Below, piece by piece: positions 1 to 64,000 of a stretch of 64,000 bases of DNA; positions within the stretch are counted from its first letter, which is position 1; each line of letters starts with the position of its first letter. The notes under the pieces were generated by a model. That model had not been told where the DNA came from. It searched no databases and saw only the letters and a program-made list of their open reading frames with translations. The position numbers and the translations under genes were made by a program. Source of the stretch: Selaginella moellendorffii (taxonomy: Eukaryota; Plantae; Lycopodiophyta); the NCBI RefSeq assembly GCF_000143415.4, contig NW_003314396.1, positions 109,994 to 173,993 of the forward strand, in the 5' to 3' direction.

Positions 1-238
1 GCAACTGAGCCAATATTAAAAGGATGGAAAGAAATTGGACGACGATGACAAGGAGAAGAGAGAGGTGAAGTAGTGGCAGGGGGAGGAGAAGTGATTGAGT
101 AGACATTTCCTTGTTTAAAATAAAATGGCATGTGCCTCAATGTAGTTGAATTTTTATATTTATATACTATATAAAGGTTTGGAAACCTTATTTTACAAGT
201 GGGATAATGACAATTCCCACTTTAACGAAATAAAGCTT
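1..238 (-). mobile_element. Left terminus (with TIR at 215-238) of a second, inverted copy of the large DNA transposon
   Basis: Reverse complement of ~18764-19003 with few substitutions; ends in TCCCACTTTAACGAAATAAAGCTT, the TIR sequence. Confidence 0.9.
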
Positions 239-768
239 ATGTTCCAGAAGGGGAACTAAGGAAGGTGGCCTTAGAAGAGTGTCATGACGGACCTCTTGCG
301 GGACACGGCGGAGTGCCCAAGACGATGGGCTTACTCAAAAGGAAGTACCATTGCCAGATATGGCTAAGGACGTCCAAGACTATGTAAAGACATGTCCAAC
401 ATGTCAGCAGGTAAAAGCCGTGACTAAGGCTAGTGGGGGCTTGTTGCAAAGCATCCCAATTCCAGATCGCCCGTGGAAATGTCTTACGATGGACTTCATC
501 ACGGGACTCCCCCCAAGCGAGGGGTTTGATGCGATATTCGTGGTGGTGGACCGATTTTCGAAAATGGCACACTTCATACCCACCACAACGGAGGTGGATG
601 CGGAAGGTGTGGCAAAGCTGTTCTTCGAACAAGTGGTTCGAGTGCGGGGAAGACCGGAAGAGATCATCTCAAATCGAGATAAGATCTTCACCAGTAGGTT
701 CTGGAGGACTCTCCTAGAACAGTATCACACCAAGTTGAAATTCAGCACAGCCTATCACCCACAGACAG

Positions 769-814
769 GTATGGGGTATTAAGTCAAGTTGTTGGCACTA
801 TCACTTCTTGACAG
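769..814 (+). other. Putative spliceosomal intron 1 in integrase (46 nt), duplicate copy
   Basis: CAG|GTATGG...TTCTTGACAG|AC; removal restores HPQTDGQTER. Confidence 0.85.
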
Positions 815-1232
815 ACGGACAAACGGAAAGGGTGAATAGGCAGCTGGAGGATTATTTGCGATGCTATGTCTCGGGAGACCAGACCGATTGGGTAAGTCAT
901 TTGGGACTTGCGGAAATGTGTTATAACAACTCACCACATTCGAGTATCGGGGTGAGTCCATGGGAAGTCATCAATGGGCGAGCTATTGAAGGTCCTGTGG
1001 AACTCGGCATGGCCGAGTATCATGGAGAGTTACCCGTAGTGGAGGCATTCACGGCGGAAAGACTCAGCATTTGGAATCTAGTGAGGGATTCCTTGGAACG
1101 GGCTCAACAAAGGCAAACCAAATACGCGACCCAGAAGCGTCGGGAGGTAGAGTTCCAAGCTGGGGAGAAGGTGTGGCTGAACACCAAGAACCTCAGACTA
1201 CCAAGCGGGATCAGCCGAAAGTTGACCCAAAG

Positions 1233-1284
1233 GTAAAGATGCAAGTATTCCTGTAAATGAATTGATCTTGAGTTCCTTAAGCAG
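1233..1284 (+). other. Putative spliceosomal intron 2 in integrase (52 nt), duplicate copy
   Basis: AAG|GTAAAG...TTAAGCAG|GT; removal restores KLTQRFAGPY. Confidence 0.85.
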
Positions 1285-2069
1285 GTTCGCGGGGCCTTAC
1301 GAGATTGAGGCACGAATCGGTAAAGTGGCTTACCGACTCCGACTTCCTCGAGAGATGCGGAAGATGCACCCAGTGTTCCACGTGAACTTACTCAAGCCGT
1401 ACTTTGAGGATCCGCTTCGCAAGGACCAAGTGAGACCTTTACCTGAGGTTATCCAAGGGGAAGAGGAATATGAAGTCGAGGCCATCCTCAATGCGCGCAA
1501 GAGCAAGCGACAAGGACGCGAGGTGAGAGAGTTCCATGTGAAGTGGAAAGGATTTCCACACTGCGAAGCAACATGGGAACCGGAGGAGAACCTAGCAAAC
1601 GCACGAGATCTAGTGGAGGAATTTCTGCAAGGCAGAACTCTATGTACTTATGCAAAATTCAATTAAAAATATCAATTTGCAAAGTTGAGCAAGTGGCATA
1701 TGTTGGGACCCGAAGGCGCGCCGAAGGTAAGCTAATTAGCATGGGTTGGATAGGTCGACCAGGCGTAGGGCACTACACCCGACTCCCCGCGGGGATGTCG
1801 AATCCGTAGACGTATTCTACAGAGGTTGGGTTCGAGTCCCAACCCCCTAGTAAAGCAAGGCTGGGTTCAAGTTCCGACCCCATACTAGGGCGTGGTGAGG
1901 TGAGGAGTATAGGGACACCTATATTCCGTTGTCATGGGCTCTTGGCCGGGGAGGCTAACTTAGGCACACCGCTAAGTGGGGGGATGCCCCCAGGGACATG
2001 GTCAACAAGTCGTAGGATAAAACGAGATGTTCGATGTGGGCATTGAACTTCTTCTATGGGTGGTGGAGT

Positions 2070-3228
2070 TGTAAGGAACCGACTCCCCGAGATGTCGTAG
2101 GCTAAAGGATCCCCAAAAGCTTGACCAAAATGACAAAGAGTTCATCGGATGGGACCAAGTCGAGGATCGAGTCCAAGACCGACTCTAGGACCGAGTTCGA
2201 GATAGAGTCCGGAATCGAGTCGAGACCGACTCGGGGAACGAGTTCAAGTCCGAGTTTGAGACCGAGTTCGAGAAGGAGTCCGAGATCCGAAATCAGGGCC
2301 GAGACCGAGTCCGAGGTCGAGTTCAAGGTCGGGTCCGAGATCGGGTCCGAGATCGAGTCCGAGATTGAGTCCGAGACCGAATCCGAAGTCGGATCCGAAA
2401 TCGGGTCCGAGATCGAGCCAGAGACTAAGTCCAAATACTAAAACGGGTCAAGGGGTGAAAGCCCAAAGCGTGCGTCTCCCAGGGGGGGGGGGGGGGGCTG
2501 CAGGGGGTTCCAAAAGTATAGTAGGGATAGTGAGGTCCAGGAACCAGTTTTGAAGGGACTCTCCAGTTGGGCTTCCAAACCGACTTGAGGTTGAGACTGG
2601 GACCGAGGGGCCTTGGGTGGGAGTGAGCATGGACTTGGCTGGTGCCGGAGGGGCCATCCAAGGAAGTGCTCAAGAGCAGCTCCCACTCTCGAAAGGGAAA
2701 CCGACTGCGGTGCTCCCGGCTCAGGTGGAGTGGTGCCCCACTTGAGTACCTTGTGGATTGGTCCTCGCCCTTCCGGGGGCTTGGGCCTTCCCTTCGGGAT
2801 GGAAGAGGGGGGGTAGAGGTACCCATACCGGGCTGTTAGGCCACGGTGTTTCGCCCCGACGTCCCGAAGTAAGTGCTGCACCCAAGGCTTGGGATTTAGA
2901 GGGTCCCATGATCAAGTCTTGTGGTACCAAGGGGTGTTAGGAATCTGGAGGCTTGGTGTGCTTGGCTGCTTGTGCCTGCGGGGAGTGTAGCCGAACCTTA
3001 AGTCCAGTCTAACCCGGGGAGGGGGATTGGGAGAGATTTGGGAATCCGTAGATGGATGGCTAACACTCCGTTGCTCGTGCAGTGAGTAGCTGAAACCAAG
3101 TAGGACCAAGTAGGAGCTGGTACCATAGGCGAGAACCTTGGCGAGGGAACTTAGCACAAGCCAAGGCAGAGTTGGTCAGATAGACGAGGTGAGCTAGCAA
3201 ATTGGAAAGGAAAAATTTGTGGCTTACA
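2070..3228 (+). repeat. LTR, family A (3' LTR of duplicated segment)
   Basis: TGTAAG...CTTACA ends, preceded by PPT-like GGGTGGTGGAG; near-identical to 33130-34285. Confidence 0.95.
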
Positions 3229-4117
3229 GTGGGCTCATGCAATTTTGAACCCAAAAATGCACCAAAAAATGCTCGACTAGCATTATTCTTTGAATGGCGT
3301 GTGGCCTTATATTGCCATAAATGAATGTACACACACAGCATAATTATTCTTTTACACAGCGAATAATCTTGGCGCGGATCACTGACACGGCATGGCAAAG
3401 TTCTAATCACTGACATGGCACAGCTGGATCGAGGCAAGGACATGATGTGACAAAGTTCAACCTCCGACAGCAAAATCTAGAAGCTACTCAGTTTGAAATT
3501 TGTCAGAGGAATCATAAGATCTGGTTTGTCAGAGGATTTGATGTGACGTTCAAGCGTGTGTTATTTTTGAATTCTCGAACTCATTCCTAGGTCTATCATT
3601 TTTGTGCGCCGTGTTCTTGGTTCCGCTGAGCGCAGTGAGCGCTGCTTGTGTAAGCGGCGTTGTGAGCTGTGGTTTATGCGTCTACAAGCAGTTGCGGCAT
3701 TGCGAGTGCCATTGCGAGCGGCAGTTTATGCGAGTGGCAGTTTGTGCGAGCGGCGCTACGAGCAGTTGTGGTGTTGCGAGCGGCACTACAAGTAGTTGCG
3801 GTGTTGCGAGCGGCACTGTTTTTGGTGTGGCTACCGCTTCCTCTTGATATTCGGCACTTGTGTTTCTTGGTATGTTCACCATGGAATGGCTTAGGACCAC
3901 ATTTAGAAATGGCATGAGGCCACATGCCATCTTGGGCCCTTGCAATTTCATGGCTAGCGTATTGTCATGTATGTTTTTACAAACATAAGTCTTGCAAGCG
4001 TTCAAAGAGTCTTTATATCGAGAATTGTAGTGATATCATTGTGGACATAAGGATGGGAACAAACATTACAAACTAAAGTCTATGGTGACTACAAAAGAAG
4101 CAAAAGTTCTTCATGAA

Positions 4118-5261
4118 TGTAGCGCACGTGGTTTTGACCCTTTATCCTATGGTGATTTACCATAGGATAACACCACAAAGTGGAACCTAAACCCTCTTTG
4201 TGCCACATGACAGATGCCACGTGTCCATGCCATGTGTCCATAGGAACCCGAGGTTCAGGGCCTTGGGCCACTGAACAAAGGAACGGTGCCAAACTCCCAA
4301 GCGTGGAGCCAAGGAGTGATGGAACCGGACCACGGAGCAACTCCCGAGCATATAGCCCAAGGAGCGAAGGGACAGGAGCCCGGAGCGACTTGGAACAGTC
4401 TTGGAGCAACCAGCATCCCAATGCCAGGACCAGCACGCAAAACAGAGCCAAACAGAGTCTGGCACTATTTCGGCATACCGGTGGCCTAACGTGAGGATAT
4501 GGGTACTCCACCAGCTAGCATGGAATGGAACTTGAGCTTAGACCCAAGCCGGATGCAGAACAAGGAAAGGCACGCAAGCGGGAGCTAGACTATGCCTCAG
4601 GTTGGTTGGCCATGCCCGACCTACCCACTATCCCTACTATACATTTAGAACCCCCCATAGCCCCCCCCCCCCCCCCCCCTTGAGGAACACACGCTTTGGG
4701 CTTTCACCCCAAGCCTCCCTTAGTATCAGGAGTTAGTCTCTGGGACAAGCTCGAAACTTACTAAATATGGAATGTCACTAGATTGCGAATTTGGACATGG
4801 GACGAACACCATTGTGTTCAAGATGATCTCTACATTCCATAGATATGCCAAATGAGCAAATCTGGACACTTTCCATAAATAGCATTTGGGACCGAATTGA
4901 GACTAACGCTAAGGGCATGATAGCGAGGGTGTTTGGCAGACACAGTAAACTATCATCTAGCGATATTGAGGGACCAAGCTCAATATCGCGGGGGTTCCCA
5001 ACACTAGCAAGTGCAAGCCAACATCATGAGTTTCTCATCACCGTGTCAAGTCTGCTTGACTAAATGACAACTTAGGATTTCCTTCCTTAGTGCCCTTCCG
5101 GTCTAAGTGCACATGTGATGACCAGTTTCTCAACTAGCTTAGGCGGAGACTAATAACGGGCCCAGCAATACCGACCTCCTACCATCGTGGTAGTAAGGTA
5201 AGAGTGTCCGTAAGGACTAGCTGACAGGTAACTTTTGATACCCGAAGTCACATTCGCGACA
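4118..5261 (-). mobile_element. Solo LTR, family B, with 5-bp TSD ATGAA
   Basis: TGTAGCG...CGCGACA ends; ATGAA at 4113-4117 and 5262-5266; homologous to 53557-54667. Orientation taken from the PBS beside the copy at 56899. Confidence 0.9.
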
Positions 5262-5585
5262 ATGAAGAATTATAGTCAAGGTTGTCATCATTATGGTGAG
5301 CTTAGACATTACAGAAAAGCTTGAGGATAAGTTTCCACATGTAAAGCTCTATCTTGTCTTTTTTTCCTACAAATATCTTACAATGGATGATAATTCCTGA
5401 ATATATTGGTGTGTGGTTTTCTTAATTTTATTTGTTGTAGACTAAGTTGAAGATTTTTTCTTGAATCTTGAGAGGCAAATTCTTGAGTGCCTTCGAGAGT
5501 CTTTTTGTATTTTGCATTCAAAGATAAGAAATGTCATGGTTGCAATTTATTTGATTTTCCCATCTTCTTCTTCTAATTCTATTAT

Positions 5586-6085
5586 TGTAGCGCACATGCT
5601 TTTTACCCTATCTTATGGTGATTTAGCATAGGATAACACCATGAAGCAGAACCTAAACCCTCCATGTGCCATGTGTCATATGCCACGTGTCCATAGGATA
5701 GTGGTGTGGAACCCAGGTTCAAGGCCTTGGGCCACTGAACGAACGAACGGTGCCAAACTCCCAAACATGGAGCCAAGGAGTGATGGAATTGGACCATAGA
5801 GCAACTCCCAAATATACAGCCCAAGGAGCAAAAGGACAGGAGAACAGAGCAACTTGGAACAATCCTAGAGTATCCAACATCCCAATGCTAGGAAATGCAC
5901 GCAAAATGGAGCTAAATGGAATCTAGCACTATTTCAGTATACCTGTGGCCTAATGCGAGGACATGGGTACTCCACCAGCTAGCATGGTGTGGAACTTGGG
6001 CTTAGACCCAAGCCCGACGTAGAACAAGGACAAGCATACAAGCGGGAGCTAGACTATGCCTCAGGTTGGTTGGCCATGTCTGACC
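5586..6085 (-). repeat. Partial LTR, family B
   Basis: Begins TGTAGCGCAC and aligns with 4118-~4620, then breaks off. Confidence 0.85.
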
Positions 6086-6095
6086 TTGGGCTTTC

Positions 6096-7462
6096 TGTAG
6101 GAATTGACTCCTCGAGATGTTGTAGGCTAAAGGATCCCTGAAAGCATGACCGAAATGACAAAGAGTTCATCGGATGGGACTGAGTCGAAGATCGAGTCCA
6201 AGATTGACTCTGAGACCGAGTTTGAGATAGAGTTCGGGATCGAGCCCGAGGCCGAATCGGAGACCGAGTCCGAGATCGAGTTCGAGACCGAGTTCGAGAC
6301 AGAGTCTGAGATCCAAATCGGGTCCGAGACCAAGTCCGAGGTCAAGTCCGAAGTCGGTGATACTTCCAAACTAACTTGAGGTTGAGACTGGGGCCGAGGG
6401 GACTTGGGTGGGAGGGAGCATGGGCTTGGGTGGTGCCGGAGGGGCCACCTAGGGAAGTGCTCAAGGGCAGCTCCCACTTCTGAAAGGGAAACCGACTGTG
6501 GTGCTCCCAGCTCGTGTGGAGTGGTAGAGGTACGCCACGGTGTTTCACCCCGATGTCCCGAAGAAAGTGTGGCACCCAAGACTTGGGATTTAGAGGGTCC
6601 CATGATCAAGTCTTGTTGTACCAAGGGGTGTTAGGAACCTAGAGGCTTGGTGTGCTTGGCTGCCTGTGCTTGCGGGGAGTGTAGCCGAACCTTAAGTCCA
6701 GTCTAACCCAGGGAGTGGGATTGGGAGAGATTTGGGAATCCGTGGATGGATTGCTAACACTCCATTGCTCATGTAGTGAGTAGCAAGCCGGACTAACGGT
6801 GCAGCAGCTAGGCGAACCAAGGACTATAGAGTTTGTTCAAGGTAGCCAAAGCATAGATGAGGTACTTCGACAAGCGAGAGTCGAAGTAGGGACATGAAAA
6901 GTGGACATGGATTTCACCGTGTTGGACATGGCGGGATTTGATGTGATCTTCGGAATGGATTGGTTCAATCGGTTCGTGGTAGCCCTGCATGGACAACGTA
7001 GAAACCTTGTCATACTGGTGAATGCCTAAAGAAGAAGATGTAGGGTGGAGGCCCAAGATCTAAAGGTAGGGCAAAGCAAGGCCAAAGATTCCTGCTTAAA
7101 CCTGGTGTCCACGAGAGGACAACTCACTAGAAGAACTAAGGCAGCATTTTTGTGCTTACTCTCGGTGAAGAGTGACAAAAAGACAGGAATGGAAGAAGTA
7201 CCTTTAGTGATCCAGCAGGTGTTGGACCAATTCCAGGATACCATGCCGGAGGAGCTACCGGCGGGGCTACCCCCAGCATGACCGATAGAACATAAGATTG
7301 AGCTGGTCGAGGGTGCTGAGGCAGTGGTTCGTCCCCCTTATCGTTTGAACGAAAAAGAACTCAAGGAGCTCAAGGGCCAACTAGAGGAGTTGGTGGACAA
7401 AGGGTATGTTAGGTTGAGCAAGTCGCCGTATGGGGTGCCAGTGTTATTTGTGAAATAGAAAG
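6096..7462 (+). mobile_element. Internally deleted family A copy (LTR fused directly to protease/RT fragment)
   Basis: 6096-~6783 matches LTR A with deletions; ~6784-7462 matches pol at ~29013-29692 with stops; interrupted at 7463 by family C. Confidence 0.88.
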
Positions 7463-8505
7463 TGTAAGCGACTAATTTTTCCATTCTACTTTAGTCACTT
7501 AACCACACATTCGACCACTTGGAGGAGTCTCACTCACAACCTTCTTAAGTCCAATTCAAGGCTTGGGACTTACTAGCCCCGAGAATGGCATCTATGCCAC
7601 TCATCCCTTGCACTTAGTCCAAGTGCTCCACATGTCTGATCCCAAGACCGACACCCCAAGGTACCACCGACATACTAGCCCATTACGCTAAGGCCATGCC
7701 CCTTTACCTTGGTCATATTAGTGGTCTAACACCACCTGCATCACAACCCCGTCTCTCAAGGACTGGACCATCCGTCCATGAGTGATCATTCCAGATCCAC
7801 TCCTTAGCATCCTTAGGATACCCACAGACGTGGGGAATAGTCTTCCCCAATATCCCTTTTCTGGTCCCCACCAAGTCCCTTTCTGCCCACGGCCGTGATC
7901 ACCAACACTACCACTGAATTGAGGCCCACCGGCCCGACCACTAAGTCCCACGGTCCTCTAGGACTTCCTCACCACACGAACTGTGTCCTTGGTCACTACC
8001 CCAGAGGACTGCTCCTCTTCCTTTCCACAGTCTGGGCCTTTGGGACAACATTTCGGAGCACCGTGGCCTTACGCGAGCCACCTGGGTACTCTCCCCGCCT
8101 TTTGCCTTTAGGTGCTCTAGCCATGGGCTTAGAGCAAGGTTCCGTTGAGCCATACCTGGTATCCAAGCAGGTAGTGCCACCCACACTTGGACTGGGAGCA
8201 TCGGCCAGTCGATCTCCCGGGGGAACTAGAGCCGGCTCTTGAACACTTCACCAAGCTACCCTGCTTGTCTGTCTGTATTCACTCTAGTCTTGGACTTCCT
8301 AGTGGTCAGTTCATAACTCAACACTGGGTCTGGCCTTCTTGGGCCAAACTGGCCTTTCCTGGCCAAACTGGCTCCACTGCAATCCTCCCCCTTACTATAC
8401 TTTTGGAGCTCACCAAACCCCCCAGGGTCTGGGAGACGAATGCTTTGGGCTTTCATCCTCTCAGACTCGAACTCGGACTCGGACTCAGACTCGGACTCGG
8501 ACTGA

Positions 8506-11500
8506 CTCTCCAACTTAGAAACTGATTGGACCACTTGTGGTGGTTCTTTCTGTTTATTGGTTTAGTTCTCGCTAAACTTGTTAAAGACACCGTCACTACT
8601 CCATCTTGAGTAGTTTCAATTTTCATCGATATAACCTTTGCACTTTTGGAACGTTTACTTTTGACTTCTTGAAGTCAATTTTCCTAGATGTCTCTGACAC
8701 CTTGCCTTGCACATTTTGTGCAACTCCACTTCCCCTCTTAGGAAGTTCTCTACTCGAGGGCACCCTCATCCTCTTTTCTATTTTTGTGCCACCATTGGCA
8801 TTACATTCCATTTATCATTATTTGTGCTAAGGTTGTCCACGGCCCTATCTTTTGGCTACTTAATTGCTCCTTCACTTGGAGCCTTTCCTTTGCCAAATTG
8901 GAGCACTTGGGAATCCATCCTTGGAAGTCCACTTCTTTTTCCGCAATCCATTAGTATCAAACACATTAGTGTTCCTTGGTTAACTTTGCCACTTGGATTC
9001 TTTCCAATGGATTCCACGTCCCTATCTTGGGCACTCGTCTTTTGCTTCTATCCTTGGATTGTTGCACCAAAGAACATAGGATCATTACCTCCCTCCTGGA
9101 GGTATTCTTTTGGTTCCATAGCATAGGATCTACTTTGCCCAGACTAGGGTGTTCACCCCTAGTAAGTCTCCCCAACTGTTCTAGGCTCTCTTCCTAGCCC
9201 AACCTTGTGACCCACCCATGGGCCTGTCTCTGGAGACTATTCTCTTGAACTTGTAATACCATTGTATTGTAGTAGTTCATTTCCCTTAGGTGTCCTTCCC
9301 ACTTAGTCACCTTGACCAAGCCACACCTTTATTAATAGTTCAAATCAACACTTTGAACTAGGAATCATATTCCTTAACCCAAACAAAGACCTTGTCCTTG
9401 TTTAGCCATAAGATCACCTAGTGATCTCATCTTGACCCCTTAATAGGTCTACCAATAGGAATTAGGTCTTCCAGACCTTACTAAGTTATTGACTATGACC
9501 CCGGGGGCATCCCCCACACTTGGCGGTGCACCCAAGCTAGCCCTTCCGGCCAAGGATCCATAGCAACTGAGACTGGGTGTCCCCATCTCATTCACCACGT
9601 CCTTGGTGCCTTTTGCACCAAAGTGTTCAAGTTAGATATGCCGAGCTTTCACTCTAAGCAATCTAACCATGCATCATGACTCCGGGGCATCCCCCGCTTG
9701 GCAGTGTGCCCAAGCCAATCTCCACACTGAGAGTCCATGACCACCGAAAAATGAGTGTTCTCATATTCCAAACCATCACCACGCCCTAGTGAGTTGGGAC
9801 TGGAACCCAAGCACTAGAGGGTCGGGACTCGAACCCAACCTCCATATATGCATCTACGGACGGCATCACCTAGGATGCCTAGCGTGACTCATCACGCCGG
9901 TGCACCAACTTTTACTCAAAGCGTGCTATAGATCACAACTTAGGAACCTAGTTCCTCCACACTGCCAAGTCCTCTCACTTGACAAGTCTGTGATCATGTA
10001 TGGACTCCTCCATGCTTGGCCCCATGGCCCACCCTTTTTGAAGTTATCACCTTCAACTAGGGTATTTGTTCCCCTAACTTGCCAATCTCGCTTTGGCAAG
10101 TCCTTCGACCACTGTAACATGGTTCCTGCACAAGCGTGAAAGCCCTTGATCATCAACTTTTGTTCAAAGCCCTCTCTTTGAACACTCGGGAACTACTTCC
10201 ATAACCTTGATAGCCTTGCCTCATGGCAAACTTCAAGACCATGCTTCTGCTGCGCCACTCTGATTTCGCACGTTCCTTGAACCATTTACGCTTGGCATTT
10301 CTAGGTACTAAGCTACCTAGAATCATCTTTGGGAACTCTGTCCCTTAACTTGCTAAGGCCTCCCTTTTTGGAAGCTTTCCAATTACCATATAGTCTAACA
10401 TGAACAATTCCAAATTTTAGACTCTCCATGGCATCACGGTTGTTAGCGGCAACACCCTCGAGCCCCCACTTGATTCTCCACTCCCAGCTAGCATAACCAA
10501 CCTTGGTTATGCCCTTCGATTCCTATGGTTCGGTTTTATCCCCTTACTTCTTGCTTTCGGCTTCACACCTCTCTTTCGGTCATTCTCCTCCAGACCAGGA
10601 GGATAGCTTTGCACTTTCCATCATGCCTTAGCAAATATTCTTAGGGATGAACTTACCCGATAGCCTAGGGAGTGGTTCCTCAATCCAGGTATGCTCACCT
10701 TATAATCCCACACACCAGGATTACGTTGTTGCTTATGGGCCTTTACATGCCTATCGCTAGCCTTGCTAAAATTCCATTTTTTGGCTTTGTCCAATTCCAG
10801 TAGACAATCTTCTCCTATCTCCGCCACCTTGGACATTTGGATAGCACCTTCTATCCCTCATTCGCTAGGGACTTAGTCCCTTGGGCCTTATCTATTGCCT
10901 TCACGACATCAAACACCACCTCCTGGTGTTCTAGAGTGTTCGGGTGTCCCAATGATGGCCTCCTGATAATGAGCATTCCCGTTTACGACATTGACTTACT
11001 ATATCGCAACATAAGCAACTTATCCCCCGTAAGGGTATATCTAACTTCCCTATGCCATTAAAAAGGCTTGGGTAGTTACCTTCTACCCGTTTAACCAATT
11101 ATTTTGCACCTTTTGCTTAGTTGCCTCATAGTTGTCAAGTCCTACAACTCATTGCTGGTGCTTCCACACCTTCATTATTATCTGGGTCACCACACTCCAA
11201 CTACATGCTCTGCAACTTAGGCTATGCCATTCCCATTTCCATTGGGATTCCTTTGGCGAGGGGTTCTCATGAACCCACCAACATAACCTCAAGGTATCAC
11301 ACCTTGGCACATTTGGTGTCTCCACACCATCGGCTCCACGAGCCTACCTTTATGACACTTCTTCTTTGTGTCTAAGTCCTTGCCAAGACCAATACCACTC
11401 TTTCTCATGCCAACCATCCATTAGCACTGCACCATAGTGGTCACACACAACTTTGTGTCAAAGTTGTTTTCTTTTGGGAACACCTTTCCCATGACTTTAG

Positions 11501-12278
11501 CATGGCACATTTTGCTGTCGATGAGATACCCTCTGTTCTCATCCTTGGATCCTATGATCCCCCCCATCCTTCGTGGAGTACCACACACCTCAGTCTAAAT
11601 GCTTCCATCAGTCCTTTAGGACCATTCCCTGACTCTACTTGAGTCATCCAGCAGTTTTGGACTTGGTTAATCCATAGACCCATAAGGTCCTACTTGTGGG
11701 GCATTAGCTCACTGGAATACATTTCTTGCATTCATGTCCTCACTCACAAGGACTATTTTCACAAGTGTTACTCTGACACTTGATTTTGTTCTCTGGGGCA
11801 ACCTTTGCCCCTTAGGACTACTCGTCCATGTGATGAGAATACCAACTCATCTCTAAGTACACCCCCTAACTCCTTGGGTTGTTCCAGCATTTATTAAAGG
11901 TAGCCCCGGCTACCATTTCAAGGACTTGAGCCCTCTTCCGTATTTGACCTCCCACAGTCATTACTTCTGGTCTCACATTAATGAGCACCAACCTCAATTA
12001 TATGAGGATAATCTTGTGACTCCTTTATTGCTTTGGAGTCTTTATCTTTCACGTGATCCCAACTATAGTTGTTTATCACAACTACGTTAGCCCGTTTGTT
12101 GCATCAAACACTCATTTGGATCACATCCTCAGCTCTCTGAGGAAACCTTATACTGTTCCCAAGATCCCAAAGTCGTTCCATTATTGGCCCCTTTTCTATC
12201 CACCACATTGTGCTGAAGTTCACGCATGAACTTGAGTGGAGAGCCATGTCCTCTCGACATACTACTCCTCAAGGATAA
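8506..12278 (-). repeat. Diverged second copy of the family C internal region, inserted in the 3' LTR
   Basis: Colinear with ~12851-15893 (starts TCTCCAACTTAGA, ends CAAGGATA) with many substitutions and indels. Confidence 0.8.
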
Positions 12279-12364
12279 GGACTCTTCTAGAACAATATCG
12301 CACCAAGTTGAAATTCAGCACAGCCTATCACCCACAAACAGGTATTGGGTATTAAGTCAAGTTT
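12278..12364 (+). repeat. Captured fragment of family A integrase including the 5' half of intron 1
   Basis: Matches 31766-31850 (RTLLEQYRTKLKFSTAYHPQT|GTATTGGGTATTAAGTCAAGTT); donor GT at 12342-12343. Confidence 0.85.
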
Positions 12365-15300
12365 AGGACTCCATCTCAATCCATCTCGGACTCCATCTCG
12401 GGTCCATCTCGGAATCCATCTCGGGTCCATCTTGGACTACATCTCGGACTTAGCCACATGTTATGTGTTGGTCCTCTTGTGTCCCTTTTCTAAAGACTCA
12501 CTCATTGCTTGCTTTGTGCTTGTTCCTCGAACACTTCATTGGGAGTTCCACTCCCGCTCTCAATCTTTCAAGTCAGAGTTTTTAGTCCAAATGTGTTACG
12601 TTTGTTTGGCTTTCGCTTCAGCCACTACCACGTGGCACCCTTTCAGCTCCACTTTGAGGCCTAGGGATTTTGTGTCTCACAATTCCACCACCCATAGACG
12701 AAGTTTGATGTCCTCATCGAACGATAAACCATTTTATAAAGTAATACCAACGTGTATTACTCTTCCCATTCTTGACACCCCGCCAATATTCGTCAATGGT
12801 TTGATACCGAAGGCTCACCATGCCTTACCCATCCTCTAAGGAGGATAGTCTCTCCAACTTAGAGACTGATTGGACCACTTGTAGTGGTTCTCTCCTTTTA
12901 TTGGTTTAGTTCTCATTAAACCTGTTAGAAACACCGTCTCTATCTCAATCCCATGACTCCTTCTTGAGTAGTCTCTGTTTCCATCGATATAACATTTGCA
13001 CTTTGGAACTTTTACTTTTGACTTCTTGAAGTCAATTTTCTAGGTGTCTCCGACACCTTGCATTGCACATATTGTGCAACTCCACTTCCCCACCCTAGGA
13101 AGTTTTCAACTTGAGGGCATCATCATCCTCTTTTCTATTTCGTAATTTCTTAGGCACTAAATTCCAGTTATCATAATTTGTGCTAGGGTTATCCATGGCC
13201 TTATCATTTGGCTACCTTACCGCTCCCTCCCTTGGAGCTTCCACTTTCCCCAAATCGGAGCAATTGGGAATCCATCCTTGGAAACATCTTGCCTTTCCCA
13301 CAATTCGTTAACCCCCAACACATTAGTGTTCTTGGCTTAACTTTGCATTTTGGATTCTTTCCCATTGTTCCCATGGCTCTTTTTTTAGCCATTAGTCTTT
13401 TGCTCCTATCCTTGATTGTTGCACCCAGCAACATAGGATCGCTACCCCCATTTTCAAGGTATCCTTTTGGTTCTTTAACAAACACTTTGCTTTGCCAAGT
13501 CCAAAGGGTGTTCACCCTTAGTATGTCTCTTTAACATTTCCTGCTGTAGGCTCTATCCACAGCCCAACTTTTGAGACCCTCCCTTGGATCTCTTATAGAG
13601 ACTACTTTCCTCAGACTTACTATGCCATCGCATTGATATAACTCATTTCTCTGAGGTGTTTTTCCCACTTGGTCACCTTATCCAAGCCACACCATCATCA
13701 ATAGTTTAAATCAACACTCTTAAACTAGGAACTTTATCCCTTAACCTCACAAGGACCTTGTCCTTGTTTAAGCCATAAGACCACCTAGTGATCTAACCTT
13801 GGCACTTAACAAGTTTGTCAATAGGTACTAGGTCTTCCAAGCCTTTAAGCTGTTGACCATGACCCCGAGGACATCTCCATACTTGGTAATGCACCCAAGA
13901 TAGCCTTTCTGGCCAAGGGTCCATGGCAACTAAGACTGGGTATCCTCATCTAATTCACCACGTCCTTGGTGCCACTTGCACCAAAGTGTTCAAGTTAGAT
14001 ATGCCGAGCTTTCACACTAAGCAATCTAACCGTGTATCACGACTTCGAGGCATCCCCCATTTGGCGGTGTGCCCAAGCTAGTCTCCTTACTAAAAGTCCA
14101 TGATCACCGAAAAATGAGTGTCCTCATATTCCAAACTATCACCTCGCCCTAGTGAGTTGGGACTCGAACCCAAACACTAGAGGATAGCTTTGCACTTGCT
14201 TTGCACTGGAGGATAGCTTTGCACTTTCTACCATGCCTTAGCAAGTATTCATAGGGATGAACCTACTCAATAGCCTCGGGAGTGGTTCCTTAATCTAGGT
14301 ATGCTCACCTTGTAATCCCATACACCGGGATTAACGTTGCTGCTCATGGGCCTTTATATGCCCATCATTAGCCTTGCCAAAATCCCTTTTTGGCTTTGTC
14401 TAATTCAGGTAGAGAGATTTCTCCCGTCTTTACAACCTTGGACGTTTGGATAGCACATTCTATCCATCATTCGCTAGGGACTTTGTCCCTTGGGCCTTAT
14501 CTATTGCCCTCGCAACACTAAACACCACCTTTTGGTGTTCTAGAGTGTTTGCGTGTCTCAATGATGGCCACCTTGACAATGAACATTTCCTTTTACGACA
14601 TTGATTTACTATATCGCAACATAAGCAATTTATCCTCGATAAGGGTATATTTAACTTCTTTATGCCATTAAAAAGTCTTGGATAACTACCTTCTACCTGT
14701 TTAACCAATTACCTACACCTCTTGCTTAGTTGCCTCATAGTTGTCAAGTTTTACAACTCATTGCTAGTGCTTCCACACCTCCATCATTATCTGGGTCACC
14801 ACACTCTACCACATGCCTTCCAGCTTAGGCTATGCCATTCCCATTTCCATTAGAATTCCCTTGGCAAGGGGTTCTCATGAACCCATCAACATAATCTCAA
14901 GGTATCACATCTTGGCCCATTTGGGTGTCTCCACACCATCGGCTCCATGAGTTTGCATTTATGACACTTTGCACTTGTGTCTAGGTAGGTCTTTACCAAG
15001 ACTAACTTAGTTGTTTCTCATGCCAACTATTTGTTAGCACTACACCATAGTATTTACATACAACTCTGCACCAAAGTTGCTTCTTCTGGGAACACCTTTC
15101 CCACGACTTTAGTATGGCACATTCTGCCACCCATGAGATACCCATTGTTCTCATACTTGGATCTTATAATCCTCCCCATCCATCGCGGGGCACAACACAT
15201 GTTAGTCCAAAAGCTTCCATCAGTCCTTTAGGACCATTTTTTGACTCCAGTTAAGTCATTCAACCTTTTGGACCTTTCCTAATCCCCGACCTATAAGGTC

Positions 15301-17602
15301 TTACTTTTGAGATGTTAGCTCATTAGAATACAACTTCTTGTATTCATGTCCTACTCACCAAGACCACCATCATAAGTGTTATTCCAACACTTGACTATTT
15401 TTTGATAATTGTGGGCTACCTTCACCCGTTAGGATTATTCGTCCATATGATGAGAATATCGATTCATCCTCTAAGCACACCCCCAACTCCTGGGGTTGTT
15501 CCAGCAATTATTCAAGGTAGCCCAGCTACTATTCCAAGGACTTATGTCCTCATCCGTATTTAACCTCCTACAGTTATTCATTCTGGTCTCAAATTCATGA
15601 GCACTAGCCTCAACTTCATGAGGGTAATTTTGTGACACCTTTATCGTTTTGGAGTCTCTATCTTTCACGTGATCCCAACTATAGTTGTTTACCACAATTA
15701 CATTAGTTAGTTTGTTGAGTCAAACGCTTATCTGGATCACATCCTCAACTCAATGAGGAAAACCTTGCACTGTTCCCAAGATCCCAAAGTCGTTCTATTT
15801 TTGGCCCTTTTCTATCCACCACCTCGTCTACAAGTTCACACATAAACTGTAATGGAGAGTCTTGTCATCCCGACCTGCTACTCATCAAGGATAGGCCCAC
15901 TCCTCGGACCTTCTGATGCCAACACCAGTGGTGATATACTTGAGCACTAATAAAAGTCAGACTAAGGAACAACTCTGATACCAAGTTGTAAGTGACTAAA
16001 TTTTCCATTCTACTTTAGTCACTTAACCACACCTCCGACCACTTGGAGGAGTCTCACTTACAACCTCCATGAGTCCTATTTTGGACTTAGGGACTTGTTA
16101 ACCCCAAGAATGGCATCCATGCCACTCAACCATTGCACTTGGTCCAAGTGCTCCACATATTCGATCCCATGACCGACACCCCAAGGTACTACCAACATAT
16201 CAGCCCGTTACACTAAGGCCATGCCTATTCACCTTGGTCATACCGGTGGCTTGACACCACCTACATCACAGTCCCGTCTCTCAAAGACTGCGCCATCCAT
16301 CCATGAGTGATCATCCCAGATCCACTCCTTAGCATCCTTAGGATGCCCACAGACATGAGGAATAGGCTTCCCCAATATCTCTTTTTTGGTCCCCACCAAG
16401 TCCCTTCCTGTCCATGGCTGTGTTTGCCAACACTGCCACTGGATCAAAGCCAACAGGCCCGACCTCTAAGTCCCACTGTCCTTTGGGATTTCCTCACCAT
16501 GTGACCATATCCTTGGTCACTGCACTAGAGGAATGCTCCTCTTCCTTTTCACTGTTTGGGACTTTGGGACAACATTTTAGAACACCATGGCCTTACACGA
16601 GCCTGATGGGTACTCTCCCCACCTTCTACCTTTGGGTGCTCTAGCCATGGACTTAGAGGGAGGTTCTATTGAGCCACACCAGGTATCCAAGTAGGTAGTG
16701 CCACCCACACTTGGTCTGGGAGCATCGGCTAGTCAATCTCCTGGGGGAACTAGAGCCAGCTCTTGAACACTTCACTAAGCTACCCCGCTTGTCGGTCCGT
16801 ATTCACTTTAGTCTTGGACTTCCCAGTGGGTAGCTCATCACCCAACACTGGGTACAGCCTTTCTAGGCCAAACTTGCTCCACTACAGTCCTCCCTGTTAC
16901 TATACTTTTAGAGCTCACCAAACCCCCTAGGGTCTAGGAGACAAACGCTTTGGGCTTTCACCCTCTCAAACTCGGACTCGGACTCAGACTCGGATTCGGA
17001 TTCAGACTCGGACTTGGGCTCAGGCTTGGTCTCGGACTCGGGCTCGAGCTTGGTCTTGGACTCAGCCTTGATCTCAGTCTCGGTCCCGATCTCAGTCTCA
17101 GTCTTGGCCCCGGTCGCGGTCTTGGTCCGGTCTTGGTCTCGGTCCCGGCCTCGGTCTTGGTCTCAGCCTCGGTCTCGGTCTCGGTCCTGGTCTTCGTCTC
17201 AACCTTGGACTCCATTTTGGGTCCTTCTCAGACTCCATCTCAGTCCATCTCGGACTCCATCTTGGGTCCATCTTGGACTCCATCTCGGACTCCATCTCGA
17301 TCTATCTCGGACTCCATTTCGGGTCCATCTTGGACTCCATTTTGGGTCCATATCAGACTCTATCTTGGACTCAGCCACGTGTCATGTGTTGGTCCTCTTG
17401 TGTCCCTGTTCTAGAGACTCACTCATTGCTTGCTTTGTGCTTGTTCCTCGAACACTTCGTTGGGAGTTCCACTCCCGCTCTCAATCTTTCAAGTCGGAAC
17501 TTTTAGTCCAAATGTGTTACGTTTGTTTGGCTTTCGCTTCGGCCACCACCACGTGGCACCCTTTCGGCTCCACTTTGGTGCCTAGGGATTTTGTGTCTCA
17601 CA

Positions 17603-18763
17603 ATGGAATGGCGCTAAATTGCAAATTTGAATACGGGCAAACACCATTGTGTTTAGGGCAATCTTTACATTCTGTAGATATGCCAAATGAGCAAATCTAG
17701 ACACTTTCCATAAATAGCTTTTGGGACCGAAATGAGACTAACACAAAAGGCATGATAGCGAGGGTGTTAGGTAGACATGGTAAGATATCATCTAGCAAAT
17801 ATTGAGGGATTAATCTCAATATCGCGGGGGTTCCCAACACTAGCAAGTGCAAGTCAACGAATGAGTTTCTCTAACTAGGTGAAGTATGCTTGACTAAATA
17901 GACACTTAGGAATTCCTTCCTTATGCTCATTTGGTCAAGTGCACACGCGAGGACTAGTTTCTCAACTAGCTTAGGCGGAGACTGATAACAGGTCCAGCAA
18001 TATTAAGGGTAGTGAGAGTTCTTTACACGGTCACACCCTTTGAACGGAATAAGGAACATCAACAGAGAGGCGGGTGATGTGACTAATTAATAATAGCTAC
18101 CTCATGACTAGAGATTTCACCATGCACACGAAGTGTCGAAGCTAGTCTGCCTGTACTGGCCCAAACTCAAAGATAAATAGATGAACAATATTAAAGTCAT
18201 AGACAATGATATTGAAGAGACTTAATTATCAGTGATTAAATCTTATATTAGAACATAAAAGTATTCCAAGTAAGTTATCATCTGATATACCAATATTAAA
18301 GTATAGGAACCACCAAGATCACTATCATTGGAAAACATAGGATTCACCATCGAACAAAATTCAATAGCCAAACTATCATCAAGAAAACTCAATGATAAAA
18401 CTTAACTATCAAAGATTACAAACAGTATGCTAAATAATTTACGAAAGAGAATTCAAAGAACACAAAGTATCATTGACTAACAAGTAAAATACTCGCGAAT
18501 GTATCACTCAAAGGAGATAACATCCCAATCTACCAGAACTAACTTAAGCAATAATCAACAGAACTGAATGAATGCGGTAAGACCAACAAACACTTATTTA
18601 TGCCAACTATTACATGAGCCAATCTGAATAGATCCCGGTCAATAATGATAAGGAACCAGAGTTGCTCAAGCAAGCATCAGCAATATCCTATTGATGTCTC
18701 AAACCCAAAAGACCAATCCAATCCAAACCACAAAGAACATATGGTAATGCAAAAAGCTATAAG
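17603..18763 (-). mobile_element. Family B-related fragment (part of LTR plus internal region), cut by the DNA transposon end
   Basis: 17603-18001 aligns with ~4768-5170; 18291-18763 aligns with ~54690-55153. Confidence 0.8.
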
Positions 18764-18787
18764 AAGCTCTATTTCGTTAAAGTGGGA
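18764..18787 (+). repeat. Left TIR AAGCTCTATTTCGTTAAAGTGGGA
   Basis: Inverted match to 39902-39925 and to 215-238. Confidence 0.92.
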
Positions 18788-19205
18788 ATTGTCATTATCC
18801 CACTTGTAAAATAAGGTTTCCAAACCTTTATATAGTATATAAATATAACAAAATTCAACTGCATTGAGGCACATGCCATTTTATTTTAAACAAGGAAATG
18901 TCTACTCAATCACTTCTCCTCCCCCTGCCACTGCTTCACCTTTCTCTTCTCCTTGTCATCGTCGTCCAATTTCTTTCCATCCTTTTAATATTGGCTCAGT
19001 TGCTCCGAGTCTAGGTGGAGCCCAAGTCCCCATTCAATCTTTACTTTCCCCTTATTAATAAAACAACTTTGTAGACTTCCAATAACATGCTGTAACACTT
19101 TTAGTATAATGCAAATCCTCTCAAAGAATTGTCTTTTAATATTAATACAATGGCATGGAACCCCATGCCATAATAAGTTACATTTTTAAATAAATACATG
19201 CCATC

Positions 19206-20090
19206 TCAGACTGTTATTTTTTGCCTCCAACGCCTATACAATAATCTTGGAATTTCATCACTCTCCACACTATCAGGATTTAAACCCAATAATAATGCCA
19301 TCTCTTTTCTAATACGTCCACACTCATGTTCAGTGGTCGAAGAACCCATCTGGTTGAGCAGATTATGGAGATGCGGATAGTGCTTGGCTAGACAATATAC
19401 ATGCCATAAATGATGACTAGTGTCCATCCGATCAAATGGCTTCTGATATACCGTTCTATCTGCCATTTGGTTGATTTCTGCAGCCACCTCCTGGACTGGC
19501 CGATTCTCTATCACTATCGCTCCAAGCCATTTTGCAAGGTCCCCCAGAACATACGGTTTCTTCTCCCTAGTTTCCATACTGCAAGAGATGGGGTGCACTG
19601 CATATGTGTGCGTGTTCGCTACAGTTTTAATCGGCGAGTCATCGATGATGAGGATTTCACTTGACCTAGCAGTCTGGTTCATCACTACAGCCTCTGGCTT
19701 GACGAAGATGGGCTTGCTACCCCTCACATGGACCATAGTCAAGCAATCCTCCTGCGTTAGGAGAAAGTCAAATGGTAATATTACTCGCGTCTGATCGTGC
19801 ATCATCTGTAGCAACGTTAATGCATTGTGGCGCATCATGGATGTCCAAACTCCCAATTGCAAATTGAACCCGGCCCTCTGTTTTAAGTGTCGCATGGTCA
19901 TTATTAGATCCCGCAGTTTCTCCCGTGTGATTAATGTGAATCTGTCTCTTTTGACCAACTTGCGACCGCAGGCTTTGGAGGGTGCAGTGACATTCGAGGA
20001 CGAGCCACGCTCATGGGAGAAAAGGACACCGTTCAGATCAAAAACGATACAGTACCTTCGCCGTGACTCTGAAATGAAATGCGTCAGCAT
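19206..20090 (-). CDS. FCP1/NIF-type HAD-superfamily phosphatase-like domain (C-terminal part of cargo gene or a separate ORF)
   Basis: HAD motif I variant IVFDLNGVL, motif II GVWTS, conserved K (IFVKP), motif IV LIIDDSPIK. Confidence 0.8.
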   Translation of the reverse strand: MLTHFISESRRRYCIVFDLNGVLFSHERGSSSNVTAPSKACGRKLVKRDRFTLITREKLRDLIMTMRHLKQRAGFNLQLGVWTSMMRHNALTLLQMMHDQTRVILPFDFLLTQEDCLTMVHVRGSKPIFVKPEAVVMNQTARSSEILIIDDSPIKTVANTHTYAVHPISCSMETREKKPYVLGDLAKWLGAIVIENRPVQEVAAEINQMADRTVYQKPFDRMDTSHHLWHVYCLAKHYPHLHNLLNQMGSSTTEHECGRIRKEMALLLGLNPDSVESDEIPRLLYRRWRQKITV

Positions 20091-23000
20091 AAAAAATGGT
20101 ACAAGTCAATTTTACCATCTACAATATTAGCGAATGGTGCTCCCGATGGTCGTTGAGAGGGTTTTGGTCGAGGAAACATGAAGGGCGGAAATACTCTCCT
20201 CTGCAATGTGGGGTCAATCGCATCCGATGGCGTGTGGGCACATGCCATTTCAGCTGTAGACTCTGGTACAACTGGCTCAACAGTGGCATGGGGTGGTTCC
20301 GATGGCGTGTGATCACACGCCATTTCAGCTGGTGCCTCTGTTGGCAAAGTGGACATGACCGAACAGGCAGCAGGGGCAGTGTAGGGAGGTTCCAACGGCG
20401 CTTAGTCAGACGATTGGGCACACGTTGAGTCCGTTGGAAATGAGGATACGACCAGCTCGGCGGCTGGGGCGGCCTCATGCGGGTCCAATGGCGCCTGGTC
20501 ACCGTCAGTTGGATACGTGGACAAGATTGACTCAGTGGTATGGGCAGCATCAAGTGGAGCGTGGTCAGCTTGCTTGGCGTTGATATGGATAGTAGCCTCC
20601 ACCAGCTCTGATGACTCTTGCAGGCAAGTAGAGTCCACTGGCGGATCCATATGCATGTCCAAATATCTCCCTTCGATTGAGATGGTATCCTCCCGTGCTA
20701 CTAAAAACAAACTCATTAGCACATTGAATCGACTATACTGTATTTACCATCAACTGCTATTGAGGAACTAGGACCGATATCACTTGGGCGCACTGCTGAT
20801 TCTGAAGGATTGGACATACGTTTCGACCCTTGCTTGACTATCCTTCCTCGACACTAAAGGCTAGAGTTTGTAAATTCAACTGAATAATCTCTACTTACCA
20901 TTTGCTCTGCGACCTACATGGACAATGTTAGAAATGGTAAAAGGTTAGGAATGGATGTACTATTATTTACCTGATGGTTTGTCTTGTATGACCTTCCTCT
21001 GCTGCTCTTTGGCCACCTCAGGCTGGCCATCGTCGTCATCATCGTCGTCGTCGTTATTGTGATCGTCACCATTGTGAGGACCATCCAAGTCCTCTTTGTC
21101 CTCCTCTTCTTTGTCCTCCTCTTCGTCCTTCTGCTCTTCCTGCTCATTATCTTTCTCTGGCTCCTCATCCCCCTCCTGCATTTCTTCCATAGGCTGCTCA
21201 GGCTGGATGGCTTGTTCTTCCAGGACCATCTTGGGAAAATCATCTGGCCGAGTCTCCATCTCAAAATACAAGAAATCCATAGCCTGTTTTAGTGCATGAC
21301 CTAGGACCGTATCCTCACCCGACTGTCTTAACATGGTTTTTGCACGTTCTTGCACCCTTCGAAGAGGGCGAGATGAGAAAAACGTGGCTCTGACTTGAAA
21401 AGCATCCCTCATCCATTGTACCTCTCCATTGAGATTGGGGAAGGGGAGTCCGCCATAGGAATCTGAGTCAGGAGGTGGTGACTGCCTGCTTTCACTCAGC
21501 CCTTGATCTGCAACGAATGGCATGAGCACACACGCCATAACCGCGAGGCATTACCTATCATCTTTTCGTTGCCCTTCTTCCTTTTCGAATCAAACGCCTC
21601 TGATCCCAACGACTGTCCAACGTGCTTTCGCTTTTTATGACCACTGTCAGTTTGAGCTTGGCTGGTGCTTGCCTGTTTTGCCTTTGAAGAAGTGTCTCCT
21701 GCAAGGAATGACATGAGACCACACGCCATTGCAAATATAATTTGTACCTCCTTTTTTCCTATTGCTTGTCTGTTTGTCCTTCTTCGACGCGCCACCAGTG
21801 TGCTTTTCAGTCCTTGTGTCTGAATATTCACAATGATCTATAATCAAAATGGCGTGAGGCCTCACGTGACCTTACCTTGTGCAGGTTGTGAGCTCGGCCC
21901 AACATGGGTATCTTCAACAGTAGCTGTTAACGCCGTTTCAGTATCTGGGGGTGGCCACGCTCCTGCATACAGAGCTTGTGAGATAACATTTAAACTTAAA
22001 GTGCATACTCACCAGGTTCGCAGAGAAGATACTGTTTTTCTTTGGCAACTGTAATTATATGCTCCATTGAAGTCACCTCTTCAATGGAGTTTGTCACCGC
22101 AACACACGGGACACCCTTGAGTAGTGCGGCTTGAAAGAATAGTCCACCGCAATTGTACTCGACAACGTATTTGCCCTTGGAGTCGGAAGCAGGTGACCCA
22201 CCCGCTATTGCGTTGAAGACCCAGCTGAGCATTTCCCATGCTGCACCTGGAGCTTTCTTTGGATTCGAAAGCTCCATAGCCGTCTTCAGTTCCTTAGGCA
22301 CGGGTAAATTGACCTCCCTCAGATCAATTCGATCGGCCTTGTCGAACGAAGCTGGGAAGTCACTCCAGTCCCACTCTGCTACAGGACCAATAACAAGGGT
22401 GAGTGTGAAGATGCGGACATTCGTCGGTATCTTCTTCTTAGCCATTATCCCATGGATCTCCCGCATCTCCTTGCCTTTCAACCGAGCCTTCACCTCGTTC
22501 AAGGCCTTCCAGAACTTGTGATAGGATTCAGAGTCGTAGATCATATAGTGGACTGAAGATTCCACCTCCGCAAGTCCCACCATTAAGTCAATGATGGAGC
22601 TGACTTCGTCTGCATGAGTGATCTCCTCGTTTGTGAAGTCCATCACACAAAAGATGTTCTTGACCTGCTCATCTCTGCGGGAAACGATGCTCCTCCACCT
22701 TTGATCCTCATCCAAATTCAAGTATACCAGTAAGATTCTCGATAGGCCTCTGCTGCGGGGTCGAGCTGTTTCTAAAGCCGGCGGTCGACATCCCTCTTAA
22801 TGAAATTTGGATACTGATCCAACTTCTCAGCTTTACTTTTCGTGGCATCCCGCAGCAGATCGATGAACTTGGGGGCCCCCTTCATGTACTCGTCGATGTC
22901 TTCATTTGACAAATCCAGCGCTTCCATCATCTCTTGCGTGGTGTCGATGCTCACCCTCTCCATGGCCACTTGCTCGAAGATCCAATCCTTCAATAGCGCA

Positions 23001-23514
23001 CGAGCTCTCAGAGTCGTGCACAAGTCCTCGTATGTCACAATATGGCCGGGAGTCATTTTGGTCTTGTTGAAGACTACCTCACCACGTAGAAAAGCATTAG
23101 CCACTGTCAGAAGGTCGTCGTCGTCTAGAGACCGCAAGAAACGCAAGGTGTTGAGCTTCAAATCATTGGGCTTGCGGCCGTCCTCCACACCCATTGAGTT
23201 TAGTAACTCCCCGTCATGGTACCTCCTCAGCACATCTACCCATTTGTCCAAAACAACTTTTGTCGCGAGTAGAATGTTATGGATGATGAGTGTGTCATTG
23301 ACCCCCAGTGTTTTCGAGAGAAGACTCGAGAATTCCTGCAATGGAAATGGCGTGAGGCCACATGCTATGCCACATGCAACGAGGCTTACCTGCCAGGCGC
23401 TAGTTGCTAGTGCACGTCCTTGTCCTGGTTTTTGTGGCTTCTTCAGTTGAACCCAGAGCTTCCATGTTCGTGCCAATGTCTCGTGCAGACCCGATTTGTA
23501 GCACGTTTCTTGCT

Positions 23515-23900
23515 TGACATTCTGCGCGTGGGAGATGTATATGATAGATCGGAGGGGCGAGTTGCCTTTTATCAGGCGGACAATGCTTGTCTTGAAGACT
23601 TTCTTCACCTCCTCACCCACCATAATATCCACAACTATCTCTTGCATCGCCAAGCTAGAATGCTGCCCGGAGACGGCATAGAACCGGATGTTCTGATCGT
23701 CCAACACCTTCCTATTGATCAAATTTGGAAACCTCATCTCGCCCTTCATTTTTTGGTAGTAGGGGATCACGTCTGCGATGTCGGGTGTTACTGGACTTGC
23801 CAGCATCTTCTGCTTCAATTTCTCCACCCACTCATCAGATACTAGCCTGTGGTTGTATTTGCTTTGGATGTCGATATGGCTCACGTCGATTGTATATACT
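23515..23900 (-). CDS. ParB/sulfiredoxin-like domain within cargo gene
   Basis: Pattern IDVSHI...HRLVSDEWVEKLKQKM...ADVIP...FYAVSGQHSSLAM...IVRLI...ISHAQN follows the ParB/Srx motif order (GxHR-like = GQHS; EN-like = QN). Recognised by eye. Confidence 0.6.
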
Positions 23901-26085
23901 TTGTTGGAATAGTAACAAGTACTATTATCTGCGACGATTTTTGCTGCCTCTTCTTGCTCTTTCTGCTCTTTGCGGCTCTTCTTTTTGGTGGGTGTAGTGT
24001 TCGAACCCGAGGCAATGGCATCACCGAGTAGCTTCTTTTTTGGAGCAGAAGAGTCGGACGTCGGCTTGAGCTTGACCACCCTTTTCTGCTTCGGGGTAGT
24101 TTCCAGATCGACCCCCTTCCCCTTCGCTTCGCGAACTGGAGGCACTCTCAACGGCTCAATGTTGGAATATAGTTTTTAAACATCGCCGTAGGTGAGGTCC
24201 GTGGATTCCATGTGATCTTCATAGACCCGTAGCGTCTTTGAAATTGTGGGCCTCCTGGACAACCTCTCCCTAGCTCCCTCTAGGAATTCCTCATAGCCGC
24301 TGCCCCCCTCCGGGAAGCTGCTAGGATGTGCAAAGTGGATCTTGAAGGCAGACGTTGTCTCTACCACAAGTGCCAGTCCATATTCTTGCATGGAACTGCA
24401 TGGAGTGTCTGTCACTTGGATGAGGATCCCCATGCATTCTTTTCTCCCACCATCTGTGTTGTACAGCCTCAGATCCTCGCCTTCCATCCCGAAAGTCCAA
24501 CTGGTGAGCTCCTCCCCCTTCTCTACATCCACATTGACAGTGGCTGGAAGAAGAATGCAATTCCTCGCCTGTTCCAAAATGCACAACAATTAGAGCTGAC
24601 AGATGAAAAGCTAGCAGCTGGAAATAACGTAAGGCCACACGCCATTCACCACTGCATCAGATGTCTTGAGGCTGCATCCTAAGATGGCATGAGGCTACAC
24701 GCCATCTGTAACCGGACTACACTCAAGAGCCCAATCGGTGCATGCCAATGTTGCTACTGAATGGCATGTGGCCTCATGCCATTTTCTACTTGGCCTAAAA
24801 GACTTACCATTTGAAGCCGAATGAAGGCGTGACAATCGAGGCCGGACTCGCTGGCGAATGTGCATTGTGTGTGCAGCGGATCGTAGCAGCAAGGCTACTC
24901 TGCCACTTACAGTTGGAGAGTGGCGCTGAAATCTCCCGGGACGCCAAGTGGGCTGCATGTGGGTGGCGGAGTGGGCGGCGGAGTTGGCGGCAAAGTTACA
25001 AACTGGGTGTGTCTTGAAGTGGACGCCGATGCACACGAGCGCGATGCGAGCGCGAGTGTGATGCAAGCGCGAGTGGACGCCGATGCACATGAGAAACCTG
25101 TAGAGAAGGTAGATGAGCGCGAATGTGAGCGTGATCGCGAGTGGGAGCGCGATGCGAGCGCGAGTGTGCGAGCGCGAGTACGAAGCAAAATGCAAAACCT
25201 AACCTCACACGCGCGAAATGTCACGACGGTTGGTAATCCCGCCACGTCATCATTCCTCGGACTTGGGCGCCACCATTAATTTCTGGATCGCCGCGCGCAT
25301 GCATGCACGTGAAATCCAAAAGAAATCCGCAACGTCATCATTCCTCGGACTGCATGCATGCGAAATCCAAAAGAAAGATCATGATTGGGATATCATTTAA
25401 TACCCTCGCTATATTTATACCATGCATGATTGGATATTCCAAAGCATCTTGTATTTCCAAAAATGCCAGATGTTCAGCCAAATAAATTGTCAGAGGATTT
25501 GATGTGACGTTCAAGCGTGTGGGCTCATGCAATTTTGATCCTAAAAAATGCACCAAAAAATGCTCGGCGTCATCTGGCGTTATCTCTTGAATGGCGTGGG
25601 GCCACATGCCATTTTCAGGGGCACATAGGAGTATATTCCTAGAATATTCTAATACGCACGAGATTGTTTTGAGTTTTTTGGAGATCCAACCGTTAGATCG
25701 CAACTAGATTTTATAGAATGGTATACAATGTCTTTCTTGATGACCCTGCAAAGAAGCATCTCGATCGGACACCACATGAGACCACACGAGCCTTACAATG
25801 TTTCAGGGGCATTTGCCATAGATCCGACCGTTATTTTGCTCCAAGATTTTACAGTTTGGTGTGCATTGACCTTTCCATTGACACTGCAAAGGGACATCAC
25901 AATCAGATGTGGGATCACAAGAAACTAACTTCACTAACTCTGGTTTCACCAAGATCTATGTAAGGAGTTCTGAAATGAAAGGACCCTCTCTATTGAAATG
26001 TGTTTATGGTCCTAGGGGCATTGTGACATATCAAAGGATTTTGCATCAAGTTCTGTATTTGCATGTTTATCAAGCTACTGAATTG

Positions 26086-26105
26086 CTAAACCCTAAACCC
26101 TAAAC
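26086..26105. repeat. Short plant telomere-type repeat (telo-box-like)
   Basis: CTAAACCCTAAACCCTAAAC. Confidence 0.6.
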
Positions 26106-26452
26106 ATGTGGCAAATGCTGCGTGAAGAAAGATGCCCTTTCTGGGCAAATGCTGTAAGAGGCAGATGCCGAGCAGATGTATCTCAGGCTAGCGAAGGGGA
26201 CAAACGAAAGCTAGCTATAAACATGACGGGATGCAAATAGATTACTAGGCTGGTCCTACGAAAATCAAAAACCATAATTGAAAACATTGAAAATGCAAAA
26301 AGAAAGGTTTATAATATTTTTGAATTTTAAGCAACCAAAGGAATGTAAGTAGGGCATGTGTTTGTAAGTTTAAAAATGCCTCAACCACTTAAATTCCCAA
26401 GTAAATAAAGCTGTTTCCATTTTTGGTACAGGTAAACTTTATAGCGTGTGGG

Positions 26453-27586
26453 TGTAAGGAACCGAATCCCCGAGATGTCGTTGGCTAAAGGATCCCCAAA
26501 AGCTTGACCGAAATGACAAAGAGTTCATCGGATGGGACCAAGTCGAGGATCGAGTCCAAGACCGACTCTAGGACCGAGTTCGAGATAGAGTCCGGAATCG
26601 AGTCTGAGACCGACTCGGGGACCGAGTTCGAGTCCGAGTTTAAGACCGAGTTCGAGACGGAGTCCGAGATCCGAAATCAGGGCCGAGACCGAGTCCGAGG
26701 TCGAGTCCGAGGTCGGGTCTGAGATCGAGTCCGAGACCGAATCCGAAGTCGGATCCGAAATCGGGTCCGAGATCGAGCCAGAGACTAAGTCCAAATACTA
26801 ATACGGGTCAAGGGGTGAAAGCCCAAAGCGTGCGTCTCCCAGGGGGGGGGGGCTGCAGGGGGTTCCAAAAGTATAGTAGGGATAGTGAGGTCCAGGAACC
26901 AGTTTTGAAGGGACTCTCCAGTTGGGCTTCCAAACCGACTTGAGGTTGAGACTGGGACCGAGGGGCCTTGGGTGGGAGTGAGCATGGACTTGGCTGGTGC
27001 CGGAGGGGCCATCCAAGGAAGTGCTCAAGAGCAGCTCCCACTCTCGAAAGGGAAACCGACTGCGGTGCTCCCAACTCAGGTGGAGTGGTGCCCCACTTGA
27101 GTACCTTGTGGCTCATTGGTCCTCGCCCTTCCGGGGGCTTGGGCCTTCCCTTCGGGATGGAAGAGGGGGGGTAGAGGTACCCATACCGGGCTGTTAGGCC
27201 ACGGTGTTTCGCCCCGACGTCCCGAAGTAAGTGCTGCACCCAAGGCTTGGGATTTAGAGGGTCCCATGATCAAGTCTTGTGGTACCAAGGGGTGTTAGGA
27301 ATCTGGAGGCTTGGTGTGCTTGGCTGCTTGTGCCTGCGGGGAGTGTAGCCGAACCTTAAGTCCAGTCTAACCCGGGGAGGGGGATTGGGAGAGATTTGGG
27401 AATCCGTAGATGGATGGCTAACACTCTGTTGCTCGTGCAGTGAGTAGCTGAAACCAAGTAGGACCAAGTAGGAGCTGGTACCATAGGCGAGAACCTTGGC
27501 GAGGGAACTTAGCACAAGCCAAGGCAGAGTTGGTCGGATAGACGAGGTGAGCTAGCAAATTGGAAAGGAAAAATTTGTGGCTTACA
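26453..27586 (+). repeat. 5' LTR, family A
   Basis: Direct repeat of 33130-34285, differing by scattered substitutions and an indel in the hexamer array. Confidence 0.97.
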
Positions 27587-27589
27587 ATT

Positions 27590-27602
27590 TGGTATCGGAG
27601 CC
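27590..27602 (+). promoter_or_regulatory. Primer binding site (tRNA-iMet)
   Basis: TGGTATCGGAGCC 3 nt after the LTR; one mismatch to the canonical TGGTATCAGAGCC. Confidence 0.9.
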
Positions 27603-30487
27603 TCTTCCTCAGTTCTAGCAAAGGATAGAGGCGGATTGCTGGGAGATGGCAAGGGCAGGACGTAAGCGAACCCAGGCGGAGACGGAACCCCCTCCAGAGC
27701 TAGAGCCTCCGGTCGAACAGGAGGCTATGGATGAGGAATCGTTGCATGAGGAGGACTCCAGTGAGGCAACTTCCAAACAGGAGTCCGGTGGTGAGGTTCG
27801 GTCGTCCAAGGCTCGATTGGACGTTCTAGAAGGACAATTGGCAGAGACCAATGCACTGCTAGAGACTCTCGTACGCAAGCTAAAGCGTGACGAGAAGCGG
27901 AAGAAAAAGCGAAAGACTGTGGATGCTAGTAGCGCAGAAGGTGCAGACCCTTCGGCAGGGACTGAGGCAAAACCAGACAAGGTCGAACAGACCGAAGTGG
28001 AATCAGTCCCTCAGGCAGTTCCCAAGTACAAACCGAAGCCCCCACCGGTCTTCAAGGGAGTGAACGACTATAAGGTGGTGGAGGATTGGTTTTACGATAT
28101 GGAGGACTACTTCCGAGCGTTGCGATTACCGAGCTCGGAGAAGGTCCCATGTGCAAAACCATACTTGGCAGATAATGCCAAGTCTTGGTGGAGAACAACG
28201 GAGGCCAACGAAGGACCGGTGGCCACTTGGGAAACGATGAAGGCGAGGATCCGCGCAACTTACGTTCCTCCGAATGCTACTCTGCACCTAAGAGACGAGT
28301 TGAGTAGGCTGAAGCAGACCGGAACCATTTAGGAGTATGTGAATGGGTTTATGGCAAAGAGGATACTTGTCACGGACATGGGGGATATGGATGCGTTCCA
28401 TGCCTTCATATCAGGTTTGCAAACCTGGGCTCGTGGCGAAGTAATGCGGTGGAACCCGACCAACTACAAGGAAGCGTTGGATGCGGCCATCAAGGTGCAT
28501 TTCAACGATAACCTGCGAAAGGGGAACACGACGGGGTCGGGATCCACGTTTAGCAAAGGGGCCAAACCAAGGGGAACGTTTAGCAGAGGGAAATTCAAGA
28601 GGAGTTTCTCTAAGAATGAGTCCTCGGGGTTCCGGAAAGGCAAATCCGGTGGCCAGTGAGCGAGTACATTTGGGAGTCAAGCGAAAAGAGACAAACCCAC
28701 GGATAAGAAGGTCAAGTCGTATAGCAGCGTGGGAAACAACGTATGCTACAACTGCGGTGAAGCAGGACACTTCTCGAGGGAATGTCCCTACCCGAAGAAG
28801 GCTAGAGCCAATATGGCCATCAAGTCGGGTGAAGTCCAAACGGAGGTATGTGATCCAGTCCCTAACTCAAAGTTACTCATTACACGAGCAACTTTGGTAG
28901 AGAGTCGTTCGCGACATCTACTAGCCCTCCGAGGGAAGCTCGGAGGTAGCTTTGTTAAAACCCTTATTGACACGGGTGCTTCGGATGATTTTGTGGCTGC
29001 AAACATAGTCTGGCAAGCCGGACTAACGGTGCAGTGGCTAGGCGAACCAAGGACTATAGAGTTTGTTCAAGGTAGCCAAAGCACCGATGAGGTACTTCGA
29101 CAAGCGAGAGTCGAAGTGGGGACTTGGAAGGTGGACATGGATTTCACCGTGTTGGACATGGCGGGATTTGACGTGATCTTCGGAATGGACTGGTTCAATC
29201 GATTCGTGGTAGCCCTGCATGGACAAGATAGAAACCTTGTGGTACTGGCGAATGCCCAAGGAAGAAGATCTAGGGTGGAGGCCCAAGATCTAAAGGTAGG
29301 GCAAAGCAAGGCCAAAGATTCCTGCTTAAACCTGGTGTCCACGAGAGGACAACTCACTAAAGGAACTAAGGCGGCCTTTTTGTGCTTACTCTCGGTGAAG
29401 AGTGACAAAAAGACAGGAATGGAAGAAGTACCTTTAGTGATCCAGCGGGTGTTGGACCAATTCCAGGATACCATGCCGGAGGAGCTACCGGCGGGGCTAC
29501 CCCCAGCACGACCGATAGAACATAAGATTGAGCTGGTCGAGGGTGTTGAGGCAGTGGTTCGTACCCCTTATCGTTTGAACGAAAAAGAACTCAAGGAGCT
29601 CAAGTGCCAACTAGAAGAGTTGGTGGACAAAGGGTATGTTAGGTTGAGCAAGTCGCCGTATGGGGCACCGGTGTTATTTGTGAAAAAGAAAGATGGATCT
29701 ATGCGCATGTGCATAGACTACCGGTTGCTCAACAAGTATACAAAGAATAACAATTACCCTTTGCCAAGGATTGAGGACCTGTTCGATAGGTTGGGAAAGG
29801 CAAAATACTTCTCGAGGATTGACCTAAGGTCAAGATACTACCAAATCAGGGTAGCCGAGGAAGATGTCGAGAAGACAACCTGTCGAACGAGGTATGGGAG
29901 ATTTGAGTTTTTGTTGATGCCCTTCGGGCTATGCAATGTGCCGGCAACGTTTTCGGCGCTAATGAACCACATCTTTGTACCCTATCTGGATCACTTCGTG
30001 GTCGTCTATATCGACGACATCCTGATCTATAGCGAGACTCTAGAGGAGCATGCCGAACACTTAGCGAAGGTGTTTGAGAAGCTAAGGGAACACAAACTAT
30101 ATGCTAAAGAGAGCAAATGTGACTTTGCTCAACAAGAGGTAAAGTTTCTCGGGCATGTGGTGGGCCAAGACGGGCTCAAGGTGGACCCGGAGAAGGTCCA
30201 AGCGATCCAGGAATGGGAGCGACCATCCAATGTACACGAGTTGAGGGCATTCCTGGGGCTATGCAACTACTATCGAAAGTTTATCAGACACTATTCGAGA
30301 GTAGCCCTGCCCTTAATGGACCAAACAGGAAAAGGGAAGATGGTGTGGACAGCGGAATGCGAGGCGGCATTCGTCCACCTCAAAGGGAAGTTGAGGAAGG
30401 CTCCCGTATTGGCATTACCAGACTTTGGTAAGGACTTTGAGGTAGAAACGGATGCTTCAAACTTTGCGTGACGTTAGGCCGTCCATC

Positions 30488-30837
30488 NNNNNNNNNNNNN
30501 NNNNNNNNNNNNNNNNNNNNNNNNNNNNNNNNNNNNNNNNNNNNNNNNNNNNNNNNNNNNNNNNNNNNNNNNNNNNNNNNNNNNNNNNNNNNNNNNNNNN
30601 NNNNNNNNNNNNNNNNNNNNNNNNNNNNNNNNNNNNNNNNNNNNNNNNNNNNNNNNNNNNNNNNNNNNNNNNNNNNNNNNNNNNNNNNNNNNNNNNNNNN
30701 NNNNNNNNNNNNNNNNNNNNNNNNNNNNNNNNNNNNNNNNNNNNNNNNNNNNNNNNNNNNNNNNNNNNNNNNNNNNNNNNNNNNNNNNNNNNNNNNNNNN
30801 NNNNNNNNNNNNNNNNNNNNNNNNNNNNNNNNNNNNN
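30488..30837. other. Assembly gap (350 N)
   Basis: Run of N. Confidence 1.
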
Positions 30838-31828
30838 AAGGCTCAACGGAAGTGGCCTACCCACGAGAAGGAATTGTTTGCGGTGGTCAAGGCGCTCAAG
30901 GAGTGGCGACACTACCTTGGGAGACACTTCAAGGTTTACACGGACAATGTGGCAACGAAACACTTCTTGTCACAGCCTGAACTAAGAGGGAAACAAGGTT
31001 GGTGGGCCATTGCCTTGGCTGAGTTTGATTGCGAGATTCTGTACAAGCCTGGGAAGAGCAACATCGTGGCGGATGCGCTAAGTCGAAAAGCGAGCTTGAG
31101 GTTGGCAATATCCAGCGCAACAGCAACCTTCTGGGACGATGTGCGGACAGCATATGAGAATGATGGTCTAGCACAAGAAGTGTTGCTGAGGAATCTAGAG
31201 GAGCGGGAAGCTCACCAGAGAGGTGAGCTGCCAAAGGAAGAGAAAACGGGCTATGCGGAACGCAACAGACTCATCTATTACAAGCAAACGAGGGTGTATG
31301 TTCCAGAAGGGGAACTAAGGAAGGTGGCCTTAGAAGAGTGTCATGACGGACCTCTTGCGGGACACGGCGGAATGCCCAAGACGATGGGCTTACTCAAAAG
31401 GAAGTACCATTGGCCAGATATGGCTAAGGACATCCAAGACTATGTAAAGACATGTCCAACATGTCAGCAGGTAAAAGCCGTGACTAAGGCTAGTGGGGGC
31501 TTGTTGCAAAGCATCCCAATTCCAGATCGCCCGTGGAAATGTCTTACGATGGACTTCATCATAAGACTCCCCCCAAGCGAGGGGTTTGATACGATATTTG
31601 TGGTGGTGGACCGATTTTCGAAAATGGCACACTTCATACCCACCACAACGGAGGTGGATGCGGAAGGTGTGGCAAAGCTGTTCTTCGAACAAGTGGTTCA
31701 AGTGCGGGGAAGACCGGAAGAGATCATCTCAAATCGAGATAAGATCTTCACCAGTAGGTTCTGGAGGACTCTCCTAGAACAGTATCGCACCAAGTTGAAA
31801 TTCAGCACAGCCTATCACCCACAGACAG

Positions 31829-31874
31829 GTATGGGGTATTAAGTCAAGTTGTTGGCACTAACACTTCTTGACAG
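31829..31874 (+). other. Putative intron 1 in integrase catalytic core (46 nt)
   Basis: CAG|GTATGG donor, branch-point-like CACTAAC, pyrimidine run, CAG acceptor; contains an in-frame TAA; splicing restores YHPQTDGQTERVN. Confidence 0.88.
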
Positions 31875-32292
31875 ACGGACAAACGGAAAGGGTGAATAGG
31901 CAGCTGGAGGATTATTTGCGATGCTATGTCTCGGGAGACCAGACCGATTGGGTAAGTCATTTGGGACTTGCGGAAATGTGTTATAACAACTCACCACATT
32001 CGAGTATCGGGGTGAGTCCATGGGAAGTCATCAATGGGCGAGCTATTGAAGGTCCTGTGGAACTCGGCGTGGCCGAGTATCATGGAGAGTTGCCCGCAGT
32101 GGAGGCATTCACGGCGGAAAGACTCAGCATTTGGAATCTAGTGAGGGATTCCTTGGAACGGGCTCAACAAAGGCAAACCAAATACGCGAACCAGAAGCGT
32201 CGGGAGGTAGAGTTCCAAGCTGGGGAGAAGGTGTGGCTAAACACCAAGAACCTCAGACTACCAAGCGGGATCAGCCGAAAGTTGACCCAAAG

Positions 32293-32344
32293 GTAAAGAT
32301 GCAAGTATTCCTGTAAATGAATTGATCTTGAGTTCCTTAAGCAG
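32293..32344 (+). other. Putative intron 2 before the integrase GPY motif (52 nt)
   Basis: AAG|GTAAAG donor, AT-rich body, GCAG acceptor; in-frame TAA; splicing restores SRKLTQRFAGPYEI. Confidence 0.88.
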
Positions 32345-33129
32345 GTTCGCGGGGCCTTACGAGATTGAGGCACGAATCGGTAAAGTGGCTTACCGACTCC
32401 GACTTCCTCGAGAGATGGGGAAGATGCACCCAGTGTTCCACATGAACTTACTCAAGCCGTACTTTGAGGATCCGCTTCGCAAGGACCAAGTGAGACCTTT
32501 ACCTGAGGTTATCCAAGGGGAAGAGGAATATGAAGTCGAGGCCATCCTCAATGCGCGCAAGAGCAAGCAACAAGGACGCGAGGTGAGAGAGTTCCATGTG
32601 AATTGGAAAGGATTTCCACACTGCGAAGCAACATGGGAACCGGAGGAGAACCTAGCGAACGCGCGAGATCTAGTGGAGGAATTTCTGCAAGGCAGAACTC
32701 TATGTACTTATGCAAAATTCAATTAAAAATATCAATTTGCAAAGTTGAGCAAGTGGCATATGTTGGGACCCGAAGGCGCGCCGAAGGTAAGCTAATTAGC
32801 ATGGGTTGGATAGGTCGACCAGGCATAGGGCACTACGCCCGACTCCCCGCGGGGATGTCGAATCCGTAGACGTATTCTATGGAGGTTGGGTTCGAGTCCC
32901 AACCCCCTAGTAAAGCAAGGCTGGGTTCAAGTCCCAACCCCATACTAGGGCGTGGTGAGGTGAGGAGTATAGGGACACCTATATTCTGTTGTCATGGGCT
33001 CTTGGCCGGGGAGGCTAACTTAGGCACACCGCTAAGTGGGGGGATGCCCCCAGAGACATGGTCAACAAGTCGTAGGATAAAATGAGACGTTCGATGTGGG
33101 CATCGAACTTCTTCTATGGGTGGTGGAGT

Positions 33130-34285
33130 TGTAAGGAACCGACTCCCCGAGATGTCGTAGGCTAAAGGATCCCCAAAAGCTTGACCAAAATGACAAAGAG
33201 TTCATCGGATGGGACCAAGTCGAGGATCGAGTCCAAGACCGACTCTAGGACCGAGTTCGAGATAGAGTCCGGAATCGAGTCCGAGACCGACTCGGGGAAC
33301 GAGTTCGAGTCCGAGTTTGAGACCGAGTTCGAGACGGAGTCCGAGATCCGAAATCAGGGCCGAGACCGAGTCCGAGGTCGAGTCCAAGGTCGGGTCCGAG
33401 ATCGGGTCCGAGATCGAGTCCGAGATTGAGTCCGAGACCGAATCCGAAGTCGGATCCGAAATCGGGTCCGAGATCGAGCCAGAGACTAAGTCCAAATACT
33501 AATACGGGTCAAGGGGTGAAAGCCCAAAGCGTGCGTCTCCCAGGGGGGGGGGGCTGCAGGGGGTTCCAAAAGTATAGTAGGGATAGTGAGGTCCAGGAAC
33601 CAGTTTTGAAGGGACTCTCCAGTTGGGCTTCCAAACCGACTTGAGGTTGAGACTGGGACCGAGGGGCCTTGGGTGGGAGTGAGCATGGACTTGGCTGGTG
33701 CCGGAGGGGCCATCCAAGGAAGTGCTCAAGAGCAGCTCCCACTCTCGAAGGAAACCGACTGCGGTGCTCCCGGCTCAGGTGGAGTGGTGCCCCACTTGAG
33801 TACCTTGTGGCTCATTGGTCCTCGCCCTTCCGGGGGCTTGGGCCTTCCCTTCGGGATGGAAGAGGGGGGGTAGAGGTACCCATACCGGGCTGTTAGGCCA
33901 CGGTGTTTCGCCCCGACGTCCCGAAGTAAGTGCTGCACCCAAGGCTTGGGATTTAGAGGGTCCCATGATCAAGTCTTGTGGTACCAAGGGGTGTTAGGAA
34001 TCTGGAGGCTTGGTGTGCTTGGCTGCTTGTGTCTGCGGGGAGTGTAGCCGAACCTTAAGTCCAGTCTAACCCGGGGAGGGGGATTGGGAGAGATTTGGGA
34101 ATCCGTAGATGGATGGCTAACACTCCGTTGCTCGTGCAGTGAGTAGCTGAAACCAAGTAGGACCAAGTAGGAGCTGGTACCATAGGCGAGAACCTTGGCG
34201 AGGGAACTTAGCACAAGCCAAGGCAGAGTTGGTCGGATAGACGAGGTGAGCTAGCAAATTGGAAAGGAAAAATTTGTGGCTTACA
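33130..34285 (+). repeat. 3' LTR, family A
   Basis: TG...CA ends, preceded by PPT-like GGGTGGTGGAG, followed by the TSD. Confidence 0.97.
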
Positions 34286-35237
34286 GTGGGCTCATGCAAT
34301 TTTGAACCCAAAAATGCACCAAAAAATGCTCGACTAGCATTATTCTTTGAATGGCGTGTGGCCTTATATTGCCATAAATGGACGTACACACACAGCATAA
34401 TTATTCTTTTACACGGCGAATAATCTTGGCGCGGATCGCTGACACGGCATGGCAAAGTTCGAATCACTGACATGGCACAGCTGGATCGAGGCAAGGACAT
34501 GATGTGACAAAGTTCAACCTCCAACAGCAAAATCTAGAAGCTACTCAGTTTGAAATTTGTCAGAGGAATCATAAGATCTGGTTTGTCAGAGGATTTGATG
34601 TGACGTTCAAGCATGTGTTATTTTTGAATTTTCGAACTCATTCCTAGGTCTATCATTTTTGTGCGCCGTGTTCTTGGTTCCGCTGAGCGCAGTGAGCACT
34701 GCTTGTGTAAGCGGCGTTGTGAGCTGTGGTTTATGCGTCTACAAGCGGTTGCGGCATTGCGAGCGCCATTGCGAGCGGCAGTTTATGCGAATGGCAGTTT
34801 ATGCGAGCGGCGCTACGAGCAGTTGCAGTGTTGCGAGCGGCGCTACGAGTAGTTGCGGTGTTGCGAGCGGCACTGTCTTTGGTGTGGCTACCGCTTCCTC
34901 TTGATATTCGGCACTTGTGCTTCCTGGTATGTTCACTATGGAATGGCTTAGGACCACATTTAGAAATGGCATGAGGCCACATGCCATCTTGGGCCCTTGC
35001 AATTTCATGGCTAGCGTATTGTCATGTATGTTTTTACTTGCCTGCAGCTGTGTGTATATCAAGATAGCATGAGGCCTCATGCCAATTTTGTGAATGCAAA
35101 ATTTCACGTGGGTGTCAATAGCATGTTTGAATAATGGCATGTGGCCTCATGCTATTGAGGTTGTTTGGTATGTTATGATTTTGGCCATTCTCCAATCATT
35201 TTTTGTATGGTCTTAACTTCTTTTCTGCACTTTCAGA

Positions 35238-38200
35238 ATGGCCTTCAGGGTTGGGGAAAAGGTTTACATTTTGAATGGTGGGAAGAGAGTTGCAAAAGGG
35301 ACCCTTGTGTCTATGGATCAGAACTTTGTTATACACTGTCAAAGGCTTGGGGAAGGCAATGCTGCTGTATCAGTAGAGACTGTCTTCGATGGGAATGTGG
35401 TTGCTATTGAACGAGGAGAGATGGTCGTCGGGGTAAATATTGTTGTTGCCTTGAAAAATCTTCAGAAGAAAGCAGATGTTGGGGACAGTGCAAGTGCGAC
35501 GCATGTTCCCTCCGTGGATTTTAAGAACCGTGCTACATGGATTCAGGCAAAGGTGTTTCTAAACAACCCCGAGGGGGAGGTGGTAGCTGAGGGCTTAGCC
35601 ACAGTTGTCGATCCAAGAGATGCGGTTGCTAATCAAGAATTGGGCTGGGATGATATTGGAGTTGCGATTTTAGAGGTTGTTGACACAGAAGAAAACAGTC
35701 TGACTATTGGAAGCATTGTACGGTGGAAATTGAGGCACTTAGTGTTTGAGAATGTGAAGGATTCACAATCAAACACCATTACAACTGATGACAGAACATC
35801 TCTTCATGGGAAAAGAAAGTACACCTTCCTAAAGCGCAGCCAAAGGGATCTAAGCAACGAACCGAAAAGGTAGAAAATGGCGATGGAGGTTCGAATGGTC
35901 TCGACAGTTGCTTGTTGCAAGAGGAGGTGCTGTCAGCATGCTGAGGGATGCTATTGAAGAGGAGAGAGCAAGATACAAGACATTGTCCTAGAAGGCAGCT
36001 CCCAATTTTGTGTATGAGGCATTACGGTCATCTGTTGATGCTTCAGAACATCAGGTGGGGGGCATGGTCTTCCAGAGGGGTTTGGTCTGCATGAAGGCAT
36101 GGAGAATCATTTATAGAGTCCCTCGAACCACATTCTATAGAATCAAAACTGAGTTCGAGGAACAAAGGGTTCAACAGGCAGTCCATGAGAACGACGGTAC
36201 GCACAAAACCAGGGGTCATGTTGTATATGGAGAGGCAATCTTCAAGAGGTTTGTCGAGATATGTAGCGAGCAGCAACCACATAAAACCCACCTCTTGGAA
36301 GATGGAACACGAGACACCCAACGAGTTCTCCCTTCCATGTATACCAAGGGGGCCATATTGGAAGATGTGAATCGGGAACTCCAGAGTAATGGCTACAGGA
36401 AGCTGAGCCAATCTAGATTTAGTAGATTGTGGAGCAACAAGTTCAGGGATGTGAGTATAGGAAAGTACTCCAGTTTTCAAAGTGTGACGAGTGCACTACT
36501 ATCAAAATGGCTTTGTCGAAGAATTCTTGCAGCGCTCAAGAGCGAGAGATGTTGGTTAGAAGGCGGCTCGACCACAACATCGAGCAGAGAAGCTGCAGGA
36601 CTGCATATTATCATAACAGGATTCTCTCCATGGAGAGACCTGACTCTTACTTCTGCATCATCCACGACAAAATGGATCAGAAAAAGACATGCTTACCTCG
36701 ACTCAATCCTGCCTCCAAGGCAATCTCTTCATCCATGCAGCTGCCTGTGTCTCTGTTTGGCATAATCGCTCATGGGCATGGTGCCCAGAACTATGGGAAC
36801 TTCTTTGTACCTCTATGGGGTGGCGGGGTGCAAACATGATGATTGCGTCCCTAGCAAAACACTTAAGGTCTCTACAAAGTGCGCAGACTGAGCTGAACGG
36901 CCAACCCTTGCATAAGGCCCTTGTCGATCGAACCCCATACAGGGTTCAGCTGGAGGAGGAGCAAAGGCTTGCAGTATCGCATGGGCCCCCATGCCATCCC
37001 AGTGAATATGTTGGCCGTCAGATTGTAGGGTTATCACGTGAGGCCTCATGCCATTCCGACGAGGCTGGTCGCCCGGTGAATGCACAGCCTCATCCAAACA
37101 AAGCAGAATCTCAAGGAAGTTCTTGCGGCCGATGTGGCCTTCCACCCCATCTTCTGCTCCAAACAGACAATGCTGGCAGTGAGAACAAAAACATGTACGT
37201 CTTCGCGTACTTGGCGATGCTTGTTGCCAAAGGCATATTTGAAACGGTTACACTTGGCTTTCTCATGGTTGGGCACACTCATGAAGACGTCGATGCCATG
37301 TTCAGTCACCTGGCAGAGTCCCTCCGGCAATCCAATGTCCTCACCCTCCCACAACTCTACGATGAATTCCAAAATTGCATCAAAGGCACTGTTGAAGCTG
37401 CACTTGTGACAAAGGTTTCAAACTTTAAGGGGTTTGTAAGAGGCTACATCAGGGACGGATCCAAAACGCTGATTGGCCACTCCAAGCCTCTTCAGTTTCA
37501 TTTCAGCATGCGTGACGGTGCTCCAGTGATGAGGTACAAGATGAGAGAATGGGACACAGTGTGGCTGCCAGTGGACAGCATTGAACTCTTCAAGAGAGAT
37601 CCCATAACTGGGGAACCTATGATTCCTCAGGGTTCCCCACGGCCGATGCACCCGGATGGACTCAAAGACCAGGAAAGTATAGTGGCCGGGATTAGACAGC
37701 ATATTGCCTTCTGGAAGAGGGTGTTGGTGTTTGGTGGAGAATCCTATTTTCAGAGGTGCAAGCCTTTGCTCGAATACTAGGAGAAGATTATATCTGCTAT
37801 CCAAAATGGGCCAGTTGTATATGAAGAATTGGAAGAGTCCTTTTGGCCAGAACCCAGAGCACCAGATAGTAGCGGAACAATGTCCTCTAGAAATGCAGTG
37901 ACAGATAACGATGTTGAGGATCACTATTGTGGGCCGAGGAACAAGAAGCCGAATTCAGCATTCAATCCAGTACAGGTCTGCAAAGGAATGGTCGTGCTTG
38001 TCAGACCCAGTAATAAAAAACAAATGATATGGGTGGGGCGCTGCATCACTGATGTAGAGGAGGACACGGAAACTAACTCCTTCAATGTAACTGTGGAGTG
38101 GTTCAAGCCAAGTTCCGGATATACGAAGGATTGCCTAGAAAAGAGATGGGTGCTCAATCCAAGGGATCCCAGCATGAGCATATCGGTGGATAATGTTGTG

Positions 38201-38302
38201 CATGGTTGGATGCGGAAGCAGAGTGCCACCATCACCTTGCCGGACCATGCAAGAGATGCAACAAGAGCATTCATAACCCGGGTTCAAGGTGAGATTCATT
38301 AA
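35238..38302 (+). pseudogene. Transposase gene (RNase H-fold DDE/D type, DUF7869/Sola-like motifs), disrupted
   Basis: In order: two N-terminal beta-barrel-like repeats (VAKG/VAEG...LG), CCxxxCC, VCMKAW..IY HTH-like region, FSKCDEC, IIHDKMDQ, LQTDNAGSENKN, FLMVGHTHEDVDAMFS, C-terminal SH3/Tudor-like region. Stops at 35871, 35989 and 37778 plus frameshifts. Superfamily not verified. Confidence 0.75.
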
Positions 38303-39016
38303 TATTCCTTTACTAAGTTTCTAATGTATTTTATTTCAAGGTGAACAATCCAAATCTGAATCAGAGGAGGCGTGATGGCATGTGGCCTTACGCCATTCCT
38401 AGGTGAGATGATACAAATAACAAGTATAAATTCTTAGTTGTTCTAGCAAATCTTACTTAAAGTTCAAGGTGAACAAGCCGAATATGAATTCATCAGATTG
38501 TTATAACAAATTGCGAGGTGATGGCATGAGGCGATACGCCATTTGAGAGTGGTAGCCATTCCTATATGAGGTGAGTGAAATATTTATTAGAAATACCTCA
38601 TTCAATTGTGCACTTCTAAATCTTGGTCCACTCAGTACTGTTTGCATGTTTCTATTTTAATTCTTTCTCTAAAATGTTATTTAGCATGTGGCTTCATGCC
38701 ATTGCTCTCCACAATCATGCATTGAATTTTTCTATCCTTGCATAATACTTCTCCATATATATAGCATGTGTGCACATGTGATATGGTTCATTAGGCCTGA
38801 TATAGTGTGTGAGGTAAAACAAAGATGATGTGACATATGCATTTACCAATCACACGTGCATAAATCTAATAATATGGCGTGTGGCCCATATTAATGGCAC
38901 ATAAACCCATATTGTGGGCTTACGTGCTTTATGTACCATCATTCCCTTGCAGCGTGTGTGTTGGTTTCCTTTTATAACACAACAAACTCCATATTTTAGG
39001 GTGAAGAGCGTTCTCA

Positions 39017-39273
39017 TGGCAAGCACAAAATCTGTAAGTGAGGCAGAAAAGGAGACAGAGAAGGAGATAGGTGAAGATGTAGAATATATAAGTCTTCCAA
39101 ACTCCCCGTACTATACTCCAGGTGATCATTTTTCTGAACAAACGGCAACATTAACAACTATTGAGAACACCCCAGTAACGTCAGAGACAACAATCCAAAG
39201 CAAAACAACTGACCCGGAGAAGGATGATAGTACCGCTGAGAGTACCAAAAAGGAGGTGTCCACTAGCGCTTAG
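39017..39273 (+). CDS. Possible exon of a third small transposon gene (acidic, S/T-rich)
   Basis: ATG-started reading frame MASTKSVSEAEKE...; acceptor-like TTTTAG upstream and donor-like GAG|GTGTCC at ~39256; no recognisable domain. Confidence 0.3.
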
Positions 39274-39901
39274 GCTTATAATGGCGTGTGCCCTCATGCC
39301 ATTTACTTGATCACCAAATACCTTTTTCCCTTTGCACTAGTATATCTTAATACCGGTTTGAGAAATAGAATGGCATGTGCCCTCAGGCCTTTCACCTTTG
39401 AAAGAAATGCAAGCCTCTATGTCGTAAAAAAAAGGTACTAGAGAAATTCCTTAATAATATGAATGTTATTTAGTTTCATGAAAATACACTAAGGGTCAAA
39501 TGAGTTAAATGACTTCTCCAGACTAGCAATGCCTCTTGCTACACCTTCACAATTAGATTCGTTAGAAAAAGATAACATTGAATAATATCTAAATGTTCTC
39601 ACCATTAAGTTATATGTCTGGCTAATAGGAATGACGTTCATCTTGGAAAGCTCACCACACGCTCAATGAACAAACAAATAGTGTGTGCGCGCATGCCATT
39701 GCTCTTCTTTAGCTTCAGATTCGGCTTGTTCACCTTGACAATGAGATTTATTATACAACCAGATGGACTCAGTCTGGACACAAATTCACCGCACTAGTCA
39801 CTATACCCCAGATATGTCTAGCCCCTAGACAAAAAACATATCATTTCACGTCATTTTCAAATACTTGAAAATTTGTATCTAGTCCCATTTTACTGAATAA
39901 A

Positions 39902-39925
39902 TCCCACTTTAACGAAATAGAGTTT
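39902..39925 (-). repeat. Right TIR (AAACTCTATTTCGTTAAAGTGGGA on the minus strand)
   Basis: 23/24 match to the left TIR; abuts a truncated LTR A. Confidence 0.92.
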
Positions 39926-40898
39926 AGACCGAGTTCGAGATAGAGTCCGGGATCGAGTCCAAGGCCGAATCGGAGACCGAGTTCGAGACCGAGTTTGAGA
40001 CCAAGCTCGAGACAGAGTCTGAGATCCAAATCGAGTCCGAGACCGAGTCCGAGGTCGACTCCGAAGTCGAGTCCGAGATCGGGTTCGAGTCCAAATACTA
40101 ATACGGGTCAAGGGGTGAAAGCCCAAAGCATGCGTCTCCCAGGGGCGGGGGGGGGGGGCTGCTGGGGGTTCCAAAAGTATAGTAGGGAAGGGATAGTGAG
40201 GTCTAGGAATCAGTCTTGAAGGAACTCTCTAGTGGTGCTTCCAAACTGACTTGAGGTTGAGATTAGGGCCAAGGGGCCTTGGGTGGGAGTGAGCATGGGC
40301 TTGAGTGGTGCCAGAGGGGCCACCCAGGGAAGTGCTCAAGAGCAGCTCCCATTCCCGAAAGAGAAACCGACTGCGGTGCTCCTGGCTCATGTGGAGTGGT
40401 GCCCCACTTGAGTACCTTGTGGCTCATTGGTCCTCGCCCTTCCTAGGGGCTTGGGCCTTCCCTTCGGGATGGAAGTGGGGGGGTAGAGGTACCCATACCG
40501 GGCCGTTAGGCCACGGTGTTTCACCCCGATGTCCCAAAGCAAGTGTTGCACCCAAGGCTTGGGATTTAGAGGGTCCCATGATCAAGTCTTGTTGTACCAA
40601 GGGGTGTTAGGAACCTGACGGCTTGGTGTGCTTGGTTGCTTGTGCCTACAGGGAGTGTAGCCGAACCTTAAGTCCAATCTAACCCGGGGAGGGGGATTGG
40701 GAGGGATTTGGGAATCCGTGGATGGAAGGCTAACTCTCCGTTGCTCATGTAGTGAGTAGCTGAAACCAAGTAGGACCAAGTAGGAGCTGGTACAATAGGC
40801 GAGAACCTTGGCAAAGAAACTTAGCACAAGCCAAAGCAGTGTTGGTCGGATAGACGAGGTAAGCTGGCAAATTGGAAAGGAAAAATTTGTGGCCTACA
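39926..40898 (+). repeat. LTR family A, left-truncated at the DNA transposon TIR
   Basis: Aligns with LTR A from within its hexamer array to the GGCCTACA end. Confidence 0.9.
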
Positions 40899-42480
40899 CC
40901 AAGATGGACCCGAGATGGAGTCCGAGATGGAGTTCGAGATGGACCCGAGATGGAGTCCGAGATGGACCAAGACAGAGTCTGAGATGGACCCGAGATGGAG
41001 CCCGAGATGGACCGAGACAGAGTCCGAGATGGACCCGAGATGGAGTCCGAGATGGACCGAGACGGAGTCCGAGATGGAGTCTGAGAAGGACCCAAGATGG
41101 AGTCCGAGGTCGAGACCGGGACCGAGACCGAGACTGAGGCCCAGGCCGAGACTGAGCCCGAGCCCGAGTCCGAGTCCGAGTTCGAGTTCGAGTCCGAGTT
41201 TGAGTCTGAGAGGGTGAAAGCCCAAAGCGTTCATCTCCCAGACCTTGGGGGGTTTGGTGAGCTCCAAAAGTATAGTAAGGGGGAGGACTGCAGTGGAGCT
41301 AGTTTGGCCAGGAAAGGCCAGTTTGGCCCAAGAAGGCTAGACCCAGTGTTGGGTGATGAACTGACCACTGGGAAGTCCAAGACTAGAGTGAATACAGACC
41401 GACAAATGGGGTAGCTTGGTGAAGTGTTCAAGAGTCGGCTCTAGTTTCCCTCAAGAGATCGACTGGCCGATGCTCCCAGTCCAAGTGTGGGTGGCACTAC
41501 CACTTGGATACCTAGTGTGGCTCAACAGAACCTCGCTCTAAGCCCATAGCTAGAGCACCTAAAGGCAGAAGGTGGGGAGAGTACCCACGGGGCTCGCGTA
41601 GGGCCACGGTGTTCTGAAATGTTGTCCCGAAGTCCCAAATGGGTGTAAGGAGGAGGAGAAATCCTCTAGTGTAGTGACTACGGATACGGTCACATGGTAA
41701 GGAAGTCCCAGAGGACAATGGGACTTAGTGGCCAGGCCTGCAGGCCTTGATCTAGTGGCAATGTTGGATACGGCCATGGACGGAAAAAGGACTTGGCAAG
41801 AACTGACAAAGGGATGTTGGGGAAGGTTATTCCCCATATCTGTGGGCATCCTAAGGATGCTAAGGAGTGGATTTAGGATGACCACTCATGGATGGATGGC
41901 CCAGTCTTGGAGAGACGGGATTGTGATGCAAGTGGTATTGGACCACTAGTGCGGCAAAGGTGAATGGGCATGGCCTTAGCATAACGGGCCAATATGTTAG
42001 TGGTACCTTTGGGTGTTGGTCTTGGGATTGCACATGTAGAGCACTTAGACCAAGTGCAAGAGATGAGTGGCATGGATGCCATTCTCGGGACTAGCAAGTC
42101 CCAAGTCTAGAATTGGACTTAAGGAGGTCGTGAATGAGACTCCTCCAAGTGGTCAGAGGTGTGGTTAAGTGACTAAAGTAGAATGGAAAATTTAGTCACT
42201 TACAACTTGGTATTGGAGCGGTTTCTTAGTCTGACTTTTATTGGTGCTCAAGTATATCACCATTGATGTTGGCATCAGAAGGTCCTAGGAGTGGGCCTAT
42301 CCTTGAAGAGTAGCATGTCAAGAGGACATGGCTCTCCACTCAAATTCATGCATGAACTTGGGCGCGATATGGTGGATAGAAAAGGGCCAGTAAAGGAACG
42401 ACTTTGGGATCTTGGGAATAGTATAAGGATTTCCTCAGAGAGTTGAGGATGTGATCCAGATGAGCGTTTGACTTAGCAAA
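40899..42480 (+). mobile_element. Family C fragment: partial LTR (to 42204), PBS-like site (42208-42218), start of internal region
   Basis: Reverse complement of ~15720-17290 with deletions; ends GTCACTTACA followed by TGGTATTGGAG. Confidence 0.85.
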
Positions 42481-42649
42481 CTGGTTGATGTGGATTATCA
42501 GGGGAGTTTGTTTTGACATTGCAGAGTTCAACCATTAATGGCAATGAAGGAGAGGATGGTGGAGATCACTGGCCATATCTCTGCAGTAACGATTCTCACA
42601 TCAGAAAAGGAGGAAAACATTCTCAAAGCAAGAAAACAAAAAGGGAGTG

Positions 42650-43700
42650 TCAGTCATTACTCTTACCTATACATTATTGTAGAGCTCAAACAATGGAACT
42701 GCAAGTAGTTTGAGATTATTTGAAACAGCAAAGTATTGTCTTTCGGAGAGGAGAACCATGCAGAACTTCTTACACTCCTGACACAAAAATTAATAAAAGA
42801 AATGAGAAGATCATACCAAAGAGTTATGAGTAACGAAGACTAAAGATTAATAACTTTGTTTTCGTGATGTGAGGAGGCTAGTAAGGATATAGCAGCATCT
42901 CAAAGTTTTGTCTCTACCAAATTGCTGCACACCTATACAATCTGGAAGATGGAAATGAACAAAACCAAAGTTCTTCTTTTATATCGTCATGTATTTCCAT
43001 TGTACCTGCTAATTGGGTTAACCTGCTAAGTATTGTCTTTCAAGGAGGAGAACCACACAGAACTTCTTACACTTCTGACTCAAGAAATAATAAAAGAAAT
43101 GAGAAGATCATACAAAAGAATTATGAGTAATGAAGGACAAAGATCAATACCTTTGGTTTGGTGATGTGAGGAGGGCAGTGAGGATATAGCAGCGTTTCAA
43201 AGTTTGGTCTCTACCAAATCTCTACACACCCTACAATCTGGAAGATGGAAACGAACAAAACCAAAGTTCTTCCTTTATATCTTCGTGTATTTCCATTGTA
43301 CCTGCCATTTGGGCTGGATTGAAGCTGTTGTTGGAGTAACCTTGCTCATGAGCTTACTCTTCAATCCTTCCACTCTAAACAATCATAGTTAGCAGCATGA
43401 ATGATGAAAGAAAGATTCTTTACTATTTTCTCCAGTCTCAAGTCTTCCTCTGGAAAACTTGAAAAACGTATTCTGCTGCTTGTGGGCAAGGCCAACCCTA
43501 CAAGATCTTCATTCCTGTCCCTTGTGATCTTTGTCCCTATCCCTTGCACCACCCTTCTTACCAACGCTGGCATTGCTGCTACATACATGTGACCAATCCC
43601 AATCTCTTGGTGGAGAATTCTCGAGGCCTTGAGATCTTCTCACTAGTGATGCTGCTGCTGCTGCTGTGATTCTGGCTTACCTGTAGCATGAAGTCGACTC
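42650..43700 (-). repeat. Locally repeated intron-containing gene-like fragment (related pieces at 50770-51450 and 51720-52000; internal tandem 42730-43010 / 43030-43310)
   Basis: Shared sequence such as AAGTATTGTCTT...GAGAACCA..CAGAACTTCTTACACT and similar peptides (LVQG.G.KI...IRFSSF.EED..LEK); no family recognised. Confidence 0.5.
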
Positions 43701-44951
43701 TACCATTGGGACTTTCAGACAGCCTTTCTGTCACCATACTATCATAAAAAGTTGTAACACGAAAAAGTTTAAAAGCATGATGATTAAAAAATGGTGCTCC
43801 ATATGTGATCCAAGACAAATTATAGCTCTTTAAGGAGAGAGAGAGAGAGAGAGAGAGTGCACTCAGATTTACATGCTGCCTTTCCCTGTTCCTCAACACC
43901 CTGTTGCTTTTCCTTGCTCTTGTTCGCCCTAAAAGCCACAATTCAATTTTTCTCTGATTTGAAAAGTTATGACCTTCCACAACTATATATCAACTGTTAC
44001 ATTTTGGCATATGCCCAGAATAAGCGTCCCCAGTATATGCCATTATTATATTGGATCTTTCTTTTAAATATATAAGTACTAGCAAAAGTCCCAGCTACGC
44101 TTTGTGTCTATTTTTAATATTTTAATAATTTCAAAGAGTTGTAAGTGTAATTATAATTTTTAACATAATTATAATCATAAAATATATATTTAAACATAAC
44201 ATAATCTTAATATTATAAATCTCTTCTACAATTGATTCTATAACCAACACAGATCATAACATAATAAATATAACTTAGTACAATATATCATATTTAAAAC
44301 TATGATTGCTGAGTGAAGTTTTGGATATTCTAAAAATAAAATTTCTCACTATAGGATCACATGAGTCATTTTTTTAATAAAAAATTTTTAATTTTTTTTG
44401 AAATCTCTATATAATTCATAAAAATTTATTATTTATTAAACAATATAATTTTTACTCTAAATAAATCGAATATGATGTTAAAAATATATTTAAAAACTCA
44501 TCTAAAGTGCATAAATCTTTTAAATTTAAAAAATATAAACATTGTTATCGAGTTTATCTTTAATCATTTCAGATTGAATGTTATGGAATTGCATGATAAT
44601 AAGTGAAAGATGTTAGCTTTATGTCTTTTATTTTCTTTTAAAAACTTTTAATATTTTACATATTTATCATTGATATTTCCTTTATAACTAATATTTTATT
44701 CATGCATTTTGAGAATAATATTTAAAATAAAATCTTTATTATATATTATAAAAATTATTTTATGTATTTATTTTCATCAATATGAAAAAAGATTATTACC
44801 TCCCTATATTCATATATTTATATTTAAAATTATTTATTTATGAAACTGTTAAGAATGCTCAAATTTTATGATGATAAATGAATGGTAATGTTTTACTCTA
44901 TGCTGGGGTAGAGTAGGGTTTGATGATATATAATCTTTTCTTTATGATAGA

Positions 44952-44974
44952 AAACCCTAAACCCTAAACCCTAA
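44952..44974. repeat. Short plant telomere-type repeat (telo-box-like)
   Basis: AAACCCTAAACCCTAAACCCTAA. Confidence 0.65.
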
Positions 44975-47275
44975 GGTCAGCAAAGCATGATGACAACAAT
45001 CTTCAACAGCAACCACAATCATTACACAACTATACACTTGAAGAACTCTTCGACAATCTAGAAGAACAACCACAACCAACACAACATAACTTTAACAAGT
45101 ATGTCAACAACAACTTTGAACAACATCTTCTAGAAATTAACATGAAGTGCCTCGACACACCCACACATTGTGGCCATTATGCCATGCATCACAGCCATCA
45201 GCTTGACAAAAATACCAGGATAGAGCTCCTTTTTGATAGCTGCCGATGCACAGCTGGGACCCTAGGTCCTCTTGCATCTCTTGCTGATTTTTGTTGAGGG
45301 TTTGCAGCTCTTGAACAACATTATTGATAGTCTATACCTCAACACTGCCATCAACACCACATCAACATTAGGATTCTAGTGTTCTGCCTGCCTGTGATCA
45401 GCATATTTCAACACAATTTAGATCAAGTGACAATATGGTAAAACCTAATGTCACATAAGCCAGATGATAAAATCCTCTAGTATTTGTTCTAAGAAAGTTA
45501 CTAAGTTTCATGCCAAATTACACAATGCAACATAAAGGCAGTCCAGCACATGAAATCAAGTGACCATGAGCTGCCCAAACCAGTCTCTAGACCTAATTCC
45601 TGGAAACAATTTGTGTTTGGTTTTTCAATGCGTTTTTTTTTTTTGCTGGATCCAATTTAGTGAGTTTGAGGAGGGCAGGACAACTTACCTCCTTTTAGAA
45701 CAAATACTAGAGGGATAGTGCCTTCTCTAGTGTTAATCTTGCCCAAGGCAGTGCTAATCTCCTATGAGGTGGTATTAATCTTGCAAGAGGTGGTGTTAGA
45801 ATGTTTTAGGTGGTGGGATTTGACATCCAAATACCTTTTAAATCCATGCCATCTTACAGTAAATACTAGGGTTTGTACTTCATTGTGAGGAAGATGATGA
45901 AATAGGTGTTCTTTGGACCTCTTAAGTATGGCTAGCCTCTTCAAGAAATTTCTATAGTAACATCAAGTGTGCAAGCACAAGGCCAACATGCCAGACAAAC
46001 ATTTGATCTCTCTTCTCAGTTTTACAGTTACCTTTTATTCGCTCTTCATCAGGAATAGCTCCCTTACTATAGAGATGGTCTAGTCTAACATTCCTAAGCG
46101 GAAATGGTGAAATGGGAGCAGTGTGACAGACAGAGACAAGGAGGCACTACCCCTGTCCAGAAGCGGTATTGTGTACTCTTTTACTTGCATTTCCAGTTCC
46201 TTGGTGTTGCTGGTGGATTTGTTTTTCACATTGCTGGAGAGATTGTTACAACTCTTTACTTGCAGAATGAAGTCACATAAGCTATCGAGATTAGGGTAGT
46301 AGTAACACCTGGATAAGCTCTCAGCATTTGTCCTGATACTAATTAAATTAAAAATTAAAAATAAAGTGATAATAGATAAATAGTTACATTCAGTATCCTT
46401 CAGGTTTATCTCATTTTGCATATAAAAACATACATTAGTAAATTTATCTAGATTGCTACCACATTTATATTAAACCTCATAAACTGGCAATAGAGAGTGA
46501 TTCTCTCTACAAGATTCTCTCTACCCAAAATGTCAAAAATCCTATATTGCTAAAAATCTCTGAAAGTTAATTTGATAAATACATTAGTAATAAATTAGTC
46601 AATACTACTTATTATTCAGCAATTATATAAAAAAACATGATTATAAATATACTTCGATTTAACACATTAATATGTTCATAATTATATGATAATATTTTGT
46701 ATATGATACTTTATTTAATGTTATATAATAACTTATCAATACATAATATAACATAAGATTATTTTATTTTGTATTTACATTGTTCTATCAAGCTTAGAGT
46801 TTTTTATAAAAGTTTATTATTGCATTTTATCTTCTCTCCTTCTTCATTCTCTTGTATTATAAATTAGAATATTGAAACTAAAATTTTAAATACTATACAT
46901 TAATTATAAAATTAGATCTAACATATTAAAATAATCATGAATTACAATGAATCATGAATCATTATTGTTTTTGACATACAATTTTATACCATTATGAATA
47001 TAAAATACAAAATATTTTAAAAAATTTAAAAGAAAAAACTATAAAAAAGAACATCTGTAGAAATATGGTGTGAGTGCTTGGAATATGGAAAGGGAATACA
47101 GAAATGTGCATATAAATTAGCCCAAAAACCCTAGCTAATATATAGGAGCAAGTGGTCTAGATTGAAACTAATCCGACGGCGACTAAAATCCCACTGCGCT
47201 AATATTAGTATATGGCATCGTAGCCGTACACTTGGCCCTCACATCATCCCCTCCTCTCGGAATAATGGAAGACCA

Positions 47276-49501
47276 TTAGGGTTCTTTTGTAGATGGGCCG
47301 GGATCTGGAGGAACATCAGGAGGAGGCATCGGTGGATTTGTAGATGGTATTAACTGCTCCTGATCCCTTTGTATGAAGCGTTTCAACCGCTGCACATGCA
47401 CAATCTCTGGAGGATCGGCCTGCTGGATGTCATGCCGAACCTCATAAACTTGTGGTCCAACTTGCCGTAACACCCGATACAGTCCTTTCCACTGTGCAAG
47501 GAACCCCTTAGATAAACCACATACCGTAAGATGGGGAAAACAGACTTTGTACTCCGCAGGTGGACGATGATGGGAGTTGTAGCACCGTTGTTGTCCCACT
47601 TGTATACGGCCTAAGTGTTCGGCAGACTCCGCTCGGACAAAGGGAAGAATGCTTGTCAAATATTGATCCCATGACCTAGCATCCGTAGCTCGTGGCAATC
47701 GTGAAGGTAAACCCAACTCCATTGGTAATATTGGATCATGACCATATAGGAGTTTATGTGGTGAAGCACCAATAGAACTCTGCACCCTAATGACATATGC
47801 ATATTGAAAAGACGGCAAATAACCATCCCAATCCGAATGCTGAAAGTTCACATACTTCGCAATCATCCCCTTGAACGTCTGAACGAGCCGTTCCACCAGA
47901 CCATCTGATTGTGGATAATAAGCACTCGTGAAAGTGTGGCAAATCCCCAACCGAGACGTCAAAACATGAAATGCCTCAGCCATAAATGCGGGACCATTAT
48001 CCGAAAGAATCCGCTCTGGACAAGAATGCTGGAACACCACTCGATTGAGGAGGAAGTATCCAACAGCAGTTGCAGAGGCGCTAGCAAGAGCACCAACTTC
48101 CACCCAATGAGTCAAATAGTCAAAAGCAATAATAACAAACTCATTGCCAGCAGTTGACCGTGGAAAAGGTCCCATAAGATCAAATGCCACCAACTCAAAT
48201 GGACGGGAAACCGCAATTGACTCCAATTGTCCTTCCGCAGCCCGAGGGGGAGTATTACGAGCTTGGCACCAAACGCAACTACGCACATACAGGATAATAT
48301 CACGTCGCATCTCCGGCCAATAGAAAGACCTATGTAGCTTCTCGATTACACGACGATGTCCTATATGCCCACCTAGAACAGGAGAATCATGGTAGGCATG
48401 GAGAAACCACGGAATAAAGAGAGAAGGCACCACCAACCGTAAATGATCATTAGGATCTATCCCCACAAAATAAAGAAGGCCACCTTTAAGACGATATTGA
48501 GAATGTAAATGCCGGAAAGGCAAGTCATCAGCAAGTGATGCAGGATTCTCAAACCCATCTCGAAGCGTTTGAATCCATGGCTTAATCTTTTGAGCCTCGC
48601 GAACCTCATCAAGCGAAGGTAGATCTTGCTCTGCACTTTGTGGACACTGACGTCAAGTACAGCAACCACCGACGGCACAGAATCCTCATCTAGAAAATCC
48701 ACAGATGCTGGAACGACAGGCTCGTTAGAAACATGAGAAGAGAATGAAGAAGGAAGAGGAGCTTGAAAAAGGGCATTAGCATCAGCCATAGAATTCCCTA
48801 GGCGGTGAACAACATCAAAATCATATATCTGAAGCTTCAAAGCCCACCGAGCAGTACGACCAACTAGGTTCTTCTACTTTAATAACGAAGTAACAGCAGC
48901 ATGGTCACCTTCAAGTAACGTCCAAGAACCATGTAGATATGCATGAAGTTTCTCGAAAACCCAAACTGCTGCTAAACAATCCTTCTTTGTCGTGGAGTAG
49001 TTCATCTCCGCTGGTTGTAATGTACGGATTATATATGCAATGGGATGGCGCTGACCAGGCACACACTCAAACTCTTTGCATTAACACACCTCCAAGACCA
49101 ATGTCAGAAGCATCCACGTGCAAAATAAAAGGTCGAGTGTAGTCAGGATATGCCAAAACTGGAGGAGTTGTCAATAACATTTTGAGATCCCCAAACGCCT
49201 GCTCACAATCCGGAGACTAAATGAAAGATGATGTTGATGACTTCAGCAACGCTCGCAATGGTGCAGTGCGATTAGAAAGATGATCCACAAAACGCCCGAG
49301 ATACTGCACCTTGCTAAAGAAGTGTTGCACATCATTCACACACTTCGGAGTAGGGAACTTTAGAACAGCCATAATTTTGTCAAGATCAACTTGCAAACCC
49401 TCACGAGAAATACGATACCCAAGATAAGTTGTGTCCTTGGATCCAAACACGCACTTCGATAGCTTCAGCTTTAAACCAACGTCGTGTAGCCGATCCAACA
49501 C
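47276..49501 (-). pseudogene. Degenerate Ty3/gypsy pol (RT C-terminus, RNase H, integrase), unrelated to family A
   Basis: LKLSKCVFG...YLGY, HVDASDIG (49100-49125), HPIAY, HDSPVLGGH...CVWCQ, FDLMGP, SDNGPAF, YYPQSDGLVER, VHVQRLK. Confidence 0.9.
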
Positions 49502-49563
49502 TTTACAAACTGTATAAAAGTGAAAGAGAAAGAGAGAAAAACAAACCTACCAATGTACACTTA

Positions 49564-49812
49564 TCAAAAGATCAATAGAACAGCCTCAGTATGTACCAAG
49601 AAGAGTTGAGTATCAATGACTTTAAGATCTTGGTGCAAAATGTTGATGAAGATATAGTACATATGCTTGCAAGGAGCATATGCCTTCCCATATTCCTTGC
49701 GCTTTATAAAGTCTGAACATATGCAAGAAGGAAAATCTTGAATGGTAGTTATGTATTCTCCACCTTCTATTTTGACTATATACTCTTTTGCAAGTGCAGT
49801 GATATACTTCAT
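49564..49812 (-). pseudogene. SWIM zinc-finger fragment
   Basis: FPSCICSDF...YAPCKHMYYIF fits CxC-x(n)-CxH. Confidence 0.65.
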
Positions 49813-49931
49813 AAAGAGAATCTCACACTCAGGATTTTGGTTTAGATCTAGCTTTTTGCATTGTCTAGATCTCCCATTTCCTTCTCATTTTTTGTCATTT
49901 CTCTTCTTTTGCTCTTTCTTCGTTTGTCTTC

Positions 49932-50528
49932 ATGGCAGATCAGCAATCTCCTCCTTTGACTCTAGAGCAGCAGTTGGTCCAATTGCTTGATGTTATGCGC
50001 TTGCAATTGAACAACCAAACTCAATTGATGGCGGCATTCACGGCACGTGGTCCAACTCCTCCTGCTCTTGGTGCTAATCCTTGCGTTCGGCTGGAGTTCT
50101 TTTATGGGAATCCTGGGGATGATGTGTACCATTGGTTCGATCACTTCACGGTGATTGCCACATATCATTCTTGGGATGATGCTCGACGTTTACGTGAGTT
50201 TCCCACGTGTCTCCAAGGGACGACATTGCAGTGGTACAATGGATTGCGTGCAGCCACTCGTGAGGATTGGAGTGTTCTTCCGGACGTCTTCAAACGCGCC
50301 TTCGGACATGCTGACGATTGTGACGATGCCTTCCAGCAATTGCATCGTCTTCGCCAAGGGCCATCTGAGTCAGTGATGCAATTTGGAGTTCATTTCCGAA
50401 GTCTTTTGCTTCGTGTGGAGCCCAATATGTCGGAGCGGATCAAGCTAGGAATGTTGTGGCCAGTACTTCGTCAAGATCTTGTCGGCCTTGTGCATGCACT
50501 TGCTCCTGCCACCTTTGACGATGCTCTT
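49932..50528 (+). pseudogene. Gypsy gag-like fragment
   Basis: FYGNPGDDVYHWFDHF...LQGTTLQWY...LRQGPSESV, typical of retrotransposon capsid. Confidence 0.8.
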
Positions 50529-52499
50529 CACAGCCATACAAAGCAGCTTGAAGACACTATAATGACTAAACCTGATGCAGTACCTAAAAAATGGCCGATT
50601 GCGAATGGGGTTGTGCTCACCTCATATGAGATTGAAAACCTTGAGAAATCTGGTTTTAATCTTGAAAGAAGAGTTAGATACATAAGTGATAAAACTAGGA
50701 TTGTTCCCAAAGAGATGCAGCTGAGAGAGTGTATCTACATATCAACGACAAAACATTTGAAACAATAAAGAGCCACTCATAGTAAGTTAATAGAGGAAAT
50801 AAGAAAAAATAAAAAGAAAGAATGGAACTGCCAGTAGTTTGAAATTCTCTGGCAACAAAGTATTGTCTTTTGGGGAGGAGAACCACACAGAACTTCTTAC
50901 ACTCCTAACACAAGGAATAATTTTAGAAAAAAGATCATACTAAAGAGTTATGAATAACAAAAATCGATACCTTTGGTCTGGTGATGTGAGGAGGGCAGTA
51001 AGGATACTTCAGCCTCCTCTACTAAACCACCACAAACTTCTCAAACTGGAAGAAATGGAAACAAACAAAACCAAACTTCTTCCTTTTATATCTTTGTGTA
51101 TTTTCATCATAACTATCAATCGGGCTGGATTGAAGCTAGCAACCTTGCTCATGAGCTTCCTCTTCAATCCTTCCACCTCTGAAAGAAATTGTTTTTTACC
51201 TTCTTTCTCCAGACTTGAGTCTTCCTTCATGAAGCTTGAAAAACGTATTCCATTGCTCATGGGCGGTGACCGACACCACAAGATCTTTTTCCCTGTCCCT
51301 TGTGAGATTTTCATACCTGTCCCCTGTACCAACCTGCTCACTGACATACGTACATGTGACCGTTCATACTGGTGGAGAATTCTTGTGCAGCCTTGAGTGC
51401 ATCTCACTGGTGATGTTGCTACTGTTGCCATGATTCTTCTGACTTACCTATAGCATAAAATCAGTTCTATACTTGCCATTAATATACTACAATTAAAATA
51501 TGTGACACAAAAACATACCCCAACCAAAGAACTTACTTCAGCTCTGATAGCAAAACATAAAAAGCACTATGATTTCCTGTATCCCAAAATCATAACTGAC
51601 TTTGTCTGAAAAAACTCTGTAATCACAAAGAAAGGATGGCTGTAAACGCTGCAAACACAGAAGCATTTTGGCATCTGTAAGTGCCAGAATTGTATGAATG
51701 TGTCCACCTGCGAGAAAGAAGCTTACCATAAGTGAAGATTCAAGCCGCCATAGTATATCTTAAAAACGTATTCCACTACTCGTGGGCAATGGCCGACCCC
51801 ACAAGCTCTTTTTTCCCTGTCCCTTGTGAGATCTTCATCCCTGTACCTCGCACCAACCTGCTCACTGACCCTGACATTGCCACTACGTACATGTAAACAT
51901 TCCCAAAATACTGGTGGAGAATTTTCGCACAGCTTTGAGTGCATCTTGCTGGTGATACTGCTGCTTCTGCTGTGATTACGAATTACCTGTAACATGAAAT
52001 AGGAAATGAAAAAGGATGGCTGTAAAAGCTGCCAACACAAAAGTATTTTATCCTGTAAGCGCCAGGATCATACGAATGTGTCCACCTGTGAGAAGAAACT
52101 TATCATAAGTGAATAATCAAGCCACCATAGTGTATCTGAAACAAAAAATTTGTGTACTAAATTGAGGAAAATGGTATTTTCAAGGGGCTCACAATCTTGT
52201 TCCCAATGCTGCACAGTGATATATGAGAGTCAAACATAAAACCCTCAGATATATGAAAAGCCATAACCGTTTTAAGAGAGTGTTACATCTAAGCCATCCA
52301 TCCTAAAAATCTAAGGGTAAGAGAATATCTGTCCCCCGATGCCAATAGCACTTTTAAAAAGCACGATGATTTCCTGTATCCCAAAATTATAACTGACTTT
52401 GTCCGAAAAAAATATCCCACTCTGTAATCACAAAGAAAGGATGGCTGTAAATGCTGCAAACACATAAGCCTTTTGGTATCTGTAAGTGCCAAAATTGTA

Positions 52500-52925
52500 C
52501 GAATGTGGCACGAATTAACTGGTTTTTATTATTACAAGAATATAATCTTGAAATAATACATAAATTTGAAAAATTCTATGAACGAGTTGATTACATAAGC
52601 CACTTCACTACAAAAGAGTCACCTACAGATACTCACTTATTTGTAATCTCTATGCTTACCACTTGGTTGAAAGATATATAAATCTATCTTTCTATAGGTA
52701 CCTTTCAACCTCACTATAACTCGCCAAAAAAAGAAGAAGTTGTTTGCCTTGAAGACATGACCTTACTCTGTTATGGGGGGAGTGTCTATGTAAATTAAGC
52801 ATTAATGGAATACTAAGATTAATAGGCAAGAAGAAAAAAATGAAATCCTATGGGAAGTTCACTCAGGCCCATCAAAAGGCCATTTTGCAAACAAAATCAC
52901 TACTAAAAAAGTCTTATAAGTAGAG
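52500..52925 (+). pseudogene. Highly degenerate gypsy RNase H/integrase fragment
   Basis: ARINWFLLLQEYNLEIIHK and downstream EILWEVHSGPSKGHF. Confidence 0.6.
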
Positions 52926-52949
52926 ATATGGTGGTCTATACTTTGTGGT

Positions 52950-55900
52950 GGTCTATACTCAAGTGGGGCACCACTCCACATGAGCCAGAAGCACCACAAT
53001 CAGTTTCCCTTCGAGAGTGCGAACTACTGTTGAGCTCTTCCTTGGGTAGCCCCTCGATCTCGGACTCAACCTCAAACTCGGTCTTAGACTCGATCTTGGA
53101 CTCGATCTTGAACCTAACCTTGGACTCTATCTTGAACTCAATCTTGGACTTAGTCTTAGACCGATCTCGGATCTCAAACTCGGTCTCAAACTCCATCTCG
53201 AAGTTGGTTTCGAACTTGGACTTGGAGCTGGTCTTGGACTTGATCTCAAACTCGGTCTCATTTGATAAACTCTTTATCATTTCGGTCGTGCTTTCAGGGA
53301 TCCCTTAGCCCATGACATCTCGGGGAGTTGATTGCTTACAACTCCACCACCCATAAAAGAAGTTCGATACCCATATCAAACATCTCTTTTTAATCCTATG
53401 ACTTGTTGACTCTGGGGCATCCCCCCACTTAGTGGTTAGCCAAGAGCCAATGATAATAGAATATAGATGTCCCTATACACTATGCCCTAATATGGGGTTG
53501 GGACTTGAACCCAACCTTGCTTTACTAGGGGGTTGGGACTTGAACCCAACCTTTGTTGTAACGCACGTAGTTTTTGCCTTTTATCCTATGATGATTTACC
53601 ATAAGATAACCACAAAGTGAAACCTAAACCCTCTTTGTGCCACATGACAGATGCCATATGTCACATACCATATGTCCAAAGGACAGTGGTGTCGAACCTA
53701 AGTTTCAAGGCCTTGGCCCACTAAATGAAGGAACGGTGCCAAACTCCCAAGCATGGAGCTAAGGAGCAATGGCACTGGGGCACAGAAAAACTCTTGAGCA
53801 TATAGCCCAAGGAGTGAAGGGACAGAAACACGGAGCGACTTGAAACAGTCCTAAAGTGTCTAGCATCTTAATGCCAAGACTAGCACGTAAAATGGAGCTA
53901 AATAGAGTTTGGCACTATTTCAACATATTGGTGGCCTGACGTGAGGATATAGGTACTCTACCAACTAGCATGGTATGGAACTTGGGCTTAGACCCAAGCC
54001 GGACGCAGAACAAGGACAAGCATGCAAGCGGGAGCTAAACTATGCCTCAGGTTAGTCGGCCATGCTCGACCTACCCACTATCCCCCCATATCCCCCCCCC
54101 CCCTGAGGAACACACGCTTTGGGCTTTCACCCCAAACCTCCTTTAGTACCAGGAGTTAGTCTCTGGGACAAGCTCGAAACTTACTAAATATGGAATGTTC
54201 CTAGATTGCAAATTTGGACATGGGATGAACACCATTGTGTTCAGGCCAATCTCTACATTCCGTAGATATGCCAAATGAGCAAATCTAGACACTTTCCATA
54301 AATAGCATTTGGGACCAAAATGAGACTAACACAAAAGGCATGATAGCGAGGGTGTTTGATAGACACAATAAGCTATCATCCAGCATTATTAAGGAACTAG
54401 TTTCAATACGTGAGGGTTCTTATCAAGCCAGTGTAAGATAAAGCAAAAGAGAACTAAAAAGCCAGGCCAAATATGCTTGGCTAAATAGACACTTAGGAAT
54501 TTCATCCTTAGGCTCATCCGGCCAAGTACAAATGCAAAGTTCAGTTTACTAACACTTGAACAAGAGGGATTGATAAAGAGTCTAGCAATACCGACCTCCT
54601 ACCATCGTGGCAGTAAGGAGGACTAGCCGACGGGTAACTTTCGATACCCGAAGTCACATACGTGACACAATATAATAAAGTAGTATTATAGTATAGGAAC
54701 CACCAAGATCATTATGTGTAGAAAACATCAGATTCACCATCCAACATAATTCAATAGCCAGTGTATCATCAAATAAACTCAATGAGAAAACTTAACTACC
54801 GAAGATTATAGACAATATGTTAAACAACTTACGAAAGATAACTCAAAGAACACAAAGTATCCTTAATCGACAAGCACAATGCTTGCGAATGTATCACCCG
54901 AAGAAAATAACATTCTAATCTATCAAAACTAACTCGAGCAACAATCAATAAACCAGATTGAATGTGGTAAGACTAAGAAACACTTAGTCATGCCAACTAT
55001 TGCACTAGCCAATCTGAATAAATCCTGGTCAATAATATGAAGGAAATAGAGTCACTCAAGCAAGCGTTAGCAACATCCCATCGATGTCTTAAACCCAAGA
55101 GATCAATCCAGAGTAAACCACAAAGAATATATGGCATTGCAAAAAGCCATAAGCCATCAAAGAAAATAACTAACCATTATGAAATATCATTAATCATTCC
55201 ATTAAGGAAGATATATTTGAATTCTGTTTAACTCGGAAGTGGTGTCCACAAGAGGACTTGAAACAATCATCTTGGCCCTCGAAACTAATGCCTTCCCCAA
55301 CAACTTCTAACAAATGAAACAATAAGCATAAAAACTCAAAAAACCAAAAGCTTGAAGAAGTCTATAGCTAACTCTTGCCTAATAATGATCACAAGTCTTG
55401 CATAAATTAATTTTAATCCCAAAGAAGAAATCATGGTACAACCATTAATATCCTCCTCAACACATCCATAAGCTAAATTTCATAATGCTAAAACTAATGA
55501 AGAGCATGTTTGCATCAATCCAAAAGCCAAGCATATTAAAGTTATGCTCAACAAATAATCATGAATCCATCGATAGCAAGACGTAACTCACCTTATAACA
55601 AGCATAAGAAAAATCATCAATGATCGATATATTCCAACTCAAATCCAATAAAAATTCAACATATTCAATATTAACCACTACTCTTCTCGTAAAGCTAGCA
55701 TAGTCCATGACTACATCACTTTTCAAGGAAAAGCTCAAAACTCAACCTCTACTAAACAATCTCGTCTAGAACACAACTAACTCAAATTTGCAACTCAGTT
55801 CATTTGAACATCAATATAGTTGCTAACTAGCAAATGCACGAATGTTAATAACACAAAGCTATAGCCAAATCATCAACACTATCCTCATCAAGATTAATGA

Positions 55901-58260
55901 AACTCAATATCAATCCTAAAAAAAGACATCTCATTTCACTCAAATCTCAACATCAATAATGTCAATGACAAGCCATCACTTCAATGCCATCAACACTAAA
56001 ACAAAGCTAGAAGAAAGTAAGAGTGAATCACCACTCAAAACTCTTTAGCAGCCAAGTTAACCAAAATCAAAGATACCCTAGTTAGTATCTGAGACAAATC
56101 GTCTAACAATACTTACTTACGGATAACACCTCATCAAGGAGTGATTTACCACGTTCAAAACTCAATGAAATTCAACACTATAGACTAAATGTAACCAAAT
56201 GACATTGTCAAAGGTAGAATCGTTATGCCAACATGGAAAAACCATGCAAGTTTAACGACACGATCCTCTGTAACACCATCCGGTAAAGCAAGCCCATTAC
56301 TGCTAAATCATCATCGAGCAAAACAAGTGTCAACAATCCTTGACAAAGTTTACAAGTAATCAGTAGTCGCAAAGCAACTAACAATCACTCTTCAACTTGA
56401 ACACGACAATGACTACTTAAACCAATAGACTAATCCCTACAGTTTTGATTGATCCACTTATAATCATGCTTAGGAAGGATCCACTAGTGCCATGCTAAAC
56501 AACTACAGACCAGCCTATTTGCCACTCATAGCAAACCCAGAGGAGGTTCACTTTCACCCACGGTACATGGAAGAACTCATGGAATCACCGATAGGCTAAC
56601 ATTAATCTTGCCAACTCAAAGTGTAACTTTGAGTTGCTAATGCGCCGCACTCACAAGCCCAAGCGCAAACTCGTACAAACAGAACAACTCAATCTATCCA
56701 ACTTATGAGCTCAAGCAAAAGCTTATATATTCTAGTACGAAAGGTAACCAAAATCAATACCCAAAGAAACGATTGTGAAGCCTTTGCACCCAAATGTGTA
56801 CCGAATGGGATCATCGTTTTCATCTCTATGTATGCAACGAGACTAGTTGCCCAATCTCATTGTATAGTACTCGCTAAGATTCATTCTCTAATACCAAATG
56901 TAGCGCACGTGGTTTTTACCTTTTATCCTATGATGATTTACCATAAGATAACCACAAAGCGGAACCTAAACCCTCTTTGTGCCACGTGACAGATGCCATG
57001 TGTCACATGCCACATGTCCAAAGGACAATGGTGTGGAACCTGAGTTTCAAGGCCTTGAGCCACTAAATGAAGGAACGGTGCCAAACTCCCAAACATGGAG
57101 CCAAGGAGCAATGGCACTGGGGCACGGAACAACTCCCGAGCATATAGCCCAAAGAGCAAAGGGATAGGAACACAGAGTGACTTGGAATAGTCCTAAAGTG
57201 TCCAACATGTTAATGCCAGGACTAGCATGCAAAATGGAGCTAAATGGAGTTTGGCACTATTTCAACATATCGGTGGCCTAACACAAGGATATAAGTACTC
57301 TACCACCTAGCATGGTATGGAACTTATTTAGGTCTTATTTAGTCCTTGCAAAGCAAATCCTCAAAATACGGCTTGAGTAAGTTCACATGGAACACAAGGT
57401 GCATCTTCCCCATCTCTCGAGGAAGTCAGAGGCGGTAAGCCACTTTACCAATTCGTGTCTCAATTTCGTAAGGCCCCGCAAACCTGCTTAAGGAACTTAA
57501 GATAAGTTTATTTCTAGGAATACATGAATTTTTACTATTGGGTCAACTTCCAGCTGATCCCACTTAGTAGCCTTAGATTCTTAGTGTTCAGCCACACCTT
57601 TTCCCTAGGTTGGAACTCTATGTCCTGGCAGTTCATATACTTAGTCTACCTTTGTTAAGCTTGTTCCAAGGAATCCTTCACTAGATTTCAAATGTTGAGC
57701 ATTTCTGCCATGAATGCCTCTATTGCGGGTAACTCTCTATGATACTCGGCTATACTGAGTTCCACAGAACCTTCTATACCTCGCCCATTAATGACTTCCT
57801 ATAGTGACTTCCTATAGCTCGCCCATTGATACTCGAATGTGGTGAGTTGTTATAACATATTTTCGCAAGTCCCAAATAACTTACCCAATTGATCTAGTCT
57901 CCAGAGATATAGCATCGCAAATAATCCTCTAGCTGCCTATTCACCCTTTCTATTTATCCATATGTCAAGAAGTGTTATTGCCATCAAACTTGACTTAATA
58001 TCCAATACATGTCTGTGGGTGATAAAATGTGCTAAATTTCAACTTGGTGCAATACTGTTCTAGAAGAGTTCTCTAGAACCTATAAGTGAGGATTTTATCT
58101 CGATCTGAGATAATCTCTTCTGGCCTTCCCTGCACTTGAATCACTTGTTTGAAGAACAGCTTCACCACACCTTCCACATCCACTTCTGTTGTGGTGGGTA
58201 TAAAATGTGTTATCTTCAAAAACCGGTCCACCACCATGAATATCGCATCAAACCCCTTGC
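52950..58260 (-). mobile_element. Older diverged family A copy: partial 3' LTR (to 53340), PPT and 3' UTR (53341-53556), integrase (~57330-58260); interrupted by a family B element
   Basis: Reverse-complement similarity to 33130-33810, 32880-33129 and 31577-32500; both intron homologues present (57484-57535, 57962-58008). Confidence 0.85.
53557..57325 (-). mobile_element. Family B LTR element: LTR 53557-54667, non-coding/decayed internal region, PBS 56886-56896, truncated LTR 56899-57325
   Basis: Two direct LTR copies homologous to the solo LTR at 4118-5261; PBS TGGTATTAGAG on the minus strand; no gag/pol ORF visible. Confidence 0.8.
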
Positions 58261-58529
58261 GTGAACTTGTAGGGAAGCATAGTGGATTGTAAGCATATAA
58301 AAAAAACTTTGAGAAATAATGTATAGTGTCCAAATGTAAAAGGAAAGGGCCCATGAATAAGAGTACATCCCTTTTTTCCAATTAGTTAAGGGTCTTGGGA
58401 TATTTGGAGTTAAATGTTTTTGGTTTTGAATAGTACTTAATTGAGTGACCTCCTAGGAAGTCCAAATTCAAAAGTTTATATTTGGTATTAGGTATCCTTG
58501 CAATGGTAGCTAAGAATATATTTAATAAA

Positions 58530-59320
58530 TATTGGAACAACCCAAGGAGTTGGCATTCTCATGATGTAAAAGAATAGTTCTAAGGGGCAAAAGTAGCCCA
58601 CATGGAATAAAGGATAATTAAGTGTCAAAGTATCTTATCGATTGCAAAAGATGTCATATTGAAGTCATGAAAAGATGTTCACAAACAAAAACAACTTTTG
58701 TGAAGAGTTATATGTAAATACAATAGTGAAGTGTTAACTAATAGTTGGTATAAGAAATGACAAGTATGGTCTTGGCAAAAGACATAGACACAAGTGAAAT
58801 ATGTCATGAGGATAAGCTCTTAAAATTGATAGTGTGGAGACACTAAGTATCTCAAAGGAAGATGCTTAGAGGTTAAGTTGGCTAGTTCATATGCTAATGG
58901 AACTCCTATAGAAATGGGATTGGCATAGTCTAAGCTGGAAGGTATGGGATTCATATGTTTTAACCAAATATTGGTGGAGGTGTGGAAGCATTAATAATGA
59001 GTTATAAAATATGATAACTATAAGGTAATTAAGAAAAGGTTTAGAGTAAATGGTTGAAATAATAGGAGCTAACTTCATAATACTTCTTGTTGAGATAAGG
59101 AGGAGATTAGATACAGCCTTTATAGGATAATATGCTTATGTCACAATATAGTGAGTTAATGTCATAATAGAAAATGCTTATTGTTTGGGAAGTCCATTAT
59201 TGAAATATATAAACACTTTAAAACAACAAAGAAGTGGTGTTTGGTATCATAAAAGCATTAGATAAAGCCCTAAAAACCAATTCTCTAGAGAATAATAGAT
59301 AAAAGGTGCTATCAAGGTTA
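58530..59320 (+). repeat. Strongly decayed family C internal fragment
   Basis: Patchy reverse-complement similarity to ~14450-15510 (e.g. GGAACAACCCAAGGAGTTG, CATAGTCTAAGCTGGAAGG). Confidence 0.6.
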
Positions 59321-60009
59321 GGAAAGTAGTTCCCACATGTTTAAAGGGTTAGCTTTGAAAGAAAGTTGATATTTAAAGACTTTTATGTTTACGTATGAAA
59401 CCATATTATACTGATTGAGTGACTTACTAAGTGAGATTGGAAAGTTGGAGGAACAAGGACTCTAGTTGAAGATCTTGACTTTAAGAGGGATGGCCTTTAG
59501 GGCAAAACATGGAGTCAATGCATGATCATGAACTAGTCAACAAACTTGTTAAGTGAGAGGACTTAAAAGTTCAGAGGAACTACGTCCCTAAGCTGTGATC
59601 CATAGCACATATTGGGTATAAATTGGTGCACTTGTATGAGGAGATAGTGCATGAGAAGACACGCCAGGCATCCTAGATGATGCCATCTATAGATGTATAT
59701 ATAGAGGTTGAGTTTGGTAAATATTTGTATATATTCCCCATATCTTTTAGGGACTAAAAAAGTACAAGGCAAAACTCAAGTGAAACTCTCTTGAGTATGG
59801 AAGTCCTAGTGCTACTCATGGTCCCTCTGCCTAATGAGTGACTCCTCTGGGAAGTTAGAGCCATCCACTATGCTTTAGGGAACACAAGACTCCTCCTAGG
59901 GTGCTCCTCCTCTCAACTACCAAGATACTAAGCCATTTTCCATTTGACTGGCTTCTCTGATGCCACATCATGATGAGCTTCACCTACCTTGAGGTATGAC
60001 CAACGTAAG

Positions 60010-60078
60010 TGTCGCGAATGTGACTTCAGGTATCGAAAGTGACCTATCGGCCAGTCCTTACAGACACTCTTTCCTTAC
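60010..60078 (+). repeat. Start of a family B LTR running into the gap
   Basis: TGTCGCGAATGTGACTTC is the reverse complement of 5244-5261. Confidence 0.8.
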
Positions 60079-60178
60079 NNNNNNNNNNNNNNNNNNNNNN
60101 NNNNNNNNNNNNNNNNNNNNNNNNNNNNNNNNNNNNNNNNNNNNNNNNNNNNNNNNNNNNNNNNNNNNNNNNNNNNNN
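60079..60178. other. Assembly gap (100 N)
   Basis: Run of N. Confidence 1.
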
Positions 60179-61600
60179 GGGGGAGGGTGAATATGCTCTA
60201 GATCTGAAAATTGGTAAGGATTGTTGCTGCTAGACGTCTATATGCAGATATGAGAGAGAATTTGTTGAAGATGTTACTGCTATCATTATAGGAAAAATAA
60301 AGGGCCTTGTTGATATCATTGCTTGTACTTGCTGCTGCTGCAAATTCTCACACTGGACACAAGCTTCCAAACACACAATTAAATTAAGAACTAACCTGAA
60401 ACCTTTGATCCCCAAGAAGGCTCATGAGCAAAGTCATGAGTAAGGATAGGCTTAGCATCGCTTGAGTACTCTAGATTTTGAGCATGTGGACGTGCATTGA
60501 TGATGGAAGGCTAGAATACAAAAGAGATAGGGATACGATTTGAGTGCTAACTCACCCCCTTAAATAGTCCTATGTGGTGGCAACTGCCACTTCTTCCTAT
60601 TCCTGAGTCTCCAGGTTTGAGTCTCAAGACTTAGGATGATGCTTCTAAATGCAAGGTTGATTTCCTTTGCTCCACTTTTCTCCCACAACTGAGTTGAGTT
60701 TCGTCTCAAAGCTCTCACTACTCCATTGCATCAGGCTGTTTCGTTGCTGTTGCGACTTCAAAGAGCTCACTCTTGAACTTGTTGAGTTTCCATTGGAACT
60801 CATCGTCATCGTCGTTGTGATGACTCCCGTTGTCATCATCCATGACAACGGGTTGCTGCTCTGCTTTAAGCTGTCAAATCTTGTTGTGAAGCTCTGCATT
60901 CTCCTTGGAGAGTTCCTTGTTCATGCACTGAGTCTCTGTACATACAAATCCCTAGAAAGCCATACCTTGAATGCTCCTCTTAAGCTAGAGAATGTCGCTC
61001 TAGATTTTTGTGAGCTTCGCATCAAGGGGCTGGTAGATAATGGCATTGATCATAGCCTAAACTCCATCTTGCATAAAAACACTCATCTGCTCATCGTGGA
61101 AAAGCCTCGCAAAATCTTGTTGTATCGGCATCTGTGGCATTGGCTGGAGACACTGCATTTCATCCACAAACTGGAAAAATGCTGAGCTTAAGATCTGGTG
61201 TGGAAGCTCAGGCTCACGGTGTCACTTGTTCACTTGAGTATTGAAATGAACAAAAGAGTGAACCCTAGGCCAACCTCCCAACCCTTAAGGTGTTACAGCC
61301 ATAGGCCATGGGAATATTCTGTAGAATATTCCCATGGTTCGTGGTCATTCTCCCCTCCCTCATAACCCAGCCACATACGGCAGCCTTGAGAAGCTAAACC
61401 AGCCTCACATGAAAGGAGTCCAAAGCAATACGGCCATGGAGAAAAGACGTGCAAATGGCAACACCAACATTGCAACAAACGGCCACAAAAGAAAGAAAGC
61501 AATATAGCTTTCTCACATGACAATACGGTCATGGAAACAAGAGGATGAGAATAGAACAAATGGCTCTAATCATATAGCAATACAGTTATAGAATTCAATT

Positions 61601-63928
61601 CTCCCCTTCCTCAGGAATGGCATCCAAGTCATAACCAAAACTCGGAAACACTCTCTTCACGTTGTCCTCAACTTCCCATGTAGCTTTGTCCATGGAATAA
61701 CCATTCCATTGAACTAACAACTCCCTAGTTATCTTCTGGCGTATTTTCACCAATCTTTGAGCAAGAATATTGGCTAGACCAGCCTTCTCTACATCAATCT
61801 TTGGGACTTGGATGATGGATTAATCCATGACATCACCAGAGTGCAAGCACGCTTTAAGCTTGCTCACATGGAATGTTGGATGAATCTTCAAACTAGCTGG
61901 CAAGTCCAAAGTGTATGCAAGATCGCCCATACCCTGTAAAATTGTCCAAGGCCCACAATACTGTGGACACAACTTAGCACTGCCACCTCCTTTCAGAGAC
62001 TGTTGTGCATCCGACAACTTAAGGAAAACCTTGTCACCAACTTTGTACTCTTGATGACGACGATGCTCATTAGCCAATCTTTTATCTCGCTCTTGAGTTT
62101 GTCTTATGTTCAATTTTGCCAACTCAAACTGGTCTTGCATATCCTCTAGGAAATCACAAGTATGAGGTACCCGAACCAAAGCCAAATTCAAACTCACAAG
62201 AGACCTAGGCTCATAGCCATACATCGCCATAAAGGGAGACATGCCAATAGTTGATTGATGAGCACTATTGTGAGTAAACTGAAGCAAAGGCAAGTACTTT
62301 TCCCATACTCCCTGTTGAGTTAAGTTTCCCACAAAAGACCTTAGCATATCTTCTAATAGCTGATTCATGCACTCTATCTGCCCATCAAATTGTGGATGCT
62401 CACCACTACTCATACTCAGCTTAGTCTCTAACTTCTCAAAGACCATTTGCCAAAACTTGGACGTGAACTTGGGATCCCGATCACTCACAATGTCACCTAG
62501 CAAACCATAGAGACTGAATAACCAGTCTACAAACAGCTGAGCAAGTTCAGAAGCTTTGATCGTCGTCTTCACGGGGAAGAACCGAGCCATCTTCATCAAA
62601 TGATCCACAACAACCCAAATAGCATCATTTCCTTGAAAGGTTTTGGGCAAACTAGTGATAAAGTCCATCAAGATGCTATCCCACTTATTCTCAGATACAC
62701 GTAAAGGATGATAGAGGCCAGAGAGCTTCTGATGATCAACTTTGACCACCTGGCAAGTCAAACAACCACGTACGTGCTTTTCAACATTTGACTTCATCCC
62801 AAGCCAAAAGAAATGCCTCTTCACCAACATATACGTTCTCAATACCCCCGGATGCCCAGCATTTGACACATCATGACACTCAACAAAAATCCATTTGATG
62901 AGTTTGTCAACACGAGGAACCACTACATGTCCCTTCTTCACTAGGATTCCATCTCAAATTTCAAATGACTCAAACTTGTCACCCTTCAAATCCATAGAGG
63001 CATCCCTCAATAAAACCTTCGCATGAATATTAGTGATAAAGGAGTCGAAGTCAGCAAACTTCTTAAGCTCATCCAAGAGAACGTTGGATAGCTTCATGAA
63101 CGAGATAGAATTTACCATCCTGGATAATGCATCAGCCACCTTATTGTCACCTCCATGCTTGTACTGAATCTTAACAGACATTTCCTATAAGAACTCTTGC
63201 CAACGAGCAAGGCGGCCTCGAAGATCCTTTTGTCGACTGAAATATTGGAGAGACTAATGGTCTGAATCCACATAGAAGTCCAATCCATACAGATAATATT
63301 GCCATTCCTTCACAATAGCAATCACAGCATACAACTCCTTGTCTCAAGTAGGCCAATTCCACTATATGGCATCAAACTTATGGCTCATGTACACAAAAGG
63401 ATGCCCAACTTGAAGCAATATGGCTCTAATAGCAATGTCACTTGCATCTATCTCGACCACAAGAGGCTTTTCAGGATCAAAAATCTTCAACACTGGAGCA
63501 GAGATACAACACTACTTCCAATATTGAAATGCCACTTCACACTTCTCATCCCAACCATGAATAGTAGCACGTTTAGATGTGTTCTGGAGAAGATCAGTCA
63601 AAGGGGCTGCTATCCCTGAAAAGTCCTTCACAAATCATCAAAAAACTCTAGCCATACCAAGGAAACTATGGAGATCAGGCATTGTTGAAGGTATAAGCCA
63701 ATCAACCATGGCCTAAATCTTTGCAGGATAAGCTCTCACTCCATGTACTGAAATCAAATGCCCGAGACATCCAATCTCCTCTAAAAAGTACTCGCACTTT
63801 GATAACTTCGAATAGAGCTTGTTATCCCTCAAAAGTTGTAAAAGACTTTGCACATGCACCTCATGTTCCTCTACAGAAGAGCTGAATACCAGGATATCAT
63901 TAAAATAATCAATTGCAAACTTTCCCAA
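61601..63928 (-). pseudogene. Degenerate chromovirus pol of another family (RT, RNase H, integrase 61820-62941, chromodomain, PPT ~61601-61612); no introns
   Basis: YFNDILVFS, VADALSR, HPG...CLTCQ, MDFIT, SDRD, HPQFDGQIE, YCGPW, FHVSKLK, LLVQWNGY...ATWE; PPT GAGGAAGGGGAG. Confidence 0.9.
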
Positions 63929-64000
63929 GTAAGGTTATAGAACTCGTATTTGTCAAGGCAAATGGCATCACCAAAAACTCGTAGTGACCTATCCTTGTCT

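What the first reader, a model, noticed from the sequence alone, without database searches (positions are those of the whole stretch)
21508..24807. Palindromes sit inside tiny introns of the cargo gene
Seen: introns at 21508-21554 (47 nt), 21699-21747 (49 nt), 21820-21875 (56 nt) and 23336-23389 (54 nt) each consist of little more than splice signals plus one palindrome. The first intron (24569-24807, straight after the ATG) holds three. A plus-strand intron-like stretch at ~39256-39340 holds another. Inference: the introns let binding sites be spaced through the gene body at no coding cost. Alternatives are that the palindrome is an intron-generating insertion or an RNA hairpin regulating splicing.
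Basis: partly seen in the sequence, partly recalled or inferred. Interest (0 to 1): 0.8.

Follow-up and report, generated by a model that had tools for sequence, protein, structure and literature searches.

The report
Transposon palindromes doubling as branch points
A jumping gene, likely from a plant, carries about 25 copies of one 22-letter mirror-image DNA word packed mostly into its introns and other non-coding parts, likely a docking tag for a protein the element itself encodes, and in three tiny introns one arm of that word sits exactly where the splicing branch point is predicted to be.

Summary
Observation largely confirmed. The 22-bp dyad ATGGCRTG-WGGCCW-CAYGCCAT occurs 25 times in the window (0.18 expected), all in one 13.3-kb DNA transposon (DUF7869 transposase) or its partial duplicate. 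A ten-intron model turns the cargo gene into one 1,638-aa frame; nine introns are needed for the frame, and the tenth (23336-23389) is supported by homologs. No RNA junction was seen. Introns hold 10 sites/kb, other non-coding DNA 2.5, coding DNA 0.5. New: all five motif-free tiny introns have a branch-like YTNAY 15-18 nt from the 3' end, and in three of four palindrome introns the palindrome arm is the only such sequence (p about 0.02, post hoc). Best reading: element-specific DNA sites for an element-encoded dimer, probably the cargo's ParB-like domain (weakly supported), working like VANDAL/VANC motifs. Hairpin regulation and intron-generating insertion are less likely. ParB cargo with inverted repeats is published for algal transposons, and this scan earlier noted a similar fungal hAT element on other DNA. 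New variant of a known kind.

The parts
18764..18790 (+). Left terminal inverted repeat of the DNA transposon (27 bp, 93% to the right end)
   Evidence: other copies leave the sequence at 18764. No target-site duplication seen; the two flanks come from different LTR families
39899..39925 (-). Right terminal inverted repeat (last base 39922-39925, ambiguous)
19205..24810 (-). Cargo gene, 11 exons, 1,638 aa: ParB-like region (about aa 225-395), helical region, degenerate methyltransferase-like region (about aa 600-835), acidic/low-complexity linker, NIF/FCP1-type phosphatase domain at the C-terminus. This copy has five breaks (24178, 22774, 22729, 20836, 20402) where other copies differ
   Evidence: frame; other copies; NIF PF03031 E=1.4e-5; Atlas: DUF3723 0.95, ParB_N cluster 0.92; direct ParB and MTase profile tests negative
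24569..24807 (-). Cargo intron 1 (239 nt, phase 0, straight after ATG); dyads at 24624, 24684, 24761
23336..23389 (-). Cargo intron 2 (54 nt, phase 0, in frame, stop-free); dyad 23347-23368 supplies the only branch-like CTCAC (A at -18)
21963..22012 (-). Cargo intron 3 (50 nt), no dyad; branch-like CTCAC, A at -17
21820..21875 (-). Cargo intron 4 (56 nt); dyad 21849-21870 abuts the donor; an in-frame cryptic TAG acceptor lies 18 nt after the dyad's CTCAC A
21699..21747 (-). Cargo intron 5 (49 nt); dyad 21708-21729 supplies the only branch-like CTCAT (A at -16)
21508..21554 (-). Cargo intron 6 (47 nt); dyad 21517-21538 supplies the only branch-like CTCAT (A at -16); its 3' 31 nt are 87% identical to intron 5
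20914..20970 (-). Cargo intron 7 (57 nt), no dyad; CTAAC, A at -15
20854..20898 (-). Cargo intron 8 (45 nt), no dyad; TTTAC, A at -18
20701..20747 (-). Cargo intron 9 (47 nt), no dyad; CTAAT, A at -16
20069..20115 (-). Cargo intron 10 (47 nt), no dyad; CTGAC, A at -16
20227..20323 (.). Two dyads in coding DNA of the cargo linker, inside a 75-bp tandem duplication
25512..25612 (.). Two dyads (25512, 25591) in the divergent promoter region; the segment is duplicated at 34286-34363
26453..34285 (+). Nested Gypsy LTR retrotransposon (5-bp duplication GTGGG) inserted into the middle of a dyad; the empty site restores a 3-mismatch dyad and is intact in other copies
34927..35236 (+). Inferred 5' intron of the transposase gene, ending just before the ATG at 35238; dyads at 34966, 35064, 35134 (mirror image of cargo intron 1)
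   Evidence: sequence only; not shown by RNA
35238..38301 (+). Transposase (DUF7869, weak Transposase_23 at the N-terminus), broken in this copy; dyads at 36976 and 37033 lie in the variable insertion of the catalytic domain
38375..38782 (.). Four dyads downstream of the transposase (38375, 38521, 38681, 38761)
39256..39340 (+). Intron-like stretch with dyad 39281-39302, after a short ORF starting at 39016; intron status unverified
39370..39699 (.). Two subterminal dyads (39370, 39678); the left end has 19150 and a degenerate 18858

Best explanation
The 22-bp palindrome marks one DNA transposon family and is likely a double-stranded DNA site for a dimeric protein that the element encodes, most likely the ParB-like part of the cargo protein, which would let the element recognise its own copies and likely keep them active against host methylation. 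Shown: the dyad is confined to this element, is enriched in introns and other non-coding DNA, clusters three at a time next to the start of both divergent genes, and has spread partly by local duplication. Inferred: the introns are ordinary-sized, at least partly older introns that were used as parking space. In introns 2, 5 and 6 the right arm (CTCAY) took the branch-point position, so one sequence would serve as both protein site and splice signal. Inferred and untested: which protein binds, and that binding counters silencing.
For: 25 sites vs 0.18 expected, none outside the element or its duplicate. Densities 10/2.5/0.5 per kb. Symmetry extends into the centre (positions 10/13 complementary in 20 of 24 sites), and there is no G.U-over-A.C bias (13 vs 9). 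Sites lie in the divergent promoter region and near both ends. A close relative, L005 (47% transposase identity), has 10 copies of a different 18-bp dyad upstream of its transposase vs shuffle max 2, so the dyad looks family-specific. The cargo resembles DUF3723 (0.95) and a ParB N-terminal cluster (0.92; ParB_N in 35% of members) in the Atlas and keeps a GQH motif with homologs. The window copy differs from other copies mostly by methylation-type transitions (88 of 107 places in run X3). Precedents: VANC21 motifs in VANDAL introns (PMC5735166, passages); ParB-like cargo beside inverted-repeat arrays in Plavaka elements (10.1101/2025.02.11.637652, passages); ParB plus MTase cargo in Ectocarpus Sola1-1 (PMC12477816, passages). 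Branch overlap: 5 of 5 motif-free tiny introns have YTNAY with A at -15 to -18; 3 of 4 dyad introns get their only one from the dyad.
Against: No binding data. The ParB assignment failed direct tests: no Pfam, PHROGs or NCBIfam ParB hit, none by profile vs PDB, and hhalign vs 30 bacterial ParBs scored 14.4, within shuffles (max 19.8). The MTase-like region also failed (hhalign 16.0 vs shuffle max 22.2, and no (D/S/N)PP(Y/F/W) motif in the cargo). Only 1 of the 10 transposase relatives tested with shuffles shows a clear dyad excess; L001 and L002 are weak and tandem-repeat based. None of 81 loci showed a cargo homolog, so dyad and cargo could not be shown to travel together. The branch-point statistic is post hoc (p about 0.02) and intron 4 does not fit unless a 38-nt variant is used. 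No RNA evidence.
Confidence: 0.52

Rival explanations
1. The dyads are DNA sites for the transposase itself, acting as a transcriptional regulator or transpososome scaffold, and the cargo protein is unrelated to them.
For: The relative with its own dyad array (L005) was found through its transposase and has it upstream of that gene, with no cargo gene seen in the 5.6-kb contig. Transposases are reported to be sequence-specific activators of their own copies (10.64898/2026.08.24.746577, abstract). The ParB call is weak.
Against: The best sites are internal, 3-7 kb from the ends, while the terminal ones are degenerate (4-6 mismatches at the left end). The dyad is absent from the terminal repeats. 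Nine sites lie in the cargo gene body.
Confidence: 0.2
2. The palindrome works as an RNA hairpin that hides the branch point (introns 2, 5, 6) or donor (intron 4) and so throttles or switches splicing of the cargo transcript; retaining intron 2 would insert 18 residues in frame.
For: In the predicted folds of introns 5 and 6 the CTCAY lies in an 8-bp stem (z=-2.06, -1.70). The branch-position overlap. Intron 2 is in frame and stop-free.
Against: Intron 2 folds no better than shuffles (z=0.45) and intron 4 is at z=-1.34. A.C mismatches are nearly as common as G.U (9 vs 13; confounded by this copy's own C-to-T decay). It does not explain sites between the two genes, near the ends or in coding DNA. 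No Rfam match in 18700-40000.
Confidence: 0.12
3. The palindrome is the core of a small insertion that created the introns (introner-like).
For: Introns 5 and 6 share 27 of their last 31 nt; the dyad carries a ready-made branch-like sequence, so a copied dyad plus TTGCAG would make a working 3' end.
Against: Intron 2's position is shared with distant homologs. The 5' parts of dyad introns are not alike (shuffle p 0.23-1.0). Five same-sized introns lack the dyad, and 17 of 24 sites are outside cargo introns.
Confidence: 0.06
4. The dyads are host transcription-factor sites collected by the element, or neutral remnants of local duplications.
For: Several sites sit in duplicated segments (20227/20302, 25512-25612 vs 34286-34363, 38375/38521). 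The centre resembles a plant TCP-type site (recalled, not tested).
Against: The dyad is conserved while its flanks are not. There are no sites at <=5 mismatches in the roughly 49 kb of other window DNA. A relative uses a different dyad.
Confidence: 0.1

Closest known systems
VANDAL21/VANC21 anti-silencing system of Arabidopsis (PMC5735166 and PMC10398659; passages seen)
   Same: DNA transposon with an accessory gene; a short element-specific motif concentrated in introns, intergenic and terminal non-coding DNA; motif spread by local duplication; differs between families.
   Different: VANDALs are Mutator-like and the motif is a 9-bp non-palindromic word in same-orientation tandem arrays. Here the transposase is DUF7869, the motif is a dispersed 22-bp dyad, the cargo shows no VANC family hit, and no overlap with branch points was seen in the passages read.
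Plavaka (EnSpm) elements of Bostrychia with PAG3 (10.1101/2025.02.11.637652; passages seen)
   Same: Large DNA transposon with a ParB-like accessory protein and inverted-repeat units, proposed to bind and modify its own element; the ParB call is weak there too (HHpred E 0.29).
   Different: There the repeats are tandem arrays adjacent to PAG3 and the partner domain is a 2OG oxygenase. Here the dyads are dispersed through introns of both genes, and the cargo has a degenerate MTase-like region and a NIF phosphatase. The preprint's supplements were not seen and may say whether any repeats lie in introns.
Sola1-1_Ec32 of Ectocarpus (PMC12477816; passages seen)
   Same: Giant DNA transposon with an opposite-strand accessory gene encoding ParB-like plus N4C/N6A methyltransferase domains.
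   Different: No palindromic sites described in the passages read. The MTase-like region here lacks the catalytic motif and was not confirmed by profile; the superfamily of this transposase was not established.
Bacterial ParB-parS (general knowledge, recalled)
   Same: Repeated palindromic sites near a gene for a protein with a ParB/Sulfiredoxin-like motif.
   Different: No ParA; site is 22 bp rather than 16; GERR box replaced by SGQH; no significant profile match to chromosomal ParB; eukaryotic intron-containing gene.

Membership tests
VANDAL/VANC | Mutator-type transposase (VANA) | tested here: not met
   Transposase is DUF7869 (E=3e-40) with weak Transposase_23; no MULE or MuDR hit
VANDAL/VANC | Element-specific motif enriched in introns and other non-coding DNA | tested here: met
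VANDAL/VANC | Accessory protein binds the motif and removes silent marks | not testable with these tools
   needs EMSA/ChIP and methylomes
ParB-parS | ParB/Sulfiredoxin-fold N-terminal domain | tested here: inconclusive
   Atlas 0.95 DUF3723 and 0.92 ParB_N cluster; conserved GQH; negative by Pfam, PDB profile and hhalign vs 30 ParBs of one phylum; single-sequence model unusable (pLDDT 34.5)
ParB-parS | Repeated palindromic target site | tested here: met
   22-bp dyad, 25 sites; that it is a target is untested
ParB-parS | Partner ParA ATPase | tested here: not met
   no such family among the element's ORFs scanned
ParB plus N4C/N6A MTase accessory genes (Sola1-1_Ec32 type) | Intact amino-methyltransferase domain | tested here: not met
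   no PF01555 hit; hhalign within shuffles and no (D/S/N)PP(Y/F/W) motif; only a motif-I-like stretch shared with P0041 and a non-significant methyltransferase hit for homolog P0048 (E=0.53)
ParB plus N4C/N6A MTase accessory genes (Sola1-1_Ec32 type) | Accessory gene on the strand opposite the transposase in a large DNA transposon | tested here: met
Introner elements | Introns similar along their whole length at novel positions | tested here: not met
   5' parts unrelated; intron 2 position shared with distant homologs
Named DNA transposon superfamily (Sola, EnSpm/CMC) | Diagnostic termini and target-site duplication | tested here: inconclusive
   27-bp terminal repeats but flanks from different LTRs, no duplication readable; no paper mentions DUF7869

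The most novel reading that the evidence does not exclude
A land-plant transposon runs a eukaryotic ParB/parS-like self-recognition system whose operator doubles as the spliceosomal branch point of the binding protein's own introns. A copy that loses the operator also loses splicing of the cargo gene, which locks protein and site together and may give direct feedback between DNA occupancy or hairpin formation and splicing.
Probability: 0.22. Interest if true: 0.82.

Novelty: new variant of a known kind. Interest (0 to 1): 0.55.

Why it matters
ParB-like accessory genes on giant algal transposons have been proposed to bind their own elements, but the papers read here give no tested site. This family offers a sharp 22-bp candidate, many copies and a different dyad in a relative, so the hypothesis is testable by one EMSA or DAP-seq experiment. 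It would extend VANC-like self-recognition to an unrelated transposase and protein fold in early-diverging plants. If the branch-point overlap is real, it is a compact case of one sequence serving as both DNA operator and splice signal, and a possible way for a selfish element to keep its binding sites from decaying.

Tried and rejected
No whole genome is held for this window. First motif scan used a 7-nt spacer and found no real site; the spacer is 6. RNA check: no RNA holder listed; run X20 ('RNA?', a guess) gave unspliced contigs across introns 1 and 10 and no intron joints, which is no evidence on expression. Word-index homolog searches with the cargo found nothing at 256-816 aa or 679-2000 aa; the full HMMER search gave 8 hits, of which P0043 and P0045 were dropped as repeat-driven, P0045 falling to -3 bits once intron 2 was removed. 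Single-sequence structure models were unusable (pLDDT 34.5 and 39.1) and the one fold search gave no match at E<=0.001. Atlas search of the MTase-like part gave no usable hit. PDB sequence searches were negative. The exact dyad is absent from viral contigs, as are transposase and cargo relatives. In 81 related loci our dyad appeared only once, at 5 mismatches, in two overlapping loci (L013/L014), and the cargo had no tblastn hit. The dyad scan without shuffles covered the 49 loci of 3 kb or more; the shuffle test covered 10. High counts in L015, L033, L039, L061, L078 and L081 are clustered arrays and were not followed. Rfam negative. Iyer et al. 2011, cited by the Ectocarpus paper, is not held. 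Literature searches returned no paper describing palindromic transposon sites overlapping branch points or this transposase family; most subscription papers are not covered. Rejected: that the dyad explains the small intron size; that all sites are intronic.
Full report
Setting. The window is almost entirely transposon DNA. The finding lies in a DNA transposon bounded by 27-bp terminal inverted repeats at 18764-18790 and 39899-39925. A Gypsy LTR element (26453-34285, 5-bp duplication GTGGG) is nested in it, leaving 13.3 kb of element proper. It has a plus-strand transposase (DUF7869, E=3e-40) and a divergent minus-strand cargo gene. The flanks come from different LTR families and no target-site duplication can be read. 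Laid contigs show a large family in one organism, and this copy differs from the others mostly by methylation-type transitions (88 of 107 places in run X3). The host is not identified. The nearest named relatives are liverwort proteins for the transposase (30-40%) and Selaginella moellendorffii proteins for the cargo, so an early-diverging land plant is inferred.

The palindrome. The consensus is ATGGCRTG-WGGCCW-CAYGCCAT. There are 25 sites at five or fewer mismatches in the window, against a mean of 0.18 and a maximum of 2 in 50 dinucleotide shuffles. 24 are in the element and one is in a partial duplicate at 3909; none is in the other roughly 49 kb. A further site was split by the Gypsy insertion: the empty junction has 3 mismatches and is intact in three runs.

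Are the introns real? The five stated stretches have the stated ends and lengths. A model with ten introns gives a single 1,638-aa frame from 24810 to 19205 once five breaks are read as X; at each of the five positions other copies differ from this one. Keeping any of nine introns gives an early stop; intron 2 (23336-23389) is the exception, being 3n and stop-free. For that one, the Selaginella homolog P0041 has a gap exactly there and scores 57.3 bits against the spliced form and 43.3 against the retained form, RefSeq P0051 reads WQ|EF, two genomic ORFs (P0042, P0047) stop right at that position and others begin right after it. There is no RNA proof: no listed run is on record as RNA and the one guessed-RNA run is unspliced. 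The stretch 39256-39340 has a dyad and a good acceptor but a weak donor and no frame need.

Five more introns of 45-57 nt in the same gene have no dyad (best match 10-13 mismatches in a scan with near-final coordinates), so small size is normal here. Four dyads are in coding DNA, two in a tandem repeat of the cargo linker and two in the variable insertion of the transposase. The transposase gene has a mirror arrangement: an inferred 310-nt intron just before its ATG with three dyads. Densities are 10.1/kb in cargo introns, 9.7/kb in that intron, 2.5/kb in other non-coding DNA and 0.5/kb in coding DNA; introns exceed other non-coding DNA at p=0.002, or p=0.013 for cargo introns alone.

Branch-point overlap. 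All five motif-free tiny introns have a YTNAY whose A is 15-18 nt from the 3' end. In three of the four tiny dyad introns the only such sequence is the CTCAY of the dyad's right arm, at 18, 16 and 16 nt. Random placement would give three or more with p about 0.02, a post hoc figure. In the fourth the dyad abuts the donor, but an in-frame TAG lies 18 nt after its A. The YTNAY consensus is general knowledge; the position was calibrated on the gene's own motif-free introns.

DNA or RNA? On the transcribed strand of 18 sites, 117 of 144 arm pairs are Watson-Crick, 13 G.U, 9 A.C and 5 other, so there is no clear hairpin bias, although this copy's own decay confounds the test. Symmetry continues into the centre, which cannot pair in a hairpin. 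Folding z-scores for the four introns are 0.45, -1.34, -2.06 and -1.70. Sites also occur between the genes and near the ends. A DNA site for a dimer is the simplest reading. Intron creation by the dyad is unlikely: 5' parts are unrelated and intron 2's position is old, though introns 5 and 6 share 27 of their last 31 nt.

Relatives. Of 81 loci with related transposases, none had a cargo homolog and only one stretch had our dyad, at 5 mismatches. Of the ten tested against shuffles, L005 has ten copies of a different 18-bp dyad, all upstream of its transposase (shuffle max 2); L001 and L002 have 3-4 copies of a third dyad within tandem repeats; the other seven show no clear excess. This supports family-specific dyads only modestly, and the contigs are short.

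Which protein? The cargo's N-terminal region resembles DUF3723 (0.95) and a ParB N-terminal cluster (0.92) in the Atlas and keeps an invariant F-x4-GQH with its homologs. Direct tests failed: Pfam, PHROGs and NCBIfam, PDB profile and hhalign against 30 ParBs from one bacterial phylum. The methyltransferase-like region has a motif-I-like stretch shared with P0041 but no catalytic motif and no significant profile match; it is at best degenerate. The C-terminal NIF phosphatase domain is significant. The binder is thus inferred, with the transposase as main rival.

Comparison. It works like VANDAL/VANC, whose motif accumulates in introns and other non-coding DNA (PMC5735166, PMC10398659; passages), but is not a member. 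ParB-like accessory genes are described for Ectocarpus Sola1-1 (PMC12477816; passages) and Bostrychia Plavaka elements, the latter with adjacent inverted-repeat arrays and the same proposal of self-binding (10.1101/2025.02.11.637652; passages; supplements not seen). PMC4738411 (passages) describes ParB-type HTH-MTase fusions in chlorophytes and chytrids. This scan's earlier notes describe a fungal hAT element with a ParB/DUF3723-like gene and a 16-bp palindrome in introns; they are unchecked AI notes, not support. Searches found no report of this family or of the branch-point overlap.

Verdict. The architecture has published precedent, so this is a new variant of a known kind. The possible dual use of the dyad as branch point is the new element. 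Interest 0.55.

Noticed in passing
window 26441-26452 and 34286-34300: The nested Gypsy element inserted in the middle of a dyad; dyads cover about 4% of the element, so one such event may be chance or may reflect open chromatin at the site.
   Followed up: partly
window 1-3980: An inverted copy of the element's left end (1-238 = 19003-18764, 97.5%) is joined directly to a 98% duplicate of 31297-35037 (Gypsy interior, LTR and part of the element). This resembles a composite insertion from alternative transposition, or an assembly artefact.
   Followed up: partly
window 18764 and 39922-39925: The two flanks of the element belong to different LTR families and the right-hand LTR lacks its first part, which suggests an adjacent deletion or rearrangement; no target-site duplication.
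   Followed up: partly
window 19209-20066 (-): A NIF/FCP1-type phosphatase domain is fused at the end of the cargo protein; such domains act on the RNA polymerase II tail in other proteins (recalled), which would fit a transcription role.
   Followed up: no
window 20069-22012 (-): Introns 3-10 are all phase 1 and split a low-complexity linker into small symmetric exons, suggesting growth by exon-intron duplication.
   Followed up: no
window 39016-39272 (+): Short acidic, Thr/Ser-rich ORF preceded by acceptor-like sites; possibly a third gene or a 3' extension of the transposase transcript; no hit in Pfam or related loci.
   Followed up: partly
window 26088-26104: Two plant-type telomere repeats (AAACCCT) in the divergent promoter region.
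   Followed up: no
window 25029-25197 and 34710-34879: CG-rich short repeats near the presumed start of each divergent gene.
   Followed up: no
L005:526-1725: Ten copies of a different 18-bp dyad upstream of a related transposase; its right subterminal region shares a 17-bp stretch with ours.
   Followed up: partly
L001:629-925, L002:55-196, L004:36-113, L008:53 and 3415: Other family-specific dyads in non-coding DNA around related transposases, 2-4 copies each.
   Followed up: partly
P0041, P0051-P0053: Selaginella moellendorffii annotated proteins match the cargo from just after the GQH motif through the MTase-like region; they may be truncated or domesticated versions.
   Followed up: no
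window 30489-30838: Run of N (assembly gap) inside the nested Gypsy element.
   Followed up: no

Follow-up and report, generated by a model that had tools for sequence, protein, structure and literature searches.

That an element moves through RNA is classically proved by showing that it loses an intron placed within it. Functional introns in plant LTR retrotransposons are credited to Ogre and EVD only in the cited part of a 2025 review (PMC12786077). As the cited excerpts describe them, Ogre (Ty3/gypsy, Tat lineage) has an intron between protease and reverse transcriptase (RT) that some of its transcripts lose by splicing (PMC6317226, PMC12786077); barley BARE1 has a packaged RNA pool that is unspliced, uncapped and distinct from the translated pool (PMC3735527); and in CRR the RT is spliced out (PMC3735527, PMC5580714). 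For Ty3/gypsy elements of Arabidopsis, the part of PMC5580714 cited here reports that no conserved splicing was found.

SM1-Galahad is a Galadriel-related chromovirus of Selaginella moellendorffii (Novikov et al. 2012, PMC3350952). The main text of that paper gives the family a length of 7.5 kb, LTRs of more than 1 kb with a poly-G tract, a 13-bp Met primer site, and a group I chromodomain that has substitutions in its chromo box; the copies reported number in the hundreds, none of them intact. Its coding capacity is described as a 1295-aa ORF ending in the integrase core, plus two ORFs of 316 and 309 bp. A second family, its sister SM2-Galahad, has a single ORF of 1577 aa, and families are delimited there by more than 80% nucleotide identity to the reference (PMC3350952). 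A text search finds neither 'intron' nor 'splic-' in the main text of PMC3350952. Our literature search, outside whose scope lay most subscription journals and the large REXdb tables, turned up neither an intron within the integrase of an LTR element nor any intron described for Galahad elements.

Here, we describe a chromovirus in a 64,000-nt stretch of S. moellendorffii DNA (hereafter, the window) whose integrase is interrupted by two short inserts. We consider it very probable that these inserts are real introns which the integrase needs.

Results

A full-length chromovirus hosts both inserts

The inserts lie within a full-length Ty3/gypsy chromovirus at 26453–34285 on the forward strand (the main copy; 7483 nt without its N gap; Table 1). 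The element has the Gag-PR-RT-RH-IN order, LTRs running from TG to CA, a 5-bp target-site duplication, a primer site and a polypurine tract, all as in chromoviruses. Pfam domains follow in the order Gag, zinc knuckle, protease, RT, RNase H, and integrase zinc finger and core, with the SH3 and chromodomain in a later frame. We take the primer site at 27590–27602 to be of tRNA-Met type. This agrees with the description in PMC3350952. The two LTRs differ at 12 of 1132 aligned columns (98.9% identity), with a further 26 gap columns.

Judged by its sequence, the main copy is dead. Its gag-pol frame contains stops at 28330 and 28657, and RNase H is broken by 19 foreign nucleotides (30469–30487) followed by a 350-N gap (30488–30837). 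The second triad position of the integrase (~31732) is non-acidic, while in the older copy at 57–58 kb it is acidic. Around 20 codons are expected where the N gap sits, and positions 30469–30837 possibly represent a nested insertion or an assembly join.

Table 1. Parts of the element, the candidate leader splice and further copies carrying the inserts (positions within the window).
Feature	Positions	Strand	Remarks
Left target-site duplication, GTGGG	26448..26452	.	Right copy at 34286–34290
5' LTR, 1134 nt	26453..27586	+	TGT..ACA; 12-nt repeat array and 11-nt poly-G tract (26842)
Candidate leader splice	27547..27612	+	Donor-like GAG/GTGAGC in U5 to pyrimidine-rich AG at 27612 (or 27618)
Primer-binding site, presumed tRNA-Met type	27590..27602	+	13 nt
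gag-PR-RT-RNase H-integrase (N-part) frame	27646..31842	+	Ends inside intron 1
Putative intron 1, 46 nt	31829..31874	+	Phase 1; GT..AG; branch-like CTAAC at 31858; GACAG at both junctions
Exon 2, remaining integrase core	31875..32292	+	Includes the presumed catalytic Glu; the published 'ORF2'
Putative intron 2, 52 nt	32293..32344	+	Phase 2; GT..AG; AGGT at both junctions; from sequence and homology, outside RNA read coverage
Exon 3, GPY/F-SH3 domain and group I chromodomain (~32529–32687)	32345..32726	+	The published 'ORF3'
Polypurine tract	33116..33128	+	
3' LTR, 1156 nt	33130..34285	+	
98% (98.1%) duplicate of 31297–35037	238..3980	+	Includes 750 nt of right flank; introns at 769–814 and 1233–1284
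86-nt fragment (95%)	12278..12363	+	Exon 1 end and 5' half of intron 1; beside 12-nt repeat array
Older decayed copy (83%)	57330..58263	-	Other context; introns of 47 and 52 nt; retains the donors of both introns but not the acceptor of intron 1

The inserts have the borders and composition of spliceosomal introns

The borders of the two inserts were set by homology rather than by their GT and AG ends. Both inserts begin with GT, end with AG and have a length of 3n+1; if retained, they lead to in-frame stops, which follow HPQTGMGY in insert 1 and KLTQR in insert 2. The initial annotation had reported GT-AG inserts of 46 and 52 nt with these properties, and all of them are found. The inserts are poorer in GC (0.41 and 0.35, respectively) than the flanking coding DNA (0.49–0.52) and richer in T (0.33, versus 0.19–0.22). 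CTAAC lies 17 nt before the 3' end of insert 1, and insert 2 carries a weaker branch motif, TTGAT, at 32322; both donors match seven of the nine consensus positions. The sequence features of a U2 intron—GT..AG ends, a branch-like motif and U-richness relative to exons—are thus present.

GT..AG pairs 40–60 nt apart are common, with 183 in the integrase region, so such ends say little by themselves. The junctions can slide by only 5 nt and 4 nt, however, and rough arithmetic puts the chance of GT..AG ends at both at ~6/256 x 5/256, or ~5e-4. The coincidence of these ends with both homology-defined inserts argues against chance. Neither insert shows an unusual fold (z between -0.83 and +1.01; insert 1 has z -0.83 and no unusual hairpin), which leaves an origin of the introns from a MITE-like or other structured element unsupported.

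Removal of the inserts was said to restore two conserved integrase motifs and the reading frame through the chromodomain, and the alignments bear this out. With an X placed at each junction, the three coding pieces are free of stops. Junction 1 corresponds to one residue, without a gap, in 120/120 aligned homologues (D in 110, N in 10), and junction 2 is gap-free in 90 of 103. In an alignment with Ty3 (PDB 7q5b), piece 1 extends to residue 1267 and piece 2 starts at residue 1269; against P0393, a continuous homologue of 1578 aa, the two junctions fall at residues 1320/1322 and 1457/1459. Across junction 1, 35 residues separate the second acidic position of the triad from the catalytic Glu (positions 298 and 334), both of which we presume to be those of the DDE motif. 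Insert 1 therefore falls between this Glu and the other two triad positions. An unspliced polyprotein had been proposed to end just before this Glu; it does so, with the retained insert 1 giving HPQTGMGY and a stop, and the Glu encoded in exon 2. The chromodomain (PF00385, E 4.8e-15) lies in exon 3, so that its fusion to the integrase requires the splicing of both introns.

The other gypsy families of the window are uninterrupted at these sites, as the initial annotation also held: 47276–48652 is a 457-aa ORF over the integrase domains, and both motifs are contiguous in 61820–62953. These stretches belong to two reverse-strand elements, at 47276–49522 (integrase uninterrupted) and at 61655–63946 (integrase uninterrupted, with non-canonical residues in the HPQ motif).

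The element is likely SM1-Galahad

The element is likely SM1-Galahad, as compared by published sizes rather than by aligned sequence. Its first frame amounts to 941 + 333 aa plus a 21-aa spacer, i.e., 1295 aa, if the N gap hides the spacer of the closest relative; the spacer is 21 aa long in 21 of 47 measured homologues and 25–27 aa in the others. Counted from their first ATG, ORF2 and ORF3 are 318 nt and 309 nt; the LTRs measure 1134 and 1156 nt, and the poly-G tract 11 nt. The published multi-copy consensus shows an ORF break at the same place (PMC3350952, in the part cited). That paper describes three ORFs; here they are read as one spliced gene. This reading is what is new; the element is probably a known family with a misread gene structure.

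Among the proteins fetched, P0393 is the best or joint-best match, with 67% identity in RT and 52, 43 and 50% in the three integrase pieces. It has the same domain order in one continuous ORF and is contiguous at both insert sites. By its length (1577 aa in print for SM2-Galahad) and features, we identify it as an SM2-Galahad-like element. In a quick RT tree of 39 rows without clade labels, P0393 is sister to the element (SH-aLRT 82, unstarred), and the two fall inside a group with seed-plant elements (SH-aLRT 87, unstarred). Since P0393 and all other homologues are uninterrupted, the introns appear to have been gained in the SM1-Galahad-like lineage, likely after its split from the uninterrupted sister family. 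The repeats at the junctions (5 nt at the first, AGGT at the second) fit the pattern of intron gain by repair or duplication, and Selaginella has short introns.

Protein searches found no close relative: exon 2 reached at most 58% (2 matches of 35 candidates), the N-part of the integrase at most 52%, and RT at most 65%; among the best 150 representatives the maximum was 50%. HPx[TS]x stands directly before the Glu motif in 111/130 representatives, and 18 of the remaining 19 are variants or start just upstream. P0339 (452 aa) comprises the C-part of an integrase, a chromodomain and an unusual extra C-terminal domain, and starts with MTDGQTE, the motif at which exon 2 also begins. This may reflect another element split at the site of insert 1 or only an artefact of the start call. 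Introns at this codon were also sought with a degenerate pattern (one His codon, introns of 34–64 nt), which gave 0 matches in viral contigs. Its nine matches in metagenome contigs were rejected as chance, none having an integrase or RT match.

Both inserts are retained in family DNA

From DNA run X1, 12,676 family contigs were mapped on 31500–32700. The summed contig depth of 0.45–1.2 million, compared with ~100–200 for single variants, suggests thousands of family copies, as a scale rather than a copy number. Depth bins within the introns (0.47, 0.76 and 0.97 million) lie inside the exon range. None of the seven joints listed for the X1 contigs, some of them at depth 2, removes either insert; the three listed indels are all single-base insertions inside intron 1, none of which removes an intron. 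Precise loss is thus below ~2% or below contig detection, given that a 2% listing filter may apply and that contigs drop rare variants. Most insertions of the family might have lacked the segments, an outcome that the initial annotation held would tell against its reading; the X1 contigs keep both.

Within the window, only two independent intron-bearing insertions are visible. The partial copy at 238–3980 was dismissed as a further one: it shares 750 nt of flank with the main copy and is hence a DNA-level duplicate or a second haplotype. The two lie 31 kb apart, either as a segmental duplication or as a second haplotype assembled in line, and the left end of the partial copy is cut at 238 by another repeat (1–238 matches 18764–19003 inverted). 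Two further relatives are seen. At 6099–7462, in an internally deleted relative, a partial LTR runs straight into the protease-RT region (95% to 29013–29692), and 39920–40898 is a truncated solo LTR of the family (86–88%) that adjoins another repeat at 40900.

The surroundings are rich in other sequences. A second repeat family (7454–8503, 15521–17299 and 40911–42491) carries related 11–12 nt arrays of the GAGTCCGAGATG type. It has the same motif before the poly-G position, is apparently non-coding, and is possibly a non-autonomous relative. Short telomere-like CCCTAAA repeats (26085–26104) lie upstream of the insertion site of the element, and its flank contains a run of ORFs (35217–38302) that includes a DUF7869 protein (36644–37780, E 3e-40) and is probably a DNA transposon. 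On the reverse strand, an ORF at 19206–20105, among repeats, has a weak match to NIF/FCP1-like phosphatases (E 1e-5), and longer unannotated ORFs occupy 21996–24175.

Exons 2 and 3 are conserved behind the stop

Selection was assessed in the 40 of 96 X1 variants displayed, 24 of which lie in exons 2 and 3. Nine variants at a share above 0.9 (five synonymous, four not) were excluded as private to the main copy. Of the 15 segregating changes in these exons (share 0.07–0.70), 13 are synonymous, where a proportion of at most 0.34 is expected (p=4e-5). Against the 83% copy, 14/20 non-deamination differences in exons 2 and 3 (i.e., other than C>T/G>A) fall at third positions (p=9e-4), and the introns differ at 9/98 sites, compared with 12/547 first and second codon positions (p=0.002). 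By these substitution patterns, exons 2 and 3 are under purifying selection, and the introns drift, diverging like third codon positions. Such selection implies that, in lineages which had the introns already, the sequence behind the stop was being translated and was under selection.

A single RNA read skips intron 1

Three RNA runs with the same species label (X22, X23 and X24; ~12% of each read) were mapped on 31500–32700. Reads came from X22 only: four, all at least 95% alike, in 9.2 million records, which indicates very low expression of the family. In bins of 41 nt, the depth of one mate is 4+37+0+40+41+28 = 150 nt; that is, the read spans 31783–31823 and 31870–31978, and the 46 nt skipped between them equal intron 1 once it is shifted left by the 5-nt repeat. 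This single read—the skip being deduced from depth bins and falling under the three-read limit of the joints table—is the only one of the four to cross insert 1, which it lacks (1/1); zero reads reach insert 2. Of the two junctions proposed for an RNA check, 31828^31875 is thus skipped by one read, and 32292^32345 lies beyond read coverage.

The 83% copy already bears the intron, so a read at least 95% alike and lacking it points to splicing, either directly or via a rare intron-less copy. The skip may alternatively be a template jump of the reverse transcriptase at the 5-nt direct repeat during library making; no strong hairpin is present at insert 1 to favour such a jump (z -0.83). In sum, the earlier proposal that active integrase needs splicing is supported by one skipping read and by exon selection. 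As to its second part, that the template stays unspliced, the inserts are kept in family DNA, so the copied template is likely to be mainly unspliced.

A donor-like site in U5

The U5 region contains a donor-like site (Table 1). At least 7/9 donor-consensus matches are reached by 25 sites of the element, this one included, and it is hence a weak candidate. The site occurs in all three close LTR copies, and the candidate leader intron, of 66 or 72 nt, would delete the primer-binding site.

Discussion

We propose that the two inserts are host-type spliceosomal introns gained in the element's own lineage. Unspliced RNA would encode a 1295-aa product comprising Gag, PR, RT, RNase H and an integrase stump that lacks the catalytic Glu, the SH3 domain and the chromodomain. 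Double splicing, which for intron 2 we infer, would give a product of ~1557 aa with a complete integrase and chromodomain. New copies would derive from a separate, unspliced RNA pool while the spliced pool is translated, by analogy with BARE1-like Ty1/copia elements. With mRNA and template in separate pools, reverse transcription would have no means of removing an intron gained in the coding region, which would simply persist. Given that the intron-less sister family thrives, free copying of spliced RNA should let intron-less daughters spread; the absence of such daughters suggests that the two RNAs are sorted. The introns may also lower the output of integrase relative to Gag. We lean, with some reserve, towards this full model with separate RNA pools.

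Several other explanations bear on the same observations. The introns could be real without separate pools, splicing being rare and the packaged RNA unspliced by default; intron-less daughters would then arise and stay rare or unfit, through excess integrase or through an RNA signal lost with the intron. The minimal introns (46 and 52 nt) with donors at 7/9 of the consensus are in keeping with this, and intron-less copies, if rare, could escape notice through the 2% filter and contig assembly. The sole read crossing intron 1, however, lacks it. Moreover, the sister family thrives with a continuous ORF (P0393; PMC3350952, in the part cited), so intron-less daughters should be viable and should have accumulated over a family history spanning 83–99% identity. 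We regard rare splicing as a serious but rather unlikely account. Considerably less likely in our judgement is a family with inactivated integrase, amplified in trans by its intact sister and spliced only incidentally. No intact SM1-Galahad copy is reported in the cited part of PMC3350952, the main copy carries stops in gag and lacks an intact triad, expression is very low, and an intact sister family exists; but the purifying selection on exons 2 and 3 among intron-bearing lineages (13/15 and 14/20) is unexpected if they were never translated, the splice ends fall exactly on the homology-defined borders of both inserts, and one read is spliced.

The inserts might also be bridged by ribosomes, as in phage T4 gene 60, rather than spliced. 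Matching codons do flank them (ACA..ACA and AGG..AGG), a stop directly follows the take-off codon at insert 2, and the gaps are of ~50 nt. The junction repeats produce such codons automatically, however, and the GT/AG ends, the branch-like motif, the T-rich composition and the lack of a strong hairpin, together with an RNA read that is physically without insert 1, speak against hopping, for which we know of no case on plant cytosolic ribosomes; we give it scarcely any credence. We think it nearly as improbable that all intron-bearing copies are DNA-level duplicates of one dead copy, or that the inserts are assembly errors. One copy, at 238–3980, is indeed a duplicate sharing flank with the main copy, and the assembly has N gaps. 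Against this stand the X1 contigs, which cover the inserts at exon-range depth with polymorphisms of their own, the 83% copy in another context, which has both inserts, and the published consensus of hundreds of copies with the same ORF break (PMC3350952, in the part cited).

Under the proposed division into two RNA pools, the introns need not be a regulated switch of the kind first suggested for this locus. A stronger form of that suggestion is that the introns evolved as a gate, in which splicing, dependent on tissue or stress, licenses integration, and a splice in U5 protects the introns. Particles with unspliced RNA would then reverse-transcribe but could not integrate, and splicing would both complete the catalytic triad and add the chromatin-targeting chromodomain. 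A coupled U5 splice over the primer-binding site (27547–27612) would make the spliced mRNA uncopyable, such that the introns are never lost. We hold such a gate to be improbable.

If the spliced-gene reading is correct, a very successful family has gained two introns in its integrase core and retained them through many cycles of copying, which would mean that some LTR elements sort spliced and unspliced RNA tightly. The reading would explain the absence of 'intact' SM1-Galahad copies, and would serve as a warning that autonomous families which rely on splicing are scored as dead in ORF-based screens. It would also provide (i) a natural pair—an intron-bearing family and its intron-less sister, likely within one small model genome—in which to study the choice of template RNA, and (ii) a datable intron gain with junction repeats.

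Compared with described systems, the element resembles Ogre in that the genomic copy keeps an intron interrupting the polyprotein, and splicing of some transcripts would permit full translation (PMC6317226, PMC12786077, PMC3735527, in the parts cited). Unlike Ogre, it has PR and RT in one open frame (28660–30471) and two minimal introns in the integrase, one of them within the catalytic core, and it is a chromovirus. With the introns confined to the integrase, only integration would depend on splicing. On the predicted gene structure, the element works like Ogre and is not an Ogre. It also differs from the Tcn1 clade, described as self-priming without a tRNA primer site (PMC6317226, in the part cited), in having a site of apparent tRNA-Met type at 27590–27602.

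Like BARE1- and EVD-type Ty1/copia elements, it keeps a short host-type intron in the genome (PMC3735527, PMC5580714). According to the cited parts of those papers, splicing in BARE1 and EVD removes Pol to give a Gag-only mRNA, with all enzymes encoded by the unspliced RNA. In the present element the arrangement would be the inverse, since it is the unspliced RNA that lacks a complete integrase. Foamy viruses, as described in the cited part of PMC7828637, are similar in that expression of an enzyme gene requires spliced RNA and unspliced RNA is the genome; in foamy viruses, a suboptimal splice site sets the level of expression. Their splice takes out gag to yield a subgenomic pol mRNA and pol itself is intron-free, whereas in the element described here the putative introns lie inside the integrase.
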